The position numbers were made by a program, and so were the translations under genes. From Eledone cirrhosa (taxonomy: Eukaryota), in assembly GCA_964016885.1 (NCBI GenBank), contig OZ024740.1, forward strand, positions 8,370,001 to 8,434,000: 64,000 bases of DNA. The letters are read 5' to 3'. The number at the start of each line of letters is the position of its first letter. The stretch's first letter is position 1. The notes under the pieces are model-generated. The model did not search any database. It saw nothing but the letters and a program-made list of their open reading frames with translations, and was not told where the DNA came from. Positions 1 to 64,000 of the stretch are shown in pieces.

Positions 1-133
1 CTCTATCAAAACACACCCCCGTCCCACCACCTCCACCCCACCCACACCGGCCCTTTCAATGTAAAGTTATGTTGGTCCCACAACATCCAGGCCGAAACAA
101 ATGAGATCGTGTAGGTGTCACGATAAAAAACAC

Positions 134-358
134 ACAGTCCACGCTGTAAATGTGGCCGTGTAGGCAACACGGTAAAAACCTCCCAGCCCCACACTGTAAA
201 TGTGGTTGGTGTTAGGAAGGGCATCCAGCTGTAGAAAACCCGCCAGACAGTCCACGCTGTAATGTGGCCGTGTAGGCAACACGGTAAAAACCTCCCATCC
301 CCACACTGTAAATGTGGTTGGTGTTAGGAAGGGCATCCAACTGTAGAAAACCCGCCAG
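134..358 (+). repeat. 113/112-bp tandem duplication inside the element 3' UTR
   Basis: 134-246 and 247-358 differ at about 3 positions (TGTAAATG/TGTAATG, CAGCC/CATCC, CCAGCTG/CCAACTG). ACAGTCC occurs at 134, 247 and 359 and marks the breakpoints. Confidence 0.95.
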
Positions 359-450
359 ACAGTCCTATGCGAGCAAGACAACCACTCTTGCCTCAAGTGG
401 GAAAACCCCCGTCCAAACCCATGCAAGCGTGGAACACGGACGCTAAACCT

Positions 451-474
451 GATGATGATGATGATGATGATGAT
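451..474 (+). repeat. (GAT)8 3' microsatellite tail of the retroelement
   Basis: Read directly. Short tandem-repeat tails instead of poly(A) are typical of RTE-clade LINEs. Confidence 0.95.
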
Positions 475-3400
475 ATCAGTTTCGATTGGTATGTCAGTTT
501 CGATTGGTATATCAGTTTCGATTGGTATGTCAATTTCAATTAGTATATCAGTTTCTATTGTTATATCAGTTTCGATTGGTATGTCAGTTTCGATTAGTAT
601 ATCAGTTTCTTTAGGTATGTCAATTTCTATTGGTATATCTGTTTCGATTGGTATATCAGTTTCTATTGGTATATCAGTTTCCATTGACATATCAGTTTCG
701 ATTAGTATGTCAGTTTCTACTGGTATGTCAGTTTCGATTAGTATATCAGTTTCTATTGGTGTGTCAGTTTCTATTGGTATATCAGTTTCGATTGGTATAT
801 CAGTTTCGATTAGTATGTCAGTTTCTATTGGTATGTTAGTTTGGATTAGTATATCAGTTTCTATGGGTATATCAGTTTCGATTGGTATGTCAGTTTCAAT
901 TGGTATATCAGTTTCTATTGGTATGTCAGTTTTGATTGGTATATCAGTTTCGATTGGTATGTCAGTTTCGATTGGTATGTCAGTTTCGATTGGTATATCA
1001 GTTCCGATTGGTATGTCAGTTTCGATTGGTATGTCAGTTTCGATTGGTATTTCAGTTTCGATTGGTATGTCAGTTTCGATTGGTATGTCAATTTCGATTG
1101 GTATATCAGTTTCTATTGGTATGTCAGTTTCGAGTGGTATGTCAGTTTCTATTGGTATATCAGTTTTGATTGATATATCAGTTTCGATTAGTATGTCAGT
1201 TTCTACTGGTATGTCAGTTTCGATTAGTATATCAGTTTCTAATGGTATGTCAGTTTCTATTAGTATATCAGATTCGATTGGTATATCACTTTCGATTAGT
1301 ATGTCAGTTTCTATTGGTATATCAGTTTCGATTGGTATGTCAGTTTCGATTAGTATATCAGTTTCTATAGGTATGTCAGTTTCTATTGTTATATCAGTTT
1401 CGATTGGTATATAAGTTTAGATTAGTATGTCAGTTTCTATTGGTATATCAGTTTCGATTGGTATATTAGTTTCGATTAGTATATCAGTTTCTATAGGTAT
1501 GTTAGTTTCTATTGGTATATCAGTTTCGACTGGTATATCAGTTTGGATTAGTATGTCAGTTTCGATTGTTATGTCAGTTTCGATTTGTATATCAGTTCCG
1601 ATTGGTATGTCAGTCTCGATTGGTATGTCAGTTTCGATTGGTATATCAGTTTTGATTGGTATGTCAGTTTCAATTGGTATGTCAATTTCGATTGGTATAT
1701 CAGTTTCTATAGGTATGTCAGTTTCGATTAGTATATCAATTTCTATTGGTATGTCAGTTTCGATTAGTATATCAGTTTCTATTGGTATGTCAGTTTCTAT
1801 TGGTATATCAGCTTCGATTGGTATATCAGTTTCGATTAGTATGTCAGTTTCTAATGGTATGTCAGTTTTGATTATTATATCAGTTTATATTGGTATATCA
1901 GTTTCAATTGGTATCTCAGTTTCTATTGTTATATCAGTTTCTATTGGTATGTCAGTTTCGATAGTTATGTCAGTTTCCATTGGTATATCAGTTTCGATTG
2001 GTATGTAAGTTTCTATTGGTATGTCAGTTTCGATTGGTATATCAGTTTCGATTGGTATGTCAGTTTCTATTGTTATATCAGTTTCTATTTGTATGTCAAT
2101 TAGGATAGGTATGTCAGTTTCTATTGGTATATCAGTTTCGATTGGTATGTTAGTTTCTATTGATATGTCAGTTTTGATTGGTATATCAGTTTCTATTGGT
2201 ATGACAGTTTTGATTGGTATATCAGTTTCGATTGGTATGTCAGTTTCGATTGGTATGTCAGTTTCGATTGGTATATCAGTTCCGATTGGTATGTCAGTTT
2301 CGATTGGTATGTCAGTTTCCATTGGTATGTCAGTTTCAATTGGTATGTCAATTTCGATGTGTATATCAGTTTGTATTAGTATGTTAGTTTCTATTGGAAT
2401 ATCAGTTTCGATTGGTATATCTGTTTCGATTAGTATGTCAGTTTCTATTTGTATGTTAGTTTCGATTAGTTTATCAGTTTCTATTGGTATGTCAGTTTCT
2501 ATTGATATGTCAGTTTCGATTGGTATATCAGTTTCTATTGGTATGTCAGTTTCGATTGGTATGTCAGTTTCGATTGGTATGTGAGTTTCGATTGGTATGT
2601 CAATTTCAATTGGTATATCAGTCTCGATTGGTATGTCAGTTTCTACTGGTATGTCAGTTTCGATTAGTATATCAGTTTCGATTAGTATATCAGTTTCGAA
2701 TGGTATGTCAGTTTCTATTGGTATATCAGATTCAATTGGTATATCACTTTCGATTAGTATGTCAGTTTCTATTGGTATGTCAGTTTTGATTGGTATATCA
2801 GTTTCAATTAGTATGTCATTTTCGATTGGTATGTCAGTTTCGATTGGTTTATCAGTTCCGATTGGTATGTAAGTTTTGATTGGTATGTCAGTTTCGATTG
2901 GGATGTCAGTTTCGATTAGTATATCAGTTTCTATTGGTATGTCAGTTTCGATTGGTTTATCAATTTCGATTTGTATATCAGTTCCTATTGCTATATCAGT
3001 TTCTATTGGTATGTCAGTTTCAATTGGTATGTAAGTTTCGATTGGTATATCAGTTTCGATTGGTATGTCAGTTTCGATTGGTATATCAGTTTCGATTGGT
3101 ATGTCAATTTCAATTAGTATGTCAGTTTCTATTGGTATATCAGTTTCGATTGGTATGTCAGTTTTGATTAGTATATCAGTTTCTATAGGTATGTCAGTTT
3201 CTATTGTTATATCAGTTTCGATTGGTATATCTGTTTCGATGGTATGTCAGTTTCGATTGGTATATCAGTTTCTATTGGTATATCAGTTTCGATTAATATA
3301 TCAGTTTCTATTGCTATGTCAGTTTCTATTGGTATGTCAGTTTCGATTGGTATGTCAGTTTCTATTGGTATGTCAATTTCGATTGGTATATAAGTTTAGA

Positions 3401-6400
3401 TTAGTATGTCAGTTTCTATTGGTATATCAGTTTCGATTGGTATATTAGTTTCGATTAGTATATCAGTTTCTATAGGTATGTTAGTTTCTATTGGTATATC
3501 AGTTCCGACTGGTATATCAGTTTCGATTGGTATATCAGTTTCGATTGGTATATCAGCTTCGATTAGTATCTCAATTTCTATTGGTATGTCAGTTTCGATT
3601 AGTATATCAGTTTCTATTGGTATGTCAGTTTCTATTGGTATATCAGCTTCGATTGGTATGTCAGTTTCGATTAGTATATCAGTTTATATTGGTATATCAG
3701 TTTCGATTGGTATCTCAGTTTCTATTGTTATATCAGTTTCTATTGGTATGTCAGTTTCGATAGGTATGTCAGTTTCTATTGGTATATCAGTTTCAATTGG
3801 TATGTAAGTTTCGATTGATGTATCAGTTTCGATTGGTATGTCAGTTTCGATTGGTATATCAGTTTCGATTGGTATATCAGTTTCGATTTGTATGTCAGTT
3901 TCGATTAGTATATCAGTTTCGATTAGTATGTCAGTTACTACTGGTATGTCAGTTTTGATTAGTATATCAGTTTCTATCGGTATGTCAGTTTCTATTGGTG
4001 TATCAGTTTCGATTGGTATATCAGTTTCGATTAGTATCTCAGTTTCTATTGGTATGTTAGTTTCCATTAGTATATCAGTTTCTATTGGTATGTCAGTTTC
4101 GATCAGTATGTCAGTTTCTATTGATATATCAGTTTCGATTGGTATATCAGTTTCGATTGGTATATCAGTTTCGATTGGTATGTCAGTTTCTATTGGTATA
4201 TCAATTTCTATTGGTATGTCAGTTTTGATTGGTATATCAGTTTCGATTGGTATGTGAGTTTCGATTGGTATGTCAGTTTCGGTTGGTATATCAGTTCCGA
4301 TTGGTATGTCAGTTTCGATTGGTATGTCAGTTTCGATTGGTATGTCAGTTTCGATTGGTATGTCAATTTCGATTGGTATATCAGTTTCTATTTGTATGTC
4401 AGTTTCGAGTGGTATGTCAGTTTCTATTGGTATATTAGTTTCGATTGATATATCAGTTTCGATTAGTATGTCAGTTTCTACTGGTATGTCAGTTTCGATT
4501 AGTATATCAGTTTCGATTAGTATATCAGTTTCGAATGGTATGTCAGTTTCTATTGGTATGTCAGTTTTGATTGGTATATCAGTTTCAATTAGTATGTCAG
4601 TTTCGATTGGTATGTCAGTTTCGATTGGTTTATCAGTTCCGATTGGTATGTAAGTTTTGATTGGTATGTCAGTTTCGATTAGGATGTCAGTTTCGATTAG
4701 TATATCAGTTTCTATTGGTATGTCAGTTTCGATTGGTTTATCAATTTCGATTTGTATATCAGTTCCTATTGCTATATCAGTTTCCATTGGTATGTCAGTT
4801 TCAATTGGTATGTAAGTTTCGATTGGTATATCAGTTTCGATTGGTATATCAGTTTCTATTGGTATGTCAGTTTCTAATGGTATATCAGTTTCGATTGGTA
4901 TATCAGTTTTGATTAGTATGTCAGTTTCTATTGGTATGTTAGTTTCGATTAGTATATCAGTTTCTATTGGTATGTCAGGTTCGATTGGTATGTCAGTTTC
5001 TATTGATATATCAGTTTCGATTGGTATGTCAGTTTCTATTGGTATATCAGTTTCTATTGGTATGTCAGTTTTGATTGGTATATCAGTTTCGATTGGTATG
5101 TCAGTTTCGATTGGTATGTCAGTTTCGATTGGTATATCAGTTCCGATTGGTATGTCAGTTTCGATTGGTATGTCAGTTTCGATTGGAATATCAGTTTCGA
5201 TTGGTATGTCAGTTTCGATTGGTATGTCAATTTCGATTGGTATATCAGTTTCTATTGGTATGTCAGTTTCGAGTGGTATGTCAGTTTCTATTGGTATATC
5301 AGTTTCGATTTGTATATCAGTTCCTATTGCTATATCTGTTTCTATTGGTATGTCAGTTTCAATTGGTATGTCAGTTTCGATTGGATTGTCAGTTTCGATT
5401 GGTTTATCAGTTCCGATTGGTATGTAAGTTTTAATTGGTATGTCAGTTTCGATTGGTATATCAGTTTCGATTGGTATATCAGTTTCTATTGGTATGTCAG
5501 GTTCTATTGTTATATCAGTTTCGATTGGTATATCAGCTTCGATTAGTATATCAATTTCTATTGGTATGTCAGTTTCGATTAGTATATCAGTTTCTATTGG
5601 TATGTCAGTTTCTATTGGTATATCCGCTTCGATTGGTATATCAGTTTCGATTAGTATGTCAGTTTCTAATTGTATGTCAGTTTCGATTAGTATATCAGTT
5701 TATATTGGTATATCAGTTTCGATTAGTATGTCAGTTTCTAATTGTATGTCAGTTTCGATTAGTATATCAGTTTATATTGGTATATCAGTTTCGATTGGTA
5801 TCTCAGTTTCTATTGTTATATCAGTTTCTATTGGTATGTCAGTTTCGATAGGTATGTCAGTTTCGATTGGGATGTCAGTTTCGATTAGTATATCAGTTTC
5901 TATTGGTATGTCAGTTTCGATTGGTTTATCAATTTCGATTTGTATATCAGTTCCTATTGCTATATCAGTTTCCATTGGTATGTCAGTTTCAATTGGTATG
6001 TAAGTTTCGATTGGTATATCATTTTCGATTGGTATATCAGTTTCTATTGGTATGTCAGTTTCTAATGGTATATCAGTTTCGATTGGTATATCAGTTTCGA
6101 TTAGTATGTCAGTTTCTATTGGTATGTTAGTTTCGATTAGTATATCAGTTTCTATTGGTATGTCAGGTTCGATTGGTATGTCAGTTTCTATTGATATATC
6201 AGTTTCGATTGGTATGTCAGTTTCTATTGGTATATCAGTTTCTATTGGTATGTCAGTTTTGATTGGTATATCAGTTTCGATTGGTATGTCAGTTTCGATT
6301 GGTATGTCAGTTTCGATTGGTATATCAGTTCCGATTGGTATGTCAGTTTCGATTGGTATGTCAGTTTCGATTGGTATATCAGTTTCGATTGGTATGTCAG

Positions 6401-9400
6401 TTTCAATTGGTATGTCAATTTCGATTGGTATATCAGTTTCTATTGGTATGTCAGTTTCGAGTGGTATGTCAGTTTCTATTGGTATATCAGTTTCGATTTG
6501 TATATCAGTTCCTATTGCTATATCTGTTTCTATTGGTATGTCAGTTTCAATTGGTATGTCAGTTTCGATTGGATTGTCAGTTTCGATTGGTTTATCAGTT
6601 CCGATTGGTATGTAAGTTTTAATTGGTATGTCAGTTTCGATTGGTATATCAGTTTCGATTGGTATATCAGTTTCTATTGGTATGTCAGGTTCTATTGTTA
6701 TATCAGTTTCGATTGGTATATCAGCTTCGATTAGTATATCAATTTCTATTGGTATGTCAGTTTCGATTAGTATATCAGTTTCTATTGGTATGTCAGTTTC
6801 TATTGGTATATCCGCTTCGATTGGTATATCAGTTTCGATTAGTATGTCAGTTTCTAATTGTATGTCAGTTTCGATTAGTATATCAGTTTATATTGGTATA
6901 TCAGTTTCGATTAGTATGTCAGTTTCTAATTGTATGTCAGTTTCGATTAGTATATCAGTTTATATTGGTATATCAGTTTCGATTGGTATCTCAGTTTCTA
7001 TTGTTATATCAGTTTCTATTGGTATGTCAGTTTCGATAGGTATGTCAGTTTGTATTGGTATATCAGTTTCGATTGGTATGTAAGTTTCTATTGGTATGTC
7101 AGTTTCGATTGGTATATCAGTTTCGAATGGTATGTCAGTTTCTATTGTTATATCAGTTTCTATTTGTATGTCAATTAGGATAGGTATGTTAGTTTCTATT
7201 GGTATATCAGTTTCGATTGGTATGTCAGTTTCTATTGGTATGTCAGTTTCTATTGGTATATCAGTTTCTATTGGTATGTCAGTTTTGATTGGTATATCAG
7301 TTTCGATTGGTATGTCAGTTTCGATTGGTATGTCAGTTTCGATTGGTAAATCAGTTCCGATTGGTATGTCTGTTTCGATTGGTATGTCAGTTTCGATTGG
7401 TATGTCTGTTTCGATTGGTATATCAATTTCGATGTGTATATCAGTTTCTATTAATATGTTAGTTTCTATTGGAATATCAGTTTTGATTGGTATATCTGTT
7501 TCGATTAGTATTTCAGTTTCGATTGGTATATCAGTTTCTATTGGTATGTCAGTTTCTATTGGTATGTCAGTTGCTATTGGGATATCAGTTTCGATTGGTA
7601 TGTCAGTTTTTGATTGGTATATCAGTTTCGATTTGTATATCAGTTCCTATTGCTATATCAGTTTCTATTGGTATGTCAGTTTCAATTGGTATGTAAGTTT
7701 CGATTGATGTATCAGTTTCGATTGGTATGTCAGTTTTTGATTGGTATATCAGTTTCGATTGGTATGTCAATTTCAATTAGTATATCAGTTTCTATTGGTA
7801 TAACAGTTTCGATTTGTATGTCAGTTTCGAATAGTATATCAGTTTCTATAGGTATGTCAATTTCTATTGATATATCAGTTTCTATTGGTATATCAGTTTC
7901 GATTGAAATATCAGTTTCGATTAGTATGTCAGTTTCTACTGGTATGTCAGTTTCGATTAGTATATCAGTTTCTATTGGTATGTCAGTTTCTAATGGTATA
8001 TCAGTTTCGATTGGTATATCAGTTTCGATTAGTATGTCAGTTTCTATTGGTATGTTAGTTTCGATTAGTATATCAGTTTCTATTGGTATGTCAGTTTCGA
8101 TTGGTATGTCAGTTTCTATTGATATATCAGTTTCGATTGGTATGTCAGTTTCTATTGGTATATCAGTATCTATTGGTATGTCAGTTTTGATTGGTATATC
8201 AGTTTCGATTGGTATGTCAGTTTCGATTGGTATGTCAGTTTCAATTGGTATATCAGTTCCAATTGGTAGGTCAGTTTCGATTGGTATGTCAGTTTCGATT
8301 GGTATATCAGTTTCTATTGGTATGTCAGTTTCGAGTGGTATGTCAGTTTCTATTGGTATATCAGTTTCGATTTGTATATCAGTTCCTATTGCTATATCTG
8401 TTTCTATGGGTATGTCAGTTTCAATTGGTATGTCAGTTTCGATTGGATTGTCAGTTTCGATTGGTTTATCAGTTCCGATTGGTATGTAAGTTTTGATTGG
8501 TATGTCAGTTTCGATTGGTATATCAGTTTCGATTGGTATATCAGTTTCTATTGGTATGTCAGTTTCTACTGGTATGTCAGTTTTGATTGGTATATCAGTT
8601 TCGATTGGTATGTCAGTTTCGATTGGTATGTCAGTTTCGATTGGCATATCAGTTCCGATTGGTATGTCAGTTTCGATTGGTATGTCAGTTTCGATTGGTA
8701 TGTCAGTTTTGATTGGTATGTCAATTTCGATGTGTATATCAGTTTCTATTAGAATGTTAGTTTCTATTGGAATATCAGTTTCGATTGGTATATCTGTTTC
8801 GATTAGTATTTCAGTTTCTATTTGTATGTTAGTTTCGATTAGTATATCAGTTTCAATTGGTATGTCAGTTTCGATCGGTATGTCAGTTTCTATTGATATA
8901 TCAGTTTCGATTGGTATATCAGTTTCGATTGGTATATCAGTTTCATTGGTATGTCAGTTTCTATTGGTATATCAGTTTCTATTGGTATGTCAGTTTTGAT
9001 TGGTATATCAGTTTCGATTGGTATGTCAGTTTCGATTGGTATGTCAGTTTCGATTGGTATATCAGTTTCGATTGGTATGTCAGTTTCGATTGGTATGTCA
9101 ATTTCAATTGGTATATCAGTTTCTATTGGTATGTCAGTTTCATCTGGTATGTCAGTTTCGATTAGTATATCAGTTTCTATTGGTATGTCAGTTTCGATTT
9201 GTATATCAGTTTCGATTTGTATATCAGTTCCTATTGCTATATCTGTTTCTATTGGTATGTCAGTTTCAATTGGTATGTCAGTTTCGTTTGGATTGTCAGT
9301 TTCGATTGGTTTATCAGTTCCGATTGGTATGTAAGTTTTGATTGGTGTGTCAGTTTCGATTGGTATATCAGTTTCGATTGGTATATCAGTTTCTATTGGT

Positions 9401-12400
9401 ATGTCAGTTTCTATTGGTATGTCAGTTTCTATTGGGATATCAGTTTCGATTGGTATATCTGTTTCGATTGATATATCAGTTTCGAATAGTATGTCAGTTT
9501 CTACTGGTATGTCAGTTTCGATTAGTATATCAGTTTCTATTGGTATGTCAGTTTCGATTGGTATAACAGTTTCGATTTGTATATCAGGTCCTATTGCTAT
9601 ATCAGTTTCTATTGGTATGACAGTTTCAATTGGTATGTAAGTTTCGATTGATGCATCAGTTTCGATTGGTATGTCAGTTTCGATTGGTATATTAGTTTCG
9701 ATTGGTATGTCAATTTCAATTAGTATATCAGTTTCTATTGGTATATAAGTTTCGATTTGTATGTCAGTTTCGATTAGTATATCAGTTTCTATAGGTATGT
9801 CAATTTCTATTGGTATATCAGTTTCTATTGGTATATCAGTTTCGATTGATATATCAGTTTCGATTAGTATGTCAGTTTCTACTGGTATGTCAGTTTCGAT
9901 TAGTATATCAGTTTCTATTGGTATGTCAGTTTCTAATGGTATATCAGTTTCGATTGGTATATCAGTTTTGATTAGTATGTCAGTTTCTATTGGTATGTTA
10001 GTTTCGATTAGTATATCAGTTTCTATTGGTATGTCAGTTTCGATCGGTATGTCAGTTTCTATTGGTATATCAGTTTCGATTGGTATGTCAGTTTCGATTG
10101 GTATGTCAATTTCGATTGGTATATCAGTTTCTATTGGTATGTCAGTTTCGAGTGGTATGTCAGTTTCTATTGGTATATCAGTTTCGATTGATATATCAGT
10201 TTCGATTAGTATGTCAGTTTCTACTGTTATGTCAGTTTCGATTAGTATATCAGTTTCTAATGGTATGTCGGTTTCTATTGGTATATCAGATTCGATTGGT
10301 ATATCACTTTCGATTAGTATGTCAGTTCCGATTGGTATGACAGTTTTGATTGGTATATCAGTTTCGATTGGTATGTCAGTTTCGATTGGTATGTCAGTTT
10401 CGATTGGTATGTCAGTTTCGATTGGTATGTCAGTTTCGATGTGTATATCAGTTTCTATTAGTATGTTAGTTTCTATTGGAATATCAGTTTCGATTGGTAT
10501 ATCTGTTTCGATTAGTATTTCAGTTTCTATTTGTATGTTAGTTTCGATTAGTATATCAGTTTCAATTGGTATGTCAGTTTCGATCGGTATGTCAGTTTCT
10601 ATTGATATATCAGTTTCGATTGGTATATCAGTTTCGATTGGTATATCAGTTTCATTGGTATGTCAGTTTCTATTGGTATATCAGTTTCTATTGGTATGTC
10701 AGTTTTGATTGGTATATCAGTTTCGATTGGTATGTCAGTTTCGATTGGTATGTCAGTTTCGATTGGTATATCAGTTTCGATTGGTATGTCAGTTTCGATT
10801 GGTATGTCAATTTCAATTGGTATATCAGTTTCTATTGGTATGTCAGTTTCGTGTGGTATGTCAGTTTCTATTGGTATATAAGTTTTCGATTGATATATCA
10901 GTTTCGATTAGTATGTCAGTTTCATCTGGTATGTCAGTTTCCATTAGTATATCAGTTTCTATTGGTATGTCAGTTTTGATTGGTATATCAGTTTCGATTT
11001 GTATATCAGTTCCTATTGCTATATCTGTTTCTATTGGTATGTCAGTTTCAATTGGTATGTCAGTTTCGTTTGGATTGTCAGTTTCGATTGGTTTATCAGT
11101 TCCGATTGGTATGTAAGTTTTGATTGGTATGTCAGTTTCGATTGGTATATCAGTTTCGATTGGTATATCAATTTCTATTGGTATGTCAGTTTCTAATGGT
11201 ATATCAGTTTCGATTGGTATATCAGTTTTGATTAGTATGTCAGTTTCTATTGGTATGTCAGTTTTGATTGGTATGTCAGTTTCGATTGGTATGTCAGTTT
11301 CTATTGATATATCAGTTTCGATAGGTATGTCAGTTTCTATTGGTATATCAGTTTCTATTGGTATGTCAGTTTTGATTGGTATATCAGTTTCGATTGGTAT
11401 GTCAGTTTCGATTGGTATGTCAGTTTCGATTGGTATATCAGTTCCGATTGGTATGTCAGTTTCGATTGGTACGTCAGTTTCGATTGGTATATCAGTTTCG
11501 ATTGGTATGTCAGTTTCGACTGGTATGTCAATTTCGATTGGTATATCAGTTTCTATTGGTATGTCAGTTTCGAGTTGTATGTCAGTTTCTATTGGTATAT
11601 CAGTTTCGATTTGTATATCAGTTCCTATTGCTATATCTGTTTCTATTGGTATGTCAGTTTCAATTGGTATGTCACTTTCGATTGGATTGTCAGTTTTGAT
11701 TGGTTTATCAGTTCCGATTGGTATGTAAGTTTTGATTGGTATGTCAGTTTCGATTGGTATATCAGTTTCGATTGGTATATCAGTTTCTATTGGTATGTCA
11801 GGTTCTATTGGTATATCAGTTTCGATTGGTATATCAGCTTCGATTAGTATATCAATTTCTATTGGTATGTCAGTTTCGATTACTATATCAGTTTCTATTG
11901 GTATGTCAGTTATATTGGTATATCCGCTTCGATTGGTATATCAGTTTCGATTAGTATGTCAGTTTCTAATTGTATGTCAGTTTCGATTAGTATATCAGTT
12001 TATATTGGTATATCAGTTTCGATTGGTATCTCAGTTTCTATTGTTATATCAGTTTCTATTGGTATGTCAGTTTCGATAGGTATGTCAGTTTCTATTGGTA
12101 TATCAGTTTCGATTGGTATGTAAGTTTCTATTGGTATGTCAGTTTCGATTGGTATATCAGTTTCGAATGGTATGTCAGTTTCTATTGTTATATCAGTTTC
12201 TATTTGTATGTCAATTAGGATATGTATGTTAGTTTCTATTGGTATATCAGTTTCGATTTGTATATCAGTTCCTATTGCTATATCTGTTTCTATTGGTATG
12301 TCAGTTTCAATTGGTATGTCAGTTTCGTTTGGATTGTCAGTTTCGATTGGTTTATCAGTTCCGATTGGTATGTAAGTTTTGATTGGTATGTCAGTTTCGA

Positions 12401-14264
12401 TTGGTATATCAGTTTCGATTGGTATATCAGTTTCTATTGGTATGTCAGTTTCTAATGGTATATCAGTTTCGATTGGTATATCAGTTTCGATTAGTATGTC
12501 AGTTTCTATTGGTATGTTAGTTTCGATTAGTATATCACTTTCTATTGGTATGTCAGTTTCGATTGGTATGTCAGTTTCTATTGATATATCAGTTTCGATT
12601 GGTATGTCAGTTTCTATTGGTATATCAGTTTCTATTGGTATGTCAGTTTTGATTGGTATATCAGTTTCGATTGGTATGTCAGTTTCGATTGGTATGTCAG
12701 TTTCGATTGGTATATCAGATCCGATTGGTATGTCAGTTTCGATTGGTACGTCAGTTTCGATAGCTATATCAGTTTCGATTGGTATGTCAGTTTCGATTGG
12801 TATGTCAATTTCGATTGGTATATCAGTTTCTATTGGTATGTCAGTTTCGAGTGGTATGTCAGTTTCTATTGGTATATCAGTTTCGATTTGTATATCAGTT
12901 CCTATTGCTATATCTGTTTCTATTGGTATGTCAGTTTCAATTGGTATGTCAGTTTCGATTGGATTGTCAGTTTCGATTGGTTTCTCAGTTCCGATTGGTA
13001 TGTAAGTTTTGATTGGTATGTCAGTTTCGATTGGTATATCAGTTTCGATTGGTATATCAGTTTCTATTGGTATGTCAGGTTCTATTGGTATATCAGTTTC
13101 GATTGGTATATCAGCTTCGATTAGTATATCAATTTCTATTGGTATGTCAGTTTCGATTAGTATATCAGTTTCTATTGGTATGTCAGTTTCTATTGGTATA
13201 TCCGCTTCGATTGGTATATCAGTTTCGATTAGTATGTCAGTTTCTAATTGTATGTCAGTTTCGATTAGTATATCAGTTTATATTGGTATATCAGTTTCGA
13301 TTGGTATCTCAGTTTCTATTGTTATATCAGTTTCTATTGTTATGTCAGTTTCGATAGGTATGTCAGTTTCTATTGGTATATCAGTTTCGATTGGTATGTA
13401 AGTTTCTATTGGTATGTCAGTTTCGATTGGTATATCAGTTTCGAATGGTATGTCAGTTTCTATTGTTATATCAGTTTCTATTTGTATGTCAATTAGGATA
13501 GGTATGTTAGTTTCTATTGGTATATCAGTTTCGATTGGTATGTCAGTTTCTATTGGTATGTCAGTTTCTATTGGTATATCAGTTTCTATTGGTATGTCAG
13601 TTTTGATTGGTATATCAGTTTCGATTGGTATGTCAGTTTCGATTGGTATGTCAGTTTCGATTGGTAAATCAGTTCCGATTGGTATGTCAGTTTCGATTGG
13701 TATGTCAGTTTCGATTGGTATGTCAGTTTCGATTGGTATATCAATTTCGATGTGTATATCAGTTTCTATTAATATGTTAGTTTCTATTGGAATATCAGTT
13801 TTGATTGGTATATCTGTTTCGATTAGTATTTTAGTTTCGATTGGTATATCAGTTTCTATTGGTATGTCAGTTTCTATTGGTATGTCAGTTTCTATTGGGA
13901 TATCAGTTTCGATTGGTATATCAGTTTCGATTGATATATCAGTTTCGAATAGTATGTCAGTTTCTACTGGTATGTCAGTTTCGATTAGTATATCAGTTTC
14001 TATTGGTATGTCAGTTTCGATTGGTATATCAGTTTCGATTTGTATATCAGTTCCTATTGCTATATCAGTTTCTATTGGTATGTCAGTTTCAATTGGTATG
14101 TAAGTTTCGATTGATGTATCAGTTTCGATTGGTATGTTAGTTTTTGATTGGTATATCAGTTTCGATTGGTATGTCAATTTCAATTAGTATATCAGTTTCT
14201 ATTGGTATATCAGTTTCGATTTGTATGTCAGTTTCGAATAGTATATCAGTTTCTATAGGTATGT
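473..14264 (+). repeat. 18-bp satellite array, segment 1; consensus TCAGTTTC(G/T)ATTGGTAT(G/A)
   Basis: Continuous 18-nt periodicity with single-base variants and occasional 17/19-nt monomers. The 6-aa periodic translation appears in all open frames. Confidence 0.99.
4670..7040 (+). repeat. Higher-order tandem duplication, 1188 bp (66 monomers) x2; boundaries approximate
   Basis: Near-identical ORF-track strings at a constant offset of 1188 (4864/6052, 5075/6263, 5310/6498, 5435/6623, 5440/6628). Shared rare variant TCCGCTTCG at ~5623 and ~6811. Confidence 0.9.
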
Positions 14265-17137
14265 GGGTGGGAAATGACGATGGGATGGGTGGTGTAGGTA
14301 TACTATTAGCTGACAAGTGGGTAGATAAAGTAATCTCAGTGTACAGGGTAAATGCAAGAATCATTAAACTCAGACTAGTCCTGAATAAGACAATTACCAC
14401 AATAATATCAGCTTACGCACCCCAATCGGGGCTGCCAGACGAACTTAAGGATAGGTTTTACGAGTCCCTAATACACACTACTGCTCTAACAGACGACAAG
14501 GACTTCCTAATCATTGCAGGAGATTTTAACGGACACGTAGGTAAACACTGCGACGGCTTCAATAGAGTACATGGAGGCCATGGAGTTGGCACAAGGAATG
14601 AGGAAGGATTCAGACTTCTAGAATTCTGCGACGCCAATGACATGTCGATATGTAACACAAACTTTAAAAAACCCGACAACCACCTGATCACCTATAGATC
14701 AGGGGAGCACTCTAGTCAGTTAGATTTTATCCTCATCAGAGGACGTGACAGATGGACGGTCGTAAACACAAAAGCCTTCCCTAGTGAGGAATGTACATCC
14801 CAACATAGCTTAGTTGTCAGCGACCTCACGGTCAGAACTAGACGAGCCCTGAAACAGAGGCCAACCTGGAGAAGAAAGATCTGGAAGCTGAAAGTCCCCT
14901 CAACCAGTAACAGATTTAAAGATATTTTACTCAACGCCTACGACAGTAAAGAAGAACAGATAGAGACATTTAACGTAGAAGAGAACTGGGAGTTCCTAAA
15001 AAATAACTTACTAGAGGCGACGGATGAGGTTTGTGGCTGGAGTAAGACCTCAAGCAGGAGGAGAGTGACTTGGTGGTGGAACAATAAGGTAGATGAAGCA
15101 GTCAAGGCCAAGAGACAGGCATGGAAAGAATGGAAGAACGGGGGGAGCAGGGTACATTACATAGAGACCAAGAGGGAAGCTAGGCGACAAGTATACTTAG
15201 CTAGGAGGGAAGCAGAGGATAGAAAATTCAAGCATGTTTTACAACGTGAGGACCAGAAACAGGAGGTATTCAAGATTGCGAGGCAGTGTGTCAGAGATAG
15301 TTGTGATGTCATTGGAGAGAAGTGTATCCGGAATGATAAAGGTGAGCTTGCCCTCACAAGTGCTGAGAAGAAAGATGCATGGAAGAGTCATTATGATAGA
15401 TTACTAAATGAGGAGAATGCATGGGAAGAAGAGACCCTACCCCACGTAGACCCTATAGAGGGACCAGCAGTACAAGTCAGCGGCAGCGTAGTAAGTAAGG
15501 CAATCAGAGATATGAAGATAGGGAAGGCAACCGGTCCATCGGGTATAGCTGCCGAGATGCTGAAGGCATCTGGGTCTGTAGGTCACACTATAACCACACG
15601 TATCGTTAACCAGGTAATACTAGAGGGGGCCATACCAAAAGATTGGTGCAGTAGCATCATTGTCAACTGCTACAAAGGTAAAGGCGATGCACTAGATAGA
15701 GGAAACTATAGAGGTATAAAGTTGATGGACCAGGTCATGAAAGTAACAGAAAGAGTTATAGCACAGCTGATTAGGGACCGGGTGAATATAGACGAGATGC
15801 AATTTGGGTTTGTTCCAGGGAAAGGCACCACTGATGCGCTCTTCCTTGTGAGGCAATTACAGGAAAAGTACCTAGCTAAAAGTAAGCCACTCTACTTGGC
15901 ATTTGTCGACCTTGAGAAAGCCTTTGACAGAGTTCCACGTGCAGTAATCTGGTGGGCTCTTAGAAAACTAGGAGTAGATGAATGGCTTGTGAAAGCGGTA
16001 CAAGCCATGTATAGGGGAGCAGTCAGCAAAGTTAGGATTGGCAATGAGTATAGCGAGGAATTTAGCGTACAGGTTGGGGTCCACCAGGGCTCTGTTCTTA
16101 GCCCTCTCCTGTTCATCATAGTCCTGCAGGCAATAACGGAGGAGTTTAAGACCGGATGCCCATGGGAACTCCTGTATGCTGATGACCTCGCACTCATAGC
16201 TGAATCTATGGTAGAACTAGAGAATAAATTCCAAACCTGGAAGCAGGGACTAGAGAGAAAGGGCCTCAAAGTCAACATGACAAAGACTAAGGTCCTTATA
16301 AGTAGACGAGAAAACAGAACCCAGATCCCCTCAGGGAAATGGCCTTGCTCAGTATGTAGGAAAGGTGTAGGTAGGAACTCCATTCTTTGCCCCAAATGCA
16401 AACAATGGGTACACAAGAGATGTAGCGGGATCTCAGGAAGCTTAATTAAGAATGTAGGATTCACATGCAGCAGCTGTGCTGAAACAGCAAGCAAACAGCC
16501 ACAGGAAACAAGTACCACCAATCTCTGGGAGGGCCCTGTAGAAACAGTAGACAGCTTCTGCTACCTAGGTGACCGAATTAGCAACGGAGGTGGGTGCTCA
16601 GAAAGTACAATAACTAGAGTAAGAACGGGATGGAAGAAGTTTAGGGAACTACTACCACTGCTAGCTGCAAAAGGCTTCTCCCTCAGAATGAAAGGCAGAC
16701 TGTATGATGCGTGTATCCGAACAGCGATGTTGCATGGTAGTGAGACCTGGGCGCTGAAGGTGGAAGACTTACGTAGATTAGAGAGAAACGAAGCCTGCAT
16801 GCTCCGATGGATGTGTAACAGTAATATACGTGAACGACAAAGCATAAATGAATTGAGAGAGAGACTGAGCATAAGAGGAATCAAATGCTGCGTGCAGGAG
16901 AGGCGGTTACGCTGGTATGGACATGTGATGCGTATGAAGGATGACAGCTGCATAAAAAGGTGCAGAGCACTAGAAGTTGATGGAAACCGCGGAGTGGGGA
17001 GACCCAAGATGACTTGGGATGAGGTGATAAAAGCCGACCTTACCCAACTACACCTCTCAAAGTCAATGACACACGACCGTGACTTCTGGCGTCACGCAGT
17101 AATACAGGGTACCCGACCTCCCATGGGTACATGCTGA
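14261..17137 (+). CDS. LINE ORF2-type polyprotein (apurinic-like endonuclease, N-terminally truncated; reverse transcriptase; PHD finger), 958 aa counted from the satellite-derived ATG
   Basis: APE motifs GGVGILL, ISAYAP, IAGDFNGHVG (14519-14530 = GDFN), CNTNF, QLDFIL, SQH. RT motifs NYRGIKLM, QFGF, AFVDLEKAFD, GVHQGSVLSPLLF, YADD (16175-16186), FCYLG (16556-16570). No stops or frameshifts. The first APE motifs, including the metal-binding QE, are lost by truncation. Confidence 0.93.
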   Translation: MWVGNDDGMGGVGILLADKWVDKVISVYRVNARIIKLRLVLNKTITTIISAYAPQSGLPDELKDRFYESLIHTTALTDDKDFLIIAGDFNGHVGKHCDGFNRVHGGHGVGTRNEEGFRLLEFCDANDMSICNTNFKKPDNHLITYRSGEHSSQLDFILIRGRDRWTVVNTKAFPSEECTSQHSLVVSDLTVRTRRALKQRPTWRRKIWKLKVPSTSNRFKDILLNAYDSKEEQIETFNVEENWEFLKNNLLEATDEVCGWSKTSSRRRVTWWWNNKVDEAVKAKRQAWKEWKNGGSRVHYIETKREARRQVYLARREAEDRKFKHVLQREDQKQEVFKIARQCVRDSCDVIGEKCIRNDKGELALTSAEKKDAWKSHYDRLLNEENAWEEETLPHVDPIEGPAVQVSGSVVSKAIRDMKIGKATGPSGIAAEMLKASGSVGHTITTRIVNQVILEGAIPKDWCSSIIVNCYKGKGDALDRGNYRGIKLMDQVMKVTERVIAQLIRDRVNIDEMQFGFVPGKGTTDALFLVRQLQEKYLAKSKPLYLAFVDLEKAFDRVPRAVIWWALRKLGVDEWLVKAVQAMYRGAVSKVRIGNEYSEEFSVQVGVHQGSVLSPLLFIIVLQAITEEFKTGCPWELLYADDLALIAESMVELENKFQTWKQGLERKGLKVNMTKTKVLISRRENRTQIPSGKWPCSVCRKGVGRNSILCPKCKQWVHKRCSGISGSLIKNVGFTCSSCAETASKQPQETSTTNLWEGPVETVDSFCYLGDRISNGGGCSESTITRVRTGWKKFRELLPLLAAKGFSLRMKGRLYDACIRTAMLHGSETWALKVEDLRRLERNEACMLRWMCNSNIRERQSINELRERLSIRGIKCCVQERRLRWYGHVMRMKDDSCIKRCRALEVDGNRGVGRPKMTWDEVIKADLTQLHLSKSMTHDRDFWRHAVIQGTRPPMGTC

Positions 17138-17446
17138 AGCATATAAACAATATGCCCCCCCCCCCCCCACCGCAAGGTGGTCGTGGAGGTGCCACGGCAA
17201 AAAAGCACCCAGCCCACACTGTAAAGTGGACGTGTAGGCGCCACGAAAAAGCACCCAGCACTCACTGTAAATGAGGTTGGTGTTAGGAAGGGCATCCAGC
17301 TGTAGAAATCAAGCCAGATCAGTTCCTGTATGAGCAAGGCATGGTCAGCCGACCAGACACTGCCCACAACAGGACAACCCGTCTAACCCATGCTAGCGTG
17401 GAAGAACGGACGTAAAACGGTGATAATGATGATGATGATGATGATG
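14265..17446 (+). mobile_element. RTE-clade LINE, 5'-truncated, young copy; flanked by ATGT (14261-14264 and 17447-17450)
   Basis: Single ORF with APE and RT domains, an RTE-type C-terminus (MLHGSETW..RLERNE..MLRW..RRLRWYGHVMR..GRPKMTW) and no C-terminal CCHC knuckle. Followed by a ~280-nt 3' UTR and a GAT-AAT-(GAT)7 tail. Confidence 0.96.
16346..16477 (+). other. PHD-type zinc finger (C4HC3) inserted within the RT
   Basis: CSVC-x10-CPKC-KQWV-H-KR-C-x14-CSSC = C-x2-C-x10-C-x2-C-x4-H-x2-C-x14-C-x2-C. An aromatic residue (F) sits two positions before the 7th ligand, and W two before the His. Confidence 0.85.
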
Positions 17447-17448
17447 AT
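17138..17448 (+). other. Structured LINE 3' UTR: C14 tract, reiterated hairpin modules, terminal nested stem-loop, GAT tail
   Basis: Inverted repeats read by eye: GCATAT/ATATGC (17139-17155), CCACC-GCAA-GGTGG (17167-17180), CGTG/CACG x2, CTCA/TGAG, and CGTCT/GGACG (17380-17412) enclosing CCATG/CGTGG. Confidence 0.8.
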
Positions 17449-20400
17449 GTCAATTTCTATTGGTATATCAGTTTCTATTGGTATATCAGTTTCGATTGAT
17501 ATATCAGTTTCGATTAGTATGTCAGTTTCTACTGGTATGTCAGTTTCGATTAGTATATCAGTTTCTATTGGTATGTCAGTTTCTAATGGTATATCAGTTT
17601 CGATTGGTATATCAGTTTCGATTAGTATGTCAGTTTCTATTGGTATGTTAGTTTCGATTAATATATCAGTTTCTATTGGTATGTCAGTTTCGATCGGTAT
17701 GTCAGTTTCTATTGATATATCAGTTTCGATTGGTATGTCAGTTTCTATTGGTATATCAGTTTCTATTGCTATGTCAGTTTTGATTGGTATATCAGTTTCG
17801 ATTGGTATGTCAGTTTCAATTGGTATATCAGTTCCGATTGGTATGTCAGTTTCGATTGGTATGTCAGTTTCGATTGGTATATCAGTTTCGATTGGTATGT
17901 CAGTTTCGATTGGTATGTCAATTTCGATTGGTATATCAGTTTCTATTGGTATGTCAGTTTCGAGTGGTATGTCAGTTTCTATTGGTATATCAGTTTCGAT
18001 TTGTATATCAGTTCCTATTGCTATATCTGTTTCTATTGGTATGTCAGTTTCAATTGGTATGTCAGTTTCGATTGGATTGTCAGTTTCGATTGGTTTATCA
18101 GTTCCGATTGGTATGTAAGTTTTGATTGGTATGTCAGTTTCGATTGGTATATCAGTTTCGATTGGTATATCAGTTTCTATTGGTATGTCAGTTTCTACTG
18201 GTATGTCAGTTTTGATTGGTATATCCGTTTCAATTGGTATGTCAGTTTCGATTGGTATGTCAGTTTCGATTGGCATATCAGTTCCGATTGGTATGTCAGT
18301 TTCGATTGGTATGTCAGTTTCGATTGGTATGTCAGTTTTGATTGGTATGTCAATTTCGATGTGTATATCAGTTTCTATTAGAATGTTAGTTTCTATTGGA
18401 ATATCAGTTTCGATTGGTATATCTGTTTCGATTAGTATTTCAGTTTCTATTTGTATGTTAGTTTCGATTAGTATATCAGTTTCAATTGGTATGGCAGTTT
18501 CGATCGGTATGTCAGTTTCTATTGATATATCAGTTTCGATTGGTATATCAGTTTCGATTGGTATATCAGTTTCATTGGTATGTCAGTTTCTATTGGTATA
18601 TCAGTTTCGATTGGTATGTAAGTTTCTATTGGTATGTCAGTTTCGATTGGTATATCAGTTTCGAATGGTATGTCAGTTTCTATTGTTATATCAGTTTCTA
18701 TTTGTATGTCAATTAGGATAGGTATGTTAGTTTCTATTGGTATATCAGTTTCGATTGGTATGTCAGTTTCTATTGGTATGTCAGTTTCTATTGGTATATC
18801 AGTTTCTATTGGTATGTCAGTTTTGATTGGTATATCAGTTTCGATTGGTATGTCAGTTTCTATTGGTATGTCAGTTTCGATTGGTAAATCAGTTCCGATT
18901 GGTATGTCAGTTTCGATTGGTATGTCAGTTTCGATTGGTATGTCAGTTTCGATTGGTATATCAATTTCGATGTGTATATCAGTTTCTATTAATATGTTAG
19001 TTTCTATTGGAATATCAGTTTTGATTGGTATATCTGTTTCGATTAGTATTTCAGTTTCGATTGGTATATCAGTTTCTATTGGTATGTCAGTTTCTATTGG
19101 TATGTCAGTTTCTATTGGGATATCAGTTTCGATTGGTATATCAGTTTCGATTGATATATCAGTTTCGAATAGTATGTCAGTTTCTACTGGTATGTCAGTT
19201 TCGATTAGTATATCAGTTTCTATTGGTATGTCAGTTTCGATTGGTATATCAGTTTCGATTTGTATATCAGTTCCTATTGCTATATCAGTTTCTATTGGTA
19301 TGTCAGTTTCAATTGGTATGTAAGTTTCGATTGATGTATCAGTTTCGATTGGTATGTCAGTTTTTGATTGGTATATCAGTTTCGATTGGTATGTCAATTT
19401 CAATTAGTATATCAGTTTCTATTGGTATATCAGTTTCGATTTGTATGTCAGTTTCGAATAGTATATCAGTTTCTATAGGTATGTCAATTTCTATTGGTGT
19501 ATTAGTTTCTATTGGTATATCAGTTTCGATTGATATATCAGTTTCGATTAGTATGTCAGTTTCTACTGGTATGTCAGTTTCGATTAGTATATCAGTTTCT
19601 ATTGGTATGTCAGTTTCTAATGGTATATCAGTTTCGATTGGTATATCAGTTTCGATTAGTATGTCAGTTTCTATTGGTATGTTAGTTTCGATTAGTATAT
19701 CAGTTTCTATTGGTATGTCAGTTTCGATCGGTATGTCAGTTTCTATTGATATATCAGTTTCGATTGGTATGTCAGTTTCTATTGGTATATCAGTTTCTAT
19801 TGGTATGTCAGTTTTGATTGGTATATCAGTTTAGATTGGTATGTCAGTTTCGATTGGTATGTCAGTTTCAATTGGTATATCAGTTCCGATTGGTATGTCA
19901 GTTTCGATTGGTATGTCAGTTTCGATTGGTATATCAGTTTCGATTGGTATGTCAGTTTCGATTGGTATGTCAATTTCGATTGGTATATCAGTTTCTATTG
20001 GTATGTCAGTTTCGAGTGGTATGTCAGTTTCTATTGGTATATCAGTTTCGATTTGTATATCAGTTCCTATTGCTATATCTGTTTCTATTGGTATGTCAGT
20101 TTCAATTGGTATGTCAGTTTCGATTGGATTGTCAGTTTCGATTGGTTTATCAGTTCCGATTGGTATGTAAGTTTTGATTGGTATGTCAGTTTCGATTGAT
20201 ATATCAGTTTCGATTGGTATATCAGTTTCTATTGGTATGTCAGTTTCTACTGGTATGTCAGTTTCGATTGGTATGTCAGTTTCGATTGGCATATCAGTTC
20301 CGATTGGTATGTCAGTTTCGATTGGTATGTCAGTTTCGATTGGTATGTCAGTTTTGATTGGTATGTCAATTTCGATGTGTATATCAGTTTCTATTAGAAT

Positions 20401-22519
20401 GTTAGTTTCTATTGGAATATCAGTTTCGATTAGTATTTCAGTTTCTATTTGTATGTTAGTTTCGATTAGTATATCAGTTTCAATTGGTGTGTCAGTTTCG
20501 ATCGGTATGTCAGTTTCGATCGGTATGTCAGTTTCTATTGATATATCAGTTTCGATTGGTATATCAGTTTCGATTGGTATATCAGTTTCATTGGTATGTC
20601 AGTTTCTATTGGTATATCAGTTTCTATTGGTATGTCAGTTTTGATTGGTATATCAGTTTCGATTGGTATGTCAGTTTCGATTGGTATGTCAGTTTCGATT
20701 GGTATATCAGTTTCGATTGGTATGTCAGTTTCGATTGGTATGTCAATTTCAATTGGTATATCAGTTTCTATTGGTATGTCAGTTTCGTGTGGTATGTCAG
20801 TTTCTATTGGTATATAAGTTTCGATTGATATATCAGTTTCGATTAGTATGTCAGTTTCATCTGGTATGTCAGTTTCGATTAGTATATCAGTTTCTATTGG
20901 TATGTCAGTTTTGATTGGTATATCAGTTTCGATTCGTATATCAGTTCCTATTGCTATATCTGTTTCTATTGGTATGTCAGTTTCAATTGGTATGTCAGTT
21001 TCGTTTGGATTGTCAGTTTCGATTGGTTTATCAGTTCCGATTGGTATGTAAGTTTTGATTGGTATGTCAGTTTCGATTGGTATATCAGTTTCGATTGGTA
21101 TGTCAGTTTCGATTGGTATGTCAGTTTCTATTGATATATCAGTTTCGATTGGTATGTCAGTTTCTATTGGTATATCAGTTTCTATTGGTATGTCAGTTTT
21201 GATTGGTATATCAGTTTCGATTCGTATGTCAGTTTCGATTGGTATGTCAGTTTCGATTGGTATATCAGTTCCGATTGGTATGTCAGTTTCGATTGGTATG
21301 TCAGTTTCGATTGGTATATCAGTTTCGATTGGTATGTCAGTTTCGATTGGTATGTCAATTTCGATTGGTATATCAGTTTCTATTGGTATGTCAGTTTCGA
21401 GTGGTATGTCAGTTTCTATTGGTATATCAGTTTCGATTTGTATATCAGTTCCTATTGCTATATCTGTTTCTATTGGTATGTCAGTTTCAATTGGTATGTC
21501 AGTTTCGATTGGATTGTCAGTTTCGATTGGTTTATCAGTTCCGATTGGTATGTAAGTTTTGATTGGTATGTCAGTTTCGATTGGTATATCAGTTTCGATT
21601 GGTATATCAGTTTCTATTGGTATGTCAGTTTCTATTGGTATGTCAGTTTCTATTGGGATATCAGTTTCGATTGGTATATCTGTTTCGATTGATATATCAG
21701 TTTCGAATAGTATGTCAGTTTCTACTGGTATGTCAGTTTTGATTGGTATATCAGTTTCGATTGGTATGTCAGTTTCGATTGGTATGTCAGTTTCGATTGG
21801 CATATCAGTTCCGATTGGTATGTCAGTTTCGATTGGTATGTCAGTTTCGATTGGTATGTCAGTTTTGATTGGTATGTCAATTTCGATGTGTATATCAGTT
21901 TCTATTAGAATGTTAGTTTCTATTGGAATATCAGTTTCGATTGGTATATCTGTTTCGATTAGTATTTCAGTTTCTATTTGTATGTTAGTTTCGATTAGTA
22001 TATCAGTTTCAATTGGTATGTCAGTTTCGATCGGTATGTCAGTTTCTATTGATATATCAGTTTCGATTGGTATATCAGTTTCGATTGGTATATCAGTTTC
22101 ATTGGTATGTCAGTTTCGATTGGTATATCAGTTTCTATTGGTATGTCAGTTTTGATTGGTATATCAGTTTCGATTGGTATGTCAGTTTCGATTGGTATGT
22201 CAGTTTCGATTGGTATATCAGTTTCGATTGGTATGTCAGTTTCGATTGGTATGTCAATTTCAATTGGTATATCAGTTTCGATTTGTATATCAGTTCCTAT
22301 TGCTATATCTGTTTCTATTGGTATGTCAGTTTCAATTGGTATGTCAGTTTCGTTTGGATTGTGTGTTTCGATTGGTTTATCAGTTCCGATTGGTATGTAA
22401 GTTTTGATTGGTGTGTCAGTTTCGATTGGTATATCAGTTTCGATTGGTATATCAGTTTCTATTGGTATGTCAGTTTCTATTGGTATGTCAGTTTAAATTG
22501 GGATATCAGTTTCGATTGG

Positions 22520-25500
22520 TATATCAGTTTCGATTGATATATCAGTTTCGAATAGTATGTCAGTTTCTACTGGTATGTCAGTTTCGATTAGTATATCAGT
22601 TTCTATTGGTATGTCAGTTTCGATTGGTATATCAGGTCCTATTGCTATATCAGTTTCTATTGGTATGTCAGTTTCAATTGGTATGTAAGTTTCGATTGAT
22701 GTATCAGTTTCGATTGGTATGTCAGTTTCGATTGGTATATCAGTTTCGATTGGTATGTCAATTTCAATTAGTATATCAGTTTCTATTGGTATATCAGTTT
22801 CGATTTGTATGTCAGTTTCGATTAGTATATCAGTTTCTATAGGTATGTCAATTTCTATTGGTATATCAGTTTCTATTGGTATATCAGTTTCGATTGATAT
22901 ATTAGTTTCGATTAGTATGTCAGTTTCTACTGGTATGTCAGTTTCGATTAGTATATCAGTTTCTATTGGTATGTCAGTTTCTAATGGTATATCAGTTTCG
23001 ATTGGTATATCAGTTTTGATTAGTATGTCAGTTTCTATTGGTATGTTAGTTTCGATTAGTATATCAGTTTCTATTGGTATGTCAGTTTCGATCGGTATGT
23101 CAGTTTCTATTGGTATATCATTTTCGATTGGTATGTCAGTTTTGATTGGTATGTCAATTTCGATTGGTATATCAGTTTCTATTGGTATGTCAGTTTCGAG
23201 TGGTATGTCAGTTTCTATTGGTATATCAGTTTCGATTGATATATCAGTTTCGATTAGTATGTCAGTTTCTACTGGTATGTCAGTTTCGATTAGTATATCA
23301 GTTTCTAATGGTATGTCAGTTTCTATTGGTATATCAGATTCGATTGGTATATCACTTTCGATTAGTATGTCAGTTCCGATTGGTATGTCAGTTTTGATTG
23401 GTATATCAGTTTCGATTGGTATGTCAGTTTCGATTGGTATGTCAGTTTCGATTGGTATGTCAGTTTCGATTGGTATGTCAAGTTCGATGTGTATATCAGT
23501 TTCTATTAGTATGTTAGTTTCTATTGGAATATCAGTTTCGATTGGTATATCTGTTTCGATTAGTATTTCAGTTTCTATTTGTATGTATGTTTCGATTAGT
23601 ATATCAGTTTCAATTGGTATGTCAGTTTCGATCGGTATGTCAGTTTCTATTGATATATCAGTTTCGATTGGTATATCAGTTTCGATTGGTATATCAGTTT
23701 CATTGGTATGTCAGTTTCTATTGGTATATCAGTTTCTATTGGTATGTCAGTTTTGATTGGTATATCAGGTTCGATTGGTATGTCAGTTTCGATTGGTATG
23801 TCAGTTTCGATTGGTATATCAGTTTCGATTGGTATGTCAGTTTCGATTGGTATGTCAATTTCAATTGGTATATCAGTTTCTATTGGTATGTCAGTTTCGT
23901 GTGGTATGTCAGTTTCTATTGGTATATAAGTTTCGATTGATATATCAGTTTTGATTAGTATGTCAGTTTCATCTGGTATGTCAGTTTCGATTAGTATATC
24001 AGTTTCTATTGGTATGTCAGTTTTGATTGGTATATCAGTTTTCGATTTGTATATCAGTTCCTATTCCTATATCTGTTTCTATTGGTATGTCAGTTTCAAT
24101 TGGTATGTCAGTTTCGTTTGGATTGTCAGTTTCGATTGGTTTATCAGTTCCGATTGGTATGTAAGTTTTGATTGGTATGTCAGTTTCGATTGGTATATCA
24201 GTTTCGATTGGTATATCAGTTTCTATTGGTATGTCAGTTTCAATTGGTATGTCAGTTTCTATTGGGATATCAGTTTCGATTGGTATATCAGTTTCGATTG
24301 ATATATCATTTTCGAATAGTATGTCAGTTTCTACTGCTATGTCAGTTTCGATTAGTATATCAGTTTCTATTGGTATGTCAGTTTCGATTGCTATATCAGT
24401 TTCGATTTGTATATCAGTTCCTATTGCTATATCAGTTTCTATTGGTATGTCAGTTTCAATTGGTATGTAAGTTTCGATTGATGTATCAGTTTCGATTGGT
24501 ATGTCAGTTTCGATATGTATATCAGTTTCGATTGGTATGTCAATTTCAATTAGTATATCAGTTTCTATTGGTATATCAGTTTCGATTTGTATGTCAGTTT
24601 CGAGTGGTATGTCAGTTTCTATTGGTATATCAGTTTCGATTGATATATCAGTTTCGATTAGTATGTCAGTTTCTACTGGTATGTCAGTTTCGATTAGTAT
24701 ATCAGTTTCTAATGGTATGTCAGTTTCCATTGGTATATCAGATTCGATTGTTATATCACTTTCGATTAGTATGTCAGTTCCGATTGGTATGTCAGTTTTG
24801 ATTGGTATATCAGTTTCGATTGATATGTCAGTTTCGATTGGTATGTCAATTTCGATGTGTATATCAGTTTCTATTAGTATGTTAGTTTCTATTGGAATAT
24901 CAGTTTCTATTGGTATGTCAGTTTTGATTGGTATATCAGTTTCGATTGGTATGTCAGTTTCGATTGGTATGTCAGTTTCGATTGGTATATCAGTTTCGAT
25001 TGGTATGTCAGTTTCGATTGATATATCAGTTTCGAATAGTATGTCAGTTTCTACTGGTATGTCAGTTTCGATTAGTATATCAGTTTCTATTGGTATGTCA
25101 GTTTCGATTGGTATATCAGTTTCGATTTGTATATCAGGTCCTATTGCTATATCAGTTTCTATTGGTATGTCAGTTTCAATTGGTATGTAAGTTTCGATTG
25201 ATGTATCAGTTTCGATTGGTATGTCAGTTTCGATTGGTATATCAGTTTCGATTGGTATGTCAATTTCAATTAGTATATCAGTTTCTATTGGTATATCAGT
25301 TTCGATTTGTATGTCAGTTTCGATTAGTATATCAGTTTCTATAGGTATGTCAATTTCTATTGGTATATCAGTTTCTATTGGTATATCAGTTTCGATTGAT
25401 ATATTAGTTTCGATTAGTATGTCAGTTTCTACTGGTATGTCAGTTTCGATTAGTATATCAGTTTCTATTGGTATGTCAGTTTCTAATGGTATATCAGTTT

Positions 25501-27300
25501 CGATTGGTATATCAGTTTTGATTAGTATGTCAGTTTCTATTGGTATGTTAGTTTCGATTAGTATATCAGTTTCTATTGGTATGTCAGTTTCGATCGGTAT
25601 GTCAGTTTCTATTGGTATATCAGTTTCGATTGGTATGTCAGTTTCGATTGGTATGTCAATTTCGATTGGTATATCAGTTTCTATTGGTATGTCAGTTTCG
25701 AGTGGTATGTCAGTTTCTATTGGTATATCAGTTTCGATTGATATATCAGTTTCGATTAGTAGGTCAGTTTCTACTGGTATGTCAGTTTCGATTAGTATAT
25801 CAGTTTCTAATGGTATGTCAGTTTCTATTGGTATATCAGATTCGATTGGTATATCACTTTCGATTAGTATGTCAGTTCCGATTGGTATGTCAGTTTTGAT
25901 TGGTATATCAGTTTCGATTGGTATGTCAGTTTCGATTGGTATGTCAGTTTCGATTGGTATGTCAGTTTCTATTGGAATATCAGTTTCGATTGGTATATCT
26001 GTTTCGATTAGTATTTCAGTTTCTATTTGTATGTATGTTTCGATTAGTATATCAGTTTCAATTGGTATGTCAGTTTCGATCGGTATGTCAGTTTCTATTG
26101 ATATATCAGTTTCAATTGGTATATCAGTTTCGATTGGTATATCAGTTTCATTGGTATGTCAGTTTCTATTGGTATATCAGTTTCTATTGGTATGTCAGTT
26201 TTGATTGGTATATCAGTTTCGATTGGTATGTCAGTTTCGATTGGTATGTCAGTTTCGATTGGTATATCAGTTTCGATTGGTATGTCAGTTTCGATTGGTA
26301 TGTCAATTTCAATTGGTATATCAGTTTCTATTGGTATGTCAGTTTCGTGTGGTATGTCAGTTTCTATTGGTATATAAGTTTCGATTGATATATCAGTTTT
26401 GATTAGTATGTCAGTTTCATCTGGTATGTCAGTTTCGATTAGTATATCAGTTTCTATTGGTATGTCAGTTTTGATTGGTATATCAGTTTCGATTTGTATA
26501 TCAGTTCCTATTCCTATATCTGTTTCTATTGGTATGTCAGTTTCAATTGGTATGTCAGTTTCGTTTGGATTGTCAGTTTCGATTGGTTTATCAGTTCCGA
26601 TTGGTATGTAAGTTTTGATTGGTATGTCAGTTTCGATTGGTATATCAGTTTCGATTGGTATATCAGTTTCTATTGGTATGTCAGTTTCAATTGGTATGTC
26701 AGTTTCTATTGGGATATCAGTTTCGATTGATATATCAGTTTCGAATAGTATGTCAGTTTCTACTGCTATGTCAGTTTCGATTAGTATATCAGTTTCTATT
26801 GGTATGTCAGTTTCGATTGCTATATCAGTTTCGATTTGTATATCAGTTCCTATTGCTATATCAGTTTCTATTGGTATGTCAGTTTCAATTGGTATGTAAG
26901 TTTCGATTGATGTATCAGTTTCGATTGGTATGTCAGTTTCGATATGTATATCAGTTTCGATTGGTATGTCAATTTCAATTAGTATATCAGTTTCTATTGG
27001 TATATCAGTTTCGATTTGTATGTCAGTTTCGAGTGGTATGTCAGTTTCTATTGGTATATCAGTTTCGATTGATATATCAGTTTCGATTAGTATGTCAGTT
27101 TCTACTGGTATGTCAGTTTCGATAAGTATATCAGTTTCTAATGGTATGTCAGTTTCCATTGGTATATCAGATTCGATTGTTATATCACTTTCGATTAGTA
27201 TGTCAGTTCCGACTGGTATGTCAGTTTTGATTGGTATATCAGTTTCGATTGATATGTCAGTTTCGATTGGTATGTCAATTTCGATGTGTATATCAGTTTC
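22520..27300 (+). repeat. Higher-order duplication of ~2.5 kb x2; boundaries approximate
   Basis: 22719/25221 strings match at offset 2502 (139x18). Shared rare variants TATGTATGTTTCG (~23582, ~26030), CCTATTCCTAT (~24060, ~26507) and TCGATATGTAT. Confidence 0.8.
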
Positions 27301-30300
27301 TATTAGTATGTTAGTTTCTATTGGAATATCAGTTTCGATTGGTATATCTATTTCGATTAGTATTTCAGTTTCTATTTGTATGTTAGTTTCGATTAGTATA
27401 TCAGTTTCAATTGGTATGTCAGTTTTGATCGGTATGTCAGTTTCTATTGATATATCAGTTTCGATTGGTGTATCAGTTTCGATTGGTATATCAGTTTCAT
27501 TGGTATGTTAGTTTCTATTGGTATATCAGTTTCTATTGGTATGTCAGTTTCGATTGGTATATCAGTTTCGATTGGTATGTCAGTTTCGATTGGTATGTCA
27601 GTTTCGATTGGTATATCAGTTTCGATTGGTATGTCAGTTTCGATTGGTATGTCAATTTCAATTGGTATATCAGTTTCTATTGGTATGTCAGATTCGTGTG
27701 GTATGTCAGTTTCTATTGGTATATAAGTTTCGATTGATATATCAGTTTCGATTAGTATGTCAGTTTCATCTGGTATGTCAGTTTCGATTAGTATATCAGT
27801 TTCTATTGGTATGTCAGTTTTGATTGGTATATCAGTTTCGATTGGTATGTCAGTTTCGATTGGTATGTCAGTTTCGATTGCTATATCAGTTCCGATTGGT
27901 ATGTCAGTTTCGTTTGGTATGTCAGTTTCGATTGGCATATCAGTTTCGATTGGTATGTCAGTTTCGAGTGGTATGTCAGTTTCTATTGGTATATCAGTTT
28001 CGATTGATATATCAGTTTCCATTAGTATGTCAGTATCTACTGGTATGTCAGTTTCGATTAGTATATCAGTTTCTAATGGTATGTCAGTTTCTATTGGTAT
28101 ATCAGATTCGATTGGTATATCACTTTCGATTAGTATGTCAGTTCCGATTGGTATGTAAGTTTTGATTGGTATGTCAGTTTTGATTGGTATATCAGTTTCG
28201 ATTGGTATGTCAGTTTCGATTGGTATGTCAGTTTCGATTGGTATATCACTTTCGATTGGTATGTAAGTTTCGATTGGTATGTCAATTTCAATTGGTATAT
28301 CAGTTTCTATTGGTATGTCAGTTTCGAGTGGTATGTCAGTTTCTATTGGTATATAAGTTTCGATTGATATATCATTTTCGATTAGTATATCAGTTTCTAT
28401 TGGTATGTCAGTTTTGATTGGTATATCAGTTTCGACTGGTATGTCAGTTTCGATTGGTATGTCAGTTTCGATTGGTATATCAGTTCCGATTGGTATGTCA
28501 GTTTCGATTGGTATGTCAGTTTCGATTGGTATGTCAGTTTCGATTGGTATGTCAATTTCGATGTGTATATCAGTTTCTATTAGTATGTTAGTTTCTATTG
28601 GAATATCAGTTTCGATTGGTATATCTGTTTCGATTAGTATGTCAGTTTCTATTTGTATGTTAGTTTCGATTAGTATATCAGTTTCTATTGGTATGTCAGT
28701 TTCTCTTGGTATGTCAGTTTCTATTGGTATATCTGTTTCGATTGGTATATCAGTTTCGAATAGTATGTCAGTTTCTAATGGTATGTCAGTTTCGATTAGT
28801 ATATCAGTTTCGATTGGTATATCAGTTTCGATTTGTATATCAGTTCCTATTGCTATATCAGTTTCTATTGGTATGTCAGTTTCAATTGGTATGTAAGTTT
28901 CGATTGATGTATCAGTTTTGATTGGTATGTCAGTTTCGATTGGTATCTCAGTTTCGATTGGTATGTCAATTTCAATTAGTATATCAGTTTCTATTGGTAT
29001 ATCAGTTTCGATTTGTATGTCAGTTTCGATTAGTATATCAGTTTCTATAGGTATGTCAATTTCTATTGGTATATCTGTTTCAATTGGTATATCAGTTTCT
29101 ATTGGTATATCAGTTTCGATTGATATATCAGTTTCGATTAGTATGTCAGTTTCTACTGGTATGTCAGTTTCGATTAGTATATCAGTTTCTATTGGTATGT
29201 CAGTTTCTATTGGTATATCAGTTTCGATTGGTATATCAGTTTCGATTAGTATGTCAGTTTCTATTAGTATGTTAGTTTCGATTAGTATATCAGTTTCTAT
29301 TGGTATGTCAGTCTCGATCGGTATGTCAGTTCCCATTGATATATCAGTTTCGATTTGTATATCAGTTTCGATTGGTATATCAGTTTCGATTGGTATGTGA
29401 GTTTCTATTGGTATATCAGTTTCTATTGGTATGTCAGTTTTGATTGGTATATCTGTTTCGATTGGTATGTCAGTTTTGATTGGTATGTCAGTTTCGATTG
29501 GTATATCAGTTCCGATTGGTATATCAGTTTCGATTGGTATGTCAGTTTCGATTGGTATGTCAATTTCGATTGGTATATCAGTTTCTATTGGTATGTCAGT
29601 TTCGAGTGGTATGTCAGTTTCTATTGGTATATCAGTTTCGATTGATGTATCAGTTTCGATTAGTATGTCAGTTTCTACAGGTATGTCAATTTCGATTAGT
29701 ATATCAGTTTCTAATGGTATGTCAGTTTCTATTGGTATATCAGATTCGATTGGTATATCACTTTCGATTAGTATGTCAGTTTCTATTGGTATGTCAGTTT
29801 TGATTGGTATATCAGTTTCGATTGGTATGTCAGTTTCGATTGGTATGTCAGTTTCGATTGGTATATCAGTTTCGATTGGTATGTCAGTTTCGATTGGTAT
29901 GTCAATTTCAATTGGTATATCAGTTTCTATTGGTATGTCAGTTTCGTGTGGTATGTCAGTTTCTATTGGTATATAAGTTTCGATTGATATATCAGTTTTG
30001 ATTAGTATGTCAGTTTCATCTGGTATGTCAGTTTCGATTAGTATATCAGTTTCTATTGGTATGTCAGTTTTGATTGGTATATCAGTTTCGATTTGTATAT
30101 CAGTTCCTATTCCTATATCTGTTTCTATTGGTATGTCAGTTTCAATTGGTATGTCAGTTTCGTTTGGATTGTCAGTTTCGATTGGTTTATCAGTTCCGAT
30201 TGGTATGTAAGTTTTGATTGGTATGTCAGTTTCGATTGGTATATCAGTTTCGATTGGTATATCAGTTTCTATTGGTATGTCAGTTTCAATTGGTATGTCA

Positions 30301-33300
30301 GTTTCTATTGGGATATCAGTTTCGATTGATATATCAGTTTCGAATAGTATGTCAGTTTCTACTGCTATGTCAGTTTCGATTAGTATATCAGTTTCTATTG
30401 GTATGTCAGTTTCGATTGCTATATCAGTTTCGATTTGTATATCAGTTCCTATTGCTATATCAGTTTCTATTGGTATGTCAGTTTCAATTGGTATGTAAGT
30501 TTCGATTGATGTATCAGTTTCGATTGGTATGTCAGTTTCGATATGTATATCAGTTTCGATTGGTATGTCAATTTCAATTAGTATATCAGTTTCTATTGGT
30601 ATATCAGTTTCGATTTGTATGTCAGTTTCGAGTGGTATGTCAGTTTCTATTGGTATATCAGTTTCGATTGATATATCAGTTTCGATTAGTATGTCAGCTT
30701 CTACTGGTATGTCAGTTTCGATAAGTATATCAGTTTCTAATGGTATGTCAGTTTCCATTGGTATATCAGATTCGATTGTTATATCACTTTCGATTAGTAT
30801 GTCAGTTCCGACTGGTATGTCAGTTTTGATTGGCATATCAGTTTCGATTGATATGTCAGTTTCGATTGGTATGTCAATTTCGATGTGTATATCAGTTTCT
30901 ATTAGTATGTTAGTTTCTATTGGAATATCAGTTTCGATTGGTATATCTATTTCGATTAGTATTTCAGTTTCTATTTGTATGTTAGTTTCGATTAGTATAT
31001 CAGTTTCAATTGGTATGTCAGTTTTGATCGGTATGTCAGTTTCTATTGATATATCAGTTTCGATTGGTGTATCAGTTTCGATTGGTATATCAGTTTCATT
31101 GGTATGTCAGTTTCTATTGGTATATCAGTTTCTATTGGTATGTCAGTTTCGATTGGTATATCAGTTTCGATTGGTATGTCAGTTTCGATTGGTATGTCAG
31201 TTTCGATTGGTATATCAGTTTCGATTGGTATGTCAGTTTCGATTGGTATGTCAATTTCAATTGGTATATCAGTTTCTATTGGTATGTCAGATTCGTGTGG
31301 TATGTCAGTTTCTATTGGTATATAAGTTTCGATTGATATATCAGTTTCGATTAGTATGTCAGTTTCATCTGGTATGTCAGTTTCGATTAGTATATCAGTT
31401 TCTATTGGTATGTCAGTTTTGATTGGTATATCAGTTTCGATTGGTATGTCAGTTTCGATTGGTATGTCAGTTTCGATTGCTATATCAGTTCCGATTGGTA
31501 TGTCAGTTTCGTTTGGTATGTCAGTTTCGATTGGCATATCAGTTTCGATTGGTATGTCAGTTTCGAGTGGTATGTCAGTTTCCATTAGTATGTCAGTATC
31601 TACTGGTATGTCAGTTTCGATTAGTATATCAGTTTCTAATGGTATGTCAGTTTCTATTGGTATATCAGATTCGATTGGTATATCACTTTCGATTAGTATG
31701 TCAGTTCCGATTGGTATGTAAGTTTTGATTGGTATGTCAGTTTTGATTGGTATATCAGTTTCGATTGGTATGTCAGTTTCGATTGGTATGTCAGTTTCGA
31801 TTGGTATATCACTTTCGATTGGTATGTAAGTTTCGATTGGTATGTCAATTTCAATTGGTATATCAGTTTCTATTGGTATGTCAGTTTCGAGTGGTATGTC
31901 AGTTTCTATTGGTATATAAGTTTCGATTGATATATCATTTTCGATTAGTATATCAGTTTCTATTGGTATGTCAGTTTTGATTGGTATATCAGTTTCGACT
32001 GGTATGTCAGTTTCGATTGGTATGTCAGTTTCGATTGGTATATCAGTTCCGATTGGTATGTCAGTTTCGATTGGTATGTCAGTTTCGATTGGTATGTCAG
32101 TTTCGATTGGTATGTCAATTTCGATGTGTATATCAGTTTCTATTAGTATGTTAGTTTCTATTGGAATATCAGTTTCGATTGGTATATCTGTTTCGATTAG
32201 TATGTCAGTTTCTATTTGTATGTTAGTTTCGATTAGTATATCAGTTTCTATTGGTATGTCAGTTTCTCTTGGTATGTCAGTTTCTATTGGTATATCTGTT
32301 TCGATTGGTATATCAGTTTCGAATAGTATGTCAGTTTCTAATGGTATGTCAGTTTCGATTAGTATATCAGTTTCGATTGGTATATCAGTTTCGATTTGTA
32401 TATCAGTTCCTATTGCTATATCAGTTTCTATTGGTATGTCAGTTTCAAATGGTATGTAAGTTTCGATTGATGTATCAGTTTTGATTGGTATGTCAGTTTC
32501 GATTGGTATCTCAGTTTCGATTGGTATGTCAATTTCAATTAGTATATCAGTTTCTATTGGTATATCAGTTTCGATTTGTATGTCAGTTTCGATTAGTATA
32601 TCAGTTTCTATAGGTATGTCAATCTGTTTCAATTGGTATATCAGTTTCTATTGGTATATCAGTTTCGATTGATATATCAGTTTCGATTAGTATGTCAGTT
32701 TCTACTGGTATGTCAGTTTCGATTAGTATATCAGTTTCTATTGGTATGTCAGTTTCTATTGGTATATCAGTTTCGATTGGTATATCAGTTTCGATTAGTA
32801 TGTCAGTTTCTATTAGTATGTTAGTTTCGATTAGTATATCAGTTTCTATTGGTATGTCAGTCTCGATCGGTATGTCAGTTCCCATTGATATATCAGTTTC
32901 GATTTGTATATCAGTTTCGATTGGTATATCAGTTTCGATTGGTATGTGAGTTTCTATTGGTATATCAGTTTCTATTGGTATGTCAGTTTTGATTGGTATA
33001 TCTGTTTCGATTGGTATGTCAGTTTTGATTGGTATGTCAGTTTCGATTGGTATATCAGTTCCGATTGGTATATCAGTTTCGATTGGTATGTCAGTTTCGA
33101 TTGGTATGTCAATTTCGATTGGTATATCAGTTTCTATTGGTATGTCAGTTTCGAGTGGTATGTCAGTTTCTATTGGTATATCAGTTTCGATTGATGTATC
33201 AGTTTCGATTAGTATGTCAGTTTCTACAGGTATGTCAATTTCGATTAGTATATCAGTTTCTAATGGTATGTCAGTTTCTATTGGTATATCAGATTCGATT

Positions 33301-33350
33301 GGTATATCACTTTCGATTAGTATGTCAGTTTCTATTGGTATGTCAGTTTT
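26190..33350 (+). repeat. Higher-order tandem duplication of ~3.6 kb (~200 monomers) x2; boundaries approximate
   Basis: ORF-track strings match at offset 3599 (26399/29998, 26615/30214, 26930/30529, 27757/31356). The offset drops to 3563 and then 3549 after internal deletions. Confidence 0.9.
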
Positions 33351-36300
33351 GATTGGTATATCAGTTTCAATTGGTATGTCAGTTTCAATTGGTATGTCAG
33401 TTTCGATTGGTTTATCAGTTACGATTGGTATGTAAGTTTTGATTGGTATGTCAGTTTCGATTGGGATGTCAGTTTCGATTAGTATATCAGTTTCTATTGG
33501 TATGTCAGTTTCGATTGGTATATCAATTTCAATTTGTATATCAGTTCCTATTGCTATATCAGTTTCAATTGGTATGTCAGTTTCAATTGGTATGTTAGTT
33601 TCTATTGGTATATTAGTTTTGACTGGTATATCAGTTCCGATTGGTAAGTCAGTCTCGATTGGTATGTCAGTTTCGATTGGTATATCCGTTTCGATTGGTA
33701 TGTCGGTTTCGATTGGTATCTCAGTTTTTATTGTTATATCACTTTCTATTGGTATGTCAGTTTCGATTGGTATGTCAATTTCAATTAGTATATCAGTTTC
33801 TATTGGTATATCAGTTTCGATTTGTATGTCAGTTTCGAGTGGTATGTCAGTTTCTATTGGTATATCAGTTTCAATTGATATATCAGTTTCGATTAGTATG
33901 TCAGTTTCTACTGGTATGTCAGTTTCGATTAGTATATCAGTTTCTAATGGTATGTCAGTTTCCATTGGTATATCAGATTCGATTGTTGTATCACTTTCGA
34001 TTAGTATGTCAGTTCCGATTGGTATGTCAGTTTTGATTGGTATATCAGTTTCGATTTCATATGTCAGTTTCGATTGGTATGTCAATTTCGATGTTTATAT
34101 CAGTTTCTATTAGTATGTTAGTTTCTATTGGAATATCAGTTTCGATTTCATATGTCAGTTTCGATTGGTATGTCAATTTCGATTAGTATTTCAGTTTCTA
34201 TTTGTATGTTAGTTTCGATTAGTATATCAGTTTCAATTGGTATGTCAGTTTCGATCGGTATGTCAGTTTCTATTGATATATCAGTTTCGATTGGTATATC
34301 AGTTTCGATTGGTATATCAGTTCCATTGGTATGTCAGTTTCTATTGGTATATCAGTTTCTATTGGTATGTCAGTTTTGATTGGTATATCAGTTTCGATTG
34401 GTATGTCAGTTTCGATTGGTATGTCAGTTTCGATTGGTATATCAGTTTCGATTGGTATATCAGTTTCGATTGGTATGTCAATTTCAATTGGTATATCAGT
34501 TTCTATTGGTATGTCAGATTCGTGTGGTATGTCAGTTTCTATTGGTATATAAGTTTCGATTGATATATCAGTTTCGATTAGTATGTCAGTTTCATCTGGT
34601 ATGTCAGTTTCGATTAGTATATCAGTTTCTATTGGTATGTCAGTTTTGATTGGTATATCAGTTTCGATTGGTATGTCAGTTTCGATTGGTATGTCAGTTT
34701 CGATTGCTATATCAGTTCCGATTGGTATGTCAGTTTCGATTGGTATGTCAGTTTCGATTGGCATATCAGTTTCGATTGGTATGTCAGTTTCGAGTGGTAT
34801 GTCAGTTTCTATTGGTATATAAGTTTCGATTGATATATCATTTTCGATTAGTATATCAGTTTCTATTGGTATGTCAGTTTCGATTAGTATATCAGTTTCT
34901 AATGGTATGTCAGTTTCTATTGGTATATCAGATTCGATTGGTATATCACTTTCGATTAGTATGTCAGTTCCGATTGGTATGTAAGTTTTGATTGGTATGT
35001 CAGTTTTGATTGGTATATCAGTTTCGATTGGTATATCACTTTCGATTGGTATGTAAGTTTCGATTGGTATGTCAATTTCAATTGCTATATCAGTTTCTAT
35101 TGGTATGTCAGTTTCGAGTGGTATGTCAGTTTCTATTGGTATATAAGTTTCGATTGATATATCATTTTCGATTAGTATATCAGTTTCTATTGGTATGTCA
35201 GTTTTGATTGGTATATCAGTTTCGACTGGTATGTCAGTTTCGATTGGTATGTCAGTATCGATTGGTATATCAGTTCCGATTGGTATGTCAGTTTCGATTG
35301 GTATGTCAGTTTCGATTGGTATGTCAGTTTCGATTGGTATGTCAATTTCGATGTGTATATCAGTTTCTATTACTATGTTAGTTTCTATTGGAATATCAGT
35401 TTCAATTGGTATATCTGTTTCGATTAGTATGTCAGTTTCTATTTGTATGTTAGTTTCGATTAGTATATCAGTTTCTATTGGTATATCAGTTTCTCTTGGT
35501 ATGTCAGTTTCTATTGTTATATCTGTTTCGATTGGTATATCAGTTTCGAATAGTATGTCAGTTTCTAATGGTATGTCAGTTTCGATTAGTATATCAGTTT
35601 CGATTGGTATATCAGTTTCGATTTGTATATCAGTTCCTATTGCTATATCAGTTTCTATTGGTATGTCAGTTTCAATTGGTATGTAAGTTTCGATTGATGT
35701 ATCAGTTTTGATTGGTATGTCAGTTTCGATTGGTATTTCAGTTTCGATTGGTATGTCAATTTCAATTAGTATATCAGTTTCTATTGGTATATCAGTTTCG
35801 ATTTGTATGTCAGTTTCGATTAGTATATCAGTTTCTATAGGTATGTCAATTTCTATTGGTATATCTGTTTCAATTGGTATATCAGTTTCGATTGATATAT
35901 CAGTTTCGATTAGTATGTCAGTTTCTACTGGTATGTCAGTTTCGATTTGTATATCAGTTTCGATTGGTATATCAGTTTCGATTGGTATGTGAGTTTCTAT
36001 TGGTATATCAGTTTCTATTGGTATGTCAGTTTTGATTGGTATATCAGTTTCGATTGGTATGTCAGTTTTGATTGGTATGTCAGTTTCGATTGGTATATCA
36101 GTTCCGATTGGTATATCAGTTTCGATTGGTATGTCAGTTTCGATTGGTATGTCAATTTCGATTGGTATATCAGTTTCTATTGGTATGTCAGTTTCGAGTG
36201 GTATGTCAGTTTCTATTGGTATATCAGTTTCGATTGATATATCAGTTTCGATTAGTATGTCAGTTTCTACAGGTATGTCAGTTTCGATTAGTATATCAGT

Positions 36301-39033
36301 TTCTAATGGTATGTCAGTTTCTATTGGTATATCAGATTCGATTGGTATATCACTTTCGATTAGTATGTCAGTTTCTATTGGTATGTCAGTTTTGATTGGT
36401 ATATCAGTTTCAATTGGTATGTCAGTTTCAATTGGTATGTCAGTTTCGATTGGTTTATCAGTTACGATTGGTATGTAAGTTTTGATTGGTATGTCAGTTT
36501 CGATTGGGATGTCAGTTTCGATTAGTATATCAGTTTCTATTGGTATGTCAGTTTCGATTGGTATATCAATTTCAATTTGTATATCAGTTCCTATTGCTAT
36601 ATCAGTTTCAATTGGTATGTCAGTTTCAATTGGTATGTTAGTTTCTATTGGTATATTAGTTTTGACTGGTATATCAGTTTCGATTAGTATGTCAGTTTCG
36701 ATTGTTATGTCAGTTTTGATTTGTATATCAGTTCCGATTGGTAAGTCAGTCTCGATTGGTATGTCAGTTTCGATTGGTATATCAGTTTCGATTGGTATGT
36801 CGGTTTCGATTGGTATGTCAGTTTCGATTAGTATATCAGTTTATATTGGTATATCAGTTTCGATTGGTATCTCAGTTTTTATTGTTATATCACTTTCTAT
36901 TGGTATGTCAGTTTCGATAGGTATGTCAGTTTCGATTGGTATATCAGTTTCGATTGGTATGTAAGTTTCTATTGATATGTCAGTTTCGATTGGTATATCA
37001 GTTTCGATTGGTATGTCAGTTTCAATTGTTATATCAGTTTCTATTTGTATGTCAATTAGGATAGGTATGTCAGTTTCTATTTGTATATCAGTTTCGATTA
37101 GTATGTCAGTTTCTATTGGTATGTCAGTTTTGAGTGGTATATCAGTTTCGATTGGTATGTTAGTTTCGATTGGTAGGTTAGTTTCGATTGGTATATCAGT
37201 TCCGATTGGTATGTCAGTTTCGTGTGGTATGTCAGTTTCTATTGGTATATAAGTGTCGATTGATATATCAGTTTCGATTAGTATGTTAGTTTCGTTTGGA
37301 TTGTCAGTTTCGATTGGTTTATCAGTTCCGATTGGTATGTAAGTTTTGATTGGTATGTCAGTTTCGATTGGTATATCTGTTTCGATTGGTATATCAGTTT
37401 CTATTGGTATGTCAGTTTCTAATGGTATATCAGTTTCGATTGGTATATCAGTTTCGATTAGTATGTCAGTTTCTATTGGTATGCTAGTTTCGATTAGTAT
37501 AATAGTTTCTATTGGTATGTCAGTTTCGATCGGTATGTTAGTTTCTATTGATATATCAGGTTCGATTGGTATGTCAGTTTCTATTGGTATATCAGTTTCT
37601 ATTGGTATGTCAGTTTTGATTGGTATATCAGTTCCGATTGGTATGTCAGTTTCGATTCGTATGTCAGTTTCGATTGGTATATCAGTTTCGATTGGTATGT
37701 CAGTTTCGATTGGTATGTCAATTTCGATTGGTATATCAGTTTCTATTGGTATGTCAGTTTCGAGTGGTATGTCAGTTTCTATTGGTATATCAGTTTCGAT
37801 TTGTATATCAGTTCCTATTGCTATATCTGTTTCTATTGGTATGTCAGTTTCAATTGGTATGTCAGTTTCGATTGGATTGTCAGTTTCGATTGGTTTATCA
37901 GTTCCGATTGGTATGTATGTTTTGATTGGTATGTCAGTTTCGATTGGTATATCAGTTTCGATTGGTATATCAGTTTCTATTGGTATGTCAGTTTCTATTG
38001 GTATGTCAGTTTCTATTGGGATATCAGTTTCGATTGGTATATCTGTTTCGATTGATATATCAGTTTCGAATAGTATGTCAGTTTCTACTGGTATGTCAGT
38101 TTTGATTGGTATATCAGTTTCGATTGGTATGTCAGTTTCGATTGGTATGTCAGTTTCGATTGGCATATCAGTTCCGATTGGTATGTTAGTTTCGATTGGT
38201 ATGTCAGTTTCGATTGGTATGTCAGTTTTGATTGGTATGTCAGTTTCGATGTGTATATCAGTTTCTATTAGAATGTTAGTTTCTATTGGAATATCAGTTT
38301 CGATTGGTATATCTGTTTCGATTAGTATTTCAGTTTCTATTTGTATGTTAGTTTCGATTACTATATCAGTTTCAATTGGTATGTCAGTTTCGATCGGTAT
38401 GTCAGTTTCTATTGATATATCAGTTTCGATTGGTATATCAGTTTCGATTGGTATATCAGTTTCATTGGTATGTCAGTTTCTATTGGTATATCAGTTTCTA
38501 TTGGTATGTCAGTTTTGATTGGTATATCAGTTTCGATTGGTATGTCAGTTTCGATTGGTATATCAGTTTCGATTGGTATGTCAATTTCAATTGGTATATC
38601 AGTTTCTATTGGTATGTCAGTTTTGTGTGGTATGTCAGTTTCTATTGGTATATAAGTTTCGATTGATATATCAGTTTCGATTAGTATGTCAGTTTCATCT
38701 GGTATGTGAGTTTCGATTAGTATATCAGTTTCTATTGGTATGTCAGTTTCGATTGGTATATCAGTTTCGATTTGTATATCAGTTCCTATTGCTATATCTG
38801 TTTCTATTGGTATGTCAGTTTCAATTGGTATGTCAGTTTCGTTTGGATTGTCAGTTTCGATTGGTTTATCAGTTCCGATTGGTATGTAAGTTTTGATTGG
38901 TGTGTCAGTTTCGATTGGTATATCAGTTTCGATTGGTATATCAGTTTCTATTGGTATGTCAGTTTCTATTGGTATGTCAGTTTCTATTGGGATATCAGTT
39001 TCGATTGGTATATCAGTTTCTATTGGTTTCTAT

Positions 39034-39740
39034 TGGTAGTGAGACCTGGGCGCTGAAGGTGGAAGACTTACGTAGATTAGAGAGAAACGAAGCCTGCATG
39101 CTCCGATGGATGTGTAACAGTAATATACGTGAACGACAAAGCATAAATGAATTGAGAGAGAGACTGAGCATAAGAGGAATCAAATGCTGCGTGCAGGAGA
39201 GGCGGTTACGCTGGTATGGACATGTGATGCGTATGAAGGATGACAGCTGCATAAAAAGGTGCAGAGCACTAGAAGTTGATGGAAACCGCGGAGTGGGGAG
39301 ACCCAAGATGACTTGGGATGAGGTGATAAAAGCCGACCTTACCCAACTACACCTCTCAAAGTCAATGACACACGACCGTGACTTCTGGCGTCACGCAGTA
39401 ATACAGGGTACCCGACCTCCCATGGGTACATGCTGAAGCATATAAACAATATGCCCCCCCCCCACCGCAAGGTGGTCGTGGAGGTGCCACGGCAAAAAAG
39501 CACCCAGCCCACACTGTAAAGTGGACGTGTAGGCGCCACGAAAAAGCACCCAGCACTCACTGTAAATGAGGTTGGTGTTAGGAAGGGCATCCAGCTGTAG
39601 AAATCAAGCCAGATCAGTTCCTGTATGAGCAAGGCATGGTCAGCCGACCAGACACTGCCCACAACAGGACAACCCGTCTAACCCATGCTAGCGTGGAAGA
39701 ACGGACGTAAAACGGTGATGATGATGATGATGATGATGAT
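39034..39740 (+). mobile_element. RTE-clade LINE, heavily 5'-truncated copy (~0.7 kb) of the same family as 14265-17446
   Basis: Matches 16735-17448. The only differences I could see are poly-C length (C10 vs C14) and the tail ((GAT)8 vs GAT-AAT-(GAT)7). Confidence 0.97.
39035..39436 (+). pseudogene. C-terminal 133-codon fragment of the LINE ORF (GSETW...RPPMGTC)
   Basis: Translation is identical to the last 133 aa of the 14261-17137 ORF. It has no start of its own and no RT core. Confidence 0.93.
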
Positions 39741-42700
39741 GTCAGTTTCGAGTGGTATGTCAGTTTCTATTGGTATATCAGTTTCGATTGATATATCAGT
39801 TTCGATTAGTATATCAGTTTCTAATGGTATGTCAGTTTCTATTGGTATATCAGATTCGATTGGTATATCACTTTCGATTAGTATGTCAGTTTCTATTGGT
39901 ATGTCAGTTTTGATTGGTATATCAGTTTCAATTGGTATGTCAGTTTCAATTGGTATGTCAGTTTCGATTGGTTTATCAGTTACGATTGGTATGTAAGTTT
40001 TGATTGGTATGTCAGTTTCGATTGGGATGTCAGTTTCGATTAGTATATCGGTTTCTATTGGTATGTCAGTTTCGATTGGTATATCAATTTCAATTTGTAT
40101 ATCAGTTCCTATTGCTATATCAGTTTCAATTGGTATGTCAGTTTCAATTGGTATGTTAGTTTCTATTGGTATATTAGTTTTGACTGGTATATCAGTTTCG
40201 ATTAGTATGTCAGTTTCGATTGTTATGTCAGTTTTGATTTGTATATCAGTTCCGATTGGTAAGTCAGTCTCGATTGGTATGTCAGTTTCGATTGGTATAT
40301 CAGTTTCGATTGGTATGTCGGTTTCGATTGGTATGTCAGTTTTGATTAGTATATCAGTTTATATTGGTATATCAGTTTCGATTGGTATCTCAGTTTTTAT
40401 TGTTATATCACTTTCTATTGGTATGTCAGTTTCGATTGGTATGTCAATTTCAATTAGTATATCAGTTTCTATTGGTATATCAGTTTCGATTTGTATGTCA
40501 GTTTCGAGTGGTATGTCAGTTTCTATTGTTATATCAGTTTCGATTGATATATCAGTTTCGATTAGTATGTCAGTTTCTACTGGTATGTCAGTTTCGATTA
40601 GTATATCAGTTTCTAATGGTATGTCAGTTTTCATTGGTATATCAGATTCGATTGTTGTATCACTTTCGATTAGTATGTCAGTTCCGATTGGTATGTCAGT
40701 TTTGATTGGTATATCAGTTTCGATTGATATGTCAGTTTCGATTGGTATGTCAATTTCGATGTGTATATCAGTTTCTATTAGTATGTTAGTTTCTATTGGA
40801 ATATCAGTTTCGATTGGTATATCTGTTTCGATTAGTATTTCAGTTTCTATTTGTATGTTAGTTTCGATTAGTATATCAGTTTCAATTGGTATGTCAGTTT
40901 CGATCGGTATGTCAGTTTCTATTGATATATCAGTTTCGATTGGTATATCAGTTTCGATTGGTATATCAGTTTCATTGGTATGTCAGTTTCTATTGGTATA
41001 TCAGTTTCTATTGGTATGTCAGTTTTGATTGGTATATCAGTTTCGATTGGTATGTCAGTTTCGATTGGTATGTCAGTTTCGATTGGTATATCAGTTTCGA
41101 TTGGTATATCAGTTTCGATTGGTATGTCAATTTCAATTGGTATATCAGTTTCTATTGGTATGTCAGATTCGTGTGGTATGTCAGTTTCTATTGGTATATA
41201 AGTTTCGATTGATATATCAGTTTCGATTAGTATGTCAGTTTCATCTGGTATGTCAGTTTCGATTAGTATATCAGTTTCTATTGGTATGTCAGTTTTGATT
41301 GGTATATCAGTTTCGATTGGTATGTCAGTTTCGATTGGTATGTCAGTTTCGATTGCTATATCAGTTCCGATTGGTATGTCAGTTTCGATCGGTATGTCAG
41401 TTTCGATTGGCATATCAGTTTCGATTGGTATGTCAGTTTCGAGTGGTATGTCAGTTTCTATTGGTATATCAGTTTCGATTGATATATCAGTTTCCATTAG
41501 TATGTCACTTTCTACTGGTATGTCAGTTTCGATTAGTATATCAGTTTCTAATGGTATGTCAGTTTCTATTGGTATATCAGATTCGATTGGTATATCACTT
41601 TCGATTAGTATGTCAGTTCCGATTGGTATGTAAGTTTTGATTGGTATGTCAGTTTTGATTGGTATATCAGTTTCGATTGGTATGTCAGTTTCGATTGGTA
41701 TGTCAGTTTCGATTGGTATATCACTTTCGATTGGTATGTAAGTTTCGATTGGTATGTCAATTTCAATTGGTATATCAGTTTCTATTGGTATGTCAGTTTC
41801 GAGTGGTATGTCAGTTTCTATTGGTATATAAGTTTCGATTGATATATCATTTTCGATTAGTATATCAGTTTCTATTGGTATGTCAGTTTTGATTGGTATA
41901 TCAGTTTCGACTGGTATGTCAGTTTCGATTGGTATGTCAGTATCGATTGGTATATCAGTTCCGATTGGTATGTCAGTTTCGATTGGTATGTCAGTTTCGA
42001 TTGGTATGTCAGTTTCGATTGGTATGTCAATTCCGATGTGTATATCAGTTTCTATTAGTATGTTAGTTTCTATTGGAATATCAGTTTCGATTGGTATATC
42101 TGTTTCGATTAGTATGTCAGTTTCTATTTGTATGTTAGTTTCGATTAGTATATCAGTTTCTATTGGTATATCAGTTTCTCTTGGTATGTCAGTTTCTATT
42201 GGTATATCTGTTTCGATTGGTATATCAGTTTCGAATAGTATGTCAGTTTCTAATGGTATGTCAGTTTCGATTAGTATATCAGTTTCGATTGGTATATCAG
42301 TTTCAATTTGTATATCAGTTCCTATTGCTATATCAGTTTCTATTGGTATGTCAGTTTCAATTGGTATGTAAGTTTCGATTGATGTATCAGTTTTGATTGG
42401 TATGTCAGTTTCGATTGGTATTTCAGTTTCGATTGGTATGTCAATTTCAATTAGTATATCAGTTTCTATTGGTATATCAGTTTCGATTTGTATGTCAGTT
42501 TCGATTAGTATATCAGTTTCTATAGGTATGTCAATTTCTATTGGTATATCTGTTTCAATTGGTATATCAGTTTCGATTGATATATCAGTTTCGATTAGTA
42601 TATCAGTTTCGATTGATATATCAGTTTCGATTAGTATGTCAGTTTCTACTGGTATGTCAGTTTCGATTTGTATATCAGTTTCGATTGGTATATCAGTTTC

Positions 42701-45700
42701 GATTGGTATGTGAGTTTCTATTGGTATATCAGTTTCTATTGGTATGTCAGTTTTGATTGGTATATCAGTTTCGATTGGTATGTCAGTTTTGATTGGTATG
42801 TCAGTTTCGATTGGTATATCAGTTCCGATTGGTATATCAGTTTCGATTGGTATGTCAGTTTCGATTGGTATGTCAATTTCGATTGGTATATCAGTTTCTA
42901 TTGATATATCAGTTTCGATTGATATATCAGTTTCGATTAGTATGTCAGTTTCTACAGGTATGTCAGTTTCGATTAGTATATCAGTTTCTAATGGTATGTC
43001 AGTTTCTATTGGTATATCAGATTCGATTGGTATATCACTTTCGATTAGTATGTCAGTTTCTATTGGTATGTCAGTTTTGATTGGTATATCAGTTTCAATT
43101 GGTATGTCAGTTTCAATTGGTATGTCAGTTTCGATTGGTTTATCAGTTACGATTGGTATGTAAGTTTTGATTGGTATGTCAGTTTCGATTGGGATGTCAG
43201 TTTCGATTAGTATATCAGTTTCTATTGGTATGTCAATTTCGATTGGTATATCAATTACAATTTGTATATCAGTTCCTATTGCTATATCAGTTTCAATTGG
43301 TATGTCAATTTCAATTGGTATGTTAGTTTCTATTGGTATATTAGTTTTGACTGGTATATCAGTTTCGATTAGTATGTCAGTTTCGATTGTTATGTCAGTT
43401 TCGATTTGTATATCAGTTCCGATTGGTAAGTCAGTCTCGATTGGTATGTCAGTTTCGATTGGTATATCAGTTTCGATTGGTATGTCGGTTTCGATTGGTA
43501 TGTCAGTTTCGATTAGTATATCAGTTTATATTGGTATATCAGTTTCGATTGGTATCTCAGTTTTTATTGTTATATCACTTTCTATTGGTATGTCAGTTTC
43601 GATAGGTATGTCAGTTTCGATTGGTATATCAGTTTCGATTGGTATGTAAGTTTCTATTGATATGTCAGTTTCGATTGGTATATCAGTTTCGATTGGTATG
43701 TCAGTTTCAATTGTTATATCAGTTTCTATTTGTATGTCAATTAGGATAGGTATGTCAGTTTCTATTTGTATATCAGTTTCGATTAGTATGTCAGTTTCTA
43801 TTGGTATGTCAGTTTCTATTGGTATATCAGTTTCTATTGGTATGTCAGTTTTGAATGGTATATCAGTTTCGATTGGTATGTTAGTTTCGATTGGTATGTT
43901 AGTTTCGATTGGTATATCAGTTCCGATTGGTATGTCAGTTTCGATTGGTATGTCAGTTTCGATTGGTATGCCAATTTCAATTGGTATATCAGTTTCTATT
44001 GGTATGTCAGTTTCGTGTGGTATGTCAGTTTCTATTGGTATATAAGTTTCGATTGATATATCAGTTTCCATTAGTATGTTAGTTCCGTTTGGATTGTCAG
44101 TTTCGATTGGTTTATCAGTTCCGATTGGTATGTAAGTTTTGATTGGTATGTCAGTTTCGATTGGTATATCTGTTTCGATTGGTATATCATTTTATATTGG
44201 TATGTCAGTTTCTAATGGTATATCAGTTTCGATTGGTATATCAGTTTCGATTAGTATGTCAGTTTCTATTGGTATGTTAGTTTCGATTAGTATAATAGTT
44301 TCTATTGGTATGTCAGTTTCGATCGGTATGTTAGTTTCTATTGATATATCAGGTTCGATTGGTATATCAGTTTCTATTGGTATGTCAGTTTTGATTGGTA
44401 TATCAGTTTCGATTGGTATGTCAGTTTCGATTCGTATGTCAGTTTCGATTGGTATATCAGTTCCGATTGGTATGTCAGTTTCGATTGGTATGACAGTTTC
44501 GATTGGTATATCAGTTTCGATTGGTATGTCAGTTTCGATTGGTATGTCAATTTCGATTGGTATATCAGTTTCTATTGGTATGTCAGTTTCGAGTGGTATG
44601 TCAGTTTCTATTGGTATATCAGTTTCGATTTGTATATCAGTTCCTATTGCTATATCTGTTTCTATTGGTATGTCAGTTTCAATTGGTATGTCAGTTTCGA
44701 TTGGATTGTCAGTTTCGCTTGGTTTATCAGTTCCGATTGGTATGTATGTTTTGATTGGTATGTCAGTTTCGATTGGTATATCAGTTTCGATTGGTATATC
44801 AGTTTCTATTGGTATGTCAGTTTCTATTGGTATGTCAGTTTCTATTGGGATATCAGTTTCGATTGGTATATCTGTTTCGATTGATATATCAGTTTCGAAT
44901 AGTATGTCAGTTTCTACTGGTATGTCAGTTTTGATTGGTATATCAGTTTCGATTGGTATGTCAGTTTCGATTGGTATGTCAGTTTCGATTGGCATATCAG
45001 TTCCGATTGGTATGTCAGTTTCCATTGGTATGTCAGTTTCGATTGGTATGTCAGTTTTGATTGGTATGTCAATTTCGATGTGTATATCAGTTTCTATTAG
45101 AATGTTAGTTTCTATTGGAATATCAGTTTCGATTGGTATATCTGTTTCGATTAGTATTTCAGTTTCTATTTGTATGTTAGTTTCGATTACTATATCAGTT
45201 TCAATTGGTATGTCAGTTTCGATCGGTATGTCAGTTTCTATTGATATATCAGTTTCGATTGGTATATCAGTTTCGATTGGTATATCAGTTTCATTGGTAT
45301 GTCAGTTTCTATTGGTATATCAGTTTCTATTGGTATGTCAGTTTTGATTGGTATATCAGTTTCGATTGGTATGTCAGTTTCGATTGGTATATCAGTTTCG
45401 ATTGGTATGTCAGTTTCGATTGGTATGTCAATTTCAATTGGTATATCAGTTTCTATTGGTATGTCAGTTTTGTGTGGTATGTCAGTTTCTATTGGTATAT
45501 AAGTTTCGATTGATATATCAGTTTCGATTAGTATGTCAGTTTCATCTGGTATGTGAGTTTCGATTATTATATCAGTTTCTATTGGTATGTCAGTTTCGAT
45601 TCGTATATCAGTTTCGATTTGTATATCAGTTCCTATTGCTATATCTGTTTCTATTGGTATGTCAGTTTCAATTGGTATGTCAGTTTCGTTTGGATTGTCT

Positions 45701-46169
45701 GTTTCGATTGGTTTATCAGTTCCGATTGGTATGTAAGTTTTGATTGGTGTGTCAGTTTCGATTGGTATATCAGTTTCGATTGGTATATCAGTTTCTATTG
45801 GTATGTCAGTTTCTATTGGTATGTCAGTTTCTATTGGGATATCAGTTTCGATTGGTATATCAGTTTCGATTGATATATCAGTTTCGAATAGTATGTCAGT
45901 TTCTACTGGTATGTCAGTTTCGATTAGTATATCAGTTTCTATTGGTATGTCAGTTTCAATTTGTATGTAAGTTTCGATTGATGTATCAGTTTCGATTGGT
46001 ATGTCAGTTTCGATTGGTATATCAGTTTCGATTGGTATGTCAATTTCAATTAGTATATCAGTTTCTATTGGTATATCAGTTTCGATTTGTATGTCAGTTT
46101 CGATTAGTATATCAGTTTCTATAGGTATGTCAATTTCTATTGGTATATCAGTTTCGATTGATATATCAG

Positions 46170-49100
46170 TTTCGATTAGTATGTCAGTTTCTACTGGTGT
46201 GTCAGTTTCGATTAGTATATCAGTTTCTATTGGTATGTCAGTTTCTAATGGTATATCAGTTTCGATTGGTATATCAGTTTTGATTAGTATGTCAGTTTCT
46301 ACTGGTATGTTAGTTTCGATTAGTATATCAGTTTCTATTGGTATGTCAGTTTCGATCGATATGTCAGTTTCTATTGGTATATCAGTTTCGATTGGTATGT
46401 CAGTTTCGATTGGTATGTCAATTTCGATTGGTATATCAGTTTCTATTGGTATGTCAGTTTCGATTGGTATGTCAGTTTCTATTGGTATATCAGTTTCGAT
46501 TGATATATCAGTTTCGATTAGTATGTCAGTTTCTAATGGTATGTCAGTTTCGATTAGTTTATCAGTTTCTAATGGTATGTCAGTTTCTATTGGTATATCA
46601 GATTCGATTGGTATATCACTTTCGATTAGTATGTCAGTTCCGATTGGTATGTCAGTTTTGATTGGTATATCAGTTTCGATTGGTATGTTAGTTTCGATTG
46701 GTATGTCAGTTTCGATTGGTATGTCAGTTTCGATCGGTATGTCAGTTTCTATTGATATATCAGTTTCGATTGGTATATCAGTTTCGATTGGTATATCAGT
46801 TTCATTGGTATGTCAGTTTCTATTGGTATATCAGTTTCGATTGGTATGTCAGTTTCGATTGGTATGTCAATTTCAATTGGTATATAAGTTTCGATTGATA
46901 TATCAGTTTCGATTAGTATGTCAGTTTCATCTGGTATGTCAGTTTCGATTAGTATATCAGTTTCTATTGGTATGTCAGTTTTGATTGGTATATCAGTTTC
47001 GATTTGTATGTCAGTTTCGTTTGGATTGTCAGTTTCGATTGGTTTATCAGTTCCGATTGGTATGTAAGTTTTGATCGGTATGTCAGTTTCGATTGGTATA
47101 TCAGTTTCGATTGGTATATCAGTTTCTATTGGTATGTTAGTTTCTATTGGTATGTCAGTTTCTATTGGGATATCAGTTTCGATTGGTATATCAGTTTCGA
47201 TTGATATATCAGTTTCGAATAGTATGTCAGTTTCTACTGCTATGTCAGTTTCGATTAGTATATCAGTTTCTATTGGTATGTCAGTTTCGATTGGTATATC
47301 AGTTTCGATTTGTATATCAGTTCCTATTGCTATATCAGATTCTATTGGTATGTCAGTTTCAATTGGTATGTAAACTTCGATTGATGTATCAGTTTCGATT
47401 GGTATGTCAGTTTCGATATGTATATCAGTTTCGATTGGTATGTCAATTTCAATTACTATATCAGTTTCTATTGGTATATCAGTTTCGATTTGTATGTCAG
47501 TTTCGAGTGGTATGTCAGTTTCTATTGGTATATCAGTTTCGATTGATATATCAGTTTCGATTAGTATATCAGTTTCTAATGGTATGTCAGTTTCCATTGG
47601 TATATCAGATTCGATTGGTATATCACTTTCGATTAGTATGTCAGTTCCGATTGGTATGTCAGTTTTGATTGGTATATCAGTTTCGATTGGTATGTCAGTT
47701 TCGATTGGTATGTCAGTTTCGATTGGTATATCAGTTCCGATTGGTATGTCAGTTTCGATTGGTATGTCAGTTTCGATTGGTATGTCAATTTCGATGAGTA
47801 TATCAGTTTCTATTAGTATGTTAGTTTCTATTGGAATATCAGTTTCGATTGGTATATCTGTTTCGATTATTATTTCAGTTTCTATTTGTATGTCAGTTTC
47901 GATTGGTATGTCAGTTTCGATTGGTATATCAGTTTCGATTGGTATGTCAGTTTCGATTGGTATGTCAATTTCAATTGGTCTATCAGTTTCTATTGGTATG
48001 TCAGTTTCGTGTGGTATGTCAGTTTCTATTGGTATATAAGTTTCGATTGATATATCAGTTTCGATTAGTATGTCAGTTTCATCTGGTATGTCAGTTACGA
48101 TTAGTATATCAGTTTCTATTGGTATGTCAGTTTTGATTGGTATATCAGTTTCGATTGGTATGTCAGTTTCGATTGGTATGTCAGTTTCGATTGCTATATC
48201 AGTTCCGATTGGTATGTCAGTTTCGATTGGTATGTCAGTTTTTATTGGGATATCAGTTTCGATTGGTATATCAGTTTCGATTGATATATCAGTTTCGAAT
48301 AGTATGTCAGTTTCTACTGCTATGTCAGTTTTGATTGGTATATCAGTTTCGATTGGTATGTCAGTTTCGATTGGTATGTCAGTTTCGATTGCTATATCAG
48401 TTCCGATTGGTATGTCAGTTTCGATTGGTATGTCAGTTTCGATTGGTATATCAGTTTCGATTGGTATGTCAGTTTCGATTTGTATGTCAATTTCGATTGG
48501 TATATCAGTTTCTATTCGTATGTCAGTTTCGAGTGGTATGTCAGTTTCTATTGGTATATCAGTTTCGATTGATATATCAGTTTCCATTAGTATGTCAGTT
48601 TCTACTGGTATGTCAGTTTCGATTAGTATATCAGTTTCTAATGGTATGTCAGTTTCTATTGGTATATCAGATTCGATTGGTATATCACTTTCGATTAGTA
48701 TGTCAGTTTCGATTAGTATGTCAGTTTCTACTGGTATGTCAGTTTCGATTAGTATATCAGTTTCTATTGGTATGTCAGTTTCTAATGGTATATCAGTTTC
48801 GATTGGTATATCAGTTTTGATTAGTATGTCAGTTTCTACTGGTATGTTAGTTTCGATTAGTATATCAGTTTCTATTGGTATGTCAGTTTCGATCGATATG
48901 TCAGTTTCTATTGGTATATCAGTTTCGATTGGTATGTCAGTTTCGATTGGTATGTCAATTTCGATTGGTATATCAGTTTCTATTGGTATGTCAGTTTCGA
49001 TTGGTATGTCAGTTTCTATTGGTATATCAGTTTCGATTGATATATCAGTTTCGATTAGTATGTCAGTTTCTAATGGTATGTCAGTTTCGATTAGTTTATC

Positions 49101-51190
49101 AGTTTCTAATGGTATGTCAGTTTCTATTGGTATATCAGATTCGATTGGTATATCACTTTCGATTAGTATGTCAGTTCCGATTGGTATGTCAGTTTTGATT
49201 GGTATATCAGTTTCGATTGGTATGTTAGTTTCGATTGGTATGTCAGTTTCGATTGGTATGTCAGTTTCGATCGGTATGTCAGTTTCTATTGATATATCAG
49301 TTTCGATTGGTATATCAGTTTCGATTGGTATATCAGTTTCATTGGTATGTCAGTTTCTATTGGTATATCAGTTTCGATTGGTATGTCAGTTTCGATTGGT
49401 ATGTCAATTTCAATTGGTATATAAGTTTCGATTGATATATCAGTTTCGATTAGTATGTCAGTTTCATCTGGTATGTCAGTTTCGATTAGTATATCAGTTT
49501 CTATTGGTATGTCAGTTTTGATTGGTATATCAGTTTCGATTTGTATGTCAGTTTCGTTTGGATTGTCAGTTTCGATTGGTTTATCAGTTCCGATTGGTAT
49601 GTAAGTTTTGATCGGTATGTCAGTTTCGATTGGTATATCAGTTTCGATTGGTATATCAGTTTCTATTGGTATGTTAGTTTCTATTGGTATGTCAGTTTCT
49701 ATTGGGATATCAGTTTCGATTGGTATATCAGTTTCGATTGATATATCAGTTTCGAATAGTATGTCAGTTTCTACTGCTATGTCAGTTTCGATTAGTATAT
49801 CAGTTTCTATTGGTATGTCAGTTTCGATTGGTATATCAGTTTCGATTTGTATATCAGTTCCTATTGCTATATCAGATTCTATTGGTATGTCAGTTTCAAT
49901 TGGTATGTAAACTTCGATTGATGTATCAGTTTCGATTGGTATGTCAGTTTCGATATGTATATCAGTTTCGATTGGTATGTCAATTTCAATTACTATATCA
50001 GTTTCTATTGGTATATCAGTTTCGATTTGTATGTCAGTTTCGAGTGGTATGTCAGTTTCTATTGGTATATCAGTTTCGATTGATATATCAGTTTCGATTA
50101 GTATATCAGTTTCTAATGGTATGTCAGTTTCCATTGGTATATCAGATTCGATTGGTATATCACTTTCGATTAGTATGTCAGTTCCGATTGGTATGTCAGT
50201 TTTGATTGGTATATCAGTTTCGATTGGTATGTCAGTTTCGATTGGTATGTCAGTTTCGATTGGTATATCAGTTCCGATTGGTATGTCAGTTTCGATTGGT
50301 ATGTCAGTTTCGATTGGTATGTCAATTTCGATGTGTATATCAGTTTCTATTAGTATGTTAGTTTCTATTGGAATATCAGTTTCGATTGGTATATCTGTTT
50401 CGATTATTATTTCAGTTTCTATTTGTATGTCAGTTTCGATTGGTATGTCAGTTTCGATTGGTATATCAGTTTCGATTGGTATGTCAGTTTCGATTGGTAT
50501 GTCAATTTCAATTGGTCTATCAGTTTCTATTGCTATGTCAGTTTCGTGTGGTATGTCAGTTTCTATTGGTATATAAGTTTCGATTGATATATCAGTTTCG
50601 ATTAGTATGTCAGTTTCATCTGGTATGTCAGTTACGATTAGTATATCAGTTTCTATTGGTATGTCAGTTTTGATTGGTATATCAGTTTCGATTGGTATGT
50701 CAGTTTCGATTGGTATGTCAGTTTCGATTGCTATATCAGTTCCGATTGGTATGTCAGTTTCGATTGGTATGTCAGTTTCTATTGGGATATCAGTTTCGAT
50801 TGGTATATCAGTTTCGATTGATATATCAGTTTCGAATAGTATGTCAGTTTCTACTGCTATGTCAGTTTTGATTGGTATATCAGTTTCGATTGGTATGTCA
50901 GTTTCGATTGGTATGTCAGTTTCGATTGCTATATCAGTTCCGATTGGTATGTCAGTTTCGATTGGTATGTCAGTTTCGATTGGTATATCAGTTTCGATTG
51001 GTATGTCAGTTTCGAGTGGTATGTCAGTTTCTATTGGTATATCAGTTTCGATTGATATATCAGTTTCCATTAGTATGTCAGTTTCTACTGGTATGTCAGT
51101 TTCGATTAGTATATCAGTTTCTAATGGTATGTCAGTTTCTATTGGTATATCAGATTCGATTGGTATATCACTTTCGATTAGTATGTCAGT
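46170..51190 (+). repeat. Higher-order tandem duplication of ~2537 bp (~141 monomers) x2; boundaries approximate
   Basis: Constant offset 2537 (46338/48875, 46749/49286, 47071/49608, 47404/49941, 48070/50607). Shared rare variant TAAACTTCG at ~47371 and ~49908. Confidence 0.9.
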
Positions 51191-53029
51191 TCCGATTGGT
51201 ATGTAAGTTTTGATTGGTATGTCAGTTTTGATTGGAATATCAGTTTCGATTGGTATGTCAGTTTCGATTGGTATGTCAGTTTCGATTGGTATATCACTTT
51301 CGATTGGTATGTAAGTTTCGATTGGTATGTCAATTTCAATTGGTATATCAGTTTCTATTCGTATATCAGTTTCTATTGGTATGTCAGTTTTGATTGGTAT
51401 ATCAGTTTCGACTGGTATGTCAGTTTCGATTGGTATGTCAGTTTCGATTGGTATATAAGTTCCGATTGGTATGTCAGTTTCGATTGGTATGTCAGTTTCG
51501 ATTGGTATGTCAGTTTCAATTGGTATATCAATTTCGATTGGTATATCTGTTTCGATTAGTATGTCAGTTTCTATTTGTATGTTATGTTTCGATTAGTATA
51601 TCAGTTTCTATTGGTATGTCAGTTTCGATCGGTATGTCAGTTTCTATTGATATATCAGTTTTGATTGGTATATCAGTTTCGATTGGTATATCAGTTTCTA
51701 TTGGTATGTCAGTTTCTGTTGGTATATCAGTTTCTATTGGTATGTCAGTTTTGATTGGTATATCAGTTTCGATTGGTATGTCAGTTTCGATTGGTATGTC
51801 AGTTTCGATTGGTATATCAGTTTCGATTGATATGTCAGTTTCGATCGGTATGTCAATTTCAATTGGTATATCAGTTTCTATTGGTATGTCAGTTTCGAGT
51901 GGTATGTCAGTTTCTATTGGTATATAAGTTTCGATTGATATATCAGTTTCGATTAGTATGTCAGTTTCTACTAGTATGTCAGTTTCGATTAGTATGTCAG
52001 TTTCTATTGGTATGTCAGTTTCGATTGGTATATCAGTTTCGATTTATATATCAGTTCCTATTGCTATATCTATTTCTATTGGTATGTCAGTTTCAATTGG
52101 TATGTCAGTTTCGATTGGTATGTCAGTTTCGATTGGTTTATCAGTTCCGATTGGTATGTAAGTTTTGATTGGTATGTCAGTTTCGATTGGTATATCAGTT
52201 TCGATTGGTATATCAGTTTCTATTGGTATGTCAGTTTCTCTTGGTATGTCAGTTTCTATTGGTATATCAGTTTCGATTGGTATATCAGTTTCGAATAGTA
52301 TGTCAGTTTCTAATGGTATGTCAGTTTCGATTAGTATATCAGTTTCTATTGGTATGTCAGTTTCGATTGGTATATCAGTTTCGATTTGTATATCAGTTCC
52401 TATTGCTATATCAGTTTCTATTGGTATGTCAGTTTCAATTGGTATGTAAGTTTCGATTGATGTATCAGTTTTGATTGGTATGTCAGTTTCGATTGGTATC
52501 TCAGTTTCGATTGCTATGTCAATTTCAATTAGTATATCAGTTTCTATTGGTATATCAGTTTCGATTTGTATGTCAGTTTCGATTAGTATATCAGTTTCTA
52601 TAGGTATGTCAATTTCTATTGGTATATCCGTTTCAATTGGTATATCAGTTTCTATTGGTATATCAGTTTCGATTGGTATATCAGTTTCGATTAGTATGTC
52701 AGTTTCTATTAGTATGTCAGTTTCGATCGGTATGTCAGTTCCCATTGATATATCAGTTTCGATTAGTATATCAGTTTCGATTGGTATATTAGTTTCGATT
52801 GGTATGTGAGTTTCTATTGGTATATCAGTTTCTATTGGTATGTCAGTTTTGATTGGTATATCAGTTTCGATTGGTATGTCAGTTTTGATTGGTATGTCAG
52901 TTTCGATTGGTATATCAGTTCCGATTGGTATATCAGTTTCGATTGGTATGTCAGTTTCGATTGGTATGTCAATTTCGATTGGTATATCAGTTTCTATTGG
53001 TATATCAGTTTCGATTGATATATCAGTTT

Positions 53030-54880
53030 CGATTAGTATGTCAGTTTCTACAGGTATGTCAGTTTCGATTAGTATATCAGTTTCTAATGGTATGTCAGTT
53101 TCTATTGGTATATCAGATTCGATTGGTATATCACTTTCGATTAGTATGTCAGTTTCTATTGGTATGTCAGTTTTGATTGGTATGTCAGTTTCGATTGGTT
53201 TATCAGTTACGATTGGTATGTAAGTTTTGATTGGTATGTCAGTTTCGATTGGGATGTCAGTTTCGATTAGTATATCAGTTTCTATTGGTATGTCAGTTTC
53301 GATTGGTATATCAATTTCAATTTGTATATCAGTTCCTATTGGTATGTCAGTTTCAATTGTTATGTTAGTTTCTATTGGTATATCAGTTTTGACTGGTATA
53401 ACAGTTTCGATTAGTATGTCAGTTTCGATTGTTATGTCAGTTTCGATTTGTATATCAGTTCCGATTGGTAAGTCAGTCTCGATTGGTATGTCAGTTTCGA
53501 TTGGTATATCAGTTTCGATTGGTATGTCGGTTTCGATTGGTATGTCAGTTTCGATTAGTATATCAGTTTATATTGGTATATCAGTTTCGATTGGTATCTC
53601 GGTTTCTATTGTTATATCACTTTCTATTGGTATGTCAGTTTCGATAGGTATGTCAGTTTCTATTGGTATATCAGTTTCGATTGGTATGTAAGTTTCTATT
53701 GGTATGTCAGTTTCGATTGGTATATCAGTTTCGATTGGTATGTCAGTTTCAATTGCTATATCAGTTTCTATTTGTATGTCAATTAGGATAGGTATGTCAG
53801 TTTCTATTTGTATATCAGTTTCGATTAGTATGTCAGTTTCTATTGGTATGTCAGTTTCTATTGGTATATCAGTTCTATTGGTATGTCAGTTTTGAGTGGT
53901 ATATCAGTTTCGATTGGTATGTTAGTTTCGATTAGTATGTCAGTTTCTACAGGTATGTCAGTTTCGATTAGTATATCAGTTTCTAATGGTATGTCAGTTT
54001 CTACTGGTATATCAGATTCGATTGGTATATCACTTTCGATTAGTATGTCAGTTTCTATTGGTATGTCAGTTTTGATTGGTATATCAGTTTCAATTGGTAT
54101 GTCAGTTTCGATTGGTATGTCAGTTTCGATTGGTTTATCAGTTACGATTGGTATGTAAGTTTTGATTGGTATGTCAGTTTCGATTGGGATGTCAGTTTCG
54201 ATTAGTATATCAGTTTCTATTGGTATGTAAGTTTCGATTGGTATATCAATTTCAATTTGTATATCAGTTCCTATTGCTATATCAGTTTCTATTGGTATGT
54301 CAGTTTCAATTGTTATGTTAGTTTCTATTGGTATATCAGTTTTGACTGGTATATCAGTTTCGATTAGTATGTCAGTTTCGATTGTTATGTCAGTTTCGAT
54401 TTGTATATCAGTTCCGATTGGTAAGTCAGTCTCGATTGGTATGTCAGTTTCGATTGGTATATCAGTTTCGATTGGTATGTCGGTTTCGATTGGTATGTCA
54501 GTTTCGATTAGTATATCAGTTTATATTGGTATATCAGTTTCGATTGGTATCTCAGTTTCTATTGTTATATCACTTTCTATTGGTATGTCAGTTTCGATAG
54601 GTATGTCAGTTTCTATTGGTATATCAGTTTCGATTGGTATGTAAGTTTCTATTGGTATGTCAGTTTCGATTGGTATATCAGTTTCGATTGGTATATCAGT
54701 TTCAATTGTTATATCAGTTTCTATTTGTATGTCAATTAGGATAGGTATGTCAGTTTCTATTTGTATATCAGTTTCGATTAGTATGTCAGTTTCTATTGGT
54801 ATGTCAGTTTCTATTGGTATATCAGTTTCTATTGGTATGTCAGTTTTGAGTGGTATATCAGTTTCGATTGGTATGTTAGT
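53030..54880 (+). repeat. Higher-order tandem duplication of ~953 bp (53 monomers) x2; boundaries approximate
   Basis: 53429/54382 and 53704/54657 strings match at offset 953. Shared variants GGTAAGTCAGTCTCG and TTTTGAGTGG. Confidence 0.8.
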
Positions 54881-55919
54881 TTCGATTGGTATGTCAGTTT
54901 CGATTGGTATATCAGTTCCGGTTGGTATGTCAGTTTCGATTGTTATGTCAGTTTCGATTGGTATGTCAGTTTCGATTGGTATGTCAATTTCGATGTGTAT
55001 ATCAGTTTCTATTAGTATGTTAGTTTCTATTGGAATATCAGTTTCGATTGGTATATCTGTTTCGATTAGTATGTCAGTTTCTATTTGTATGTTAGTTTCG
55101 ATTAGTATATCAGTTTCTATTGGTATGTAAGTTTCGATCGGTATGTCAGTTTCTATTGATATATCAGTTTCGATTGGTATATCAGTTTCGATTGGTATAT
55201 CAGTTTCTATTGGTATGTCAGTTTCTATTGGTATATCAGTTTGGATTGGTATATCAGTTTCGATTAGTATGTCAGTTTCGATTGTTATGTCAGTTTCGAT
55301 TTGTATATCAGTTCCGATTGGTATGTCAGTCTCGATTGGTATGTCAGTTTTGATTGGTATATCAGTTTCGATTGGTATGTCGGTTTCGATTGGTATGTCA
55401 GTTTCGATTAGTATATCAGTTTATATTGGTATATCAGTTTCAATTGGTATCTCAGTTTTTATTGTTATATCACTTTCTACTGGTATGTCAGTTTCGATAG
55501 GTATGTCGGTTTCTATTGGTATATCAGTTTCGATTGGTATGTAAGTTTCTATTGGTATGTCAGTTTCGATTGGTATATCAGTTTCGATTGGTATGTCAGT
55601 TTCAATTGTTATATCAGTTTCTATTTGTATGTCAATTAGGATAGGTATGTCAGTTTCTATTGGTATATCAGTTTCGATTGGTATATCAGTTTCTATTGGT
55701 ATGTCAGTTTCTATTGGTATATCAGTTTCTATTGGTATCTCAGTTTCGATTGGTATATCAGTTTCGATTGGTATGTCAGTTTCAATTGTTATATCAGTTT
55801 CTATTTGTATGTCAATTAGGATAGGTATGTCAGTTTCTATTGGTATATCAGTTTCGATTGGTATATCAGTTTCTATTGGTATGTCAGTTTCTATTGGTAT
55901 ATCAGTTTCTATTGGTAAG

Positions 55920-58900
55920 TCAGTTTTGATTGGTATATCAGTTTCGATTGGTATGTCAGTTTCGATTGGTATGTCAGTTTCGATTGGTATGTCAGTTTCG
56001 ATCGGTATGTCAATTTCAATTGGTATATCAGTTTCTATTGGTATGTCAGTTTCGAGTGGTATGTCAGTTTCTATTGGTATATAAGTTTCGATTGATATAT
56101 CAGTTTCGATTAGTATGTCAGTTTCAACTGGTATGTCAGTTTCGATTAGTATATCAGTTTCTATTGGTATGTCAGTTTCGATTGGTATATCAGTTTCGAT
56201 TTGTATATCAGTTCCTATTGCTATATCTATTTCTATTGGTATGTCAGTTTCAATTGGTTTGTCAGTTTCGATTGGTATGTCAGTTTCGATTGGTTTATCA
56301 GTTCCAATTGGTATGTAAGTTTTGATTGGTATGTCAGTTTCGATTGGCATATCAGTTTCGATTGGTATATCAGTTTCTATTGGTATGTCAGTTTCTCTTG
56401 GTATGTCAGTTTCTATTGGTATATCAGTTTCGATTGGTATATCAGTTTCGAATAGTATGTCAGTTTCTAATGGTATGTCAGTTTCGATTAGTATATCAGT
56501 TTCTATTGGTATGTCAGTTTCGATTGGTATATCAGTTTCGATTTGTATATCAGTTCCTATTGCTATATCAGTTTCTATTGGTATGTCAGTTTCAATTGGT
56601 ATGTAAGTTTCGATTGATGTATCAGTTTTGATTGGTATGTCAGTTTCGATTGGTATCTCAGTTTCGATTGGTATGTCAATTTCAATTAGTATATCAGTTT
56701 CTATTGCTATATCAGTTTCGATTTGTATGTCAGTTTCGATTAGTATATCAGTTTCTATAGGTATGTCAATTTCTATTGGTATATCTGTTTCAATTGGTAT
56801 ATCAGTTTCTATTGGTATATCAGTTTCGATTGATATATCAGTTTCGATTAGTATGTCAGTTTCTACTGGTATGTCAGTTTCGATTAGTATATCAGTTTCT
56901 ATTGGTATGTCAGTTTCTATTGGTATATCAGTTTCGATTGGTATATCAGTTTCGATTAGTATGTCAGTTTCTATTAGTATGTCAGTTTCTACTGGTATGT
57001 CAGTTTCGATTGGTATGTCAGTTTCGATTGGTATGTCAGTTTCGATTGGTATGTCAATTTCGATTGGTATATCAGTTTCTATTGGTATGTCAGTTTCGAG
57101 TGGTATGTCAGTTTCTATTGGTATATCAGTTTCGATTGATATATCAGTTTCGATTAGTATGTCAGTTTCTACTGGTATGTCAGTTTCGATTAGTATATCA
57201 GTTTCTAATGGTATGTCAGTTTCTATTGGTATATCAGATTCGATTGGTATATCATTTTTGATTAGTATGTCAATTCCGATTGGTATGTAAGTTTTGATTG
57301 GTATGTCAGTTTAGATTGGTATATCAGTTTCGATTGGTATGTCAGTTTCGATTGGTATGTCAGTTTCGATTGGTATATCAGTTCCGATTGGTATGTCAGT
57401 TTCGATTGGTATGTCAGTTTCGATTGGTATATCAGTTTCGATTGGTATGTAAGTTTCGATTGGTATGTCAATTTCAATTGGTATATCAGTTTCTATTGGT
57501 ATGTCTGTTTCGAGTGGTATGTCAGTTTCTATTGGTATATAAGTTTCGATTGATATATCAGTTTCGATTAGTATATCAGTTTCTATTGGTATGTCAGTTT
57601 TGATTGGTATATCAGTTTCGATTGGTATGTCAGTTTCGATTGGTATGTCAGTTTCGATTGGTTTATCAGTTCCGATTGGTATGTCAGTTTCGATTGGTAT
57701 GTCAGTTTCGATTGGTATGTCAGTTTCGATTGGTGTGTCAATTTCGATGTGTATATCAGTTTCTATTAGTATGTTAGTTTCTATTGGAATATCAGTTTCG
57801 ATTGGTATATCTGTTTCGATTAGTATGTCAGTTTCTATTTGTATGTTAGTTTCGATTAGTATATCAGTTTCTATTGGTATGTCAGTTTCGATCGGTATGT
57901 CAGTTTCTATTGATATATCAGTTTCGATTGGTATATCAGTTTCGATTGGTATATCAGTTTCTATTGGTATGTCAGTTTCTATTGGTGTATCAGTTTCTAT
58001 TGGTATGTCAGTCTTGATTGGTATATCAGTTTCGATTGGTATGTCAGTTTCGATTGGTATGTCAGTTTCGATTGGTATATCAGTTTCGATTGGTATGTCA
58101 GTTTCGATCGGTATGTCAATTTCAATTGGTATATCAGTTTCTATTGGTATGTCAGTTTCGAGTGGTATGTCAGTTTTCTATTGGTATATAAGTTTCGATT
58201 GATATATCAGTTTCGATTGGTATGTAAGTTTTGATTGGTATGTCAGTTTCGATTGGTATATCAGTTTCGATTAGTATATCAGTTTCTATTGGTATGTCAG
58301 TTTCGATCGGTATGTCAGTTTCTATTGATATATCAGTTTCGATTGGTATATCAGTTTCGATTGGTATATCAGTTTCTATTGGTATGTCAGTTTCTGTTGG
58401 TATATCAGTTTCTATTGGTATGTCAGTTTTTATTGGTATATCAGTTTCGATTGGTATGTCAGTTTCGATTGGTATGTCAGTTTCGATTGGTATATCAGTT
58501 TCGATTAGTATGTCAATTTCAATTGGTATATCAGTTTCTATTGGTATGCCAATTTCGAGTGGTATGTCAGTTTCTATTGGTATATAAGTTTCGATTGATA
58601 TATCAGTTTCGATTAGTATGTCAGTTTCTACTGGTATGTCAGTTTCGATTAGTATATCAGTTTCTATTGGTATGTCAGTTTCGATTGGTATATCAGTTTT
58701 GATTTGTATATCAGTTCCTATTGCTATATCTATTTCTATTGGTATGTCAGTTTCAATTGGTATGTCAGTTTCGATTGGTATGTCAGTTTCGATTGGTTTA
58801 TCAGTTCCGATTGGTATGTAAGTTTTGATTGGTATGTCAGTTTCGATTGGCATATCAGTTTCGATTGGTATATCAGTTTCTATTGGTATGTCATTTTCTC

Positions 58901-61900
58901 TTGGTATGTCAGTTTCTATTAGTATATCAGTTTCGATTGGTATATCAGTTTCGAATAGTATGTCAGTTTCTAATGGTATGTCAGTTTCGATTAGTATATC
59001 AGTTTCTATTGGTATGTCAGTTTCGATTGGTATATCAGTTTCGATTTGTATATCAGTTCCTATTGCTATATCAGTTTCTATTGGTATGTCAGTTTCAATT
59101 GGTATGTAAGTTTCGATTGATGTATCAGTTTTGATTGGTATGTCAGTTTCGATTGGTATCTCAGTTTCGATTGGTATGTCAATTTCAATTAGTATATCAG
59201 TTTCTATTGGTATATCAGTTTCGATTTGTATGTCAGTTTCGATTAGTATATCAGTTTCTATAGGTATGTCAATTTCTATTGGTATATCTGTTTCAATTGG
59301 TATATCAGTTTCTATTGGTATATCAGTTTCGATTGATATATCAGTTTCGATTAGTATGTCAGTTTCTACTGGTATGTCAGTTTCGATTAGTATATCAGTT
59401 TCTATTGGTATGTCAGTTTCTATTGGTATATCAGTTTCGATTGGTATATCAGTTTCGATTAGTATGTCAGTTTCTATTAGTATGTCAGTTTCTACTGGTA
59501 TGTCAGTTTCGATTGGTATATCAGTTTCGATTGGTATGTCAGTTTCGATTGGTATGTCAATTTCGATTGGTATATCAGTTTCTATTGGTATGTCAGTTTC
59601 GAGTGGTATGTCAGTTTCTATTGGTATATCAGTTTCGATTGATATATCAGTTTCGATTAGTATGTCAGTTTCTACTGGTATGTCAGTTTCGATTAGTATA
59701 TCAGTTTCTAATGGTATGTCAGTTTCTATTGGTATATCAGATTCGATTGGTATATCATTTTCGATTAGTATGTCAGTTCCGATTGGTATGTAAGTTTTGA
59801 TTGGTATGTCAGTTTAGATTGGTATATCAGTTTCGATTGGTATGTCAGTTTCGATTGGTATGTCAGTTTCGATTGGTATATCAGTTCCGATTGGTATGTC
59901 AGTTTCGATTGGTATGTCAGTTTCGATTGGTATATCAGTTTCGATTGGTATGTAAGTTTGGATTGGTATGTCAATTTCAATTGGTATATCAGTTTCTATT
60001 GGTATGTCAGTTTCGAGTGGTATGTCAGTTTCTATTGGTATATAAGTTTCGATTGATATATCAGTTTCGATTAGTATATCAGTTTCTATTGGTATGTCAG
60101 TTTTGATTGGTATATCAGTTTCGATTGGTATGTCAGTTTCGATTGGTATGTCAGTTTCGATTGGTTTATCAGTTCCGATTGGTATGTCAGTTTCGATTGG
60201 TATGTCAGTTTCGATTGGTATGTCAGTTTCGATTGGTATGTCAATTTCGATGTGTATATCAGTTTCTATTAGTATGTTAGTTTCTATTGGAATATCAGTT
60301 TCGATTGGTATATCTGTTTCGATTAGTATGTCAGTTTCTATTTGTATGTTAGTTTTGATTAGTATATCAGTTTCTATTGGTATGTCAGTTTCGATCAGTA
60401 TGTCAGTTTCTATTGATATATCAGTTTCGATTGGTATATCAGTTTCGATTGGTATATCAGTTTCTATTGGTATGTCAGTTTCTAATGGTATATCAGTTTC
60501 TATTGGTATGTCAGTTTTGATTGGTATATCAGTTTCGATCGTTATGTCAGTTTCAATTGGTATGTCAGTTTCGATTGGTATATCAGTTTTGATTGGTATG
60601 TCAGTTTCGATCGGTATGTCAATTTCAATTGGTATATCAGTTTCTATTGGTATGTCAGTTTCCAGTGGTATGTCAGTTTCTATTGGTATATAAGTTTCGA
60701 TTGATATATCAGTTTTGATTAGTATGTCAGTTTCTACTGGTATGTCAGTTTCGATTAGTATATCAGTTTCTATTGGTATGTCAGTTTCGATTGGTATATC
60801 AGTTTCGATTTGTATATCAGTTCCTATTACTATATCTGTTTCTATTGGTATGTCAGTTTCAATTGGTATGTCAGTTTCGATTGGTATGTCAGTTTCGATT
60901 GGTTTATCAGTTCCGATTGGTATGTAAGTTTTGATTGGTATGTCAGTTTCGATTGGTATATCAGTTTCGATTAGTATATCAGTTTCTATTGGTATGTCAG
61001 TTTCGATCGGTATGTCAGTTTCTATTGATATATCAGTTTCGATTGGTATATCAGTTTCGATTGGTATATCAGTTTCTATTGGTATGTCAGTTTCTGTTGG
61101 TATATCAGTTTCTATTGGTATGTCAGTTTCGATTGGTATGTCAGTTTCGATTGGTATGTCAGTTTCGATTGGTATATCAGTTTCGATTGGTATGTCAGTT
61201 TCGATCGGTATGTCAATTTCAATTGGTATATCAGTTTCTATTGGTATGCCAGTTTCGAGTGGTATGTCAGTTTCTATTGGTATATAAGTTTCGATTGATA
61301 TATCAGTTTCGATTAGTATGTCAGTTTCTACTGGTATGTCAGTTTCAATTAGTATATCAGTTTCTATTGGTATGTCAGTTTCGATTGGTATATCAGTTTC
61401 GATTTGTATATCAGTTCCTATTGCTATATCTATTTCTATTGGTATGTCAGTTTCAATTGGTATGTCAGTTTCGATTGGTATGTCAGTTTCGATTGGTTTA
61501 TCAGTTCCGATTGGTATGTAAGTTTTGATTGGTATGTCAGTTTCGATTGGCATATCAGTTTCGATTGGTATATCTGTTTCTATTAGTATGTCAGTTTCTC
61601 TTGGTATGTCAGTTTCTATTGGTATATCAGTTTCGGTTGGTATATCAGTTTCGAATAGTATGTCAGTTTCTAATGGTATGTCAGTTTCGATTAGTATATC
61701 AGTTTCTATTGGTATGTCAGTTTCGATTGGTATATCTGTTTCGATTTGTATATCAGTTCCTATTGCTATATCAGTTTCTATTGGTATGTCAGTTTCAATT
61801 GGTATGTAAGTTTCGATTGATGTATCAGTTTTGATTGGTATGTCAGTTTGGATTGGTATCTCAGTTTCGATTGGTATGTCAATTTCAATTAGTATATCAG

Positions 61901-62200
61901 TTTCTATTGGTATATCAGTTTCGATTTGTATGTCAGTTTCGATTAGTATATCAGTTTCTATAGGTATGTCAATTTCTATTGGTATATCTGTTTCAATTGG
62001 TATATCAGTTTCTATTGGTATATCAGTTTCGATTGATATATCAGTTTCGATTAGTATGTCAGTTTCTACTGGTATGTCAGTTTCGATTAGTATATCAGTT
62101 TCTATTGGTATGTCAGTTTCTATTGGTATATCAGTTTCGATTGGTATATCAGTTTCGATTAGTATGTCAGTTTCTATTAGTATGTTAGTCTCAATTAGTA
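55920..62200 (+). repeat. Higher-order repeat of ~2.5-2.7 kb, 2 full copies plus a partial one; boundaries approximate
   Basis: Offsets of 2503 (56115/58618, 56322/58825, 57262/59765, 57591/60094) and 2700 = 150x18 (58231/60931, 58825/61525, 59131/61831). Confidence 0.85.
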
Positions 62201-64000
62201 TATCAGTTTCTATTGGTATGTCAGTCTCGATCGGTATGTCAGTTCCCATTGATATATCAGTTTCGATTGGTATTTCAGTTTCGATTTGTATATCAGTTCC
62301 TATTGCTATATCTGTTTCTATTGGTATGTCAGTTTCAATTGGTATGTCAGTTTCGATTGGTATGTCAGTTTCGATTGGTTTATCAGTTCCGATTGGTATG
62401 TAAGTGTTGATTGGTATGTCAGTTTCGATTGGTATATCAGTTTCGATTAGTATATCAGTTTCTATTGGTATGTCAGTTTCGATCGGTATGTCAGTTTCTA
62501 TTGATATATCAGTTTCGATTGGTATATCAGTTTCGATTGGTATATCAGTTTCTATTGGTATATCAGTTTCTGTTGGTATATCAGTTTCTATTGGTATGTC
62601 AGTTTTGATTGGTATATCAGTTTCGATTGGTATGTCAGTTTCGATTGGTATGTCAGTTTCGATTGGTATATCAGTATCGATTGGTATGTCAGTTTCGATC
62701 GGTATGTCAATTTCAATTGGTATATCAGTTTCTACTAGTATGTCAGTTTCGATTAGTATATCAGTTTCTATTGGTATGTCAGTTTCGATTGGTATATCAG
62801 TTCCGATTTGTATATCAGTTCCTATTGCTATATCTATTTCTATTGGTATGTCAGTATCAATTGGTATGTCAGTTTCGATTGGTATGTCAGTTTCGATTGG
62901 TTTATCAGTTCCGATTGGTATGTAAGTTTTGATTGGTATGTCAGTTTCGATTGGTATGTCAATTTCGATGTGTATATCAGTTTCTATTAGTATGTTAGTT
63001 TTTATTGAAATATCAGTTTCGATTGGTATATCTGTTTCGATTAGTATGTCAGTTTCTATTTGTATGTTAGTTTTGATTAGTATATCATTTTCTATTGGTA
63101 TGTCAGTTTTGATTGGTATATCAGTTTCTATTGGTATGTCAGTTTTGATTGGTATATCAGTTTCGATTGGTATGTCAGTTTCGATTGGTATGTCAGTTTC
63201 GATTGGTATATCAGTATCGATTGGTATGTCAGTTTCGATCGGTATGTCAATTTCAATTGGTATATCAGTTTCTATTGGAATGTCAGTTTCGAGTGGTATG
63301 TCAGTTTCTATTGGTATATAAGTTTCGATTGATATATCAGTTTCGATTAGTATGTCAGTTTCTACTAGTATGTCAGTTTCGATGAGTATATCAGTTTCTA
63401 TTGGTATGTCAGTTTCGATTGGTATATCAGTTCCGATTTGTATATCAGTTCCTATTGCTATATCTATTTCTATTGGTATGTCAGTTTCAATTGGTATGTC
63501 AGTTTCGATTGGTATGTCAGTTTCGATTGGTTTATCAGTTCCGATTGGTATGTAAGTTTTGATTGGTATGTCAGTTTCGATTGGTATATCAGTTTTGATT
63601 GGTATATCAGTTTCTATTGGTATGTCAGTTTTGATTGGTATGTCAGTTTCTATTGGTATATCAGTTTCGATTGGTATATCAGTTTCGAATAGTATGTCAG
63701 TTTCTAATGGTATGTCAGTTTCGATTAGTATATCAGTTTCTATTGGTATGTCAGTTTCGATTGGTATATCAGTTTCGATTTGTATATCAGTTCCTATTGC
63801 TATATCAGTTTCTATTGGTATGTCAGTTTCAATTGGTATGTAAGTTTCGATTGATGTATCAGTTTTGATTGGTATGTCAGTTTCGATTGGTATCTCAGTT
63901 TCGATTGGTATGTCAATATCAATTAGTATATCAGTTTCTATGGTATATCAGTTTCGATTTGTATGTCAGTTTCTATTAGTATATCAGTTTCTATAGGTAT

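Follow-up and report, generated by a model that had tools for sequence, protein, structure and literature searches.

A zinc finger of the histone-reading PHD type lies inside the reverse transcriptase (RT) of a LINE that is itself embedded in a satellite array. The question raised by this locus is what such a module does for the enzyme and, in particular, whether it guides insertion into the array, as a sequence-only reading had suggested. The window, that is, the whole 64,000-nt stretch that was analysed, consists of an 18-bp satellite array, delimited by TRF, and three LINE pieces (Table 1).

Table 1. Features of the satellite array, the central LINE copy and its finger (positions within the window).
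Feature	Position	Strand	Basis
18-bp satellite array, host of the LINE insertion at the GGTAT|RTCAG phase	476..64000	+	TRF, phase analysis
5′-truncated RTE-type LINE copy	14264..17449	+	99.7% identity over 3,184 nt to full-length copy L040
APE endonuclease, N-terminally truncated	14264..14830	+	Pfam Exo_endo_phos_2, E 5e-06, slightly below cut-off
RT core, motifs 1-6, YADD at 16175	15686..16300	+	Pfam RVT_1, residues 476-680, E 7e-32
Variable linker from RT motif-6 strand to finger (putative start of RT6a-equivalent loop)	16301..16339	+	Top-residue frequency (mean 0.38, vs 0.75 in RT core), model, R2Bm alignment
Pygo-type PHD finger (C4HC3), residues 694-739 of P0001	16340..16477	+	Pfam, PDB sequence search, AlphaFold2 + Foldseek, conservation
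Variable linker back to RT motif 7	16478..16540	+	Mean top-residue frequency 0.33
RT motif 7, FCYLG	16556..16570	+	F766, Y768, L769 and G770 invariant

The central LINE copy encodes P0001, an unbroken frame of 958 amino acids that comprises an APE endonuclease, an RT and a thumb/wrist region. Its stop lies at 17137, and the 3′ UTR and a (GAT)n tail, found as a tandem repeat at 17421-17449, lie beyond. Full-length copies carry a single ORF of 1040 codons, with APE followed by RT and no ORF1 apparent. In the central copy, 83 codons from the start of this ORF are missing along with the 5′ UTR, and the copy is probably non-autonomous; the ATG at 14261 is derived from the satellite and is not part of the LINE. 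The modelled APE region, to which full-length copies add the missing codons, resembles ExoIII/APE folds (Z about 15-16), and the model of P0001 superposes on L1 ORF2p (8C8J) with a Z of 26.5 and an rmsd of 3.6 over 552 residues. RT motif 7 is taken here as the primer-grip hairpin. The best protein match to P0001 (63%) comes from Octopus bimaculoides, and in a tree of proteins, drawn without Repbase references, PHD-bearing RTs group beside fish and plant proteins that we take to be RTEs.

The family is young and large. The finger 29-mer has 6,425 exact matches and the 3′ end 14,619 in a 3.0-Gb genome, the median identity is 99.8% among 102 copies sampled from the best-scoring ones, and the microsatellite tail is (GAT)n in 96/96 copies with a recovered 3′ end. 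By eye, the ~900 nt upstream of the full-length ORF hold repeated UTR blocks, and these differ in number and order among full-length copies (L031-L050). The two other pieces in the window, likewise 3′ fragments, come from a related subfamily whose 3′ UTR is different (1-476) and from a short copy of the central LINE's own family (39034-39741); each is joined to the satellite at the phase used by the main copy.

The identity of the insert was examined by profile, sequence and structure searches. In translation, 16346-16477 (+) reads CSVC...C..C...WVH..C...C..C, flanked by LKVNMTKTK (from 16265) and FCYLG, and a 'WP' that begins 6 nt further upstream belongs to the finger as well. The zinc ligands in P0001 are C696, C699, C710, C713, H718, C721, C736 and C739. 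Pfam PF00628 scores 27.3 bits on the whole protein and 33.4 bits on an 80-aa piece (cut-off 24); the Pfam models for RING, C1 and DZR, which were considered as other identities, all stay under their own cut-offs. The best PDB sequence matches are Pygo2 PHD chains (E 7.5e-05). An AlphaFold2 model of the 80-aa insert, in which zinc is absent, has a pLDDT of about 80-91 across the finger. The top seven Foldseek matches to it are Pygopus PHDs, the best being 4up0_A (E 5.8e-3, with none at E<=0.001), while 2vpe_A superposes with an rmsd of 2.3 over 59 columns and nearly all matches shown are named PHD-finger entries. In the ESM Atlas only generic PHD clusters were found, with PHD_Pygo on 29% of the members of one. 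An aromatic residue two positions before the last Cys pair is a PHD signature (excerpts of PMC9640981); here it is F734, with F in 95 and Y in 26 of 121 aligned proteins. At the level of sequence and predicted fold, the earlier claim of a complete C4HC3 PHD finger is thus confirmed, including its expected Pfam match and modelled PHD fold.

Conservation of the finger was assessed in several protein sets. All eight zinc ligands are invariant in 121/121 aligned proteins, a set biased by a search query that contained the finger, and a chance origin of the motif is therefore dismissed. The first 35 residues of the finger are about as conserved as the RT core (mean top-residue frequency 0.73 vs 0.75). 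The spacing from YADD to FxYLG is 124-132 aa in the finger-bearing set, compared to 64-74 aa in 116/116 scorable sister RTEs, collected as 120 relatives of one short-linker RTE (4/120 unscorable). The sister linker is hence about 62 residues shorter, which agrees with the earlier remark that only a short linker is found here in most non-LTR RTs. A finger-free query returned 74 proteins, of which 62 carry a full finger (60 recognised by pattern, two by eye), five a damaged or partly deleted one and three a short linker, the other four being unscorable. With the RT core alone as the query, the best 150 representatives at 50% identity comprised 15 with the finger, 79 with a short linker and 56 that could not be scored. 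Public Pfam annotation already marks RVT_1 and PHD together on many of the finger-bearing proteins.

A phylogeny and a search of the same genome bear on the history of the module. In an unrooted, thinly sampled FastTree of 56 chosen RTs, one branch (support 0.988) splits 31 PHD-bearing proteins from 25 others (24 with a short linker and one unscorable). One label change fits a single gain or a single loss; gain is favoured because L1 and R2 are without the finger. Named carriers include an octopus, Hydractinia, a catfish and amphioxus, which bears out the point in the sequence-only reading that similar inserts occur in other aquatic animals. A search of the same genome for PHD-less forms gave 30 loci. 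Of these, 17 are isolated, decayed copies that bear deletions and by eye all look different from one another, and a PHD-less derivative that had been amplified was not among the loci. Damaged single copies aside, no clean loss of the finger was observed within the clade. RTEs that lack a PHD are abundant and successful, and the module is therefore not generally needed. A second PHD-bearing RTE subfamily of the same genome (L207, L208, L214 and similar) has a distinct finger with the same pocket Trp. In addition, about 20 PHD matches of equal length (138 nt) and near-equal score lie at C25 19.3-23.7 Mb, probably another PHD-bearing repeat or a gene array.

The position of the finger within the enzyme is a further source of evidence. 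Its codons continue the reading frame of the RTE-type LINE, after RT motif 6 and before RT motif 7, and in the model it caps the loop that links the motif-6 strand (671-681) to the motif-7 strands. With phmmer, residues 425-679 of the query align to R2Bm 408-666, where the alignment ends. The RT6a loop of R2Bm (residues 672-677), also between motifs 6 and 7, contacts bases of the target 22-34 bp upstream of the nick, and nicking is blocked when the loop is deleted (excerpts of PMC10499050). L1 likewise has a 6a insertion (excerpts of PMC10830420), a feature that goes without mention in the accessible part of PMC13580325. Since the R2Bm alignment ends at 666, the insert begins where RT6a lies. 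By analogy with R2, the one case for which such an orientation is described, the loop of this APE-type RTE enzyme would face target DNA. R2 differs in that its target-engaging loop is short and sequence-specific and belongs to a site-specific RLE element (excerpts of PMC10499050), whereas here a whole zinc finger is carried by a dispersed APE element. The suggestion that the finger has a role at the target gains support from this comparison, because the finger occupies the loop that contacts target DNA in R2.

Pygopus PHDs are the natural reference for the pocket. In Pygo1 the K4me cage is built from Y341, V350, A356 and W366, with D352, and E349 and E360 also matter for H3 binding (excerpts of PMC2726290). 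The pocket residues of the finger in P0001 are W694, V703, S707 and W716. Across the 121 proteins the first position is aromatic in 117, the second V in 115, the third S or A in 121 and the fourth W in 118, and among 69 fingers obtained with PHD-free queries the corresponding numbers are 62, 67, 69 and 68. The Trp two residues ahead of the His ligand had been compared with those of ING and BPTF: W716 does stand two residues ahead of H718 and is conserved, but the pocket is nearer to Pygo, a reader of the active-chromatin mark H3K4me, than to either. An Asp at the first cage position is found in 5/69 fingers, mostly in one deep branch. Such an Asp is a mark of unmethylated-H3K4 readers. The deep-branching Asp fingers are P0170, P0172, P0175, P0176 and P0450.

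The charge of the finger is different from that of its reference. The counterparts of the Pygo acids E349, D352 and E360 are acidic in 1, 0-2 and 6 of 121 proteins, and the finger has a mean net charge of +7.3 (range +1 to +11). The comparison set, 15 PHD matches among host sequences of the same genome that were selected by the Pfam model and are in some cases partial exons, averages about -2. The acid after the third Cys, a residue that the Pfam model favours, is present in 15/15 of them, and the pocket Trp in 1/15, so the Trp is dispensable for the fold. The finger has the hydrophobic cage residues in common with Pygopus PHDs but differs from them in the missing EVND acidic loop, a shorter helix region and the opposite charge. 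Pygo-type acidic residues and a negative face are absent, which places the finger outside the Pygo-family readers on that test.

The kept pocket, the basic domain and the DNA-facing loop together make a two-point tether the best reading. The Pygopus-type PHD in the motif 6-7 loop would serve as a chromatin tether through DNA and likely H3K4me, a tentative proposal to which we give slightly less than an even chance. It would hold the RTE enzyme on chromatin beside the nick. The basic surface is predicted to grip DNA, for which we infer the face of the finger on which the basic residues lie, and the conserved pocket likely takes methylated lysine, e.g. that of H3K4me. Histone reading, if any, would act at the regional level, by biasing integration towards open chromatin or stabilising it there, and the satellite would not be selected. 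A related reading, which we consider rather unlikely, is that in an ancient animal RTE lineage the target-facing RT6a loop has turned into a nucleosome reader that combines H3K4me recognition with a DNA grip, that sub-lineages have switched the pocket between methylated and unmethylated K4, and that a regional integration bias results.

Another possibility, likewise on the doubtful side, is that the finger binds nucleic acid only, be it target DNA, as the RT6a of R2 does, template RNA or the RNA-DNA product, with the Trp pocket repurposed, for example for base stacking. The net charge of about +7 with all three Pygo acids gone and the RT6a position agree with this, and VIN3 offers a precedent, as this basic PHD without the Trp binds DNA or RNA weakly and does not bind H3 (excerpts of PMC9640981). 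However, none of the four hydrophobic cage positions has been lost, the small residue at the pocket floor among them, and a deep sub-lineage has exchanged the first aromatic for Asp; both count against this possibility. Recruitment of a non-histone protein, for instance a host factor for repair, replication or silencing or a methylated protein that mimics the H3 tail, appears improbable. Pygo PHDs do bind BCL9 HD1 on a second face (excerpts of PMC2726290), and the signature aromatic (F/Y734) is kept in 121/121, but there is no candidate partner, and a finger conserved from cnidarians to fish requires a ligand conserved to the same degree, for which histones and DNA qualify. We regard it as very improbable that the finger rides along as a folded passenger, retained only since damage to it misfolds the RT: the motif 6-7 loop tolerates inserts (L1 6a, R2 RT6a), but pocket residues on the surface that are unneeded for the fold are conserved, and the clade shows no clean loss beyond the damaged single copies.

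The proposed steering to the satellite can be judged by counting copies. The satellite dimer has 16,002 matches genome-wide, 15,884 of them on one strand and 442 in the window, and the scaled satellite length of about 2.2 Mb fits a single array at C1 7.23-9.6 Mb. Against expectations of 5.1 and 2.1, this interval holds 33 of the 6,425 exact finger 29-mers (0.5%) and 16 of 2,606 seven-repeat tails, respectively. An equal-size non-satellite interval (C1 57.4-59.8 Mb) contains 18 tails, and copy density is patchy along the first 80 Mb of C1 (dispersion 3.9). With most copies outside the array, a site-specific, satellite-targeting LINE is rejected. The 33 array copies were reduced to 23 by setting aside four without a 3′ end, five failing the satellite match and three duplicates (one double failure). 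The junctions lie at one monomer phase in 18/19 same-sense insertions, and in 4/4 antisense ones at the corresponding phase, across the same AT; the orientation bias is 19:4. Three duplicate pairs (L125/L126, L127/L128, L131/L132) have identical junctions 6-15 kb apart, which indicates that the array duplicated segments after insertion.

Outside the array, the same kind of target recurs. Of 150 listed copies, 103 were analysed, all on C1, and 96 have a 3′ end: 58 run into a TA-type microsatellite, 33 into other DNA and five into satellite, against a TA-type background of 12% of positions in 100 kb. A PHD-less LINE family of the same genome has TATATA after 70/117 tails, and the PHD-bearing family ATATAT after 1,156/2,606, each count being made at one tail length, with tails that differ between the families. 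At base level, insertion is sequence-driven, with an alternating TA-type motif as the site. The PHD as the cause of this preference is rejected, as the PHD-less LINE is at least as TA-prone, and base-level site choice therefore has no need of the finger. In RTEs, site choice has been proposed to proceed via the endonuclease and tail pairing (excerpts of PMC6007223). The flanks show no promoter-like CpG enrichment, with a CpG o/e, a weak proxy, of 0.59 vs 0.63 in the background. Sharing of the Mb-scale clustering with the PHD-less family gave P 0.36 over nine points; chromatin, TA density and selection are candidates for the patchiness. That the finger steers the element to the satellite or its heterochromatin is thus the least probable reading of all, since, despite an array interval at 6.5-8x its length expectation, about 99.5% of copies lie elsewhere, a non-satellite interval is as dense, the one-phase junctions and the orientation bias point to sequence, and a Pygo-type cage reads H3K4me, not H3K9me.

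Several known systems resemble parts of this arrangement. RTE-clade LINEs (Rex3/BovB-like, plant RTE, RTE-2_OV) share with this LINE a single APE-RT ORF and a microsatellite tail, as well as 5′ truncation and tail-target microhomology (excerpts of PMC6007223). The closest PHD-less relatives have 44-54% identity in the RT, and RTE-2_OV carries a C2H2 finger at one end of its 1109-aa ORF, with no PHD described in the accessible part of PMC9115989. As the sequence-only reading stated, PHDs are known from ORF1 of CR1/L2 elements. These are of the same subtype, with top HMM matches to 2vpb_A and 3zpv_A, which are Pygopus PHDs, and general genome targeting was proposed for them by authors who knew of no functional study (excerpts of PMC4120745). 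They sit in ORF1 or N-terminally before the endonuclease, whereas the finger described here splits the RT palm. Fusions of Pygo-orthologous PHDs to retrotransposons of several classes are described from cnidarians, with H3K4me reading implied (excerpts of bioRxiv 10.1101/2021.11.30.470311). That description, in its accessible part, is without the RT-internal position, the RTE lineage or the wider range; members of this lineage may well be among its fusions. Chromodomains of chromoviruses and CopiaMBD are likewise reader modules captured by retroelements, although in LTR elements and outside the RT (excerpts of PMC6673714).

A PHD inside a LINE RT was not described in the titles and abstracts searched, a scope that mostly excluded subscription papers and Repbase, nor does one appear in the accessible parts of PMC9115989, PMC3849965, PMC5786205, PMC6673714 and PMC12503042. 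The RT-internal PHD is a real and conserved variant that has probably been under-described. The function of LINE-encoded PHDs has been an open question since their discovery in ORF1. This very young family offers thousands of almost identical copies, with PHD-less sisters as controls, and in its single-ORF setting a point mutant could test chromatin reading by LINEs at integration. The RT motif 6-7 loop stands out as a site where different LINE lineages attach target-engaging modules. If the nucleosome reader is true, a chromatin reader would be wired into the polymerase domain of a LINE, and the loop would lend itself naturally to plugging in modules that retarget LINE-based gene writers.

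Two minor observations concern the window itself. One reverse frame of the satellite reads (ETDIPI)n and is stop-free for up to 1,377 codons. For 15800-17100, 80-96% of sampled words were found in six runs with four different organism labels, and these matches could reflect close relatives, labelling or recent transfer.
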